From: Marsupella aquatica
Lineage: Eukaryota; Plantae; Marchantiophyta
Length of the DNA: 64,000 nucleotides
Assembly: GCA_973895155.1 (NCBI GenBank)
Contig: OZ316894.1
Location: 9,771,440 to 9,835,439, forward strand
Direction: 5' to 3'
Both the position numbers and the translations under genes were made by a program. Each line of letters opens with the position of its first letter. Position 1 is the first letter of the stretch. The notes beneath the pieces were generated by a model. The model made no database searches. It was not told the DNA's origin and saw nothing but the letters and a program-made list of their open reading frames with translations. Of this stretch, positions 1 through 64,000 are shown piece by piece.

Positions 1-428
1 TTTCATTAGGAGTGCCTTGAGCTCCTCTTTTCATTGTTTTCAATTTCAGGTGATCATGTCACATAACTAGAACTTGTGATCCAGTTAGTGGAAGGGGGTA
101 CACTGTCCAGCCATTCAAATAGAAGCTTCTTCACATCCAAAGCTACTGTAGGTGGTTGAATGGTTGAATGCGGAAATCACCAGATGTAAACCCTGATGCA
201 GCCAGACACTGTCCAGTTGAATTGCTTGAGATAACCTCAAGGTCCATCCGAGCAATACTTTCCCTTTCCTAACCAATTGTCATAAACCAGAAGGATATTA
301 AACTGGTGGCAAAAACTACCATGGCATGCTTTGTGTTGCTTTGTTTTGGTTTGCATCCAAAGACAATTAAAGTAAGCTTAATTTTTAAGCTTTCTTTTTT
401 ATATTAGGCCATTGTGGCCCATGCCAGG

Positions 429-870
429 TTTGTTTGTTTTTTGTTTTGTTTTGGAAGGAAATGAGGAAGTCACAACACTAGGTAGAGTTTCCCCACCCCA
501 ATAGTGACACATTCTTTATAGGGAACCCATTTCAGGGTGAGACCCCACTGATATGACAGGGACCCGCACCAGGAGGGAAAGGGGATTTAATCAGGGCACC
601 CCAATAGTGACACACATTCTTTGTAGGGAACCCATTCAGGGTGAGACCCCACTGATATGACAGGGACCCGCACCGGGAGGGAGAGGGGATTTAATCAGGG
701 CCACTATTAAAGTGGCCAACCAGGGATCAAAGAGATAATGAGGACTCCTATCCACAAAACCCATCCCACCCACATACATATACCCTCCACAGCCCTGTGT
801 GAGAAGGGGGGGATTGAACCTCAGACCTTCAGTTCCAGGCCAATCCCCTAGCCAACTAACCTAAACTTGT
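429..870 (-). mobile_element. tRNA-derived SINE-like element with an internal ~100-bp tandem duplication
   Basis: Minus strand of ~808-863 reads TAGGTTAGTTGGCTAGGG...GAGGTTCAATCCCCC (Pol III A-box- and B-box-like). Body motif GGGAAC..CAGGGTGAG.CCC..GACAGGGACCCGCACC occurs twice (~498-598, ~600-700) and is shared with the copy at 7910-8224. (GTTT)n tail at 429-452. Boundaries approximate. Confidence 0.6.
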
Positions 871-1997
871 TACTAAAAAGAGAAAGAAGAGAAAGATGTT
901 AAGATATTTCTTATTCAATTTTGCTAGATCTAGTGCTGGCCTTCAGATGTCCTTAGGGCTCTACCATATACCCAAACTAAAAAATATGTGATGTTATGAA
1001 TATCAAGTTATTACAATTAACCTCAAATATTGGAAGATTGAGGTCCATGGGGGTTTCAAAATGGGAAATTGTGGTCCATGGGGGTTTCAAATTCGGAGGT
1101 CGAATCCAGCGAAAATTCGCATCTAAGAATGACGATGATCCGAGTCTCGTCCATCACACGCCGCACAATCATGAGGGAGCCACGTCAGCGAGTCAGCGAT
1201 GGCATCCTGGACACTCTGCTCTGATTCCCACGAATATCCCGCTGCAGTAATCCCCTCTAGTAATGCATGCTTTGTGTGTAGCTCGGTGCCATAGACCAGA
1301 GCTTTCTATCACTGAATCTGCCGACCTCCATTTCCATCGTCACCATCTCGATCGGCGTTTCTGGTATCCCTTTCAATCGGACCCAAATTCCCTGTTGAAA
1401 AAGGAAGTGTCGATCTCCATCGCCACCATTTTTTTTTTCCTCCTGGATCGGCGTTCTCGGTATCATTTCTGTCCCGCACTGGCCCGACCCTGCTTGAATT
1501 CTTCCACCGTGTAGCATTTGATAGTACCGGTCTGTAATGTAGCTGTCGGATTGGTTTTCGAATTGGTTTTTTGGCTGTCAAGAACTCGTAGGTGGAGCTT
1601 TTTTAAAGTCAGATTTGCATTGTAAAAACGTTGAATGCTGGGGCAACTTAGAAAGTGTATGCTGAGGACTTTTTTTAGTGTTAGAGGTGTGGACGTAAGT
1701 GCAGGAAAGAGGTGCAGCACCTGCACATCGATTCCTCTTTCAGGAGTCTGAGCTAGAGTTCGAGATTGGGTTGTGGAAGGGGGGTACTTGAAGAATCTCT
1801 CGTTTTGTGTTTGAATTGGGTTTTCCTTATCCAGGTGGTGGTGGTGAGGACCAAGCTGAAGAGGTGCTGCAGCTGCACGTCGCCTCCTCTTCCAGGAATC
1901 TAACCTAGCAGAGGGCGAGATTTAGGGTGGTGGGAGTGGCATTGCGCTTGGTGGGATTCTCTTCACGAACGGTGGGAGGGACGGAGAGGCGGATTGA

Positions 1998-3634
<1,637 letters not shown>

Positions 3635-5241
3635 GACTGTCTGACTTCGCTACCTGTCCTAATCACCGTCTGGGACAATATCTAACAGTTGCGCTGCAGG
3701 GAAGATCAGAAACTCCAGAAGAATTAGTTGCGACTGCAAACGAAATATGCTAGGTTAACGTTTGCTCTGAATGGAGCTTCAACTCAGGAATCCAGAATTT
3801 ACTCTGCGACATTAGCTTGGACAATGTTCTCAACGTCTATAGAACAGATAATCCTACAAGAGAGCACATATTGTGGCAGCCATTTTAAAAAAAGTATCGC
3901 AATTAGACGTGTATAAATTATTCTCAGTCATTAGTCGTAGAGGCTGGCGTCTAATCTAGCGACGTTTTGTAGTATACAAAGATTGAATTGTGATTCATCC
4001 ATCAGTGGTGAGCTCTGTGTGGCCTCCTCCCGTATCCTGTTCCTTTGGATTGTGAATTGTACTTTGTTATGAAAAAGCAGTGTTAGAGCAGTGCACGCGG
4101 TGTACATTTTTGCCATTATGTTACATTTGTTGTCATGAATGTCATGACTCAATTTATTTTTATCGGTGTGTCTGAACAGTAAAAGTAGGGAGATTATGCG
4201 TGGTTATAACGAAAACTATTCGAGAGAGTTCTCGTGGCCGTCAATCAGTGTGATTTCTCGAGACCTTCACATATGTCCAGTAAGGTGGGTGCCCGTTGAG
4301 GATTGTCATGGAATTGTTCCAGCAGTTCAGGCAAAGACTGTATTTTCTACTGTGAAGTGAGATACGTTTGGAGTATGTTTCTCCTGTCAGACATCGGTAC
4401 TCAGTTGGTTAGTTTGCCTTCAAGTCATCTGCCTAGGACTAAGGTTGATTGAGACGCTTCTATGCGTGAAGCCAGAGCAATTTCCTGTCACACAGCAGAC
4501 GTTAGGTAGAGTGAAGAATACAAGATGAACTGAAGAATTCTCACAGTCGTTCTCCCCTCCTCTGAACTCGAGGTTTCTATTGTAGACAACAGCTCTTGCA
4601 GGTTTCCACTGCAGACAACCGCTACCCATGATTGTGATGTACAGTAGCAAGAGACTGCCGCGGACTGCAGATAGAAGTGACTATCTCGGCCTTAGGCTTA
4701 TTATTGGGCCAAAATCAAGGCAGGGAAGAGTGTACCGAGATCTGCTCTGAAAGACACAAGATCTTGCCGTAGATAGTGGCACCAATTGAATATTTGATAG
4801 AGTAACACGAAGCTGTGGTTATGTCGAGACGAAGAAGTAGAAGGAGAAGCAGGAGAGTTCGTTGCATGACCACACGTCATCGGCTAACGTGTACTGCAAA
4901 GGTAGCTCAAGCTTCGTAGTCTGAAGGGTACCAATTTCACAGCATCATTAATTGGAGTTTAGGTGGTTGTTCCTGCTAAAAGATGAGAATCGACAGATGC
5001 AAAGGTGTCTCACTCTAGGTCAATGAGGAGTTGAGATTGAAACGGATTTGGCCCATGGAAGGGCAGCTAAGCATGCACACAAGATCGTTGTGGGAAGTAG
5101 TGTACCAATGTACCGGAAGTAATTCATGGAGATTTCCCAAAGCGGTAGAAGAAAAAGCAGGACAATGGTGCGACATGCAAAACAGGAGGTACGAGATACA
5201 CGTCCTCATTCGCTGGACCTGCCCGGTAGCAAGAATAGTAT

Positions 5242-5387
5242 GGTTTGGGCCATTCGTGTTTTTCACAGTCTACTACCAGCTCGGGAGAGTTGGACATCAA
5301 ATTTCACCCATGCAGGTTTGGGCCATTCGTGTTTTTCACAGTCTACTACCAGCTCGGGAGAGTTGGACATCAAATTTCACCCATGCA
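5242..5387. repeat. Perfect 73-bp tandem duplication
   Basis: GGTTTGGGCCATTCGTG...TTTCACCCATGCA at 5242-5314 and 5315-5387. Confidence 0.9.
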
Positions 5388-7909
5388 GCCGTTCCAAACA
5401 GGCAATTTTCTGTGCATTATTGACAATATCGGTTTATAGTAATGGTATTTGTATCTACTCAGAAGTGGGAGAAAGTGCTAAGCTTACCCTTGATACCCAG
5501 ATTGAGATGGCCTGTAGGGGGTTACATGCAAATTGAAGTGAACGCTTCGTGAAAGTTGTAAATCGAATGAGGAGAAGTGGATGTTGGAAAAAGTGTATTT
5601 TGTGACTAGATTAGCCCGTTCCCAATTAGCCGTTGCAGCACTATTAGTGTGAGTAACACTAGTCCATGAGTAGAGCCCGAAACTTTCTTCACCTGAATTA
5701 GTGCAATTGACACTAGTTGCAGTTAACGGTGTAGTATTCACCCACCATCAATTCCTTTTAGTCTAGTGGTATAACAGCTGCGTGTATCTTATCCCCCCTT
5801 TAGTAGTACTCACCCGCCATCACTTCCTTTCAGTCCAGGGCTACAATAGTTGCGTGTATCTCAATCCCCCTTCCTTGATTTTCTTGCGTTGTCCTTGCTG
5901 TGCGCGCCTGTGATGCTGTGCTCAGTGGTCGAACAGGGTTCTAGACGTGAAATTTGCAGGTCCTTCGCCGATATTAAAAGGATCATTGAAAACAGTTCGC
6001 TTCTGGCCTGTTGCAGTGGCCCCTACATTGAATCCGCTGCGTTGGGCGGGGGGTTAGGTGCACTTGATGTACTTTGTTATTCTTCAATTGATTTGATTCG
6101 CAATTCGCAAGGAAAGGAAAACGAAGTGTCAATCTCATTAGCGAGCCCTATCTCACAATGTGTGCACAACCATTATCGTTTATTCCTAATGCTCAAATTG
6201 CAGCTCTATCTGAATGTTGTTAAATTATCATTGACTGAGAAAATATTTATTTGTATATTTCAGTTTTTTCTTAGCATTTGCTGTCTCCTGTCATTAAATG
6301 TGGAACTTCGTCCTTCCGTGCAGTAATTAGACAGAGATGTGGGGTAATCTCCTGAGGGATGTCTGGTTCGTGGGATTAGAAGCCTCCCCACTTTCCCATT
6401 GGTGATTAGATGGGTAGTAATCTCCATCTCCACGTCTAGGAAAAACTCGACTGTCGCTTCATTGTCAACCACTTTCTGTATCAGATGCACGGGAACCCGC
6501 AGATCAGGCTTTTAGGCTTAATTCATGAAGAACAAGAATGGCACATGATACTAAAATCGATACTGGCATGTATAATCAGGGGCTGAAATCTCCAGAATTC
6601 CAGTGGCTCTCCAAGGAAGTGAGCTTTGTACCCTGATTGCAAAGAGACCACCTTAAGGCATCAGTGACAAATATAAAAATTCCAGTAAAGAATTGTTGGC
6701 CACCAAATTGGCCGAATACGTACAACTCGGACTAAGATTCCCAATGGGTAATTTAAATACCATACCCAGCTCGCCATCTGTGCCGAGGGTCGACGTCCAG
6801 GAGTTATTTATGCTGTGCAATTCGAGCTTTTCAGTGCAATAACCGCCGGGGCGTTTTGTGACGAGTAACCTGATATCATCCAACAATTTTTGTCGCTATT
6901 TCCATTCCAAGCACATTCTGTATAATTATAATTGTAAGGCAAAATCCTAGAAACTGAGAGACAATAGATAAGGGAACTGGTCCAAGAACGTAAAGAGCAC
7001 ATCACAAACGGATGTCCGCAAATTTGTCGAGACATTATCGTTCACAGATTCCTAAAAACTCAGGGATTCTCTTGCTCTCCACATCTCTAGCAAGACGCAA
7101 CTTATTCGTGTCAAGTTCTGACTCCGAGGATTGCTTCGTTAACCAAGACAAGGTACGTGTGCGTTCGATATGGAACTTACTCCACTTTTGTAGATTCTCT
7201 ATCTGTGGCTTATTCAATCGTGCTCGCGGCCGTACACTTTTGATGAGTTTCTCGGCCTCACTCCAGTAGCTGCCAGGTTTAGTGCTATCATCAAATCACA
7301 CACTACGGCGACACTGCGTCCGTGTCGTGCAAAATTACATACACGGACACATCACTCGAGGGGAGCATTCTGAAATAGGATGAGCTGATACCAAAGAAGG
7401 ACACACATAGAACTTTCCAGTATTCCGGTGAAAGCCAAATCCAACAGTGTCAGGGAATGTCACAAACAGTTTGCATGCAAGGAAATGGTTAGCTATTTCG
7501 AAGCTGAATCATTAATGAAGTAGTGGCCCGAATCTGCAAAAAAGCATAGGCAATAGAAAGCATGACATATGCGAATAGAAGCCGCTGAGAGTTCAAGACA
7601 AGAACATTACCGGGAACATTACGCACCAAAGGCACAATGGATATATACTGGGCGCTTCTCTTGAGTCGTTTTACTCGTTGCCCACCTCACAGCGAGCTCA
7701 ATATCTAAAGGTTTTGGGCCTCGTGAATTTCAAGTAGGGATGTTTAAATATGGAAGCCCTGTTGCATGTGGCGGCCGAGGTAGCTCACATGTGCAATCTA
7801 CAACAGCTGATTGCCAGGAGGCATACCTCCAGCATTAGTAGGCCAGCCTCCCACAAACAAACCTGGGCTCACTTCATCGTACTGTGCCTGCTTGCTTCTC
7901 ATTCTTCTC

Positions 7910-8224
7910 TTTTTATGTCTTGACCGGGAATGGGGAGGAAATACAATTAGACTCGCCCCGTCCCAATGTGACAGTTTTTCTGTAGGGAACTGAGACCAGG
8001 GTGAGCCCCAACGGATCCGACAGGGACCCGCACCAGGAAGGAGAGAGGATTAAATTAGGGCCACAAAGTGGACAACCAGTGGCCGAGAAGATAATCAGAA
8101 ATCCACTACCCACGAAATCTATCCCACCCACATACATATACCCTCCAGGGTGTGGAGGTGTGAATGAACCTGGGACCTCTCAGTTCCGGGCAAATCCCCT
8201 AGCCAATTGACCTAAGACAATTGG
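7910..8224 (-). mobile_element. tRNA-derived SINE with 18-bp target-site duplication
   Basis: Flanked by TTGCTTCTCATTCTTCTC at 7892-7909 and 8225-8242. Minus-strand head TAGGTCAATTGGCTAGGG...CAGGTTCATTC. Short A-tail (T run 7910-7914). Body homologous to 429-870. Confidence 0.8.
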
Positions 8225-9079
8225 TTGCTTCTCATTCTTCTCAGCAGAAAGTATGCTCTGAGACCATATAGATAGGGATTAAAACTAGCATACGACCTCG
8301 CATACGACCACCAGGGAAAATCTCCATCAGATGTTTTGCCAAAAAGGGCAGTTTTGCTCACAATAGGGTGTGGTTACTTATTAATTCGACTCTCTAATAA
8401 GTTACACATTATACTCTTCTCAATATTCTTGCATGAAACAAAAGCCCATGCCAGACAGACCCAGACATTGTCCCTGCCCATCCCCATGGACTGTGTATTT
8501 AAAGCAAATCACTTTAACACCAACTTAAAAGAAATTAAAAATGAACGGGTCGTGGATTACATTTGACTACTTTGACTACCTTGGGGAGAAAGTAGTCAAG
8601 ATGGCATGGTTGAGTAAAGGCATGACGTATTGACATCCAAGGTTGTCAAGTAGTCAAGTTACTGAGGAAACCATTTGTATAATGTAATTGGAGTAAGCTC
8701 CAGGTTACAATGTAATAACGTAATTGGAGGCAACAGATCACATTTCAATCAAAACTTTAAACAGTGTGTTATCTGAGTCATGTTCAATGTTTAGACCCAA
8801 GTCCATCCAAGCATTGCCAGCCCATCTGGGCTTCATAGACAAAGTAAGTGGAGGTCCATCCAGGCTTTAGCTCGGGCTTTAGTTTCAGATATTCTTGTAA
8901 CACCAAAGTAAAACCCTCATGTATACTCTATTTAAGTACATCTTAGTACACAGACCTTACAAATTAAAAAGTTCTCATTACTTTTGTAACATATATATAA
9001 TATGTTTTGGTGTAAGTTTTCATGATTGATTGAAAGCAGAGAATGCTATCCAAGTTATTTCTATATCTGAACTAGAAGA

Positions 9080-9680
9080 AACTTTGTTACTAGTCACATG
9101 AATGGGGTTACTTATTGAATCATTGGTTATTTGAACTAGATAGAAGTATGAACTAGCTTTCATTGTTACCCATGCCCGGTCACCTGACCCGAGTTACTTG
9201 TATGGATCATTCTATAATTAAACTAGGTAGGAACTTTGTTACCAGTCACATGGCCCGAGCTACTTGTATGCATGGATCATTCTATTTTTGAATTAGATGG
9301 AACTAGGAACTTACTTGACCAGCTAGTCTCATGGGTTGATTGTATGGATTATTTATTCTATATTTGAACAGATAGAACCAGGAACTTTGTACAGGCTAGT
9401 CACATGAACAGGGTTACAGACTAGTCACGTGAACAGGGTGGGTTACAAACTAGTCACATGAACAGGGTTATTTGTATGGATTATTCTATATTTGAACTGG
9501 ATGTAACTTTGTTACTAGTCACATCAACTGGGTTACTAGCTTGTATGAAACTTAGTCACTAGTCATATCAACTGGGTTGCTTGTATGGAACTTAGTTACT
9601 AGTCATATCAACTGGATTGCTTGTATGGAATTTTGTTACTTACTAGTCACATGAACCAGGTTGCTTGTATGGATCATGAA
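9080..9680. repeat. Degenerate minisatellite built on ACTAGTCACATGAAC.GGGTT.CTTGTATGGA
   Basis: About ten imperfect ACTAGTCACATG/ACTAGTCATATC units with recurring TTGTATGGA and GGAACTTTGTT. Confidence 0.8.
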
Positions 9681-10643
9681 AAACTGTACTAGTTTGCACT
9701 GTGCTTTTTTTCCATTTAAGGACCTGCCTGACCTGACTTCACTCATTCAGTCAATTCAGTCAATACAGAAATTCCTGATAGCGCTAAAGTAGATCGAGAG
9801 ACAAGGCTCTGTGGTTGTTTCTTTGCATGCTGAGCAAAGTTCAATTGGTATAGACGGTATACCTCTTGAGTTGCCAATCACGGTAGAATTTTTCGATTCG
9901 GAGTATCGGTAAGTTTACAACTTTGACTGAGAGAAAGGAAAGAATATGTTATCGATGGTCCATGGGAGAGTGTACATTTTACATTAATTTGCAATCAAGC
10001 TGGGACCCTTTATCGCAAGTCTTTCACAATACCTCTTCAAATTAATAGCTTTCGCAAATTGAAATGCATGTGTATTAAATCGGTGTGTTGTGGATATCTT
10101 GTAGTTCGTGCACGAGGAGAGGAATTTCGTAGATCTGGTGACCTCTTTCATCAGCTCTGAAGTAAGTAGCCTTGAGTCGACTCCGAAGAAAGGGACTTAC
10201 AATCTGTCCAGGAATTGTCTGTTTAAACTACCTTTCCGTAGAACTATATGTCTACTGCGTACTTTAACCTAGCTTGATTACGGCTCACAAAATATTATGA
10301 TTGTGTCAGATAACCTAGCTTGGCGTTGATTATGGCTCACAAAATAATATGATTGTGTCAGATTTCAATCACCGACCAATATAGTGTGATTGTTACATTG
10401 ATTGATTGTAATCAACGTTTGTCTCCCGGAAAGGCAGGACCGCCAAACCGGGCGACATTGTGGTCGGAAAGATATCTTATTCTAAGCTTTAAATGATTGA
10501 TTTTCTTATCAGAGTCACATTAACTATATATTCCAGGCAGCTAATTAAGCCACTTCTTGTTCTGTGATAATTTCTTTCCCATGCAGGTATTTCAGAATAT
10601 ATCTCAGAAACTTGCGTGGGGAACCTTCATCTATCCTTCCATC

Positions 10644-11573
10644 ATGTTTCAACCTCTACAGGAACCTCCAGGAGATCTTCTTCCTGGGCGCAACAGACAA
10701 TCTGAAACAGTAGTGCACAAATTCTTAATTCTAGACCGGACTTTAAAGGACTCCGATCTTGCGATTGCTAACAAATGGCGAGGGATAATTCTACCAGTAA
10801 TTCTGGTGGACGCACTCTTTGGCAGAGTGAGATACAATGCCCAGATTGATGTCAACCTGTCTGGAGCAACAGGCCAGAAGTTTATACTGACATTGAAGGC
10901 TTATCGTGTCCGTTTATATAAACAGTACAGGCTGAAGAACGCTTTCCAAATTCTTAAACTTCAAAACGCTCAGCCCGGAGACTCCCTGCAGATATTTCGT
11001 GAAACTGTGGGAATCAGAGATGATCCATTCCGTCGACATTTTACGTTAGAAATAAAGAGACAAAGACCCATACTGCAGTTCCCTGCAGACACTAATGATA
11101 GGTACATAAAAAATTGGGCCTTGATCATAACGAAGAAGTTGACCAACACAGTAAAATCGGGATTTGCATTCTTGCCAAAGGTGGAACTCAAGACACATTT
11201 TCCTGGTAGAAAGCGAAGGTCAAAAATCCCTTTGAAATGTTTTGACTTCCTGGATTCAAACTTAAGTTGGAACTTGACACTCCAGTTTTCCCGGGGCCGT
11301 GCGCACAAGCTTGAAGAGATGGATGAGCTTTGCAGGCATCATGGTCTAGAAGAAGGAGACGTACTGCTGATTTATCGAAGCAAGGAGTCGATGTCGACCT
11401 ACTGCATTGAAGTAAGTTACGTACATATGTTTTGAATTGAACTGAGATTTAACAGGCTGCTAGGCCTACGTTCTTGCAGCTGAAATCGGAAGGCTAATGT
11501 GCCTGTATATATGTTGATGCAGGTCGTGAAAAACGTTTACCTTCCTGATCTGAATACACCAATCACGGATTGA
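10644..11573 (+). CDS. Divergent B3-domain protein with two B3 repeats (REM/RAV-like); exons ~10644-11411 and 11523-11573
   Basis: Two B3-like units: RTLKDSDL..IILP..F..AQPGDSLQIFR and TKKLTNT..FLPK..HFP..SWNLTL..GLEEGDVLLIYR. GTAAGT donor at 11412, TGCAG acceptor ending at 11522. Start uncertain (acceptor at ~10586 upstream). Confidence 0.7.
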
Positions 11574-14009
11574 GTAACAAAGCTATGAGCGAACTTGTCT
11601 ACTGCATGCTCCATCGATTTTACTAGTTTTGGGATTCACCGGCTGTTAATTACAATACTCCAATGTCGTCGAAGTGTCTCATTGTTCAGACTTTAATAGT
11701 ACGTTGAAAAGAGTATATAGGGATGGGCACCCCCAGACTACGTACATGGAGTCGACTGTTTTCATTTTCGTTGCTCAAAGACCTAGCATGCAATCTGTAT
11801 GAAGGATATGTATTGACTTCTTTAATTAGTGTGTGAAAAACTTGAGGTTAATTATGCATTGACTTGATCTCAACTTTGAGTTCCTTGATTACCTTGCGTA
11901 CAACTTGGGATCTGATCGATCACTTTGCCTACTTGCAACCTGACCTATTGAACTCGCAACGCTATTTGCAAGATTTTGTCCTACCGCAGTTTTCTGGTTC
12001 AATGGAAATTAAATAGCTAGCCCGGCCCAAATTAAACTCGTCACCCGACTTGGCTTATCATGCATTGGTCTCTTCTGTAAGAAATTGGCGACTGCACATT
12101 AAGCACAATATTGCATAAATTCAATCACATCAAATTATCGTGCACGTCTTGTCGAAGAGATCCATCCCTTATCACTGTCTCAAAACTTTGATGCTCGCTA
12201 GCTAGCTACTGCTTCTCCCTTCGATCGATCGTCCGGGGATCGTCCTAATCATGACAGCGATGTCAAACACTTCCCAATCAAGTACTGATCGGCAACAAAA
12301 GAAGCTAAAATTAATCATGATATTGATTGTATTATGAGTTTATACAAGTGAAAGGGTGGGTACAATCGCCCTAAAGTATGAAATCCCTACAGGCTGCCTG
12401 GCATAGGCGATGCCTTTTTCATAAATTCTTCTTTTCTTCATCCATTTCTTAATTATGTAGTGTCGTTATGAAGTTGAGAGGAGACTTCAGATGCCCAGTA
12501 ATGTACATTAACCTCCGGGCGCCCCCAAGAGGCCAGGACCTAAGTTTATACGAGCATTATTGTGAAATGAGTCGTTCCTTATGTTTCCAATATCAAACCA
12601 TGATTTTCTTTGCAAGGACCTTAGCACAACGTACATCAAGTATGCTTTTGAAGACTACGGACGTTCTGTCTACTTTTGCAATGATGGGACGACAACCCGG
12701 TGAAGTCCTCACGCGGTTTAATTTGATCTGTCTAGAACTGCAAGCAACGTAAGTTGCGCAATAGTTATTCAATTTTCGCCCATTTTCCAGTTTGAAATAG
12801 GAAAGAGCTAGCTAGATCAACAGCTGCTGATCGGACTTGACTGTACTGCATATTCCACAGTGTAGACAGTATACATTCTTAATTTCCAACTGTTGTGATG
12901 GTCGATCAAATTCTGGAAGACAGCACCCAACAAGCCAAGGAAGGAGTTTGAGCGGTCGACAGGATGAGAATAGATAGCACGATAGTTGTGGAGATCACCA
13001 TATATCTCAAGGAGCATAAATTAACTACAGAGTGATCGAACGTTAATTTATTAGCTTTTCTCGTAGATATGTTTGGCATGCAGCGATCGAAAGCTCGGAC
13101 TTGGAGGGCAGTGTCAGTGATTGTTGGACATCTCACTACCCTGAATAACCTCTAATTAAAGCTTATAGAAGGCATACGTTTCCTAATTCAGGTATCTATT
13201 ATTATATGTTTTTGAGAAATTGGATCGATCACATGACATAGCTCATCTCACTGAAGTACCATGGAGTATATATTCACATGTACTCTTGTCGTAAACCATT
13301 CTCTATCTCAAGCCTGCTGTATCTCAAAGCCTGCTGTAGCTGTAGGCGATCGAATTCAGTTATCCAGGAGAGTTATCACTTGTCTCATGTGCCACTGACT
13401 GCAGAAGAAGCACGGAGAAGGTATCCATTTAGCGCTGATCAACGACACTAAACTGCTCCTCGTTTAATAAGGTCTGAGTGTAGAGGCGTTATCCCGCGCG
13501 ATATCATCTTTCTTAGGTGTTTGCGTGAGGGCAGACTGTAGACTGTGGAGCCATGGTTCCCAATCTTTCCTAGATAGCATTAGCAAAAGCTCCTAGGTAA
13601 TTAGAGCAATAATTTTTGTTCTTTTTGTAAATTAATAGGGTAGTACTTAAAAAGTAGTTGAGTATCACTCTTTTCACTCTTGAGTTGGGTGGTATGGCAC
13701 ATCAAAATATGACATAGTATCTTGATGTCTTGGGTATTCATTTCCCAAAAATGACACATCAAGTGCACAAAGGATAAGGTAATTTTATTGGTTCAAATGG
13801 AATATTTAATATTTTTTTCAAAATAATAATAGGGACTTTTAAATCCAATCATGAAATATTTCAAAAATATTTCAAATTTATGGGGGTTTCAAATTTCATT
13901 TTCTTTCTACATTTTAGGGTGCAGGACTATAAATGTCGCAGGTGATGGAGATACCTCCACATGGTGAGACCCCCGAGCCTATTTAATGCCTTAGTGTGCT
14001 TTGCACGAA

Positions 14010-14400
14010 AGATGTTGAGATGAAAAAAGATGTTGATGAGAGAAAAAATGTTCAAATGAATAAAGATGTTGAGGTGAGAAAAATATGTCAAGGTGAAAAA
14101 AGATGTAGATGAAAAGAAAAAATGTTTAGGTGAGAAAAAACATAGAGAAAATATGGTGAATAATCGAGATGAGAAAAAGATGTAAAGATGGGGAAAATTT
14201 GTCAAGGACCAAAAAGGTCTTAACTGAGGGTGAGAGAAAGATGTAATGGTGAGATAAAAATGGCAAAGTGAGAAAACAATAAGATATATGTCGAGGTGAA
14301 AAAAGATCTTGAGGTGAGTAAACTATGTCAAGATGAGAAAATAAAGTTCTTGAGGTGAAAAAGGATTTCAAGGTGAGAAAAAAAGAAGTGAAAAAATAAA
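14010..14400. repeat. Purine-rich degenerate ~20-bp tandem repeat (GATGTTGAGGTGAGAAAAAA-like)
   Basis: Recurrent GATG/GGTGA followed by A-runs; strong strand asymmetry. Confidence 0.65.
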
Positions 14401-15184
14401 GTTGTGATGAACGGTCAAGATTGATTCTCACTTTGATTATTTTGCCGAGGTTTTACTAACATAGAATTGACCAATCACATTTGGCTAATTAATCATAGGG
14501 TGGTTCTATAGTTTAGGAGGGAAGACTTAAATATTCTAGGAAGAAAGTATCTCTTAAATCCAATTTAGAGTCTTGAACATCAATGTCTTTTTAGATAAAA
14601 TTTTGAAATGTTTCAAAACCATATCATCTTAATATAGGTAAAAAGTAAGTTTTTTTTTTCCTTTCTTAGTGGGTCCAAGGCTTCAAAACATCCAACATGA
14701 TGGAGGAGGGGGCTTTATATAGTGAGATTGACCCCAAAACTTGAACCCCGGCTTTAACGGGGTTTTATAAAATAAAGGAGGTGGTGGAGGGATCTGCTCA
14801 ATGGAACCTTAAAATGAAAAGTTTTACTTGATGGGTTACTAGAGGCATAACTTAACATGGATGTGATGTAGAGCATTATATGCAGATGGTATATGAAAAT
14901 ATGGTCTAAATTAATGAGATCTAATCAAGACTAAAAGTGCTTGCATGGTAGCAGCTTAAGCACCAGAAGGCTAACAATCACCCAGGGGGTGCAACATCCT
15001 GTTGAGGGAATTACAGGCATTTAGTAGCTATTTCACTGCCTGGAAACTTGACTTGCTTTGGAAACACACCCAAAGATAGGCCACTAGGGATAACAGTACT
15101 CTACACTAGAGTAGGTGATCTGTGAAGTGCACTCATTAAGGTAAACAGGGTATTAATTACATGTAAATCAGAGGCAAAGCCAAC

Positions 15185-15295
15185 TGAGAGTCTGAATGGG
15201 GTCATTGTAGCGTGCGAGGAATGAGAGTCTGAATGGGGTCATTGTAGCGTGCGAGGAATGAGAGTCTGAATGGGGTCATTGTAGCGTGCGAGGAA
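15185..15295. repeat. 37-bp unit, three perfect tandem copies
   Basis: TGAGAGTCTGAATGGGGTCATTGTAGCGTGCGAGGAA at 15185, 15222 and 15259. Confidence 0.92.
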
Positions 15296-15589
15296 ACAGT
15301 AGAAATTTTCCTCGCATGAGCAAAAAGTTTACTCACATGACCCCTAATTTTTCTATATGCAATTGCCTCTCTAAGAGTAATCTGCTTGATAACATCCATT
15401 TTGGGGACTCCTCTTTATGCTAGCGATCTCGCTAGTCATCTGGGGTCATAAAAAACACACAAAAAATAGAAAAGGCAGCAAAAAGCAAAATAAATTTAAA
15501 ATCACAAGTACGTGTCTCGCTAACAATACTCCCCTTGCTAACAAAACTCATGTTTGCTCGCATTATAGAATACCTCATCTGAATGAAGG

Positions 15590-16890
15590 GTGTAACGTTG
15601 CCATAGTCTGCCTGGTGGCAAGTGGATACAAGCTGTAAGAATAAGGTAGGTAGGGTGTAATCTGGATGTAAACAGGATACTAATTACATGTAAATTAGAG
15701 GCAAACCCAAGGGTCCGGACACAGCCTGGTCAACCTTTCCATAATCTGTCTGGTGCAAGGTGGGAATGTATTAGGATGACCAATGTCTGGGCGGGGGTTA
15801 CAAGGCTATAACCCTGCGTCCGGATGTGAGAATTAGGTGACCATCGGCAGTTGGGAAGTGTTCCCATTCATACATTCAGGTAGCAAGGGCAAAGTCTAGA
15901 AGCCTGTCCTGACCTTGGTTAATGTACATAAATCCTGTCCGGAAAAAGATTACCCCAAGGTGTATTTGTGGCACTAGATTATCAGAAAAGGTCTGAGGTT
16001 CTAAAAATGGTTACCCACCTGATAACCTTAATTCTGTACAGAATTATGGGCTGTAAATTGAAGGAAAACTTGGTATAATATGGGTGTAAACAGTATATTA
16101 ATTATGTGTAGACTACAAGCCAGCCAAGAGACTGAACGCAGCCAAGTGTAACCTGCCATAATCAATCTGGCGCCAGGTGGAAACAATCTGTAACTGGTAA
16201 AAGGCTGTAACTGGGTGTAACAGGATTTTAATTACATGTAAATTAGAAGCCAGCCAAGTGTCCAGACACAGCCAGGGGGGTGTAACCTTGCCATCATGTG
16301 TCTAGCGCCAGGTGAAAGTGGGCTCTTAAAATAAGGTAAAAATGGTGTAATCTGGGTGCAAACAGGATATTAATAACATGTAAATTGGAAGCCAGCCAGG
16401 AGTCCAAACGCAGTTGGGCTGTAATATAAGGTAAACATGGTGTAATCTGGGTGGAAACAGGATATTAATGATATGTAAACTAGAAGCCAGCCAAGAGTCC
16501 AAACGCAGCTGGGCCGTTAAAATAAGGTAAACATGATGTAATCATGGTATAAAAAGGAGATTAATTATGTCTAAACTCAAGCCAGCCAAGGGTTCGAACG
16601 CAGCTGGGCCTTTATCCTAACCAGAAGGCGAAGTTACCACTGATAGTATATTTCATGTAAGCAAGTTCCGGAATAACATCTTTTGAATAAAATCCCGTTA
16701 AAAAGGAGAAACCAATTAAGGATAAGCTACCTATAAGCATCATAGCATAGGTAAAAGGTAACAAGGAAGCAAGCCCTCCCATCTTAATATAAGGTAAATG
16801 TGGTGTAATCTAGGTGTAAACAGGAGATTAATTACGTGTAATTTAGAAGCTAGCCAAGGGTCCGACTGTAACCTGCCGTAATCCGCCTGG
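15590..16890. repeat. Array of degenerate ~90-150-bp repeats directly upstream of beta-COP
   Basis: Recurring AATAAGGTAAA..GGTGTAATCTGGGTGTAAACAGGATATTAATTACATGTAAATTAGAAGCCAGCCAAG near 15640, 16070, 16200, 16330, 16420, 16520 and 16790; partial copy near 15140. Confidence 0.8.
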
Positions 16891-17204
16891 CCAGACAGAC
16901 CTCCGCGTCTCGGTCCATCGGTCGATCGATGGATCGACCGACCATGGAGCCCTCGTCCTCCTTCTGTGCTTTTCCTCCCCTGTTCCCTCGTGCTTTCTTC
17001 CTCGGGAGGAGGACGACCAGCTTCGAGCAGAATTGGGCGGAGGGTGTAGGGATCCCGCTTGGTGGTCGCTGGAGTAGACGTTCAAAGCGAAGAAGCTCGA
17101 GCAGGATTAGGATTTCACGAAGTTAGAACGTAGCTGGAGTGTTTGTGAGGATTTTGACAGGGAGTGAGGTCGAGAAAAGCGAGGGCAGCTTGCGAGGAGG
17201 CGCG

Positions 17205-20200
17205 ATGGAGAAAACTTGCACTCTGCTGGTGCACTTCGACAAGGGAACGCCGGCATTAGCGAACGAAATTAAGGAATGGCTGGAAGGGAGCGACACGGGG
17301 AAGAAGGTGGAGGCCATGAAGAAGGCGGTGATGTTGCTGCTCAATGGGGAGACTCTGCCGCAGCTCTTCATCACGATTGTGCGGTACGTGCTCCCGTCGA
17401 CGGATCATACGATCCAGAAGCTGCTCTTGCTTTACCTTGAGATCATTGATAAGACAGACGCGCAGGGGAAGATACTCCCGGAGATGATCCTGATCTGCCA
17501 GAATCTGAGGAACAACTTGCAGCATCCTAATGAGTACATCCGAGGTGCGACCTTACGGTTCCTGGCTAGGTTGAACGAGGCTGAGCTCATCGAGCCCTTG
17601 ATTCCTTCGATCTTATCAAATTTGGAACACCGGCACGCGTTCGTGAGGCGGAATGCTATATTGGCAATGACGGCCATTTACAAGCTGCCTCAGGGAGAGC
17701 ACATGCTCGTGGATGCCCCAGAGATGATAGAGAAGTCTCTGTCAGCTGAGCAAGATCTGTCGTCGAGGCGAAATGCGTTCCTGATGCTTTACCAATGCGC
17801 ACAGGACAGGGCCGTCAGCTACCTTCTGAGCCATCTCGAGAGCGTGGCCGGATGGGGGGACATTTTGCAAATGGTGGTTCTAGAGCTAGTCAGGAAGGTG
17901 TGCCGGACGAACCCTGCAGAAAAAGGGAAATACATCAAGATTATTATTTCTCTGCTCAACTCTCCGTCCCCCTCGGTCATGTACGAATGTGCTGGGACTT
18001 TGGTGTCTCTCTCATCGGCCCCCACAGCTATCAGAGCTGCTGCCAACACTTACTGCCAGTTGCTGCTTTCTCAAAGTGACAACAATGTGAAGCTCATAGT
18101 CCTGGATCGGTTGCAGGAGCTTAAGGTATCCCACAGGGAGGTTATGGTTGAGATGATTATGGATGTTCTGAGAGCCCTGTCGAGTCCCAATCTCGACATC
18201 AGGCGCAAAACGCTTGACATTGCCCTAGATCTGATCACCCCAAGGAACATTGATGAAGTGGTAATGACACTGAAGAAAGAAGTTGTGAAAACCCAGAGCA
18301 AGGAGCTCGAAAAGAATGGAGAATATCGTCAAATGCTCGTTCAGGCAATACATTCATGCGCTCTGAAGTTCCCCGAGGTGGCCAGCACTGTCGTGCATTT
18401 GTTGATGGATTTCTTGGGAGACTCCAACACCGCCTCCGCTGTGGATGTGGTTTTCTTCGTGAGGGAGATTATAGAGACAAACCCAAAGCTTCGAGAGTCA
18501 ATTATTGCGAGGCTTCTTGACACATTCTATCAGATCCGGTCTTCAAAGGTATGCACTTGTGCCCTATGGATCATTGGGGAGTACTGCCTGTCTTTGACAG
18601 AAGTGGAGGGTGGAATTTCGACCATTCAACAATCACTCGGCGAGCTTCCATTTTTCACAGTTGCTGAGGAAGGGGACTCGACTGAACAAGCAAGCGGTAA
18701 GAGCTCTACCACCCAGGGCTCTGCTCACCCACCGGCCGTGTCCTCTGCCTCATCTAAGCGGCCAGCTGTTCTCGCGGATGGAACTTATGCCAGTCAGAGT
18801 GCTGCTGCCGAGATCGCTGTTTCAGCACCCCTAAGTTCAGGTGCAACTGGAGCTACTGCCAATCTTAGAGCGATTGTATTAACCGGGGATTTCTTTCTGG
18901 GGGCCGTGATTGCCACCACATTGACAAAGCTGACGTTGCGGCTGTCTGAAGTGCAGCATCAAAAGACCGTTGTGAACAAGACTTCTGCAGAAGTTCTTCT
19001 CATTTTAGTGTCGATTCTTAGGTTAGGACAGTCTTCTGTCCTTCCTCACCCAATTGATGACGATTCTTACGATAGAATCACTCTCTGCGTCCGAATTCTG
19101 TCTAGCCCTGATGATGTCATGCGAACTGTGTGGCTTAAGTATTGTCGTGAGAGCTTTGTGAAGATGATCACAGAGAAACAGCACCGTGAGACAGAGGAGA
19201 GTAAGGCCAAAGCGCAGGTGAGTAATGCGCAGCCAGATGATCTCATCGACTTCCATCACTTAAAGAGCAGGAAGGTGAGCTACTCTGAACCGATTCCATC
19301 ATACACTTGGATGCTCTTGAACTTATCCCTCTATTTAAGTCTTGGACAATAAAAAAATTGGTAAGTTGGGCAGTGTGTTCAGCCGAATGCAATTATCTTC
19401 ATGGGATTAATGAAACGACGGGACCTTGAGGTTTTCTTTCATCGAGGTTGAAATTCCCAGTATGAGTTTGCAAGCCTAATGAATGTCTGGCGTGCATATC
19501 TAGGGAATGAGCCAATTGGAGTTGGAGGATGAGGTGCAGAATGACCTGAAGCGAGCTACTGGTGAGTTCACCAAAGATAGCGACAACACACGGAAGCTCA
19601 ATAGAGTACTTCAGCTTACTGGGTTTAGTGATCCGGTTTATGCTGAAGCTTACGTTACTGTTCATCAGTACGACATCGTCCTTGATGTCACTGTTGTCAA
19701 TCGCACCAATGAGACACTACAGAACTTGTGCCTTGAATTGGCCACAATGGGGGATTTGAAGCTAGTTGAACGGCCTCAGAACTACACGCTGGCTCCGGAG
19801 GCTAGCAAGCAGATTAGGGCAAATATAAAGGTTTCATCCACAGAAACTGGAGTTATATTCGGTAACATTGTTTATGAAACGACAAGTGTATTGGATCGCA
19901 ATGTGGTGGTGTTAAACGACATCCATATTGATATTATGGACTATATCTCTCCGGCTTCATGCCCGGATGTTTCTTTCAGAAATATGTGGGCTGAGTTCGA
20001 GTGGGAGAACAAGGTAACTATTTTCCTTAAGTCTGAAATTAGTTCTTTTACAGGTTCAGCTCGTGTTCAAGGTTTTGTGCTGGAGACCCTTGGTCTCAAA
20101 TCACAGTCGTCAACTGTTTTTGAGAGAGGGTTGTATGTCCTCGAAATCTTCAAGGCACTGTTTCAGAGGTTTGGAATATGTTCCGGAATTTGCCCAATAT

Positions 20201-20851
20201 GGATATTGGTTAATTTGCACAGTAAATGGTTGTCACAAAAATCATTAGTTCTAGAGTTCTCTAACGTGCTTTTCTTGTTTTGTTGTTGTCTAGGTGGCTG
20301 TCAATACATCAATTCAAGATGTAACAGAGTTTTTGAATCACATCGTAGCGTCGACCAACATGAAGTGTCTGACCCCTCTGTAAGTCTCTGGTCCCAGCCC
20401 TTGTGTGGTAGTTTAGTGGCACCTGGATTTTATGGTTTATGGCTGCAAAGCGAAATTCACGATCAGCTACTCAATCTCAATATGATCTTGATGCATGTTT
20501 TCCTCTGATGCATATGACCATGTGGTTGGCACGTTGATAACTCGGGAAGACGTTGCTGATCTTGTCTGGAACACGTTTTGTCTGTATAGTTTTGTCGTGA
20601 TCATGTTGGGATGCTTACAAGATCTGGAGACCGTTGCTTCTTATGAGTGCAGGTCTGCATTGGATGGCGAATGTGGATTCCTTGCAGCAAACCTTTATGC
20701 AAAGAGTGTGTTTGGAGAGGATGCTCTTGTCAATGTTAGTGTAGAGAAGCAACCAGATGGCAAGCTTAGTGGTTATATTCGCATTCGCAGCAAGACCCAG
20801 GGAATTGCTCTCAGTCTGGGTGACAAGATCACCCTCAAGCAAAAGGGCTAA
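17205..20851 (+). CDS. COPB1: Coatomer subunit beta (beta-COP); exons 17205-19274, 19504-20013, 20294-20379, 20653-20851
   Basis: [14 protein letters not shown] start, [58 protein letters not shown]|[36 protein letters not shown]. All three introns are GT..AG and phase-compatible. Confidence 0.97.
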
Positions 20852-23834
20852 TTTTGATATCCGAGGGTTTATTTGTGGTACCTGTTGGCAGGAATTAGTC
20901 AGTAGTGGTTTATTCTCTTTAAGGACAGCTTTCACTTGGCCAGGTCCTCTTTTTGATTCCACTAAAATGAGAGTCCATTATGGATAGGAGCAGGTGGAAG
21001 AATCACTCTCCCTGGTTTCGATTGTATGATCTTACTTCCTTTATCCATTCAAATGAGGTTCCTTCTTGTACTTAACTGGAGTAGGCTTAATTTTTTTGAC
21101 AGAACTCTGATTATTGATTCACCAATAAAGCTCATTAGATAAGTTGACACAGGGTGTACACTGGCGTGTTTGCATTCCGTGTTTGGATCTTGTAATTGAC
21201 GTGTTGATGGATCTAGGGCCAGGAAGTCGTTTTACGCTAAATCGTCGGACTTGATTACCCAAGATTCAGTTTGCAATGTCCACTTAATTCGCGCGATCAC
21301 TAGCAGATCACTGTTTTGTTTGTGTGATGATTGTGTAGCGAGGACCACTGAATTGCCGTTCGTTGAATGTAAAATCGAATTCTTGAATGTACGTTGATGT
21401 TGCACAGACACCGTCCGTAGCCATTTCAGAATCTGCAGGGCATGTGCTATTCAAACTGCACAGACAAGTCAATGTGACAGCTAGTATCTCTAACAAAAAC
21501 TAGCTGGATTCGTAAGTGAAGCTAGTAGTAGAGGGCTTATGATTCGTATCGATATGGCACTTACGAGTTGCATTATCAAAGTGCTGTAGATCGTACAGTT
21601 CTAGATTAGGTTTTACGAGAGAGAATGTCAGATTGATAGATTGGTGGGAATTGAGAAGTTGATGGGTGTACAAGAGAGATCATGGAGACTAGGTGACCTG
21701 GAGCTGGTTTCTGAGACTAAGCGCTCCTTAAGTACTGAATATCCTCTTTGATGTCAATGGAGAGATTAGAGAAAATGAATCGAACTCTGCCACAAGCGAA
21801 CAGTACAATTTCTCATCTCAAAAACGAGTGTTCACGTGCTCTTATCGCCGGAGAGCTCCATTGTCACCTGATCCTATGACCCTTACCTTCCGATATACTT
21901 GGGAGTCACCTCATGCTGCGCAAGATTTCCAGAGACGAGAGGGTTCTTGTTGCTAATGCTGTGTAATTGCTGTGCAGGATTTTCAGATACTGCGAGGGTT
22001 CTTGTTGATGATGTTGTGTCATTGTCTGTGACTTGCAATCAGCTCGTTTGTCTATCGTTAAGGACAAACTACTATTGTGAGGTGTAATTGCATGAATTTA
22101 CACTTCATATGATTGGAGCTCAAACATTTCCGAGTTTTCTGGATTTTCTAATTCTGAAGCATAGTTATTGTAGCACCCGAGTTAGGTGGCTTGGTACGAG
22201 TGGCTTGGTAAGAGTTGGCTTATTGGGTTATTCATCATTCACGAACCGGGCAACGGAGAGAGCTTGTAGCAGTGTGTGTTCTGTTAACTTTCAGGGTGGT
22301 CAGTAAGATGAACTGTGACTTGGAAATGTAGGGTATATTCAGTCTTTCATATTCTTGTAGCCCTAGATGCTAGAAGGTATTAATGATGGAGATCAGGTTG
22401 CACAGTGACAGATTACCTTGCCTTCCACGATTCAGCCACCTGGATTAAAAGCTCGACAGGCAATGAAAGTCGATGGTGATTTTAGTGGTTCGTTACTCTT
22501 CTCAACAATAAACAGGGGAAGGCCTTTGGGGTTCATTACTGGTCTAAACAACAAACAGGGGATGGCGGTCCAATTCGATGTGAAGTTATCACGGGTAGAA
22601 TTGTTTGAGTCTGTTCTCACCCTTCGAAATGCAGTAAATTAGTTCATTTAACTTTATCTTGACCGACTAACGAGGACAACCAAAAAAGTCAATTCTGGTA
22701 TTGAGTGATTACGAGTCTGGAAGCTATCATGTGGCAGTCATGAACCGATTCTATGTAGAATTTAGTTGGCTCCAACTTTAAAGATGAAAAGCTAAAACCA
22801 GTGAATGAGGGCTCGTTACTAAAGGTGATACATGACCAGAGTCACCAGAGTGCGAAGGAAGATTTATGTTCATCAGCTCTTGAGACGGAGGTAGTACCAA
22901 GTTCCCTGCTCTTGTTCAATGTGTTCTTGGTTCCTGGTAAAAGTAAGAATCTTTTAATTGTGTAGTTGTTAGAGTAGTTTTATGCCAGGAAAGACATTTT
23001 AATTCCCCTTCAGCCCAAATATTCAAGTCTCAAGATGTAGTTTTGGGACAGTCATAGAGTTCCTGTCCTTGGAGTGCAACCAATGAAAGGGTGTCAAATA
23101 TCAAATGACCAATTTTGCGATTTAAGGCTCCAACAGGATAGAAGGTCTAGAGACATTGTGAGTAGACAGGACTAGGGGTTCTTGTTAAGGACCTGGCCAG
23201 TAACTGGTCCAGGTACCAACGACAAGAAATGTAGAATTCCCAGAAAAATCCACATCGCCTTAGCTCCAAGCATTCAGATCAGTTGAAACACTTGTTTATG
23301 TCTTACAGGTAGTCCCTGTGGCAGTAGCACCTTGGGTGCTGCAAGTGGTGGCGACCTGAGTCATCTCTTGTTTTGGCGAGCTAGAGTTACCATCCATCAG
23401 GACCAGGTGGTGACTAGAAAACAAGTGTTCTCAGAAGACTTGGTGACTTGAAAAGGAGCAGTGCAAAAAGAACTGGAGATGTAACACCTAGTCCCTGTTG
23501 TTCACATTTTGAAACCTGCTTACCTCAATGAAGTGGTAATAAGCCAGGTACTGCATATTGGTTGTGAAAACGGGAGGATCAGTAGTGAGCCCCATACTTT
23601 CATTTTCCCCCAAAAATAGAGGCAAGCTTTCCACATTGAGGTTGTGGTTCGTTCTAGTGAACTGATTTTTCTTCATACTTCTAGTCAACTTACTTTGAGA
23701 ATGATTCATAAGCACGTCAGTGACAGCCGAGTCCTAACTTTGATTGACTTGGCAAGAGGAACATGTGCCTGGGCAAAACCCAACAGCTGTCATCCCTTTC
23801 CCAATATTCTGAAATTGTGGCACTCCTTTTGGAT

Positions 23835-24791
23835 CCCGGTTTGAGCTGTCGGACAACTTGTCGTGTTGTCGGACACGACAACTTGTCATTTGTCGCCCGA
23901 AAATGACCCTATTTGTCGCATATTCCTTCTTATGCCCCGGTCCGGCCCCGGCCCGGTCCGGCCCATTCCCTCCCCGACTCTTCCCGGCCCCTTCCATTCC
24001 CGGCTCGGTCCGGCACCCGGCTCGGCCCGGCCCCGCATCCCGCCCGGCCCCGCACCCGGCCCGGCCTCACAAACACTAGGTGAGGGCGGGCCGAGTGCGG
24101 GGCCGGGCGGGATGCGGGACCGGGCCGGGAAGGGGCAGGGCCGGGAAGGGAAGGGGCAGGGCCGGGAATGGAAGGGGCCGGGCCGGGAAGGGGCAGGGCC
24201 AGGAATGGAAGGGGCCGGGAATGGGAGGGGCCGGGCCGGGCCGGGAAGGGACCGGGCCGGGAAGGGGAAGGGACCGGGCGGGATATACACAGGGAAGGGG
24301 CAGGGCCGGGAAGGGGCAGGGCCGGGAATGGAAGGGGCCGGGAAGGGACCGGGCCGGGAAGGGACCGGGCGGGATATACACAGGGAAGGGCAGGGCCGGG
24401 AAGGGGCAGGGCCGGGAATGGAAGGGGCCAGGCCGGGAAGGGGCAGGGCCGGGAATGGAACGGGCCGGGAAGGGGCAGGGCCGGGAAGGGAAGGGGCCGG
24501 GCCGGGAAGGGAAGGGGCCGGGCCGGGAAGGGACCGGGCTGGGAAGGGGAAGGGACCCGGCCACATATACACAGGCCGGGAGAGGGGTGCCGATTCCAAA
24601 TACACGAGCCGGGCCGGGATTTTCTGGTCGCGGCGGGCCGGGCCGGGACGGAACCGGGTAACATTCCGGGGATAGTAGCCGGGCCGGGAATTACCGGCTG
24701 GGAGCCGGACCGGGGACCGGGGTGGACCGGGTGACAACTTGTCGGTTGTCGAGTCCAAAGGCCTCTATTTGTCGGACAAGTCCAAACCGGG
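23835..24791. mobile_element. Non-autonomous TIR DNA transposon, very GC-rich, 8-bp TSD (hAT-like TSD length)
   Basis: TTTTGGAT at 23827-23834 and 24792-24799. Ends CCCGGTTTG.. / ..CAAACCGGG with subterminal GACAACTTGTC palindromes. Interior of GGGCCGGGAAGGG repeats, with a C-rich arm at ~23935-24065 and a G-rich arm at ~24080-24730. Confidence 0.85.
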
Positions 24792-25084
24792 TTTTGGATG
24801 GTCTGGAGGTAGACTTCGTCGCCCTACGAAACACACAAGCAACAACCCAACACCCGGGAATCAACCCTGGTTCTTAATACAAAACAATCTAAAAAACAAA
24901 ACATAGCAAACACAGGGCTATGGTCCCACTACGGTATGGACCTGCACCACTTTGTCACAACTCTTGTTTTTGCTATGTACATTTCTCATAAGTTTCCAAT
25001 CCGATAAGGAATGAATGGGCTTTTCCCTCCCACCCTTTACTTGCATCCAGTTGCACGGCCGGGTATCCTGGGCAGAATCCCCCA

Positions 25085-25336
25085 CACACACACACATAAA
25101 TAAACAAATAAATAAATAACAAGACATGACTTCTTCTGGAAAAGTGACCCTGCCTCAGAAGTATATTTCGATCCAGGCTTCTTTATAGCACTGAGAACTA
25201 GCATCAAAGTACAGACACATATAGATAAATAAATAAATAAATAACAACACAGGACTTTGTCTGGAAAAGTGACCTGGCTCAGAAGTATATTTTGACCCAG
25301 GCTTCTTTACAGCATTGAGAACTAGCATCAAAGTAC
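25085..25336. repeat. ~125-bp imperfect tandem duplication with AAAT microsatellite
   Basis: (AAAT)n..TCTGGAAAAGTGACC..CTCAGAAGTATATTT..TGAGAACTAGCATCAAAGTAC occurs twice. Confidence 0.8.
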
Positions 25337-25929
25337 CATAGCCGTACCTTGTTTTAACTTGCTTCCAGACTCTTGCGGGTGGCCATAAAAAAGGCAGATT
25401 GAAATGAAAATACATGACACAAAAATCTGAATAAGACAAAATCTGAAATATGCATTCACCATACAGTAGTTCAAAAATTATAGTGACAACAGATGACAAT
25501 GTTTTCTGAGCATTTGCTTCATACAAAGTTTTTCAGGATATTGTGTGAGGAATTTCCTCCCCATTCCAAACTACCCCCATAGTTTTCTAGCCCACCATTT
25601 TACAATCCATCACATTTTTGCTGGGGCCCCAAAAGCACTTATTTGATTATTTTTTGAGCTAACCTAGTTACCACTCTTGTACCTGACTTTACCATTAAAG
25701 AATATGGAGTCTTTTGAGGCAAACATGGGGAGGGCCCACATGACAATCGTGCAAGACAGGACAATCGTGCATACAGCAGCGCCAGATCATGCTACATACA
25801 TCCAGGACAGGACATACCATGCAAGAGCATCGTGTTCATTTACAGTCTCCTTTCCCACCTTATGTGTAAGCTGGCCCTTCAAGTAACCTATGTCATAAAC
25901 AAGTCCTGGAGAAGGGGAAAGAGAAGGGC

Positions 25930-26715
25930 GTGTTTCAAGTCTTGTTTACACCATTGAACCATTTCAGGCTAGTGCTTCCATCTAGGCAACTTATTCAAAG
26001 TATTCCTTGGTCACACCCAGTGTAATTTTTAAGGTTTTTCCTTTTTTGCCAGAGTGGTGAACGTAAGAGTTTGTGAAAGAGAAGATGCTAAATAATATTC
26101 TTTATCTGCTTTTCCTGAATTATTTTCTGACAGTTAGATCTCCCTAAAATTAAGGATGCTCGTTGAGATTCTGGCTAAGCGGGCCTGTGACAAGGGGGAA
26201 ACTGGCTAAGAAAACACAGAAAACCAAATAAGTTTTTGCCAGAAGTGAAAACTATTTGGAGAGATGGAATATAGCAAATTTTTGCCACTAATTAAAATCA
26301 CGGGTTACTCCCTCTTTATTACCTTTGGTACCATGTGTCCTGTAAGGGGCTTTTTCTTCTTTTGCACTGTTATATATTTGGGCGGTCATGGTGCTGTTGG
26401 CTGCCCCAAAAGCCAAGCACACAGTCACTTGAAACAAGTCACGACTGACTCATCAAGTTTCAGGTCTTGTTTACACTATTGAACCATTCAGACTAGTCCT
26501 TCCATCTTCTGTTTCGTGGGAAATTACTCATAGCTTTCCTTGGTCACATCCTCTTTATTACCGTGGCGATCATGTCTCCTGTAAGACCCTTTTTATTGTT
26601 TTGCACTGTCTGTTATATATTTTTGGGATTTGGGATAGTCATGGTACTGAATTAGCTGTCCCCAAAGCCAAGCACACACTTGAAACAAGGCACAAGTGAC
26701 CCATCAAGTCAAACC
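25930..26715. repeat. Diverged local direct repeats
   Basis: TCTTGTTTACAC.ATTGAACCATT at ~25939 and ~26465. CTCTTTATTACC..CATGT..CCTGTAAG..TTTTGCACTGT..CCCCAAAGCCAAGCACA..CACTTGAAACAAG at ~26312-26440 and ~26550-26690. Confidence 0.65.
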
Positions 26716-28117
26716 CCATTCCCTGACGTCTGGGTGGGTGGCACTTTGGGCCGCTATGTGTTCTGGTCCCTTGGCTTTGTTGTCTTTGTGCCCGGCTGGT
26801 TTTTTGCTGCGGCAGCCTTGAAATACACCAGGCACACTTACACCTTTTACCGGTGTTCAATAGAAAGGCCAGCATATAATAAAAATTAGAAGAAAAGACA
26901 ACTGACCAATCAATCTTCTATTGGCAATGGTGAGTACGTGGAGTTGTGGACCCAAGTCTGTGACATAATCGGGCTGGCTTACACATGCATCACTAGTCAG
27001 CCATCCAGCTGTGCAGAATCAATATCCAGTACACCCTCATGTGGCACCAAAATGAATCTGATGGGCGTGACCAGAACGATATGGTCTAATTATACTCATT
27101 TAATTTACTTTTAAAGAAGATCCTTGACAACTTTCTCTTCAACTGCTCCAAAAGAAAACCTTAGTTTATCTCAAGTATGTTAAATTGAGACGTCTATTTG
27201 CCTTGTCAGTTTATTAATTTATGTGAATAAACCTTCAAGCTGCCTACAGAGGACATCGGTTTTTGCCTATCCTCCCATATGTGGGCATCTAGGCAGCCTC
27301 CACTTCTATACCAGCTTTACTTGGCAGAGTAGGGTTTGGTTTATATTCGGCTTCAGTCTGTTTTAGGTCCTTCTAGTGCTTTTGGGATCTTTCCTTGTGG
27401 CTCTTGTTACTCTTCCCTTTTTGGGTCTTTGCGCCTAAGGGACCTTGTTTCCTAATTTGGTGCTTTCTATTCTTTAATCTGGCATTGTGATATATGATTG
27501 TGTGCAATCCCACTTGTAGTCCATTATTCTACACACTCAATTGGGTTGCTGACAAGTAATGACCTGGTGCAGGAAACAAATCAGCATAATCATTATTTTT
27601 AGTTGTTATGAAATAGAAAGGCCCATGATTATATCCAAACTGGCCCTCTTCTTGGGAAATAATTTTAATCTTTTCTACGATAATTATGTGCTTCATGATC
27701 CTACGAGGCAGCCTGCCCAGGTGGAGACAGTTTCCTGCTGAAGAAACCCTTAATCACTCAGCCATACAGTACTTACTCATCCTTCCTTTTGTGGGGAAAA
27801 TTGAGCTTGACCCCGTGTCAGCAGGATTTTTGCCAACTGAAGGATATTTCCAATGTTGCCACACAGGCTCCTGACACCCTGCAAAATCTATCTACTAGGT
27901 TTTGGTGCCAGGCCTTTCCTGCCAGCTATCTACTTGCTCGACTGTTGGGTCTTCCAAGAAATTCGGAGAACCTTTAGATCTGTTAGGGTTTTGACTCAAC
28001 CTTGGCTAGGTTAACTAGAGTAAGTTAACCGGAGTTACTTAACATTAGTTGACTAGACTCTTCATGAAGGGATAACCCTCTTTGTATCCCATGGAGAGAG
28101 AGCACTTAGTGGAGAAC

Positions 28118-28120
<3 letters not shown>

Positions 28121-28149
<29 letters not shown>
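28121..28149. repeat. (GA)n microsatellite
   Basis: Direct reading; a second (GA)n tract lies at 38821-38847. Confidence 0.95.
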
Positions 28150-28152
<3 letters not shown>

Positions 28153-28886
28153 CATTTCCATATACATAGATAACACCCTGCAATAGGTCTTATTTGTTCA
28201 CATGTTCGCTCTTCCATTGATTTGCAATGCAACCACATGAGTATACAGATACATATGAACATAGATATATTGACGCCATATGAACAATTTGGTTATCAAG
28301 CCTTTAGTAAAAACATTGACATAGGATTTCACATATGATAGCTATCAATATAGTTAAAGAACGTAAATTTCCTTTGTGACAGTAAAAGATTGCCCTTGCT
28401 TACAGGTTAGAATGCTTAGCTACGCTATTACCCAGGTGACACTACTTTGTGACTGGGTCTCTACTGGGTGATAGTATTACTCTGATTCTGTGTCCACAGC
28501 ATTCAACATATGCCATAATCCCTCTCCAGGAATAGACGGGCGATATCTATTCACACCTCCAGTGTCTTTGTTCAACCCCCGCCACTGGAGTGAGATCGTA
28601 TTTCAATCATATGATTTCGCGTCCCATGTTTCTGCAGCAATGTCTAGACGGCTGCGGGGAGACATGGGTCGGAAAGAGGCAAGCCACCACAGTTGTCTAT
28701 TTATTCTAAATTGTCATTTGTTCATACAGAGGCAACATTCAGACATCCAAGTAATTTTGCACAAACATTCTAGATATGCAGCTATGTGTCTACGATGTAG
28801 CACCTGAAGTGGTTGAGAGCTCATTGTGAGCACGAGCGATTGTCAGCTGGATGTTGGTGATTCAGTTGCTCGCTGCACGTTCTCCT

Positions 28887-29598
28887 TGTCGTGACATATA
28901 GTATCGTAGCCATAGTGTATCGAAAACATACAAGTCACCGGCAATGCATATGTGCAAGCTGCTAGCAACCAACATCCTGAGAAAAATTCCAATCACATTC
29001 ACAAGTGCCAAGAAAAAGCAACTGAGGTGGTATGTACGTAGTGGAGGTGTAAACCTCTGTATATAAAAGGCGTAAGAGAAACAATTGTACTGAAATTGAA
29101 TTGTAAACCGGCAGGATGCCAAGATCGGCCGGGAGCATCTAACGAATCACTGTGTGAATCCCGTGTACGGAACCGACGAGCACTGTCTGAGCTCTGTCAA
29201 CAGCGATTCAAGAAGAACTAAAAATGGCAAAGAAATACATGCCCTAAGTAGGACCGGGTCCAGGCGTCACACTAACAAACACCTTTGCTTCAAGAACGGC
29301 CCAGACTCGCTACAAGAACATGACACTAACTCAAGTAGTACACTAGCCCTAACTATATACCTAGCGGGCATGCGAGGGACATGCCGATGTGCACAAGAGG
29401 CACTGTCCCTCGGCATGACAGCTGTCGTGACATATAGTATCGTAGCCATAGTGTATCGAAAACATACAAGTCACCAGCAATGCATATGTGCAAGCTGCTA
29501 GCAACCAACATCCTGAGAAAAAGTCCAATCACATTCACAAGTGCCAAGAAATAGCAACTGAGGTGGTATGTACGTAGTGGAGGTGTAAACCTCTGTAT
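28887..29598 (-). repeat. 3' terminal repeat block A1-B1-GC-A2 (A 176 bp, B 358 bp)
   Basis: By eye, A1 vs A2 differ at about 3 positions and B1 vs B2 at about 7, mostly C/T or G/A transitions. Confidence 0.95.
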
Positions 29599-29605
29599 CC
29601 CCCCC
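29599..29605 (-). promoter_or_regulatory. Polypurine tract (G7) abutting repeat A2
   Basis: Minus strand TGGTCTGGGGGGG|ATACAGAGG, ~35 nt after the pol stop codon at 29638-29640. Confidence 0.7.
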
Positions 29606-29655
29606 AGACCACAGCCAAAAGGAGGGCTGAAGAAAATTCAGGTAGCACGTGGAGC

Positions 29656-29790
29656 ACAGGAAGGGCAAAACCATAACCCTTCTGGCACCTGGGTAAGTTC
29701 AGGCCGAAGGCAGAAAAGATGGTACCCTCCATTGCAATTGTCACACAGCAGCATCTGGTCAGCATCATCAATTCGCAAACACACTTTGCA
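29656..29790 (-). other. PHD finger at the integrase C-terminus
   Basis: CKVC-LRIDDADQMLL-CDNC-NGGY-HLFC-LRPELTQVPEGLWF-CPSC fits C4HC3 spacing with the conserved W before the last Cys pair. Confidence 0.92.
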
Positions 29791-32700
29791 AGGGTAGTCC
29801 ACAGGTGGAATCCAAGTAGAAGTCACAATGGTGGGATCCAGGTTAGGCAGATGACAAGGGGCGCAATTCTTGGCATTGTCAACAATTGTGCGCCCATCTG
29901 CCCCTTGTAACTCTAGCACTCCAGACGGTCGAATAGTTGTGACCCTGAGAATAGTGTGACTGGTAGAGGTGTCCAGGGTGTCGTTAGCTTGCCGCTGCAA
30001 GTACACAAAATCTCCCGCAAAATCTCCCACTTCAAACTTCCTGACCTTGGGCTGAAAAGTGCCCCCTCGTGTGTGTGCATAACGCAGTGTGTCCCTGTGC
30101 TGGGCAATGGCCAAATTCTCCATGGCCATGGGCATAACCCTCCTGAATAGGGCAGCCCTCTCAAAGATCACATCAGACCAAGTCACAGCTGAATCCAAGT
30201 CTACCACCTGAAGCATGTGAGAAGCAATAGCAGAAGGTGGAACTGGGTGACGACCAAACAACAAGAAGTAGGGAGAAAAGTTAGACAGTGATGCATGTCT
30301 GGACATCCTATACCCCATGGCAATGTAGGGTAAGGCCAGGTCCCAATCCTCCTTGTTTTTGGTGAGGCAGATCTTTCGAAGGCCCTTCTTGCATGTCTGA
30401 ACCATGCGCTCTGCCAAGCCATCTGCCTGTGGGTGATCTCGTGATGTCCGGCGATGATCAATGAGAGCCTGATCAAGCAGCTCCTGGAACTCTCCTCTAA
30501 ACTCTGAGCCCTGGTCAATGAGACATTCTGCACAAGTTCCAAAGCGGCTGAGAACTTGTTGTAGGAATGCCTGGCTGGTGCTACGGGAGGTCTTATCCGA
30601 CAATGCCACAAGTTCTATCCACTTGGAGAAATGCTCTATCATGATCATGATGTAGAGATTACCCCGTGATCTCTACCCGGTGTGAGATGTGAGGGGTAAT
30701 TCTCCAGCCAAATCACATGACCAATGATAAAACATGCCCTGAATAGGGAGTGGATGAAGTGTGGGTTGCCGAGATGTGAAAGAAGTCCTTACCCTATCAC
30801 ACTGCTCACACCGGGCAATAACATCTCGAACCTGGCCATGCATGCCTCTCCAATGATAATGGGGGACCAAGAGGCTATAAGTCCTCTTAACACCAAAATG
30901 ACCAAGCTCAGAATGTACCTTACGGATAAGGCCAACGCTCTCATGAATGGGTGGAACCACCACTTCCCTGTCTGGCAAGCAGCGCACAAGATGATCTCCC
31001 TTCCACAAGTAGCGCTTGGACCTTTGCTGAATTCGGTCTCTCTGGGCAGCAGTAACATGGGTGGGGTACTCCCCATGCTGCAGAAATCTCAAAGTGTCGC
31101 TGTCCTCCCATATGTCCACCACAGGTTGGTCAACGATGTAGCATGGCAGCAAAGCAAGATAGGTAGATGCATGAAATGTAGGCAGGATGGAAACCTGGTC
31201 AAAATCCTGCCGTGCATCTGAGGGATCATCAGAGGCAATCAAAGGGCTGCGGGACATAGTGTCAGCATTTTGATGTGTCACACCAGGCCTATGAATTATC
31301 TCAAAATCATACTCCTGGAGTATGAGTGCCCAACGAGCAAGCTTGCCAGTAAGCTTGTCGTTGGTCATCAACCACTTCAAGGGCTGGTGGTCGGTGTAGA
31401 GAACAAACCTGGTCCCATAGAGGTAGGGCCTATAATGTATGACAGCCCACACAACAGCAAGGCATTCACCCTCATAAGAAGAATAATGACTCTCTGCCTG
31501 ATTGTTGCTCTTGGATGCATAGGCAATGACGTACTCTTTACCTTCCTCATCATGTTGGCCCAGAATGGCACCAATCCCAAGGGCACTCCAATCTGTGTGT
31601 AGCACAAAGACCTTGCTGAAATCAGGTCTTCTCAGCACCAGGTATTCTGAGAGCTTCTCCTTCAAAGTGGCAAATGCTGCCTCAGCATCTGTACTCTATG
31701 TCCAAGTCACATTCTTTTTCAACAAAGCATACAATGGGTGTGCAATGGTACTGAAATCTTTGATGTAGATCCGGTAGTAATTGCACAACCCAATAAAACT
31801 CCTCAAAGTGTGAACATCGGTAGGAGTGGGCATTTCCAAGATGGATACCACCTTGGCCCAGTGAGCCATGGTTCCATTTGGAAGAATGCGATGCCCAAGA
31901 TATACTACTGATCTGACAGCAAATTCACACTTCTTGGGGTGTATCTTTAGGTTCACCTTCTTAAGCCTCATGAATAGCTCCTCAAGGTCAAGTAGATGCT
32001 GGTCAAATCCTTTGCTGTGGACCAACACATCATCAATGTAGCATTTCAGAAACTCAGCACCTTGAAGAACCTGGTCCATGACTCTTTAATTGAAAGAATA
32101 TGGGCGCATTCTTCAAGCCAAATGGCATCACCAACCACTCCCATAGTTGGTTACTACCATGGAAAGTTGTTTTCTTGCGGTCCTTTGCAAGCAGCAAAAT
32201 CTGGTTGAAGCCTTGCCTTAGATCCACAAGAGTGAAGATGTCTGAGTCTCCAATGCTGTCAAATAGCTCCTCTGGCCGCGGCATGGGGTACCTGTCCTGG
32301 GGTGTGACCAGGTTCAATGGCCTGTAGTCCCCACACATGCGCTTCTCTGTCCACAATCCACTGGAATCCTTCTTTGCTGGCATCACTGTAGGTGCCACAA
32401 AATCTGATGTAGATGGCTGAATAAGACCAGCTTCATAAAGCTCTTGACACCTCTCATCCACCAGCTGCCACTCATGCTTACTCAAACGGTGTCTCCGCCT
32501 GAAGATAGGTGTTTCATCAGCCAACTCAATGGAGAACTGCATAGTCTTGCACTTACCCAAGTCCTTCATAGAGAAAGCAAAGTGACACATTCTCATGCTT
32601 GAGGAGCAAATTCAGCAGCTGGTCCTTCTGTCTTTTACTCAGGTGGTTGCCCGTGATAAATGTGTAGTTGGCAACACTAGGAATAGGACCTGATGTACTC

Positions 32701-32999
32701 GTGCTTGAAGAGCCAGAAGTGCCAGCCTCTCCACTGTCCAAGCTGCTAGCATGCTGCTGATAAGGTGATGAGGCCTCTCCAAGGCCTGTTGTACCTGCTG
32801 ATCCGAAGTGGTCCACACCATGAAACTCAGAAATAATGTCAGCCGCATTACAAGGGACCTCCTCCCCCCCAACACTTGGACTGAAGTGGTGAGTGTTGGA
32901 CAGAGGTAAGTGCACCTGGTCTGGATGCCACGCAGCAGCACTGTGGAGTGGTAGGGCTGGAGCTCCTAATGCTGGAGGAATGTACATCTGAAAAAGGAT

Positions 33000-33955
33000 G
33001 CAAGTGACCAGAAGCCAAGTGAGAGCATTGAGATCCATTACCCTGCCAAGTAAAGCATTCCTGGCCAGCCTGGTGATTTTGGTGTGACCTGTAGTACCGG
33101 GTTGGAAGCCCATAGCCCATTCTCTCTCCTCAGGACTAGGTTCATCCCATGTACCGGTAGAATGTTGATAAACCAGACCAGGACCATCACCCTGAAAAGC
33201 ATGTGCACCTGGAAAGGACACAAATGTAGGCCAAGCAGCACGGGGTTGTCCAATGGTATTGGCTGGATACCAAGGTGCTGGCTCTTGCCGTGTAACTGGT
33301 TGGCAAGAACTGTCAGGATCCAAAATCTGGTCCACTATGAGGTTAGTATCCCTGGATGTGTGGTGAATCTGAGCTAACTCCAACAAGGAAGGTGGTGCAA
33401 GGTTAGTCCAAAAGTTACGAAGACGATGTGCATAAGAACCACAATGCACTGCATCAATGAGAAGGGGTGGTCCCAAGTAGTGCTGGACCACACTGAAATC
33501 CTCTTTGACCTGTGGACGCTGGTCAAACTGAGATGGAGTATTCTCAATGATATAACCAACAGCAGGATAAAGGGATTGAGTCCAGGTGAGAGTCTGAACC
33601 AATGCTGTGAAAAGGCCAGAACGAGAATCATGCAGCCCAACACCGTGACCAGCAGCTGAAAACCCTTGGCATTCCCAACCAGCTATGATCAAATCAAGGG
33701 AGCCAAGAAGGGTTAAGTGCCGATGCTGGACAAGCTGGATATCTGGAGGAAAGAAAGAAAATGCAGACTTCCATGCACTGTGTGGAAACTGCTGGGGAAA
33801 TCGCTCTGAAAATTCCAGCAGACGAGATTCAGCCACTTGCCTTGCACCTGGATCAATATCCACATAGATGTACTGCTTCACCACCATGCCAAACTTTAGG
33901 AGAGCTTCCAGGCCTGTAGAAATGCCACCAAAAAGCTCAAGCAATGTAAGGCCAT
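33000..33955 (-). other. C5 cytosine DNA methyltransferase domain (DNMT3-like, unpermuted) inside Pol
   Basis: Motif I LELFGGIS, II YVDID, III DIQLV, IV IAGWECQGFS, V DSRSGLF, VI IIENT, VIII AHRLRNFWTN, IX EEREWAMGF, X RNALLGR, all in order in ORF 32553-34154. Confidence 0.9.
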
Positions 33956-36900
33956 CTGAAGGAGGAGTCCATGTAACTGGTGCGCTCAAGATTGGGGCTA
34001 TTGGTTGTCCATTATGCTGCCCAAGGTCCTCAAATTTGTGCAATGCAGCCACCAAAGGTCCATGGGCTGCTTGGAGCCGTTGTACCACCTCTGGTTGATG
34101 ATCCACGTTGCTGGAAAGTGCTGCTATACGTGCAGCAGCATGTGCAGTAGCCACCTCATCATCATCCTTCTCAATCCAATCCTACAATGGGTGGTTGACA
34201 TAGGTAGCTGTGTGCACTTCTTTCAACACACAGTGGTGAGCCATAGGTGTATGGACACCATGCAAATCAAGTGGAATGTAGCCCAAGTGTGAGCCATCCG
34301 TATGCCAATCAACTCTGTAGTATGCATGCTCATGCCAGTTGTCAATGGTAAAACCTGGTGGGAACAAAGCCTCCTGGCCAATGAGCACATCATACGTAGT
34401 GGCATTGGTAACCAAACATCTGACTAGGAAATGTAGTTCCTGATCTGTACCTCCATTAAAAGTGAGAGTGAGTAAAGTAGAACTCTCACCCACCACATCC
34501 TCCACAGTGCCACTAGCAGTCTGAATGTGCCACCTGGATATATTGCTGTAAATGATCAGTCAGCAGTCCCATCTTCTTGGCAAACTGAATGCCCAAGATT
34601 ACTGGTTGAGCGCCTGTGTCTAGCATGACCACCTGAGGAGTGTGACCCTCCAACTTGACTGCTGAATTCCTGTTGTCAACAATGGCAATGGTGGTGGAAA
34701 CTAAAATCCTATCACTAGGCACCACTTTTGGCAAATGATGAGGTACCTTGTGAAGGGAGTTAGTGTCCATGGTCTTCCCACTCAACAGCATAGCCAAGAA
34801 AGATGGAGTAGCGTGACCAGAATCAAGTGTAGCTCTGGTCACACAATCTGCAGCAATATTATCATCTCTACCACTAGAAATCGGTACTGGGATGGCCAAA
34901 CCAGTGGAAGCATGCAATGGAGAAGAAGAAGGTCCAGTATTTACATGAGATTGGACCTCCAAAACCGGTGTCACAGGGGCTGATGAAGAATGCAGTGAGC
35001 CCTCTAGCACTCTGATGACAGCTCTAGCATCTAGCTGTAAATCATGGCAATTGAAAAGTGGAGTGGTAAGAATCCTTTGTGCCATACCGGAGGTGAAATG
35101 CTCAAGCAGCTCAGGAAAAACAACTCCCTGTGAAATGTCAGCAGCACCTGGTGGTGGAATGGATGTAGCTACAGCTCCCTCCCCCCTCGCCAACAAGGTG
35201 CGCTCTTCAGCAAGTGTGAGTGGCTGAAAAGATTGGGGCATGACAACCCGAGCTCCCCTGGCTCTAGTCATAGGACCAGTAGCAAGACCATCAGCCTGTA
35301 CAATGCGGCGTGTGGGAGCAATACGGGAGGCAGCACTGGCCTGCTGGTAAGCAAAATAGGAAGGGCAGAATGAATCTGAAAATTCTGTTGTAAGGCCAGG
35401 CTGTGTAGCAGAGGACAGCACACACTCACCCATATGAGCATCAAATGGCAAGCCATAGAAAGAGCGGGGTATGGGTGCTGAACTGTCAGTGGTGCTTGGG
35501 CCAGGGATGGGTTGCACGTGACCAGCCGGTTGAGAAGGACCAGCAGAGGCAGTGAACTTGCCTTTGATGTTGGCAAGTTGGGCACGTAATGACTCAACCT
35601 CATGAGTCAGAGACTGGAGTTGAGTTGCCTGTGCGTTGTGAGCCTCCTTCTGAGCTGGTTGCTTCTGTTGCTGCTTGGGCAATTTGTTAGCACTGGAGGC
35701 TTTGCCACTGGAAGGAGGAGCAACTGATGCAGTAGGAGCCCTCCTAGCTAGTGGGGGAGTGGAAATAGGAGTAGGATGAGTGGCCTGCTGTCGTAGCTGC
35801 TTCCTCTCGGGGAATTTGGCAAAACAAACTGCCTCCAAGTGGCCCACTTTCCCGCAAAAATCACAAGACAGGTCCTCAGCAACAATATCATATTCATTAG
35901 CCTTGTGATTAGGGTTACCACAGTAGTTGCAAGATGGCAGCATGAAAGCAGCATGTGCTGGCTTGGTCTTGGAACCATACTGTGGCACATGGGGAGGAGT
36001 GGCCAGTGTAGGGGCAGCAGCCTGGTACCTGGATCGCGGTGGACGCGCAATACTGGCCTCATAATGTGCATGGGGCCAACTCAAGTTTCTCAGCAGTGTC
36101 ATAGACATTGAGCAAGGTGTAGCTGTCTCCAAACTCTGAGAATACTTGCTGCAACACTTGCAAATGGAGAGCTGGTGTGCCCTCCAATACGCGAAGATAG
36201 CGATGAGCAGCTTCCAGGTCAGTGATGCTCTGGGTGTCCTCCTTCAGCTTGAGAAGCCGGCGATACATCATCTTCAATGTTTCATCGCGCTGCCTCACAA
36301 AGGTGGCCAACTGCATGATTTTATCAGCACTCTTGATTGGGAATTCCAATTCAAGAACCTGGAAAAACTCAACCACTAGATCAGTGAAGGCAGGAGAATC
36401 AATGGTGGGAGAAATTGTCTGATGTAGCCTGTGCCAAGACAGTGGGAGTAACTGGCGCAGTGGTGGGAACTGGAGTAGGAGGGGAAGTGGTAGGAGCAGC
36501 AGCATGGGCTGCAATGGCATTCTGTAAGGCCAATTGTGAGGCTGCCACAATTGCACTGGCATAGGTAGGGTTAGGCAACTGTGTGACAGCAAGCAGCCGT
36601 TGAGAGTGCTGCTCATACACATCCAAAGCCTCATGGTGCACATACCTAGCTAGCTGCTTAAATGCAAAAGCATTTGTGAAATTGCTACCATACTTCAACT
36701 CCAATTCATAAACGACAGTGTAGAAAGTGGATTTGAACTCGCGTAAAGAGACAGTGCCTGGCCGACCGCTGAAGCGCTCAATGCGGCCAGATGAGTGGCT
36801 GGACTCCATGCTGTATGTCGGTGAAGCAGGAACAACCACTGATGCAGAAGGAGTAAATGGCAATGAAGTGATAGCAGGCTTCGGAGTAGTGGTGAAGCGC

Positions 36901-37975
36901 CCGCCAAATGTAGCAGAAGGATTGCGTGGTGTGGGTGCTGTTGCTGTCTGCTGACGTCGTCGAAATTGCAGAAATTGCCGAGATTCGGGCTCTCCTTGCT
37001 CTCCTTGCTCTCCTGCCTGGAAATCTACTCCTGAGAGGAGGGAATCGCTCCCCCCCTCCCCTCTTTTAATGTTGTATTGGGCTTCGTGCCCTCTCCTGGC
37101 AGTCGCTCCCCCTCCTCCCTGCTTTAATTCTCCATAGGCCTCCGTGCCTGGCAGAAGACTCCTGAGGGAAGGAGTCGTATGGACTCCCCCCCTCCATTTA
37201 ATGTAGCATAGGGCCTCGTGCCCACTCCTTGCTTGGCTGCCTCAGTTCTGTCTCCCTGCTTTCGCTTGTGCTTGGCTGCCCCTCCCCTGCTTTAATACTG
37301 CCTAGGGCCTCGTGCCCTCGTTTCGCTTCCCCTCCCCTCCTCTAATGCCCTGTAAGTTGGGCCTCGTGCTTGGCAGGACTCCCGAGGGGAGTCGACGTGA
37401 ACTCCCCCTCCCTCTTCAATTCTTCATAGGGCCTCGTGCCCTCGGTTCTCGCTCCCTCTCCCTTGTTTAATTGCAACGGCAGGAAGCTGGCAGCGGCATC
37501 GGGAAACGGCGAGGCAAAAGAGTGAGGCGAGATGAAGCAAAAATGGCCGGGAAAGGGAGAAGTGCCGAGGGGAGTCACTTGGCCGAGAACGTAAGGATGT
37601 AATAGGGGCTCGGTCCTATGCAGTCGCAAGGTAGTCGCGAGGTGGCCGAGGCAAACTCGCCGGCAGCCGTGGCCGGAAATGCAAAAATGACCCCAAAAGC
37701 AGTCGAGCAGTCGACAGCAGCAGGTCGGCAGCAATCGGCAGCGACAGTAAGAAGGAGCAAAGGAGTCGCGGGTGCAACCAGAAAAGGAACTCCGGACCCC
37801 TCGGGAGCATTGATATGTGTATACACTTAAGTATACACATAACAACATAAATCCATAACTTTCAGCTCGTCGCTCCGATGTTCGTAGAAGAAATTGCAAT
37901 GACTTCACCAGAAATTATCGAACCCGCCACAAGCAATCTTCTTCCCCTCACTGCCATCTCAAGAGTTCTTCTTGA

Positions 37976-38333
37976 ATAAAAGGTGTAAGAGAAACAATTG
38001 TACTGAAATCGAATCGTAAACCGGCAGGATGCCAAGATCGGCCGGGAGCATCTAACGAATCACTGTGTGAATCCCGTGTACGGAACCGACGAGCACTGTC
38101 TGAGCTCTGTCAACAGCGATTCAAGAAGAACTAAAAATGGCAAAGAAAAACATGCCCTAAGTAGGACCGGGTCTAGGCGTCACACTAACAAACACCTTTG
38201 CTTCAAGAACGGCCCAGACTCGCTACAAGAACATGACACTAACTCAAGTAGTACACTAGCCCTAACTATATACCTAGCGGGCATGCGAGGGACATGTCGA
38301 TGTGCACAAGAGGCACTGTCCCTCAGCATGACA
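37976..38333 (-). repeat. 5' terminal repeat B2 (half LTR) with TATA-like box
   Basis: Near-identical to 29063-29420. Minus strand starts TGTCATG; TATATA at ~38267-38272. Confidence 0.93.
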
Positions 38334-40530
38334 TCCTGCCAGTGCGTCGATCCTTTGCCCCTCACGAGCTGCTTGCCCTTTGTGCTGCCTGCTAGTGTTG
38401 CACAATATTCATGCTGCCATACGTTGTTGTTTCTCTGGTGAGTCCTTGTGTCTTTGTATACTGCAGGCATGTGGATCATATAGAATATTTTTGGCTATTG
38501 CTGCGGATGGCAGTGCCACTATGTTGGGTCATACTTTAGGGCAATCTTTTGAGGTTGCCTTATGCATAGATGGCCCGATATTCTGTGGATGGATCAACGG
38601 TTGAGATGGTAGTCATAGTATAGCGGGAAGCTTTTTGGGCATTGGTTCTGGATATTATGTACATGGTATCCTATGTTGTATACATATATCATATGTTTTA
38701 GGTATCATGTCTTTTGTATCATGCAGCTTTGTCTTTTGTATGTCCTCCTTGTTGAGGAAATGCATATTCATGCTAATGCTGATCCCGAGGCTGATGCTCT
38801 CCTCGTCAGCTTATTCTTTTGAGAGAGAGAGAGAGAGAGAGAGAGAGTGTTTGGACCATGGAACTATGATGATATGTACTTTTTGTGTTCATAGTTGAGC
38901 TCTTGGTGCGGTCGTGGACATAGCCCTGAGATGGTGAACCACATATCTTTGTGTCGGTGTGCTAGAGTGTTGAATGAGTGATAATTGTGAGACGTCATGC
39001 TGTCCGTTTTGATCCTACAAGATCTTAGCTACTTGGTGTTGGCCCAAAGTTGTTCAGTTTTCTTCACTATTTTCCTTGTACATTTAGCTAGAGGTAGCAC
39101 ACCTTGGAAAATTTATGCCAAAAAAAACACACTCCTTATGTGCGAGGACCCCGGTTTGGCCTTGACGGGCAAGTCAGCGGTCTGGACCCCCTCACCTGTC
39201 ACTCCGAACACCCGATCGTCCCGACCGCCTGGTCGCAACCTCGCCCCGACCCCACCCCAACGCCCCAACCCCAAACCGGGGGAGCCCAGGACTGGGCCGG
39301 GAAGTGGTTTGGGCGGGGAAGTGGTTTGGGGACCGGCCCGGGAATAAAGACAAATATGTGCCATTTTGCCCCTTTTTGATGAGTTTATACTTGGCCCGGC
39401 AGCTCAACGGGGGCCAGGACAATTGAGAAGACATAATAATGTTGTGGAGTAATATATGGTGGGGCTGAAGTAAAAGCCCTCAAAGTCACTCAGACGACAA
39501 CCACCCTCTTTGAACGGCAGTCACGCATCTCAAGCCACATTCAGGGGCGCATTCCACTAATTGAAAGCTCGATATCTGAACTCTGGATCCACGGACTGGT
39601 TGGTTAATTAATTGGGTTGTTCGATTGCTGTACAGTGGAGGGATGGTGAGAATGATGGTCGGATTGGATGGATATTTTTAGCGTTAACAGTGAACCTGCC
39701 CAAGTCTACCGAGCGATTCCAATGAGTGTCGGTGCTTGCATGCCGCATTACTAAACTTACGTATTGGGCAAGTCAACTTAGTTGTAGCTACAGGAAAATT
39801 GTCGATCACTGAGGTGAAGTTGCTGAGTAACTCCATGAATCACCCCGAAGCAATTTCCAATTGACGTTTTTAATTAGAAGGAGACTGGTTCGAGACTTTC
39901 GGCTTGCAAAAAGGTTCTGTCATTGACACTTGACAGTCGAATGGGGGCCCTCAAACGCAATCCTTTCCAGCTCTCCTCATTCATTTTCTCCAGCTGAGTG
40001 TCGCTGGCCTTCTCTTTTGTTGGTTTCTCAGTTTATCTTTCTCTCACTTGTAAAGTTGCTCAAGCACGCAACCTGACAACATCCAGTCGTTCGTGCTCGA
40101 TCAGTCAAGAATGTATGGATATATTCTATCATCCAGTCAGTACCAGCTGGATTGCTCTTTATTTCTTAGATTGTTAGCTAGCATTGTGTGAATTGCTGTT
40201 CTTGCTACAGTTTTGATTCATAGTTACAGATTTGCAAGTTTCTGAGGGCTGCTCGGGCCAATTAATCCCATTGTACGTCGATCATCCAGTGACTTGCAAA
40301 CCCATTCTTATCGATTGACTAGACTCGTTAATTAACCAAAATTTGGCATGACTGAGCTGAAGAAGCGTCCTTCGGGAAGGACGGTCGGGTTGAGTGACTC
40401 GAAAGCTGGCTGGAATGTACAGGCACCATCATGGATGGATAGTTTCTCTGTTAATTTACTACTGTGAAATCCCTTTCTCGAACTTCTTGTGGGCCCCTGG
40501 GGAAGGGAAAGGCGAGGAGTCAATACGCTT

Positions 40531-40584
40531 TTGCGCTGGTCGTGTGGACGTTGGTGACATTTGCGCTGGTCGTGTGGACGTTGG
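40531..40584. repeat. Short tandem duplication TTGCGCTGGTCGTGTGGACGTTGG
   Basis: Two copies with ~30-bp period. Confidence 0.85.
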
Positions 40585-41313
40585 AACGAGACCTGGAATT
40601 GGAAAGCCAAAGGCGCTGTTGATGCGAAAAAGAGTTTGCTTCGAGCGAGAAAGTGTGAGCTGTTTCATCTCTCCAGCTAGCTGTGTAGCGGTGCTGTTCC
40701 ATTGCCAGAATCATGTATCAAAGCAGTGGCCAGCACCAAAGGCATAGACAATTGCGCAGTCTCCCCGATCTAGATAATACGTTCTTCACACCTGCGGAGC
40801 GCCTACTTATGCAGATCGTGACTTCCTTCAGACACTCATAATGGTTCCAGGGCTCAATTGATAAAGGGCTTAGGCTTGGATTCCTAAAAATCAATTGGTC
40901 CGTATCAATTTTTCCGACTAGTTTTCCTGAAATGTATGACTGGCAGTAGATTTTGCTACGTATGATCTTATTGTCCGACTAAATCTCAAATCAGCCTCGT
41001 GTCATCCACCGTATTGAATTGACCACCGATTGAATGGTCTGGAAAGCATATATATATATATGTTGTTGTCAATTCGATATATATTATCGCAATCAAGAGG
41101 ATACTATTATCTGGTCCATCTCGATCGCAATCGATGTTCCTTTCCAGAGTTGTTAGAATTGAGTTTCAATTTGATGATGTGTTAAGTAAGCAGTTGTGGG
41201 TAGCTCAGGAGGAGCCTTGGAATGACAAGGAAACAGAAGACTGCGACTATCACGGTGGGCTGATAGCTAGGGGACGTATCAATCGAGAGATTGAGACATC
41301 TAGTTGATCGGCA

Positions 41314-44300
41314 ATGAACAAACAACAGAAAACCAAAACGCTATCTTTAGGAAGACTAGCAACGCTGAGCACAATCAAGGAGAATCTGAGGGTCAAGACC
41401 ACGTTCCAAAAGAATGAGTTACCGCCGCCTTCTCCGAACGTACTCCTAAGTCGGCATCCCAACCATTTGAGTGGCTCAGGAGATACGGATTCAGCTCCCT
41501 TGCTCTTCAGTGCCATTTCTAGTTACAAGCCAGAGAAATCACCACGAGGTGCACGAGGAGCTGCAACTTTCGAGGACGACCACGACAGCTCAAATTTTCC
41601 TTCACTTAGACAACCTCCGCATTTAGAAACCAATGGAAGGCGAACTGAGGCACCAGCGGGCCATCACGGTCAATTGCTGACTTCCCCAAGAGGAGGAGAC
41701 AATGTACCTGATGGTCAACAGCAGCAATGCGCAGAAGATTCCGTGCCTGAACTCTTTCCACCGAAGCTACATCGATTGTTTCGCAGCAGTAGTGGGTCGA
41801 AAACTCTACAGCTAGAGCCTGTCACTGAAGCGGACCAGGAGGAGGAGGCTGATGGTCCGGAAGATGCAGACCATGAAAGGTTGCAATTATCAGTGAGGGG
41901 GATTCGTGAGGAAACCTTTTCCCGTACTTCTTTCAGATCCTCTGGTGATGGAGACGATTTTGGGGACCTGCACACGGAGGAGGATTCGGAGGACGAAGAG
42001 TACTGGTCAGTTCCTCCGACAGTCTCCGGCCTTGCAATCGACAGACGAGACCTTGCTACAGGTGGGAGATTCAAATGAGGCCCATACCTTACACCTTATT
42101 AATTTATTCATGCTGGTCTTTCCGTCACCTCTCTCTTCAAAAGAAAGGCCGGAGGTTCTTTCTAAATTCTGAAGGAATGTGATTCAAGAGTGAATGAATT
42201 GCAAGGGATAAATATCGGGCGGTGAGACCAGAAGTTTACATGATCAGAGAGTAAGAGAGAGAGACGGCCAAATATAGGCGTGCCATTCTATCTGGTTGAC
42301 GATCGTTTCGATTCAATTTGAACTTTGGATCCGTATCAGGGGTCCACAGGCAGTGGTTTTACCCCCTAATCACGAGAAATAGCACTGACTAAGTTATTCA
42401 GCTTTCGGCCTTAAAATGAATGTCTTAGCTACAGTTGCTTCTCCGTCTGTCCACAGATGAACTCTTCCATGGCAGACTTAGAAAGGTTTTGAGAACTGAA
42501 ATCACCGTAGGTAGCCCTGTTTTGTTTGATGTCTCTGTGTCAGCACCAACTTTTGTATCACGAGACTTCATCATTTGATCATACCAGTCTTATTCAGATC
42601 GACTTTGTGATGGCTGAGACGATGGCCGGTGCTCAATTTATGTTCTGAGCTGCACATACAAAACAGGTTTCCGTAGGATAGTTCTTTAGGTTTCCAATCT
42701 TAAATTTGGTCGACGTGGGCTGTGATACCAGAGGCAATGTTGGACTGGCTGTTCTAAACAGCTGGCTCCTCTTCGTTCCTGTGTAATCTGTGAATTTCGG
42801 ACGGCTGTGTACTTCAGATACCACTATATCACTTAATTAAATCCTCGCCCAGTGCTTTGTGACCCACAGTCAAGTTCGTTTGGGTGAATTCTTGCATTTT
42901 AAGATATCAGGCGTCTGAATGTGCAACAATTGTACCAATTTGAAATCCATGCGCAGGGGACAAATGGGTACCTCGCCATCCGGACCTGGTGCGGGTGAAA
43001 GGCTACCACCCATTCATCGCCGAGGCCCCGCTAACAACTCTCATGCATTTCGGCTTCTTGACCCCCACATCGCTCCACTTTGTGCAAAACCATGGGCCTG
43101 TCCCGCACGCAGCCTGGGACAATTGGACCGTGGAGGTCACAGGCCTCGTCACAACTCCCAAGACATTCACCATGCGAGACCTCCTTCTCTTTCAGCCAAG
43201 GCGTCTCCCTGTGACGCTAATGAGCTCTGGCAACCGAGGCAAGGAGCTCAGCCGGGTGGGCTCAAGCAAGGAGGTGGAGGGACTCAATTGGGGGCCAGGA
43301 GCTGTGAGTACATCTGTCTGGGGAGGTGCGAGACTACGAGATTTGCTCCGCAGTTGTGGGATTGCTGTTAGTAGGGCTAAGGGCCAGAAGAAGGGAGCCT
43401 CAAGGAGACAGTGTTACGTGAGATTTCTGGGTGCCGACAGATACGGCACAAGTATCCCTTTAGACGTCGCCCTGGATCAGAGCAGGGACGTCTTGGTGGC
43501 TTATGAGCAGAACATGGACCTCTTGACGCCAGACCAAGGGTTTCCTGTGAGGCTGATCGTGCCCGGGTTCGCAGAAGGAAGGAGTGTAAAGTGGCTTCAC
43601 AGGATTGAGATCTCTGATCAAGACTCGGATAATGACTACCACGCTCTTGAGAACCGAATGCTGCCGTCTCACATTGAGGATCTCGAAACTGCACTTTCTG
43701 ACGGTCTGTAAATTTCTCGTCAATTTTCCAAAGTGACATCTGAGATTTCCAATTCAACCACAGAGAGTTCAAAATCAGACCACCTAATGAGTAGTACCGA
43801 AAGAAATACTGCTTTTATTCACACGACTCGTTCGAAAGATGTGGTCGATTATGACTTGACTCTTTGTCTGCCAAACTTGTGATAGCAGGATGGATGAGGA
43901 GGCCTGAGTTCATGGTCAATGATATGAATGTGACCTCTGTAATTTCTTGGCCAGCTCATAACAGCAACATCTTATCCGCCAGCCCTTCAAATCCCATGAA
44001 GGAATATTCTATCAGAGGCTATGCTTATTGTGGTAAGCACACTCTCGAAATCATCTCTAACGTGGTAACTGTGGTGATTAAATGTTCATTTTCCTGGCCG
44101 ACAATGTGGTGCTCGTTGACCAGTGATACAATTCGCTGATAACGTCATACCATTTTAAACCTTCTCGAGCTTGTTTAGTTCATATAATAGTCCCATCAGC
44201 CAACTTAGATCGTTTGATTAGGTGCGCATCTCACCTAAAAATTCTTTTCTATTAAGCCATCGCTCTGAAGTGGGTTCTATTACTTCTTTCTGCCACGACG

Positions 44301-45489
44301 GCCCTTTCAATTCCGTCCCTCATGACCGACCATTCTTTCAGAGATTTCAATCTCCATATATTGACGTTCTATGAAGAAAACTCTACTTAATGAGCTAGGA
44401 TTTTAATACGAAGGCATTCCAGTCACCGAAGAGGTCCTACCAAATGCAATTTTGCAAAAGCCAGATGGCTGGCTGCACTAGCTCGTGATATGCCCCTGCT
44501 AGTAGGCAAGCCCAAACACCTAGGAATGAAGTTGAGTTCAGGTATAATCTCAGTTTTCAACACCGCTTTTCTGGGGTCATTTCTGACAATGAGGCTCAAG
44601 TATGCAGAGAGCATCTCCAACTTGATTTTTCGTGCTGACTTGTGCTGTTGCTTTGTATTTCCAAATCAGGTGCCGGGAAGAAAATTTCTAGAGTAGAAGT
44701 GTCCCTTGATGGAGGAAAGAGCTGGAAACTTTGTGGGGTTGATCACCCAGAAAGGCCTACCAAGTTCGGGAAGTATTGGTGTTGGTGTTTCTGGGAACTA
44801 AACGTGGAAGTGGATGACCTTTCAAGAAGTGCCGAAATAGTGGTGCGGGCTTGGGATTGTGCCATGAACACGCAGCCTGAAGTCTTTGGGTGGAACGTGC
44901 TGGTAACATCCGACATATCCCCTACCATTCTGGCAGCATAATTGTCAGTCCTGTCAACATCTCTTTCATTTTTTGTGCATTGTGACTCGCCCTGTGGAAT
45001 GCTCCAAAGTTGTCGAAACAGTAGACAGATTGCAGCCAAAGGATCTGGTAACTCGTACCCTTTGGTCTACTTGAAACAAAATATGCCTAGAGCCTAGACT
45101 AAACGTACCAACAAATAGAACTGGTCTCGCGTAGGAATTGAATACTTACTCTGCATGGATATAAATGAAAGGTTTGCAAAGTTCAAAGACACAAAACCTT
45201 GAGTTTCACCCACGTGCCCGTGGTTTTTTTCCAGGGCGTGATGAATAATTGCTGGTATAGAGTGAAGATTGTACACGACCCAGTTATAGAGGAGGATGAA
45301 CCACCCACAATAACCTTTGAGCATCCAACTCAGCCAGGGAACATTCCAGGAGGGTGGCTTCGAGAGCCTGTTCGATCAGGGCATGAGATGGAAAATACAT
45401 TTACGGTCAAGTTTAGGAAGTCAGAAAGCTCATCCTCTTTGGATATGGGAGAAAGTTCCCCAAGAACCCCACGGCCGTGGCTTATCTGA
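41314..45489 (+). CDS. Nitrate-reductase-derived protein (N-terminal acidic region, Mo-cofactor domain, dimerisation domain, hinge 1 only); exons 41314-42061, 42957-43703, 43889-44032, 44670-44902, 45235-45489
   Basis: IDRRDLATG|[115 protein letters not shown] introns join in frame; stop follows [10 protein letters not shown]. Confidence 0.85.
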
Positions 45490-46313
45490 GGACCCTGCAC
45501 TATCCAAAGGGTAATTCGAGCAATCAAACTTCCCTTTTGAGCCTCCAGAGGATTAATCAGTGACAATTGTTGCAAACAAGTGGTCTACAGTACTCTCCAG
45601 CCCTTACTCCAGGGCACTCAATTTCAGATTGATCTGCATACTTTGAGAAGAGGCTAAAGTGACACGGCGCCAGTACCGATTTTGAGATGGAAGGCTTGGT
45701 TTGCAGAAGAGGTCAAACAGACGAGGTCATTAAAACATCACTCTGAACTCTGAAGTGGCACGATCGCCTTATGGACGTTCACAACCATTCTTCTAGTGAT
45801 AGTGCAGGTAAGCAAATGTTCGTCAGAATCGGAAACTTGCACATACAGTACAGATCACAAAGACGTAAGCTGGAAATGGGAGCACATTCGAAATGTCTTC
45901 AATTAAAAACTCTTGCCTTTGGACAGGAAACCAAGTCTCAAAAAAGAGACTAATATTGTGCATTCCTAAATACACAGCATGATTGCCCTTGATGATCCTA
46001 CTTTTTGACACAAGTTTTAATTTTATCAGTACCGAGTGGAATCTCAGTGCCATCGAGTGTCTCATGAATTCGCTAGTGTATTCCTCAAGGGGAATCCAAT
46101 CATATATTCTCTGATCGCTTCTGGGATGAGTTTTCGTGTACATATTCTTACCAGATGGTAAGAGACAACACATACGGCAAAGAATAATTTACGAAAGGTG
46201 CTCTCATTAGAATGAAGCGTGCCTCGTTCCTACCAGAGCCGACAAAACTCTCTTGTAGGACTCTGATCAAAGTCATTAGCGGAGAACAATCCACAACACG
46301 AATGTCTTGAAGC

Positions 46314-49300
46314 TTAGTTGTCGCTTCTGTCTGGTTTCACCTTAAGGGCTTGACCAATCCTTAAGCACGTCATAGCATTGCCGGCATTAGAACCACCAGT
46401 TTGGAACGTGCTCATCTCATCTTGCAAACCACTATACAATGTTACCAGGAACTGTTCATTCTCAAGGCCATACAAGTACATACCTTGATCTATCTGCACA
46501 CCACACGTGAAGAAAATTAGCCAACTTCACTTCTACAAAAGCTACTGAAAACACTGTAGTCTATCAAATTACTGACCCTCGAACCAAACGGCAAAACCTG
46601 GTATTGAGAACCAGAGGTAATGCATGACGCATCCTCATGTCCAAGTGTAGATAAGCAGCTACCCGGATCCCAAAATATGGATCGTCGAGAGAGGATCCTT
46701 TAAAGCATTAACTCAAGCCTTGTGATGAATCAGGAGAAAAGGATTTATTCTGGTAGAGAGTTTTGAAACAATTCACGACATGGATGTATCAAAGTTTTCT
46801 CGCGACCCACTAGAGATGATTGCAGTACACAGGAGGTTAAAGATATCTGTGACTTACCTCAGACAAGGAGCAAAAAGCTTCCGGATCTGCCTGCAGTATT
46901 TCACGGGCAGCCTGTCCTGAGCAGGTGGCATATAGCTGTGTCTTTTGGCCTGGATAAGTATCCAACAATAAAGCTGTGAGAAAAAATGTGGGAACAGTGT
47001 CTTTTATTTCACATGTTTGTCTACAAAAGTTGCACATCCAAATGTTGGGAACCGCTTGGCCAATGACTGGGCGTCCACAGCAAGTATGGCAATATTTTAC
47101 TTGCACACCATGTTGCACCAGACTCCCAGTGCGAACCCTGCATACCTGATTTCAAGAGCAAGAAAAATCTCATGAATTCAGCAGCGGTTTGGAGGAAACA
47201 TGTTTGCCTCAAAAGTTCATAACTGTAGGTAATTCTTCGTAGCAGTCCATGGAAACAACGTTTTGACCATATAAAATATAAGAAAAAATTCAAATGAAGG
47301 CTAATACACCTCGGTAAATGTCCTAAGGTCGGGCTTGTAAGAAATACGAAGATAATTCGATGACTACTAGCCTTCTTGGTAAGCCCGTGTCAGTTACTTA
47401 CTTGAACCATGAGAGTCGAAGAAGAGACCTTCGATAAGGGGACAACTCTATGAAGACAAGAAGTTGATAACAACGCAGGAAGCTGCGTCATGTTTACCAA
47501 CGAGACCACTCCATGCTTTTCTGTCCAGGTACACTCCAATCTACAAGAGGCAAGAGAGACCACCGATGAAATCCACGACTTCATGCAAGGGCTCAAATGT
47601 TTACATCGACATCAGAAATTGTTTGATGCTTAGCAAAAACAACATCAGGCCTGGAAGGTCCTACGTAGGCATATCGTAAATTTAAAGTTGCACAATTGTG
47701 TACTTAAACTGCGATCACTGATGGATTCAAAACTATTCATCGTGAGTGTCGTCTCCTATTACCACCTGCGTCATATGCAATACTACAAAGTGGAGCTAAG
47801 CATCGAAAGAGGTCCTGATGGGAGATGTTGTTCTAACGATAAGCTTACACGCCATTTGAACCAATTTTTGTCACAATTCCACTGATGAACAGTATCTGAC
47901 CGACATGCATCTCTCCAGCTGACCTGCACATACCCAGAAGAGACTCAAAAATGCAGAAAGACAGACCTTGTTCTCAATGCTAAAAAGGTTGTCTGCAAAA
48001 ATTGCTTCGTACGCTTGAAGACAACGAAGATCGTACCACTGGTCATTGAAGTGAAGATTGATGTTAAGAACTCCAGTGTTGTCACCAATTCTCATTACAT
48101 ACGCGCAGTTGTATGTTCCCAAATTGTGCTTTACGGTATTGTCCAAGTCAGGAGTTCGCGAGAGGTGGGTGACCAATCCATACAAGGTTACATTTGACAT
48201 CTTGGATCGCACGCTTTCGACCAAGAGCTGTGAGTCATGCGGTATGGTAAGAAAATACACAGCAAAGATGCTTCCCTATTCAAGTCTTAGTATCAACTTG
48301 AATGTTGCAGAGACAGATACGACGACTACTAATGGCTGCAGTTGGCCCTGGAATGAGAATGAATAAGTAGCTTCAAAGATTATGGACCTTCTCGGGACCA
48401 GACAGAAACTTTCTCGATACTAAGGCAACAATTCAGGCAGGCCGACAAGTGGATTCCCATACATGTAATTGAAAAACACTTTTAAACATTATTACATCTA
48501 GATGGGTCACAGCATAGGGACCAATGATAGAAGTTGCCCCGGAAACAGCTGGTACAGGAGGTGAGCAGCATACCCTTTGACCCTTCTCAAGGGATTCTAT
48601 TGTGTTGGTTTGGAGTTGATTCTCTTCTCCCGTTGCCTTTGAACACCATGCCAGGGCGCTTCGTTAGCTTATTGCACTTCCTAAATGAAGAGAATGGCAA
48701 ACTTGCATCTCTTCATAAGAGAATGCTGAAAACTGCATTTCAAACAACTGAAGAAACCATTTAAAGAAGAGCTGATAGGATGGAGTTGACAAGTAGTGGC
48801 AGAGTTTCTTCAGTTTCTTCAACAACACCCAAATTCTTGCACGTGAACAAAGTGACTGAAGGAAGGGTCATCCAAACACCAAAACAATGCAAGAATCTCA
48901 GCAAAATACCTGCTCTCCCACGGGCACGAATGGGACGGTGTACAGCCTTGTGTTAATCTTATACTCGAAGAAGAGTCCAGATACCGTGCAATTGTCACTT
49001 TCCAGTTCACACACAATCCAAGGACGCTCAATTGCTACCATGCTTCCTTTGCTGCTCTTCATCACAAACAAAAACAGAGGAACCTGAGATTGTTTGCACG
49101 ACCGTCAGCAATTGATAGCCTATCCTTCTAGATGTTTTCATTGGGGCACCTAGAAGGCATTTGAAGAGGGCTGATGTCATTGACTCCACGGTATAGTGGC
49201 TGGCAACAAAAACCCTTCACTTACTGCATGCGATAGGGATCCCCTGTTGGGGCACACTAGCCTTACGCAGATGGATAGGAGATTCATGGAATAGCAACTC

Positions 49301-51199
49301 CGAAACTTTTGCAGTGAAATTGGTCTGGTCAGGCAAGGTCTGAGTCCACTTAATCCTGAAGAGAGCAATTACCTGAGCAGATCACTTAAAGAAACCTGGT
49401 CATTCCAAAGAAAGAAAGGCAGAGCATCCCCATTGTCATCACGTAGAGTAAGTCGACGATGCAGCCCAACGACTTCTATTTCCTCCACCCTAAACAACAC
49501 CCTCTAATGAGTTAGTCTCAGGCTTCCTCAAAGCATCTAGACAACTCTGATATTGAGCCAATGAATACATACAATCACAAGATCAGACTACAGATTCTTG
49601 ACAATGTTGCCAGAATCAGCTCAATAGCACGATCTCTTTCCAGAAAAATAATTGGCACCGCAACATGTTTCCAAACAGGCAGATGCCTTATTGAACTAGA
49701 CAATGTGTTGTACAAAGACACGAAGGATTGCGCCCTAGATACCTTGCATAAAAATAGAAGTCTGTGCCTGCTTTAATGTTGCTCAGCTGTATGCTCGAGA
49801 AGTAGTCGTTACAAAACTTAGCACCCAATAATACAACGTCGTCTTCGTGCTCCTGCGAATTGCCAATCAGTACGACAAAAAAACCGTAGGTGGGGGTTTG
49901 ACTGAGAAGCTTTTTTCAAGCAAGCCGAGAATATTGAAAGGCCATGAGATCTAGGGATAAAACAAATTGCGAAGTGCCCAGCAAATTTGTCGAAGAGATT
50001 AATTTATCTCAGTCCCTAAAAGCAGCGTACACAATAGGTTTGGGAAGGCATGAAACCACACCTCATCCAACACGATCACAAGGAACTCCGTCGGCAGTAA
50101 TCGCGGTGGAACTGAACCCCAATTAGGTGCATTATTCAATCCACATCCGGTGAGGCGGATCTCCCTGGACTTTTTCAGGATCCCTTCTTTTTCATCAACG
50201 AGATCATAAAACCTGCGATATCCAGTACAGTGGCATCTTGATTAGAAAGAGCGTTTGTGCTCGAAAATGGTGCTGGTATCTGTGGCCTGGTGAAGCAAGC
50301 AGATATGTACCGAAGTGGGCTTAAAATTGAATCCCAAGGACCAGAATGGCCTGGGAAGGATGAGATTGGAATTGGAAGACAAATTACTTGCTGTGGAGAT
50401 ACATTTCAATGGTGTTGAAGCTCCATGCGTCTCCAAGGGTGAGCAAACAATTCGTAGTGCCTGTATTACAGACCAAAATTCAGCTCAACTGATGTTGCAC
50501 ATAAAAACTCACTACGAATGAAGAGGTTGCCATTCTTGTTCACTTGAAGCCAATTAAAAGCACATCCTTTACAATGCACAAATTTTCGTTTGGATCCTTG
50601 CTCAGAAACTTCATGCCCTTCCCTTTGGCCAAAAACAAAGCTAGAAATGGTAAGTAGAACGAAGGCTCCCATGGGAATTGATTGACCAACCTGGAAGGAT
50701 CTGAACATCGAGAATGACGACATCCAAAACAGCCTCCAAGGCAACGAATTTGCTCTCTAATATGGAATCGATAGATGTCACCTTCGTGCCCAGCGGCTGC
50801 TTTTGCTTCCGGAGCTGATAACCATCATTACTCCTCGAATCTGAACCGCTTCTGCCCGTGAATCTAACGCATCTTTCGATGCGGACCCTCTCCAGCCAGG
50901 ACTAATCACACCCAATCACCAGATCTAAGTTCGAATTCCAAGTCTAAAGAACACAGAATGGAAAAAATTAACGACAATAGGACCGAACTTAAAGGGCCTA
51001 CCTCATACAGGTCCGAGAGCAAAATAGCTGATGTGACACCACCTGGATAAGCTTTGCAGCAGCTCAAAAGCCTCGAGCAAACCCAGCTCCAGCTAGGCTG
51101 ATTAATTTGAGTATCCTCCTGCAGTTCTTTCTGGAAACTTTCATAGAGCATCCGTCTGGCAGTCTCCACGAAGGATACAAACACATCATCCGCACTCAT
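46314..51199 (-). CDS. Plant multi-OB-fold nucleic-acid-binding protein (CDC24_OB-type) with C4 zinc ribbon; multi-exon
   Basis: First exon PSWSWVCSRLLSCCKAYPGGVTSAILLSDL; later exons MYLHSK|FYDLVDEKEGILKKSREIRLTGC..PRLLPTEFLVIVLDE, NVTLYGLVT, CHTCC..WMCNFC; last exon IDQGMYLYGLENEQFLVTL. GT/AG sites checked for several exons, not all resolved. Family assignment is from recognition only. Confidence 0.75.
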
Positions 51200-52084
51200 C
51201 TCTCTCGTTATCTACCACAAGCTTAAGGTGTTTGTCATTAACTGAGCAGGCAAACCATCGAAGAATTAAGGGACTATTCCTAAATCTCAGTCACTCTCTC
51301 CGGTCCAGTCTGTTCCTCGAATTCCGTCCACCCAAGAGTCAGTCCGGGGTTTAACACTGCAAAGCTACAACAGACTCTACATGTTGAGCACTATCTCCGC
51401 CCCGCACAAATAATGGAGTTTCCAAGTCATTCACTCTTCCTGTAGCCGCTTAACATAGAGTTTAACTTCACCTTACTGAATGTAGGTTTCTTCAATCTTC
51501 TTCTTATTTTCTCGCGCTTTATTACCTTGACTGACCGTGCATTCCTGTCCCGTTGCAGCTAATCAATCCTCTCCCATCGGTCCAATGCACCTTTGGCTAG
51601 CATCCAGAGATAAAACTCAGTGACAAGAATTCCTCTCTCGACGTCCAGGCTCTCTTATACGCAAAAACTCCTGTGCCCAATACGACCCGTAGTACGCGTT
51701 TTTCAAATCTCAAGTGACGATACGTGGGCAAGAAATATTCCTGATAAGATATTCGAATTCCCCCCTTCTCCAACACTCATTCATTTCTGTCCCCATGCTT
51801 CTCGTGTACTCCCCCTATCTCTATCTCATGGGTTGTTGTTCTCTGTTACCTTCTGCTGCCTTCAATGTAAGCTCAGCACGACAATCAATCGGCACGCTCC
51901 CGAATTGCCACCCTCTTCTTCCCCACAGTCCTCTGCCAGCCTCTCTCTCGCTCCCTGTCGTCCATCTTCCGGAAAGCCTACAAATGGTCCACCCTTCTTC
52001 GTCAAACTGGAAAGCAGAAATGTGCCCAGTGTCAAGCCACCATTGACGAGAAAACAAGCCCCCACAAAATGGGCTCCAGCCGCA

Positions 52085-52450
52085 GCCCTCAGCTGCCTCC
52101 CTGCCTACCTCCCTGCTACTGCTGCCTCCCTGTCTCCCTGCCTGCCTTGCCTGCCTGCCTGCCTTCTGCTTCTGCCTCCTGCCCCTGCCCAAGGAGCATC
52201 ACCCAGGTAATCAACAGTGCTCTGTAACAAGTAGTGAATGGCCAGCAATCTAGCTCCCCAAACACACACACGCGTGATGATCTATGTACAATGGTGTTGC
52301 TTTGCTTTGCCTCTCCGATCTCTCCTCTCTCGTCTATCATCACTCTCTACTTTCTCCTCTCCACTCGGTCTCCTCTTCTCTCCTCGCCAATCCTCTTTCT
52401 TCAGCTCCTCCTGCCTTTGATGAATCCTCCTCTCCTCTCCTCTCCTCTCC
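52085..52450. repeat. (CCTG)n and CT-rich low-complexity tract
   Basis: Direct reading; lies upstream of the OB-fold gene. Confidence 0.7.
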
Positions 52451-55129
52451 AGGAAATTGTCAAATGCTTCATGACTGTCATCTCTCGAGGCCTTTCGACA
52501 GTTCAATGCGCAAACCCACACCCCCAGAATCCAACAGACAACACGCCACCCATTCAGCTCCCCCCACTCTCCCCACCCCCACTCCTAAACCCTTCCCGGG
52601 CTTCCCGCCAGAACGCTCAGCTCAGGGTCTCCCCCGGTCTGACCGTGGTCAACTCAACCGGGCTGGGGTCTACTAAACTGTAGGGACTGTACCACAGTTT
52701 CCGTGTCAGAAACGGATACGGTGCTGCTCTACAGTAGTTAGTGTAGAGTGGCAGAGGTCGTCAGCCTGACCACACTCTGAGGCGCTGAGCCTCTCTCTGA
52801 TGTCTGAATGATGGGGCTCTTTTAGCGGTTGGCCTTCCCAGGTTGGCAGGATTCGCTTTGTTTATTTGTAGGGGCAGGTCTAATTTCTGAGGGTTCTACT
52901 AAATGTGGGAATTTATAGGGGGGGAGTCTGGTACTCTGGTGGGAACGAACTTATCCTCTAGGGAACCGCAAAACCTTCCAAGGGGGGTGATTGGTCGGCC
53001 TCGGCTGAATTTGGACTTTTGTGCTAGGTGAAAGATCTTTTATGGGGGGGACTAGCCCTAAATGAGAGCACCCCCACTGGTCCACTACTGTAGCGCCAGG
53101 CCCTTGAGTGAGTGTAAGGGGACCAGTCCAAGGGCCCAGGTTTTGAACTGCTATAGTGCCCAGCATTATGTCCTCCTGAAATTGGCAGTCCGGCGTTCCA
53201 CAGGCTAATGGGGCACAGCCCACCAAGACCAATCAACTACTGTAACTGGGCCTTGTCAAATTTGATCTGGCAATTGCACTCATGGCTGGCACTTTTTGGT
53301 GAATGTGAAAGACGGGCCGGGTGGGGAAGCTTCACCCTTCACAAACCTGTATACATGGGCGCCTTACGAGCTCCCTAAACTCCCCAATGGCATGGCTGTT
53401 GGAGTGCAACTGTGGTCAGTAGTGCTCTAAATGCCCAAGGGCCTCAATTTTGCACATTTTCTGTAAAGGAGAATACTCCATTAATTTCATCCCTGGTGTT
53501 AAGTTTTAAAATTAGTTTCTACATAAAGCCAGAATGCCCTACCCATGACATAAGGCCTTCCTAAGTCTTTGCGGCTTTATTCCTCTAGAGAAAGAAAAGC
53601 AAATTTACAAACAAAAATTGTGTGCGAGTATTTAAGCAAGGAACAGAAACCAACAAGACTGGCCACAAACTCTAGAATGATGAGAGCGGCTGAGGTGGCC
53701 CCTTTAGAACATGACACTCCATGGAGGTGTAGAGCTTATTGCCAGGCCCTCCATCCGAGCCTCCATTGAGTGTTTGACATAACCTATTGTATTTAGTTAT
53801 TGCCAAGCACTACACTAACGTGCAGAAATGATGACTGGTTTTTTCAAGGAGATAGAGTTTCTCAAAATAGAGTGTTTGTACCTCCCTGAAAAAAATAGTG
53901 TCACCATTTCTTCACTATTGAGTATTCTTGCCTGAAAAATAAAGTCAGAGTTCTTTGCGATAAGGACAGAGCATCCCAACCTGCTGGGTTTGCCTATTAA
54001 GGGAGGTTTAAATATAGGACAGCCTACCAAGGAAGTGAGGGAGCTACCTCCAAACCTCAAAGGTGCGAAGATTATTTGAAGTCGCCATGACCACCTTTGG
54101 TTTATGAAGGACGCAGATTAGCTCTGGCTCAGATTTGGGCAGAGGAGTTGGGCACAGGACATGTAACTAGGCCGTTGGTAGCGAGTTCCTCATCTTCAAA
54201 GGGTGACCAAACTCCCCCAAAAGAATGTTCAAACTGACAAGTCTTTGAGGCTGAAGTGTGTGGTGGACGAGTACTAAGAACTTCTTTGCCAAGAGCAATG
54301 TGGTAAATTTAGCTCCGAGTCTGAAGGTGCCAGCCATAGGTAGCCAGGGGGAAACACTTCAAAAGGTCGTGAATTACTCGTTTTCTATTAAATCATATTC
54401 CATAAGTTGGGATTGCAATAGAGTGGTGAAACGAAAAAGGGCGTTTGGGTGGGATTGCGCTCCCCAGAGCCTTGTACCAATACAATAGAAGAAAAGAAAA
54501 AGAGATTTGCCACATGATTGTAAAGGGACCCCAATATCCATAGTAGCGAATTCAAACATCTTCAAACGGTGGTCAAACTCCCCCAACAAACCTCCAGGAT
54601 GGTCAAACCCGCCAAATTTCGCCACCAACCCAGGCATTTGTTAGGGGTAGCTCTAAATAGGAAAGTGGGAGGGAAGTTAGCGTGATACCTAATATAACTA
54701 ATAACTGTAGCGGAGAACCCCAAACCTTCAACGTAGGGTGGTCAAACGCCACTAAATTTAGCCAGGGATGGAACGGAAATCAACGACACTGTAGTAGTAG
54801 GTACGGCCTTCCACTTTTTTCTGTTGGGCTGACTCTTGAGCCTTTTTGAGTGGATTGCCTCAATTTCGTTCGCGTGTCGCATCAATTTTTCTTTTACTCT
54901 CGAACGGAAAACTTTACGCCTGTCGTACCATTCTGGGAGGAAGGACTTTAGCGGTGGATTCGTTCGTGTGGAGTTTTTTCTTTCCAACCGGAACTTTTAC
55001 TGAAAAGTAAACGAAGCCACTGTAGTGGAGTAGGATTCGAGGAGAAAGGATTCGTTGCAGGGTAATCATCTTTTAAGCAATTCTAACCTCGTCACTAGTG
55101 TGTGATGTGTACCTTCATTTCCTAGATCT

Positions 55130-56030
55130 ATCCTGACCATTAGATATACCTAAATTTAATTAGAACCGTCAGATGTTTCCTCATTGAGGTAGTGGGTGGT
55201 GGGAAAGCGCATGGGACCCGCGAAAAGTGGCCAATCTGAAAAGCCACAAATGATAGGAGGAGTTTCGTCACTGAAAAGTACCTGATTCTTCATGTGAAGT
55301 TTATTTTCAGCTGAAACTTTTACGGAAAACTTAAATTCGTCACCACCGTAGTTTGTGATGTGCACCTTGATTTCCTTGGTTATGTCCTGACCATTAGATC
55401 TCCATAAATTTAAGTACAACCGTCAGATTGTGGTTGATTGAGGTAGTGGGTGATAGAAAAGCGCATGGGACCCGGGAAAAAGTGGCCATGTCAGCCAAAA
55501 GCCACACATGATTGGGGAGGAAGTGGTTATTTGGGAAGTTTTGCCACTAAAAAGTACATATTTGATTTGTTCAGGTGAAGTGTTTTCCTAGCTGAAACAT
55601 CTTCAGAAAACTTAAATTCGTATAGTGCATGATGTGTACCCAGATTTCCTAGATTCTACACTGACCTTAGATCTCCCCAAGTTCAAGTAGAACCGTCAGA
55701 TATCGACTAATTGAGGCAGTGGGTAATGGAAAAGCTTCATGGGACCCGAGAAAAGTGGCCAATCTTAGCCAAAAGCCACAAATTAGTCAGGAGGAAGTTG
55801 AATTTGGGGAGTCTTCCCACTTAAAACATTCTACCCTGACCGTCAGATTGAGGCAAATTGAGGTAGTGGGTAATGGAAAAGCTTCATGGGACCCGGGAAA
55901 AGTGGCCAATCTTAGCCGAAAGCCACAAATGATTCGGGAGAAACCGGAATTCGGGGAGTTTTGCCACTAAAAAGTACGTGATTCATTCAGGTGAAGTTTA
56001 ATTTTATTTTCACCCTGAACCTTTTACAGA
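55130..56030. repeat. Four diverged direct repeats of ~130-290 bp
   Basis: ACCGTCAGAT..TTGAGG(T/C)AGTGGGT..GAAAAGC..CATGGGACCCG..AAAAGTGGCCA..AAAGCCACA near 55165, 55420, 55692 and 55840. Confidence 0.8.
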
Positions 56031-56457
56031 AAACTAATAATACAAAAACAAATGTATGGGAGTATGATTCGAGGAGAAAGGCTTTTAGCGTGGATAAAGG
56101 TTTTCAGTTCGTGTAGAGTTTACAGTGGCAGTGGGTTAGTTTAGTGTTTTTTCTGTTTCCGCCTTTTAGGGTGGCAGCGCAGCGCAGGCGCGCACCGACT
56201 AGATTCGGGCGGGGGCTGGTCTGGCCCGTGGTCTGGGCCCTGGCCACTGGGCACTGGCCGCCTGGCCTGCGCGCCTCCTGGCCTGGCCACCGGCGTGACA
56301 GAAGGAGGACGCGAGCGAAAAAGTTGGCCAGACCAGAGCGACGACCAGACCCCTTTTCGCACAAATTCATCACTCACACATTCGTAAAATGAAGCCTATG
56401 GTGTAGGCTTAGGACAATGTGTAGCCTCGAATCCAAGCAATGCTTTGACCTGGGTAA

Positions 56458-56971
56458 GGGTGGCTTTACAAGACGTCGGGGGCAGTTCTTTCACTTTTCT
56501 GATATCCAAGATCCAATCCGGGCCATCCATTGGGGAGATAGTGCTGGAGTTCACTTTAGAAAACGTCGGGGCCAGTTTTGCTCATTGATTCTGCCGATCC
56601 TACATGGACTTCAGTGGGGCCCAACTTTTGCCGACGTGGAGCTCTTTTTTGTCCAGAATTTTAGACCACCTCCGTTGGAGGTCCCTTCATCCGGCCGCTT
56701 GGTCCATTCCTATTATGGGCAGTTTTCAATAAATGCGGACTCACAGGAACCAGCATTAGCCAAAGATTCAGGTGGAGTGGGTCCCAAGTTTGTCTTCTAG
56801 TCAATGATTCTAGCTACACTGGCCAGAGTTCCCTTACAAGACCTGGGGGCAATAAAAGTCTTCTAAATTCTCTATTAGCCCCGGTATACTGTTTTTAGCA
56901 TGTGAAACTGCTGCTGGCTCAGCTTTGGTAGAAAAGGAAGCGAACGGCCCCGATGTCTTGTAAAGTGCCCC
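56458..56971. mobile_element. Tourist-like MITE (PIF/Harbinger family)
   Basis: Left end GGGTGGCTTTACAAGACGTCGGGG, right end CCCCGATGTCTTGTAAAGTGCCCC, TAA on both flanks. TIR core shared with the Harbinger at 58302. Confidence 0.75.
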
Positions 56972-56984
56972 TAATTCTAATTAA

Positions 56985-57240
56985 AAGTTTTTCCCCCTGA
57001 AGATGGAGGGCCAGGGTGTCCTAAAGATCACCTTTAGAATTTAAAATTTTAAAAAACTTTAAGAAAGAGTTAAAATCAGCTAAGGGTCGTAAGGGAATGC
57101 AAGCTATTCTTTGACCAGGGTAATTTTAATGGGGTTTTCCCCTGAAATTGAATGACCAGGGTGTCCTAAAGATCACCTTTAGAATTTGAAAATTTTAAAC
57201 CGTTTAAGAAAAAGTTCAAATCTGCTCGGGGTCGTAAAGG
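56985..57240. repeat. ~145-bp imperfect tandem duplication
   Basis: CCAGGGTGTCCTAAAGATCACCTTTAGAATTT occurs twice. Confidence 0.75.
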
Positions 57241-59073
57241 TGACAAGGAGCTGACGTTAGGAACATTATTTTTTATTAAACTTCCTAGATTAATTTAATT
57301 CTGAACCCAAAAACAAAAGCTGTAGCAAAATTATGGAGACCGGCATGACAGGAGAAGGCGTATATGGCCAAAGTTAGCCACTAAAAAATTGCTGCCTGTG
57401 ACCTCCAATTTCTCCCAAACAAGCATGCATGGGATCTCCATCCAAACATTTTGAGCCCTGATGGGCTCACAAAATTCTCCTTGTTTGATGAGCAAGTTTT
57501 TCCTACTCTAGGCCCATGTCGTCATGGTTAAAATGAATGTCCTAGTAGATCCCATACAAGCTTAGGAATTTTATTCTAGCAAAATGTGGGGAATCCATAT
57601 CCTATCCAAGTTTTTATGATAGACCCCATCCAACTCTCTAATTTGTTTGAAATTGTGATTCTGAATTGAACATCCATGGATCACAACCTTTGATAGGATT
57701 CTTGAGTCATAAGGTGAGATTGGATCTCCACCAAAACATTGTAACTTTGATGGGATTCCAAAATTCTCTGAGATATGAAAGTAGATTCAGCATGTTTACT
57801 CTAAAACCATGTCATCCTACTTACAATAGTTTCTGCGGGTCCCATGCAAGCTTATGGGGATTGCATCTGAGCAAAATGTTTGGGAGACAGATCCCATCAA
57901 GCTTATAACTTCGTTTGGATAGATCACCCAAACACACATTAGTTGCTTTGAACTGTCATGTTGTTTTTAAACAACACATCCTTCATCATGAATAATTATG
58001 TGTACTTTTAGGTATCACATATGTTTGGCTCATCAGAGTTCTTCAGTCGGACATGGTCTACTCTATCCAAGCTTTAATTAGCTTCATTAAAATCTGTTTA
58101 TATTCCTTTGTGGTATATATGACATAATGTACTGCCATTATTGCGAACTGCTACATATAAAAAAATGAAGGTTTTCACCAACTACAAATCCTCCCATACA
58201 CATGTAAGCTAATTAAAGTATTCATTAATCCTGAGCATTCAGAGCAACTGTGACATGGATGGTGCATGGGAGCAAGCAACTGCCCGCAAGCACTACTCTT
58301 AGGGGCACTTTACAAAATGGGCGCCGTAGTTTTAGAGGTTTTTACCAGAGCTGAAAGAGAGCCCAGATTTTTATGTACAGCTAGTGTTCCAGACCTGACC
58401 AAGGCATAAAAACGGGTATATTGCTGCAGACTTGGTGTAAAGCGAATACAGACCGGGCAGGCTGAACCTTTACCATCCCAAACGTGGGAAGCTGTAGGGC
58501 TGGCAGGAACTCATCGTAGGCAGCAAACAGTTTACAAAGGTAAAACGTCGGAATCAAACGAACCTTCATGAAAGTGCACACAAAGTGCATACTTTGTGCA
58601 AAATATTAGGTTTTCACTTCGAGCACACTAGGAGTATATCGGAAATGGACATCGAGAGAGCCAGTCTAGGGGCAAGTGAAGAACACGAGGCTAGTGAATA
58701 ACTGGAGGCGACGAGACATTGCAGCCCGGGACATCAAGCAGAAGAAGCAACATCGAACTCTGCTCTGTCCAATGCCAGTAGGGAGGTGAGCACTTATCAA
58801 ATTTCCTGAATTAAGAATGCGTATTGTAAATTGTAATCAGCTCCCTGTCCTGCTCTATTCTCTGTTGTGCTCTATCCCTTGTCAATATGTACCGTGCTCT
58901 ATTCCCTGTCAATATCTGCCTGTCATGCTCTATTCCGGTTGCAACTCTACAAATTGGAAGCTACGTATTGTCTAAATGCTCTGTAAGGTATTTCCCAAAT
59001 TTCATGAACTTCCTGAATTGAGAGAAACTCCCTGAATAAATGTAATTGAACTTCTTGTTTGTTTAATTTTCAG

Positions 59074-60544
59074 GTTGACAAGAGACAGAGAATTTTGATT
59101 CTCATAATTCTAAACTTAGTTGTCCAAATCATCATCATTCACAATAATCAGACAAACCAAGCTGCTCTAGTATTGGCTACCACCGGCCATGTCCACAATT
59201 CAATCGTTCAAGATGCTTTCACAATTCTTGCTCTCGCAGTTTATGTTTGCACAGGGACGATGGATTTGGAGGAAACAGAGGTGTGTGTGGAGATTTGAAC
59301 GATCCTCTCCTTTTGTAGATAAAATTCTCCTACGGGCCCATTCTGAATATGAATTCAGGCGCAGGGTAAGGGTAAGTCAGCCCACATTTTATTATTTATG
59401 TTCCCTTTTAGCACCAGCATTGCAGAAAAGTAAAAAAGGGGGTGGGATTCCATTGGAAACCAGAGTTGCATTATCCCTGAACCGACTTGGCACTGGCAAT
59501 TATTTGCTAGCATGTGTCGATATGTTTGGGATGTCTGAAGGCTTGGCATCCATTGTTGTCCGTGAGTTTTGTGGCTGTTGGTGAAGATCATTCGTCCACT
59601 AGTGGTAAAGAGGTGGACTCCAGAAACACTGAAAACCTTAGCCAGTGAATTTGAAGCCAACCATGTACCTATCCCATACATCATGGGAGCCATAGATGGG
59701 TCCCATATTCCTATCATAGCACCTCCAGCACCATGGGACCCAGCACCTTATTACAATCAAAAAGGATTTTATTCTGTACTTCTCCAAGGAATTGTTGATG
59801 TGAATACATCATTTTGGGATTGGGATTTCGGGTGGGCAGGCTCACTGCATGATTATACCATGTTTCTTCATTCAGATTTTGGTAGAGCTATAATGACAGG
59901 GAGTTTTGCTCCTTATAAAAGCATTGGAGATGTTGCTTATCCATTCAGGCAATGGAACTGGGTTCCTTTCAAAGGGAGTACAGAGCAGCTCCAACCACAC
60001 AAGGCCCATTGGAATTTTATACAAAGCAGCACCCAGATGTGTGTGGAACGAGCATTTGGAGTTTTGAAGGGGAGATGGCGGATTTTGTTGAGGAGGATTG
60101 AGATGCGCATTGAACATGTCTCTGTCATTGTTTCAGCTTGTATTTGCTTGCACAATCTATGGGTGGCACACAAGGACTTTATTGATGAGCAGATGGTCGA
60201 AGAAGCCAAGAAATGGCTGAAGATGCAACAGATTAGAAGCTTGGGAATTGCAGCAAGTGGGCACAGTGAAGATTATGGACTATGGTCGGTCTGAGGTGAA
60301 CCGGGCACGCATCGACATTGAAGAGCTTATCAAACAAGCAGCAGCCCCAGACCCTCACTTTGTCAATGACTTACACAATTCAAATAGCTCTGATGTAGGA
60401 GCTTTAGAGAGAGGGATCAATATGCACAGACAGATGGCTCAGGCCTTGTTCAGCCGCCACTTGAAAGAACAGGTGGATTTGCCTAGTGCTTTTTTTGAAG
60501 AGGTGAACTCAGCTGAAGAGGAGGATGGCACTTTTGTAGAATAA
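59074..60544 (+). pseudogene. Harbinger DDE transposase (HARBI1-like), frameshifted
   Basis: EFRRRVRVSQPTFYYLC, GAIDGSHIPI, YYNQKGFYS, GSLHD, IGDVAYP, CVERAFGVLKGRWRIL, ACICLHN spread over different frames. Possible first exon ~58646-58785. Confidence 0.88.
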
Positions 60545-60937
60545 CATTGTTGACAATCTGTAGGTTATGAATGACAGCAATGTTGAGCATTTGAGCTATC
60601 TATGTGTAATAAACATTGCCATTCAATGGATGCCATTCAATATTACATGAAAACAATGCTCTTTGCAAAAATGCAGTACATTTGAGAGCCCTACTTGTAT
60701 GTCTTGGATCCCTACCAAATTGCTAAACTGAATATGATTTAAAAGCTGCTAATCTAGCCTTGTCTATCCCAAATTCTGAGAACTCAAATGGGTAATTGAG
60801 CTTCCAGGGATCTTTATAAGTGTCCCATGGGCGAAAACAAATGTTATCATCCCCAAGAGTCCTCCACACTAAGAGATACTTGTTCTGATTGAACAAAGTG
60901 CTCCCTGCCATGTCTACACATCCTGCAAAGTTGAAAT

Positions 60938-62757
60938 TTATAACTTGTCAATCAATCGAGCAAGATGTGTCTTCAGCTCTTTCAATACTGAAGTGTTTTC
61001 ATGAATATCTGTAGCTATGGATATTGTTTGAATCACCATGGCAGATGTTTGAGACACCATTTCCTTTGTTGACTGAACCATGTCACACATCATTGCCGAC
61101 ATGTGCTCTCCAGAGGATCTCTTGCCTGTTCTACTAAGGGTGCTAGAATCAAATGAAGGTTGGGGACCTGGAATTGAGACCCCAGGCCCTGATATGTTTT
61201 CAGCAGAGCCTTGAGCTTCACAAGGTTCATTGAGGTCAGGGGGACATGGATTGGGAGTACCTCGTGCATCAGAATGGATCAGTTTTTGAACATTCAAGAG
61301 GTTGTTGAATCCCTGGTCAATGTGCTCAAAGAATTTACAAGTGACCTTCCTGCCCTCACCTGAGATCTGCAGGAGCCGTTTGTCTGTACAATATTGCCGG
61401 TAAATTGCAATCCATTTCTTTCGACAAGCTTCAGCAGATTTTGTAAAGTTATCACAAGCTGCAATCATCTTGATTTGCAGCTTCTCCCACATGTTAATTC
61501 CTGCCCAACATAAAATCACAGAAGAAGTCAGGAGCAAAACTCAAAATCTGAAATCTGAGGAAACTTTCAGAGTCAACCCTAAACTTAGATAGATGCTACA
61601 ATCTTCGACTACAATTTCGAGCAAAATTTTGAGCACAATTTTGAGTACAATTTCAAGCAGAGATTGAGTACAGTTTTGAGCAGAGATTGAGCACAATGTC
61701 AACTACAATTTCGAGCACAATTTCAACTACAATTTTGAGCAGAGATTGAGCACAGTTTTGAGCAGAGATTGAGCACAATGTCGACTACAATTTCGAGCAC
61801 AATTTTGACTACAAATTTGAGCAGAGATTGAGCACAGTTTCGAGCAGAGATTGAGCACAATGTCAACTACAATTTCGAGCACAATTTTGACTACAAATTT
61901 GAGCAGAGATTGAGCACAGTTTCGACTACAATTTCAAGCACAATTTTGACTACAATTTTGAGCACAATTTTGACTACAAATTTGAGCACAATTTTGAGCA
62001 GAGATTTGGAGCACAAATTGAGAACAATTTTGAGCAGAGATTGAGTACAATTTTGAGGAGAGATTGAAGCACGAAAGTGAGTAGAGGTTCACCTTGTTTC
62101 TTGGCATTCAGCTTGAATTCTTCATCCATCTCACTCCTGAAAGCTATGAGTTGTATTACATCTGCATCCTCCCAGCGAATTGTTGAAGATTTGACAACAT
62201 CTTCATCTCCTTCTTGATCAGCATCGATGTTCTTGGCCTTCTTGGCCTTCTTTGAGCTCTTTCTCCCAGCTACCCGTTTCTTCCCAGCAATTGCCCCCTC
62301 ACTGCTTGTAGGCGCTACTCGTGCATTCTCTGATGCTTGGCGCGCGCATCTGCATAGAGGGAATTTCCTGGCTTGCTTCGGACCAGAATGGATTTCCCAG
62401 GCATGACTGCTGATCAAATGAAGTTGATTGAGAGAAAAAAGGACCAGAGGAAGCAACGGGCAACAATTGAGGGGCAGGAAATTGTGAAACCAATGGAGGG
62501 TCGTTCATGAGTGCCATAAACTCTGCATTGGACACATTGTGGGGTCCTGGGGAAAAATCCTGTGAAAATTGAGAATCTGGCACTACAGTTGCTGATTGCA
62601 TCTTCTCATGCCAAGAAGACAAATTACCAACTCCTGCCATGTCTACACTGTCGTGAACTCCAACACTGTTGCGATCTCTTCCTGGAAAATCCAAAATTGA
62701 ATAACAAGTGCTCCCAGATGAGGAGCTGTTGGACCATATATTGTCGTTGTCCTCCAT
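60938..62757 (-). pseudogene. Harbinger Myb/SANT (trihelix-like) DNA-binding protein; exons ~62757-62093 (one frameshift) and 61500-60938
   Basis: Spliced IRWEDADVIQLIAFRSEMDEEFKLNAKKQG|INMWEKLQIKM..KSAEACRKKWIAIYRQY; basic NLS-like KKRVAGRKSSKKAKK; GT..AG intron 62092-61501. Confidence 0.82.
61605..62070. repeat. Intronic minisatellite of 11-12-bp units (GAGCACAATTTT / GAGCAGAGATT / GACTACAATTTC)
   Basis: Dozens of variant units inside the Myb gene intron. Confidence 0.9.
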
Positions 62758-64000
62758 GGTAGGGGCGCGGAAGAATGCAACTACTTGAAATTTGTAATTT
62801 GAAGCCTCTCTCAAAGCTCCCTCCCAGCCCCCAAGTTCAAATCGCTCATGGGAAGCATTAATTTTCAGCTGAACCAATACCGAGAATAATGGGAAATCAC
62901 AAGGGCAAGACGGCCAGAACATTATCGCACCTCCTTTGGTGCGATAGCCTTCCGCTCGGCTGAGAGCCCCAGGCCTGTTGAAAAGTACCCAAACCATGGG
63001 CACACGCAGGTTCGGGGACCCCCGACTCACAACTTGCTGCACTAAGTTTCTAAAGCAGCATCAGCCCGGGCAGGTTGAATGAACGGTTCAGATGAAAAAT
63101 ATCAAGTGTAAAAGAGAAGTGAAGTGCGGCGCCCGTTTTGTAAAGTGCCCCTTAGTCGGGCAATCGCGTGATGCTTGTCCCAGTCAGTCCTTCTCTCATC
63201 TATGTAGGACGGTGGTACAAAACCATCTTGCAATGGAGATGGAGATAGGGAATGTCTAGAATGGTCATGCGGATATTGTTGTTTGTGTTTCTTTGCACTT
63301 TTTGTTACTCCCTCTCTGCCAAATCTCTAGTAAATACAGTTGATGGTTGCTCTAGGAGTTTATTCTATAAATAATTCTATTGCAACTCTTCTTGATCCTG
63401 CATTCATTAGAGATTCTACCTAGGAGAACGGTTGCGGCAATAGACCTTCATGGCTAGCTTCAAGTCAGGAATGCAAGAAAATAATTAACTATTGCCAGTT
63501 GGATTAATTGTCCTTGTCCCTCCAATTCAAATTTAATTGAAAGAACTTCATCTAACTTGATGTACGGGTACCTACTGCTTATCACAATTTCCTATGGCAC
63601 TTTGGAAATGGCTAAGCATTATTCTCATCTTTATAGATACAAAGTATAAGTGTTATAATGTAAGTATTACCAGGTTAACCATTGTTAACCCAACCTTGGT
63701 TAGAACCAGGTTACAAATGTATCATCAAACATACTAATAGATGAAGAGGCGTTGAAACCGCATTAGTGGTGTGATTGACATTTCACATCTCATCCAAGGT
63801 CTTGACTATGGTGTCTTTGTACTCTAACACGTTATCAGCACATACAGACTCTCCAAGATTGAGCAAGGCTATGGCAAATGCCCAAGGAACTGAGAAGGAA
63901 TTGATGTCACAACCAGGAGCTATAGGAAGACATTTGTTGCCAACTTTAAGGGTGACAAATGAGATATCTACTTGACAAATAAGCAAAGAAAGCCTGAACG

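Follow-up and report, generated by a model that had tools for sequence, protein, structure and literature searches.

A split-repeat Ty3/Gypsy element of Marsupella aquatica and its possible insertion from a 2-LTR circle

Introduction

How can a retrotransposon encoding a DDE integrase come to carry split direct repeats, i.e., lack a full LTR at both ends? The question is raised by a 9,447-bp Gypsy element of Marsupella aquatica, located at 28887-38333 of the 64-kb stretch of DNA analysed here at its full length (the window). Its sense order is B-coding-PPT-A-GC-B-A, with TG..CA ends and a 4-bp TSD. The initial annotation had explained this order by integration from a 2-LTR circle.

Results

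Layout of the element and its target site

The repeats and the sites around them are located as follows.

28883-28886, no strand: left 4-bp TSD, TCCT on the plus strand (sequence comparison; pre-insertion joint)
28887-29062, minus: repeat A1, 176 bp; starts TG on the plus strand; its sense end ..GACA is an integrase end
29063-29420, minus: repeat B1, 358 bp; ends CA on the plus strand; its sense 3' end abuts the A1 start at 29063/29062
29414-29429, no strand: putative internal palindromic attachment site around CA-GC-TG, uncut copy; loose ends at 29420 and 29423; kept in distant relatives
29417-29426: palindrome core GACAGCTGTC, within the internal CA-GC-TG site
29421-29422, plus-strand coordinates: GC spacer between B1 and A2
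29423-29598, minus: repeat A2, 176 bp; follows the PPT immediately and opens the RT-defined LTR A-GC-B (29598-29063)
29599-29605, minus: polypurine tract (PPT), C7 on the plus and G7 on the minus strand; the G-run is followed by ATACA in 58/73 close loci
37040-37461, minus: degenerate short repeats of the 5' region (repeat families D3 and D5)
37976-38333, minus: repeat B2, 358 bp; its sense start TGTCA.. is an integrase end; CA end on the plus strand
38334-38337, no strand: right 4-bp TSD, TCCT (sequence comparison)

A1 and A2 differ at 3/176 bases and B1 and B2 at 7/358, with no gaps. No further pieces of the element's family were found elsewhere in the window. A contig from sequencing run X1 joins position 28887 to 38339 and thereby skips 9,451 bases, i.e., the element (9,447) plus 4. 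It stems either from an allele without the element or from an uninterrupted copy of the flanking repeat; under either origin, a single TCCT was present before insertion. Repeat comparison and this pre-insertion joint together confirm the order first proposed (B2-gag/pol-PPT-A2-GC-B1-A1), the TG..CA ends and the TCCT TSD.

Coding content

The domain order is PR (weak, below the Pfam cut-off), DNMT, RT, RH, H2C2, rve and PHD, spread over the following ORF pieces.

29638-30672, minus: integrase core (D..D-34-E) and C-terminal PHD finger (rve E 6.7e-11, PHD E 4.4e-12)
30673-31695, minus: RNase H and integrase HHCC zinc domain (PF17917 E 8.6e-39, PF17921 E 2.6e-13)
31696-32611, minus: reverse transcriptase in two pieces, 31696-32085 and 32054-32611 (PF00078 E 4.7e-12 and 6.1e-10)
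32553-34181, minus: C5 cytosine methyltransferase domain (PF00145 E 9.9e-6)
34182-36243, minus: aspartic protease (weak, sub-cut-off; PF13650 E 6e-4) and cysteine-rich gag-like knuckles (from the translation)
36059-37241, minus: gag-like N-terminal pieces, without Pfam match, placed by their by-eye likeness to the first ORF of the intact relative L081

The window element has the pol order PR-RT-RH-IN with Ty3-type RT and RNase H, and the best PDB match of L081 is Ty3 Gag-Pol (E 6.7e-100). The HHCC and DDE parts of the integrase, which had been described as HHCC-D,D35E, are both found (PF17921 and PF00665). The spacing from the second D to E is 34 residues and not 35, as is the case for 83/84 scorable relatives in comparison to 35 in 3 outgroups. 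Among 36 ORFs of the window element, L074 and L081 there is no Pfam match to a tyrosine recombinase (PF00589 or related), which agrees with the earlier reading. Nor is a chromodomain matched in these three elements; a PHD finger takes its place.

The cytosine methyltransferase and the PHD finger were absent from the initial annotation. In relatives, the methyltransferase sits within RT-IN-PHD polyproteins.

Of the canonical Ty3/Gypsy features, PR-RT-RH-IN, HHCC plus DDE, and TG..CA ends with a 4-6 bp TSD are present, while two complete direct LTRs, a PBS after the CA of the 5' LTR and a PPT before the TG of the 3' LTR are absent. That is, the window element is a Ty3/Gypsy member by protein descent and not by canonical structure. 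It is a broken copy of a green-lineage retrotransposon.

Self-priming and the LTR made by reverse transcription

Two further sites bear on the start of reverse transcription.

37964-37977, minus: predicted self-priming-type primer binding site (PBS), 14 nt, overlapping the B2 end by 2 nt
38119-38132, minus: self-primer and RNA 5' end (putative transcription start), both predicted, within B2; a perfect complement of the PBS, with a counterpart in B1 at 29206-29219

None of 5000 shuffles reached the 14-nt perfect complementarity between the two. Primer/PBS complementarity is maintained despite changed sequence in the window element, L004, L074, L076, L081 and L084; for several old copies, the best pairing spans just 8-13 nt or is located elsewhere. 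The PBS-like site that had been noted beside B2 is a self-priming-type complement of a stretch of B and overlaps B2. With the putative Tf1-like self-primer, the RT-defined LTR is A-GC-B. TGTCA directly after the PPT was seen in 0/91 sequences. The view that the integration ends lie inside the RT-defined LTR is supported.

Further insertions with the same layout

Contigs of runs X1-X4 show loose ends that continue into mixed flanks. These lie before 29423 in 10, 18, 13 and 15 contigs, respectively, and behind 29420 in 12, 9 and 13 contigs of X2-X4, with none among the six rows listed for X1. The layout is real and family-wide; 9-18 contigs per run exit into different flanks exactly at the internal CA-GC-TG. 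No CA end is joined to a PPT among the 14 joints listed for these contigs, which are short, such that no listed piece spans the whole element.

In a related family, 45 distinct insertions were distinguished within 65/73 close loci (L008, L020, L022, L023, L036, L038, L053 and L079 have no complete A and were dropped; L059/L063 and L028/L029 were each merged by eye into one insertion). Of these, 16 end A-xx-B-A, 27 end A-flank and 2 otherwise, where L032, L037, L040, L052 and L060 were assigned to the first class by inspection over an automatic A-flank label. None has an ordinary full LTR. For the 13 two-ended copies, the 4-bp TSD is exact in 9 and differs by one transition in 3, all of them different, while 1 copy is without a clear match. 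Both expectations raised by the window element, i.e., independent insertions sharing the layout with different 4-bp TSDs and no copy with ordinary LTRs, are therefore borne out, the latter also by the missing TGTCA after the PPT.

The mirror isomer B-A-GC-B-int-A was observed 0 times in these copies compared to 8 times for the form found here, and A is upstream of the 5' end in 0/5 B-int-A copies with a visible 5' end. We also considered whether B-int-A copies are mostly older recombination products. Using integrase identity to the window element as a rough decay proxy, this is unsupported (medians 76, n 27, vs 73, n 17; p 0.73). Recombination or assembly collapse behind B-int-A copies is possible, and metagenome contigs, if they are short-read assemblies, may collapse young A-B-A blocks. 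Depths summed over contigs do not equal copy number and were excluded as evidence.

The joint between B and A

The B/A joint at 29063/29062 would represent an end-to-end join of two RT ends. Among 19 distinct copies, 6 joints are blunt, 8 show a 2-nt AT overlap, 2 small losses, 2 larger deletions, and 1 is of another kind; at 16/19 joints the loss is at most 3 nt. On the tree, joint types do not cluster (5 changes vs 4.2-4.3 in shuffles), starred branches force at least 4 changes of type, and the sister copies L003 and L026 carry different joints. Minority letters common to A1 and A2 of one copy number 90 vs 48.5 in shuffles (p 0.0002), and no A1/A2 difference is fixed across copies. For L028/L029, the B end is precisely joined to other DNA (inverted internal). 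Because the joint is variable and unclustered on the tree, it would be remade each cycle, i.e., the sequences support its behaving as a new end-join in every copy.

Palindrome and phylogeny in distant relatives

A palindrome GACAG(C/T)TGTCA follows a G-run at a distance of 56-148 nt in 8/9 distant loci (45-57% integrase identity), with a shuffle frequency of at most 0.0035 for each; in the ninth, the contig breaks off inside the palindrome. This count leaves out L075, L078, L080, L085 and L086, whose contigs end soon after the integrase, and L088-L090 were excluded from scoring. One distant relative, L082, has the arrangement A-GC-B-A-flank, and one distant locus, L090, came from the search of a viral collection. 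Relatives occur in Marchantia, Klebsormidium and chlorophytes. In a quick protein tree, built with few outgroups and lacking named REXdb lineages, the element's clade (SH-aLRT 95) takes in two K. nitens proteins, not identified as KnitGypsy-Dnmt3, which adjoin the palindrome-carrying L077.

Discussion

A candidate integration mechanism

We consider it somewhat probable that the element's own DDE integrase opens a 2-LTR circle at the palindrome inside the PBS-side LTR and then inserts it. We infer every step from RNA to insertion from sequence. The RNA would begin about 200 nt into B2, self-prime as in Tf1 and terminate in B1. Reverse transcription would then give a linear [A-GC-B]-int-[A-GC-B], whose ends would not be integrase substrates; this step applies established retroelement chemistry to the PPT and PBS of this element. 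The B end would be ligated to the A start, for which the variable joint is what is observed. Given the observed end positions, the integrase would cut both strands of one palindrome after CA, leaving 2-nt 5' overhangs like those of ordinary 3' processing, and insertion would yield the 4-bp TSD and B-int-A-GC-B-A. This product retains the R repeat and so would be the propagating form. A cut in a 1-LTR circle, or cuts at both sites, would yield B-int-A copies, which are expected to be sterile.

Precedents exist for single steps. HIV-1 and foamy virus integrases cleave LTR-junction palindromes internally (PMC1905944, PMC1180852), and 2-LTR circles arise by NHEJ (PMC7197481). Against the circle stands that, for retroviruses, the model of a circular precursor was overturned and gave way to one of linear DNA (PMC11054761).

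The circle origin first suggested fits a joint that looks like a fresh end-join per copy, but not all observations were foreseen by it. A symmetric 2-LTR circle predicts the mirror isomer equally often, and 0 vs 8 (0.5^8 = 0.004 if unbiased) calls for an unexplained bias. Which of the two palindromes is opened may depend on the element's own methyltransferase or on the order in which the LTRs are synthesised. Furthermore, B-A is missing from 27/45 3' ends, so the majority route is not one through joined 2-LTR products.

Alternative routes

A route without any circle leads to an identical final order and an equally variable joint: the integrase would cut the left-LTR palindrome of the linear cDNA and insert both new ends, and host repair would join the free B end to the free A start. 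The left LTR is completed first in reverse transcription, which could explain the absent mirror isomer, and the precise B end of L028/L029 fits repair after insertion. However, every productive insertion would carry a chromosome break, and the small loss at most joints suits, if weakly, the joining of protected ends; we regard this route as unlikely. Slightly less likely still, in our view, is a joint made by RT itself, i.e., a plus-strand 3' end that jumps via the 2-nt AT overlap to the other cDNA end and recopies A-GC, after which the integrase uses the first and last palindromes. A jump in one direction would explain the absent mirror isomer, AT is common to 8/19 joints, and Tf1 RT performs end-to-end clamping, which counts in its favour. 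Yet 2-nt microhomology is also frequent in end-joining, and the blunt joints (6) and larger deletions (2, of which one shows microhomology) resemble host end-joining. Joining may occur before integration (as in the circle), after it, or by an RT jump.

If instead the RNA read through A1, the joint would be inherited from parent to daughter as a split-repeat template, with no joining per cycle. The layout does equal the A1-B1-A2-B2 split direct repeats of PAT/Ngaro elements (PMC4157794). The unclustered joint types with their forced changes, the differing sisters L003 and L026, and the likeness of A1 and A2 within a copy without fixed differences speak against it, such that this very improbable reading is already largely refuted. 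Hardly credible is the idea that an ordinary LTR element was rearranged once, took part in a nested insertion, integrated into itself or was misassembled, or that a tyrosine recombinase carried out the integration. Such accounts are already contradicted by the comparative data, since a second family shows this layout in 16 distinct insertions and distant relatives have the palindrome; repeat copies that differ in sequence and the presence of TSDs also oppose them, as does the lack of a recombinase match in the 36 ORFs, two intact relatives included. Autointegration was rejected as its junctions are scattered (PMC7197481).

Relation to known elements

Ty3/Gypsy elements including the self-priming Tf1/Sushi and Tcn1 groups resemble the window element in PR-RT-RH-IN, PPT, 4-bp TSD and TG..CA ends (PMC6317226, PMC4600332). 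In these two groups the PBS is complementary to the RNA 5' end, and here to the predicted one. In contrast, the window element has no full LTR at both ends, its integrase ends are internal to the RT-defined LTR, and it shows D-34-E instead of the 35 of outgroups and no chromodomain match. PAT, Toc, Kangaroo, Ngaro and VIPER share the order of split direct repeats, including an internal copy of the two-end junction (PMC4157794), but the window element differs by its DDE integrase, Ty3-type RT, 4-bp TSD and a tyrosine recombinase that was not found.

In the retroviral 2-LTR junction cleavage of Panganiban and Temin, a DDE integrase likewise cuts a CA..TG palindrome in continuous DNA; there, the circle junction creates the palindrome and linear DNA is the accepted precursor (PMC11054761, PMC1180852 and PMC1905944). 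In the present elements, a palindrome with a 2-bp spacer is templated within U3, the end-join would lie elsewhere, at a site that does not serve attachment, and every copy seen has its ends at the palindrome.

The closest description is that of KnitGypsy-Dnmt3 from Klebsormidium nitens (de Mendoza et al. 2018, PMC5890265), whose Fig. 4c legend gives a DIRS-like repeat arrangement with Gypsy domains. It shares a Gypsy pol with cytosine methyltransferase and, compared by description only, the A-coding-B-A-B repeats with the Marsupella aquatica element. The two hosts differ, neighbours such as Calypogeia pointing to a probable bryophyte in the present case. Whether the layout had been described before is hence answered by one figure legend, with no attachment site, priming mode or mechanism in the available text. 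The word PHD does not occur in the main text of that paper, three supplement files hold no KnitGypsy text, and the name appeared in no other searched literature. The same layout was not found in the available text of PMC9940879, PMC6338049 and bioRxiv 10.64898/2026.05.21.726589. We found no literature explaining B-coding-A-GC-B-A; Repbase, figures, bioRxiv supplements and subscription journals may describe the family.

Implications

An even bet, in our judgement, is the wider reading of an ancient Gypsy clade across chlorophytes, charophytes and bryophytes, in which attachment sites would have moved from the cDNA ends to a templated U3 palindrome and propagation would occur only via a 2-LTR circle opened by a D-34-E integrase. 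Integration from 2-LTR circles was reportedly proposed for retroviruses in 1984 and later set aside. The elements described here provide a genomic record, in a whole retrotransposon clade, of an integrase that uses an internal palindrome and of RT ends that would be rejoined per copy, and the relatives in Marchantia, Klebsormidium and chlorophytes make this old question testable in tractable hosts. LTR finders needing two full LTRs, e.g., the pipeline behind REXdb (PMC6317226), would probably miss the family. Split direct repeats can arise without a tyrosine recombinase and, if the circle route is true, they would here reflect a natural, obligate circle-based integration by a DDE integrase that acts like a restriction enzyme.

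Structure and coding capacity of the element

The split-repeat element that the initial annotation had reported is present as described, i.e., repeat order, TG..CA ends and the TCCT target-site duplication (TSD) all agree. Along the plus strand we find TCCT, A1, B1, GC, A2, a C7 run (the polypurine tract, PPT, of the minus strand), the minus-strand coding region, B2 and again TCCT. The sense order is B2-coding-PPT-A2-GC-B1-A1, with a length of 9,447 bp, first bases TGTCA and last bases GACA.

Repeat pieces of the element (plus-strand coordinates; element sense on the minus strand)
28887-29062, A1
29063-29420, B1
between B1 (to 29420) and A2 (from 29423), GC spacer
29423-29598, A2
37976-38333, B2

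Since the repeat copies differ in sequence (A1/A2 3/176 mismatches, B1/B2 7/358), they are no assembly duplication of one read set. In the left flank (28624-28886), depth is about 10x that of single-copy contigs lying further to the left, so the insertion was probably into another repeat.

Stops and frameshifts split the coding region into several ORF pieces, for which Pfam gives the order weak protease match, C5 cytosine methyltransferase, RT, RNase H, HHCC zinc domain, integrase core and PHD finger. As in the initial annotation, no tyrosine recombinase was evident, i.e., there was no match in 10 + 26 ORFs of the element and two intact relatives from metagenome contigs (L074, L081). The annotated D35E spacing has to be corrected: 34 residues separate the second D from E, as in 83 of the 84 relatives matching the pattern used (84/120; 36/120 did not match), compared to 35 in three outgroup Gypsy proteins. 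The integrase loop ahead of the catalytic E (within 29638-30672) reads TSRDHP, that of outgroup Gypsy proteins YHP or FHP, and its aromatic residue is mostly absent across the element's clade; the change possibly goes along with an altered DNA substrate. Both intact relatives carry a single in-frame TAG between methyltransferase and RT (L081:3489-3491, L074:5083-5085) with CAA or CAG as the next codon. This may be a read-through signal, and we take it to resemble viral UAG-CAR signals.

The remaining window holds the following features. The neighbouring host genes are eukaryotic according to Pfam.

Other features of the window
1998-3634, NAD-dependent epimerase (host gene, Pfam), presumably similar to UDP-sulfoquinovose synthase
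10545-11435 (+), 296-aa ORF, no Pfam match
17127-20508, Adaptin_N protein (host gene, Pfam), presumably similar to coatomer beta
42944-43711, molybdopterin oxidoreductase (host gene, Pfam)
59566-60294 (+), DDE_Tnp_4 transposase piece, facing the next ORF
60938-61540 (-), Myb/SANT-like ORF; the pair (59566-61540) is an arrangement we take to be typical of PIF/Harbinger DNA transposons
15141-16891, 23845-24823, 54957-56084, 61596-62072, degenerate tandem-repeat tracts; 23845-24823 is GC-rich with five frames open

Related insertions

From a metagenome-contig scan, 80 of 410 matching loci were kept. The close loci, which make up a second family beside that of the window element, number 73 (integrase 64-82% identical), and the 65 with a complete A after the integrase represent 45 distinct insertions. 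Their 3' ends are A-xx-B-A in 16 cases (xx, any spacer) and A-flank in 27; one of the remaining two stops at the contig end inside A1, the other has B joined to other DNA. Both ends are visible in 13 insertions, five B-int-A and eight B-int-A-xx-B-A. Independent insertions of the latter layout are what the initial annotation had proposed to look for. Among the 13, TSDs are exact 4-bp copies in 9, deviate by one transition in 3 and lack a clear assignment in 1; they all differ between insertions. Spacers are GC, GT, AC, AT and once AGC, a variation that would be expected from deamination of GC. A G-run followed by ATACA is found in 58/73 close loci and a near variant in 8 (7 lack G-run or sequence), while TGTCA directly follows the G-run in 0/91 sequences. 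In one locus (L002:1805-1929), the CA end of A passes directly into B interior in reverse orientation, so that this copy either went into the LTR of a different copy or arose by autointegration.

The palindrome is also conserved at greater distance. Among loci of 45-57% integrase identity, GACAG(C/T)TGTCA occurs 56-148 nt past a G-run in 8/9 (shuffle frequency ≤0.0035 in each of the 8); the contig of the ninth stops within the motif. The relative L082 has the layout A-GC-B-A-flank. A quick tree built from segments of the RNase H and zinc domains places these loci, the window element and named green-lineage proteins together in a single group (SH-aLRT 95). Close named relatives are found in Calypogeia, Marchantia, Coleochaete, Klebsormidium, Closterium and chlorophytes, and the host of the window element is probably a bryophyte. 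Among PDB entries, L081 matches Ty3 Gag-Pol best. L081, L082 and L083-L087 stem from prokaryote MAG records; as they group with algal or plant retrotransposons, this placement is probably binning contamination.

For the element's own family, we aligned contigs of public runs (four runs from two studies) to the window locus. One contig joins both flanks while skipping 9,451 bases, i.e., the element plus one TSD, and a similar joint is present in two further runs; since the flank is apparently multi-copy, an empty allele and an uninterrupted paralogue both fit. Among the loose-end entries listed for 29030-29700, six per run, those before 29423 comprise 10, 18, 13 and 15 contigs (four runs) and those behind 29420 comprise 12, 9 and 13 (three runs); their flanks are mixed (agreement 0.39-0.45). 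The loose ends before 29063 correspond to PBS (primer binding site) sequence. The ordinary-LTR pattern, i.e., a CA end joined to the PPT, was seen in 0/14 joints listed for this region.

The B|A joint

While the boundary of PPT and A is uniform in 19 distinct copies, as is the PBS boundary, the B|A joint varies: 6 blunt, 8 with AT overlap, 2 with 1- or 3-nt loss, 2 with a larger deletion and 1 with other DNA. Because the primer overlaps the B end, another reading of the small classes is that 1-3 primer-derived bases were retained. Blunt and overlap types change 5 times on an 18-copy tree (4 forced by starred branches) compared to 4.2-4.3 when labels are shuffled; joint type is therefore not inherited, and judging from these sequences, the joint is remade in every copy.

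Within copies, A1 and A2 share minority letters 90 times vs. 48.5 by chance (p 0.0002), their distance is 0.102 vs. 0.136 to other A1s, and no fixed A1/A2 difference was found among the copies compared. Both thus seem to come from one template per cycle, to which gene conversion could contribute. At L028:3986-5156, and likewise in L029, an inverted piece from inside the element takes the place of A at the precise B end, which points either to a free RT end that was end-joined or to an assembly chimera common to both.

Proposed mechanism

The PPT directly adjoins A, and 14 nt at the B2 end show perfect complementarity to a segment that lies 202 nt into B (0/5000 shuffles reach 14). Such pairing is maintained with different sequences in five relatives (L004, L074, L076, L081, L084), and a TATA-like box frequently lies some 30 nt upstream of it, though the window copy has none; in several decayed copies, the best primer/PBS pairing is short or at another place. 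The complementarity matches Tf1-type self-priming as covered in passages of PMC4600332 and PMC6317226. Given PPT position and self-primer pairing, the predicted RT-made LTR is A-GC-B, its U3 comprising A, GC and 201 nt from the start of B. TG..CA ends would be absent from the linear cDNA, and the sole integrase-type ends would be those of the CA|GC|TG palindrome inside U3.

The sequences show element ends at the palindrome, TSDs, a conserved palindrome, uniform PPT and PBS boundaries and a joint that varies without being inherited, whereas RNA ends, linear intermediate, joining and cleavage are inferred. In the simplest route, that of the initial annotation, the cDNA ends would be joined into a 2-LTR circle, and integrase would cut one CA-GC-TG on both strands, each time behind CA, leaving 2-nt overhangs as in normal processing. 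For B-int-A copies, which would have no 3' R repeat, the possible sources are 1-LTR circles, cleavage at both sites and A/A recombination at a later time. Element ends at the palindrome and a B|A joint made per copy speak for this route, while the absence of the mirror isomer B-A-GC-B-int-A (0 vs. 8 copies of the observed form) and a majority of 3' ends without B-A count against a plain circle. On balance we lean slightly towards the circle. With the internal attachment site kept, the join might instead be made after insertion by host repair, which we regard as unlikely, or by an RT jump, for which we see a rather small chance. Their common core, i.e., an internal attachment palindrome and a join per cycle, is very probable.

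Relation to known systems

PAT/Ngaro elements have the same repeat order but use a tyrosine recombinase (PMC4157794, in the part consulted). DIRS-like repeats with Gypsy domains are noted for KnitGypsy-Dnmt3 in the Fig. 4c legend of PMC5890265, the consulted part of which holds no explanation of the layout. Junction palindromes are cleavable by HIV-1 and foamy virus integrases according to excerpts of PMC1905944 and PMC1180852, and linear DNA is the accepted retroviral integration precursor (PMC11054761, in excerpt). Our literature search, with Repbase and subscription papers outside its range, found no account of this mechanism. The window element is a Gypsy member by descent but does not have two full LTRs; its internal attachment site is well supported, and a circular substrate is likely but unproven.

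Follow-up and report, generated by a model that had tools for sequence, protein, structure and literature searches.

Cytosine methylation is the main brake that hosts apply to retrotransposons, and the reason why an element should carry a methyltransferase of its own has been a standing question since 2018. The closest described system is KnitGypsy-Dnmt3 of Klebsormidium nitens, which carries a DNMT3 in its Pol and has DIRS-type repeats (de Mendoza et al. 2018, PMC5890265), the split arrangement of the repeats being given in the legend to Fig. 4c of that paper. The passages of the paper drawn on here view the element as having been acquired within the K. nitens lineage. They also advance, as a hypothesis of their own, the methylation of cDNA by a retrotransposon DNMT, and they report that the Symbiodinium retrotransposon DNMT3s carry out de novo CG methylation in yeast. 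The streptophyte and dinoflagellate range was restated in a 2025 survey, in the part cited here (PMC12344493), and the corresponding part of PMC11244446 makes no addition on the range of retrotransposon DNMTs. Beyond PMC5890265, no earlier report of a land-plant or chlorophyte DNMT-retrotransposon, and none of split repeats together with a DDE integrase, was found in the open-access literature.

The window analyzed here is the whole stretch of 64,000 nucleotides from Marsupella aquatica. Its host had been called embryophyte-type in a sequence-only reading, and the UDP-sulfoquinovose synthase gene (SQD1, 1998-3634), with 93% identity to Calypogeia fissa and 80% to Marchantia paleacea, identifies it as a leafy liverwort. 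The window also contains a host gene for an Adaptin_N protein (17127-20508), which we take to be similar to coatomer beta, and a nitrate-reductase-like molybdopterin oxidoreductase with a long acidic N-terminal frame (41308-43711), some 3 kb away from the 5' terminus of the element described below. A Harbinger-type DNA transposon lies at 59566-61540 (DDE_Tnp_4 on the plus strand, Myb/SANT on the minus strand), a GC-rich array of 16/21-nt units with inverted arms at 23935-24700, and a 296-codon open frame with a weak match to a B3 DNA-binding domain (E=0.006) at 10545-11435.

The subject of this report is a decayed Ty3/Gypsy element on the minus strand (28887..38333) with a DNMT3-like domain in its Pol. 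By combining the domain, its relatives and the repeats of the element, we consider it probable, on balance, that an active DNMT, packaged because it is part of Pol, methylates the element's own double-stranded DNA in cis, before insertion.

Identity and fold of the methyltransferase domain

The DNMT domain (33000..33960, minus strand) is free of stops in the window copy. It lies in a 542-codon open frame (32553-34181, minus strand), in which the motifs of a C5 cytosine methyltransferase follow one another in the unpermuted order, just as the sequence-only reading had it. They are motif I (ELFGGI, 33921-33938), motif II (VDID, 33852-33863), motif IV (WECQ, 33666-33677), motif VI (ENT, 33537-33545), motif VIII (AHRLRNFWTN, 33402-33431), motif IX (EREWAMGF, 33105-33128) and motif X (LLGRVMD, 33033-33053), all on the minus strand. 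The residues characteristic of a C5 methyltransferase are all there: the Cys of motif IV, the Glu-Asn of motif VI, the Arg-x-Arg of motif VIII and the FxG SAM motif of motif I. The residue before the catalytic Cys is Glu and not the usual Pro, as in 109 of 150 relatives, Pro being present in 39 of the 150. The retained Cys, WECQ and ENT had all been pointed out in the same reading, and both WECQ and ENT turn out to be a trait of the family, not of decay. The Trp of EREWAMGF, by comparison, differs from the family, which has Arg at this place in 95 of 137 cases.

In a profile search, PF00145, the family in which the domain was expected to fall, matches it with 25.6 bits (E=9.9e-6), the curated cut-off being 22. 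A phmmer search of the PDB ranks DNMT3A first (E=5.4e-6), with DNMT3C/B next. The family profile, built from 69 members, finds DNMT3A at 3.8e-24, DNMT3B at 1e-19 and HhaI at 8e-8. The plant DRMs reach 1.3e-12 to 2e-10 with this profile and align only over a stretch at their C-terminal end, as their permuted motif order predicts. The AlphaFold2 model of the domain (pLDDT 93.9, pTM 0.91) has the class I MTase fold of the C5 methyltransferases, and all 31 Foldseek matches listed for it are DNMT3A/B/C (best E=1.8e-18, TM 0.70/0.84). In an Atlas search, a 57-member Streptophyta PF00145 cluster came out on top, with two phage clusters tying its score, and the identity was not resolved any further. 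An identity as a plant DRM was ruled out, since motifs VI-X do not stand ahead of motifs I-V and UBA domains are absent. Judged by its sequence and predicted fold, the domain is DNMT3-like and not DRM-like, as had been claimed: its motifs are unpermuted, and DNMT3A/B match it better than DRM, DNMT2 or the bacterial enzymes.

Structure of the element and its split repeats

The 9.4-kb element encodes, in this order, gag, protease, DNMT, RT, RNase H, DDE integrase and PHD, all on the minus strand. The gag region (35893..36809) has a zinc knuckle, for which the zf-CCHC match is only E=0.089, and two frameshifts. The aspartyl protease (34185..34800, DTG at 34612-34620) is split by a frameshift, and an in-frame stop (34182-34184) comes next. 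The RT (31699..32611, YIDD at 32029-32040) changes frame twice and has a stop at its end, and it opens near 32580 in a frame different from that of the DNMT. It is followed by RNase H (31309..31623, E=8.6e-39), by the DDE integrase (30403..30930), which consists of an H2C2 zinc finger and an rve core with an in-frame stop at 30673-30675, and by the PHD finger at the integrase C-terminus (29656..29790, E=4.4e-12). Four imperfect 58-nt repeats are present in the leader (37054-37461), and tandem repeats are found there or in the flanks of many related loci.

With three internal stops and five frameshifts in all, the window copy is dead; the stop at 34182-34184 and the RT frame change leave it unable to make the polyprotein. 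The position of the DNMT between protease and RT in Pol, as first proposed, is nevertheless borne out by the Gag-Pol proteins of intact relatives. The further proposal that the C-terminal half of the protease shares the DNMT frame holds as far as the frame is concerned, but in the window copy the stop at 34182-34184 interrupts it. In four public runs, the deep contigs have a sequence other than that of the window at all five frameshifts and at the pre-DNMT stop, so that these lesions look private to the window copy. Contigs without the element at its site occur in three of the four runs, and the insertion is thus polymorphic. In run X3, the element contigs have a depth of 1200-1700 and the flank contigs one of 15-17, a contrast from which no copy number is derivable and which hints roughly that the family is young and multi-copy.

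The order gag-PR-RT-RNase H-DDE integrase, the polypurine tract, the TG..CA ends and a target duplication in the 4-6 bp range are those of Ty3/Gypsy elements. Two complete identical terminal LTRs are not present, and an A-internal-B-A-B arrangement is found in their place. Repeat A1 (358 bp, 37976..38333) forms the 5' end and is 98.0% identical to A2 (29063..29420). Repeat B1 (176 bp, 29423..29598) directly follows the polypurine tract (G7, 29599..29605) and is 98.3% identical to B2 (28887..29062), which forms the 3' end. All of these lie on the minus strand, and the A and B pairs together have 10 differences in 534 bases. A 4-bp target-site duplication flanks the element (28883..28886 on the left, 38334..38337 on the right). 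At the B/A junction, the element ends stand head to head around a 2-bp spacer in the palindrome GACA-GC-TGTC (29417..29426), which would be the integrase attachment site.

The primer-binding position after A1 (37964..37976, minus strand) is, by eye, not of the tRNA type, as it is without a TGG start. All 13 of its bases are complementary to a site 157 bases upstream in A (38120..38132, minus strand), which would be both the self-primer and the 5' end of the transcript. This perfect 13-base duplex, for which the best of 1000 shuffles gave 10, also forms the outer helix of the predicted fold. At least 12 of the 13 pairs are kept in 14 of 19 non-redundant elements (0 of 19 for a control stretch), and relatives have other letters at two pairs, which covary. 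By analogy with Tf1, the element RNA probably primes itself. The self-priming position and the polypurine tract would then make B-GC-A the LTR of reverse transcription, and the integrated form would correspond to a two-LTR circle that has been opened at GACA-GC-TGTC.

Exact 4-bp duplications are found at seven independent insertions (the window, L010, L023/L035, L049, L057, L073 and L075/L076); L062 and L067 match at three of four bases, and L047 and L016 have none. The duplication of L070 was set aside as doubtful, its called end being only 61 bases past the PHD. The B-A-B tail was called in 19 of the 43 loci with at least 800 bases after the PHD, a count that includes duplicates, the window and one doubtful call. 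A short A-internal-B form is also present, and since L023 and L035 carry both forms at one site, the short form can come from recombination or assembly collapse. The head-to-head junction is on the 3' side in 12 of 28 loci. The mirror form, with the junction at the 5' end, was found in none of 20 loci, apart from one weak match with three mismatches. If a two-repeat circle were opened at random, mirror forms should arise as well; for the circle step, a directional rule is thus needed, and none is on offer. The repeats, the polypurine tract, the covarying self-primer and the 4-bp duplications point to integration from a circle.

Three other accounts of this structure were rejected. An assembly artefact is ruled out by the exact target duplication, the recurrence of the layout in independent loci and the reads of both filled and empty sites. 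Troyka elements have CG..CG ends, a 3-bp target duplication and animal hosts. DIRS, Ngaro and PAT elements have a tyrosine recombinase and are without a DDE integrase or protease, both of which are present in the window.

Relatives in the green plants

The fused DNMT is not confined to the window copy. A protein search gave 181 relatives of similar length, 120 of them listed, and 69 longer ones; a relative is encoded on 257 of 303 metagenome stretches, and 80 loci were taken for analysis. A wider search gave 721 clusters at 50% identity (E up to 1e-30), and although its profile takes in some flanking Pol, all 130 newly listed proteins have a DNMT match. The named carriers among the matches listed are Calypogeia fissa, Sphagnum compactum, S. 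magellanicum and Closterium, together with the chlorophytes Chlamydomonas eustigma, Monoraphidium neglectum, Scenedesmus and 'Chrzof1', presumably Chromochloris zofingiensis. Neither a vascular plant nor Klebsormidium is among the named records in the matches listed, and scans of IMG/VR gave no match.

All named streptophyte records with a readable order have the layout PR-DNMT-RT, and all named chlorophyte records have RNase H-DNMT-integrase. The second layout is that of the larger clade, with 47 of 93 tree rows and 87 of the 130 newly listed proteins. Gag-Pol proteins of the chlorophyte type (P0126-P0179, P0371, P0387 and others), in which the DNMT follows RNase H and precedes the integrase, are up to 3456 aa long. 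The DNMT is in the RT frame in 35 of 49 loci and in the protease frame in 37 of 49, and P0432 and P0499 are unbroken Gag-PR-DNMT-RT-RH-IN proteins. One locus (L029:3841-6968) has no RT between DNMT and RNase H and is a deletion derivative with its B-A-B tail intact; in another (L058:18873-20948), a second Gypsy element is present, which is a distant one and richer in CpG and CWG.

In a third group, the P-C/ENV clade (P0124, P0127, P0129, P0130, P0133-P0135, P0229, P0230 and P0232), the Gag-PR-DNMT frame stops before RT at a conserved place, which suggests a programmed stop or frameshift and a DNMT made at the level of Gag. Enzyme in such amounts, in this clade and its cluster members, would suit a DNMT that works in trans and has as its main target not the DNA of its own element but the host genome or competing elements. 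The benefit of such an action would be shared with copies that have no DNMT, yet the domain is kept, together with the remainder of the element, in all 80 loci, a set selected for the DNMT and thus biased, and in the deep contigs of four runs. The methylome of Klebsormidium is, moreover, ordinary in the account of PMC5890265 cited here, and we regard an action in trans as highly unlikely.

The best solved matches of the PHD are WSTF, CHD4, ATXR5, KDM5 PHD1, BAZ2B, UHRF1, PHF21A and AIRE. Most of these PHDs read unmodified H3, and the PHD of the element is predicted to resemble readers of unmodified H3 tails. It might act as the ADD does in DNMT3A, with the DNMT staying in the integration complex and, once in the nucleus, methylating both the new insertion and the DNA flanking it, so that the chromatin of the target site is the substrate. 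Such a role would fit both these matches and the place of the DNMT next to the integrase in the larger clade. It is unlikely, because RT and RNase H separate the DNMT from the integrase in the window element and in all its close relatives, and because one clade ends its Gag-PR-DNMT frame ahead of RT. Methylation of the element's own DNA before insertion is compatible with both layouts: in or adjoining Pol, the DNMT would meet the cDNA in either of them.

The DNMT tree, built from the 93 of 190 rows that have a cover of 75% or more, places the two layouts on opposite sides of one branch with a support of 99, and the RT tree of 31 rows has the same split with a support of 96. Twelve of 15 well-supported RT splits are also present in a DNMT tree of the same 31 rows, and the patristic distances of the two trees correlate with a rho of only 0.44. 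These trees, which are quick and unrooted, carry long-branch warnings and include retrotransposon domains only, largely agree. They fit one capture of the DNMT followed by a move within Pol, and horizontal transfer, or two separate captures of related enzymes, would also be compatible with them. The window DNMT pairs with a Calypogeia fissa protein in the DNMT tree (SH-aLRT 98).

The range of carriers and the matching trees argue against a capture specific to Klebsormidium. A fusion present in a land plant, in two positions of Pol and with matching DNMT and RT histories, speaks for a widespread and long-kept strategy, not an algal curiosity. It is possible, and we propose it only tentatively, that these elements form an ancient green-plant Gypsy lineage that predates the chlorophyte-streptophyte split. 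Such a lineage would be self-priming, would integrate from a circle with a DDE enzyme, would pre-methylate the circle with an active Glu-Cys/Glu-Asn-Thr DNMT3 and would have a PHD in place of the ADD of animal DNMT3. If so, the young polymorphic family of the liverwort would make the role of retrotransposon DNMTs directly testable.

Constraint, activity and comparison with known systems

Identity of the family DNMTs to the window domain is only 33-75%. After copies more than 97% alike were dropped (56 of 81 rows left), comparison of the window with the 55 other non-redundant loci gave pN 0.22, pS 0.71 and a median dN/dS of 0.12 for the DNMT (52 unsaturated pairs). In the same comparison, protease and RNase H have 0.10, RT and integrase 0.06-0.08 (mostly saturated) and two linkers 0.28-0.48. 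Among the related loci, the decay of most copies leaves only a weak contrast: the DNMT has a dN/dS of about 0.40 and the linkers one of 0.47-0.55, and the values of RT, RNase H and integrase lie at 0.32-0.43. Stops per at-risk codon are also similar (DNMT 0.14, RT 0.135-0.156, integrase 0.127). The DNMT domain is thus constrained about like RT, and the neutral evolution that the sequence-only reading had allowed for does not describe it.

The decay of the window copy and of nearly all related DNA copies, with only 2 of 56 counted DNMT domains free of stops, is what would be expected of a captured host-gene fragment carried as a passive passenger. The dN/dS near 0.1 against distant copies, the invariant catalytic residues and the division of both the DNMT and the RT trees by architecture already contradict this idea, unless the constraint is an alignment artefact, and it is exceedingly improbable.

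The catalytic Cys is kept in 149 of 150 relatives, the Glu and Asn of motif VI in 143 and 145 of 150, the two Arg of motif VIII in 126 of 142 and 123 of 141, and the second Gly of motif I in 124 of 125, each count referring to rows without a gap at that site out of 190 aligned. Both motif VIII Arg codons retain their CpG, although the CpG o/e of the domain is 0.21. The states of motifs IV and VI combine as E+T in 86, P+V in 31, E+V in 3 and P+T in none of 141 sequences, a coupling that is only suggestive, as there are just 2-4 independent pairs on the tree and a sign test is not significant. The cited part of PMC2965745 counts the proline of motif IV as invariant and predicts OsDRM3, which has lost it, to be inactive. 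DNMT5, according to the portion cited of bioRxiv 10.1101/2021.10.01.462825, is an active C5 enzyme with Ser in place of this Pro.

The E-C/ENT enzymes could be slow or inactive and be kept as DNA-binding or base-flipping modules that, for instance, hold or shield the attachment palindrome or favour circles. Glu in place of Pro in 109 of 150 relatives, mostly with Thr for Val in motif VI, would agree with this, as would the negative result of the Klebsormidium domain in yeast, where no methylation was seen and which its authors, in the passage cited, call inconclusive (PMC5890265). The Cys, the Glu-Asn, both Arg and the SAM-binding motif are all retained here, whereas the dead paralogues DRM3 and DNMT3L, as described in the part of PMC2965745 cited above, lose the motif IV dipeptide and more residues. 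The P and E states at motif IV swap at least four times on the DNMT tree, as expected of two workable solutions. A role in binding without catalysis is thus decidedly unlikely, and the E-C/ENT enzyme is probably active; in its Glu-Cys/ENT pocket, a motif that is often called invariant would then have a natural variant.

The base composition is also relevant here, since a binding module would leave no excess loss of CpG, and none is seen. The window element has a CpG o/e of 0.26 and the window's Harbinger-type transposon one of 0.20. For 31 related elements the value is 0.35, and for 17 flanks it is 0.21; at a single locus the order is reversed, with 0.29 in the element and 0.47 in the neighbouring Gypsy. 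Depletion of CpG and CWG, sought as a trace of self-methylation in the window, the 31 elements and the 17 flanks, gave no consistent signal. CpG depletion was rejected as a sign of self-methylation, being no stronger than in the neighbouring DNA transposon. CWG o/e is 1.4-1.5 in the transposons of the window host, which are thus not depleted, and 0.4-0.65 in Sphagnum-like loci, a contrast hinting at differing histories of CHG methylation.

If the DNMT acts in cis before insertion, as we prefer, the cycle of the element might be described as follows. The element RNA would prime itself, as in Tf1, and RT would yield a linear DNA bounded on either side by B-A repeats, which would then close end to end into a circle. 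Before insertion, the DNMT, perhaps freed by the protease inside the particle as the sequence-only reading supposed, would methylate cytosines on the double-stranded DNA copy, presumably in the CG context, judging from its kinship with DNMT3. The DDE integrase would open the circle at the palindrome GACA-GC-TGTC and insert its DNA, guided by the PHD as a predicted reader of unmodified H3 tails. The likely gain is that the new copy, CG-marked on arrival, would be treated like old repeat DNA of the host. Because the family has near-identical copies and empty-site alleles, methylation can be compared among free cDNA, new insertions and flanks. In bryophytes and algae, annotation pipelines may meanwhile count the retrotransposon domains among the host DNMT3 genes by mistake.

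Among known enzymes, the catalytic domain of mammalian DNMT3A/3B is nearest, DNMT3A being the best match in both sequence and fold. Identity is about 20%, and the window domain differs by being without PWWP or ADD and by having E-C for P-C and ENT for ENV. Plant DRM2 is permuted, and its score with the family profile is over ten orders of magnitude lower.

Self-priming has a parallel in Tf1/Sushi and plant Tcn1, in which the primer site is complementary to 5' repeat sequence and no tRNA is used (Neumann et al. 2019, PMC6317226). These are chromoviruses with ordinary LTRs, in contrast to the window element, and the word methyltransferase does not occur in that survey. Gypsy-7a_cRei and REM1 of Chlamydomonas likewise have a PHD finger in a green-lineage Gypsy; they differ in their ordinary LTRs, and no DNMT is among the domains given for Gypsy-7a_cRei in the passages cited (PMC9940879, PMC6673714).

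The Klebsormidium and dinoflagellate precedents named in the sequence-only reading are KnitGypsy-Dnmt3 and SymbioDIRS-Dnmt3, both described in PMC5890265. SymbioDIRS-Dnmt3 of Symbiodinium, as presented there, resembles the window element in having a DNMT3 in Pol, A-coding-B-A-B repeats and two positions of the domain in Pol, and differs in its tyrosine recombinase, where the window element has a DDE integrase, TG..CA ends and 4-bp duplications. KnitGypsy-Dnmt3 is closer. It has an unpermuted DNMT3-like domain in the Gypsy Pol frame, which in the relatives of the window element is shared with RT and RNase H, and it combines DIRS-type split repeats with Gypsy domains. Its DNMT is under purifying selection (Ka/Ks < 0.2), as is the domain described here, with 0.12 against distant copies. 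Set beside KnitGypsy-Dnmt3 as the main text describes it, the window element differs in having a land plant as its host. The sequence-only reading had seen the unusual part in an embryophyte locus joined with a permuted LTR and a PHD. The host remains unusual, but split repeats are present in KnitGypsy-Dnmt3 (PMC5890265) and a PHD in green-algal Gypsy Gag-Pol (PMC9940879), so that, being already in print in the parts cited, neither is new by itself. What is added here is that the lineage extends to liverworts, Sphagnum, Closterium and chlorophytes, and that its DNMT and RT trees largely agree.
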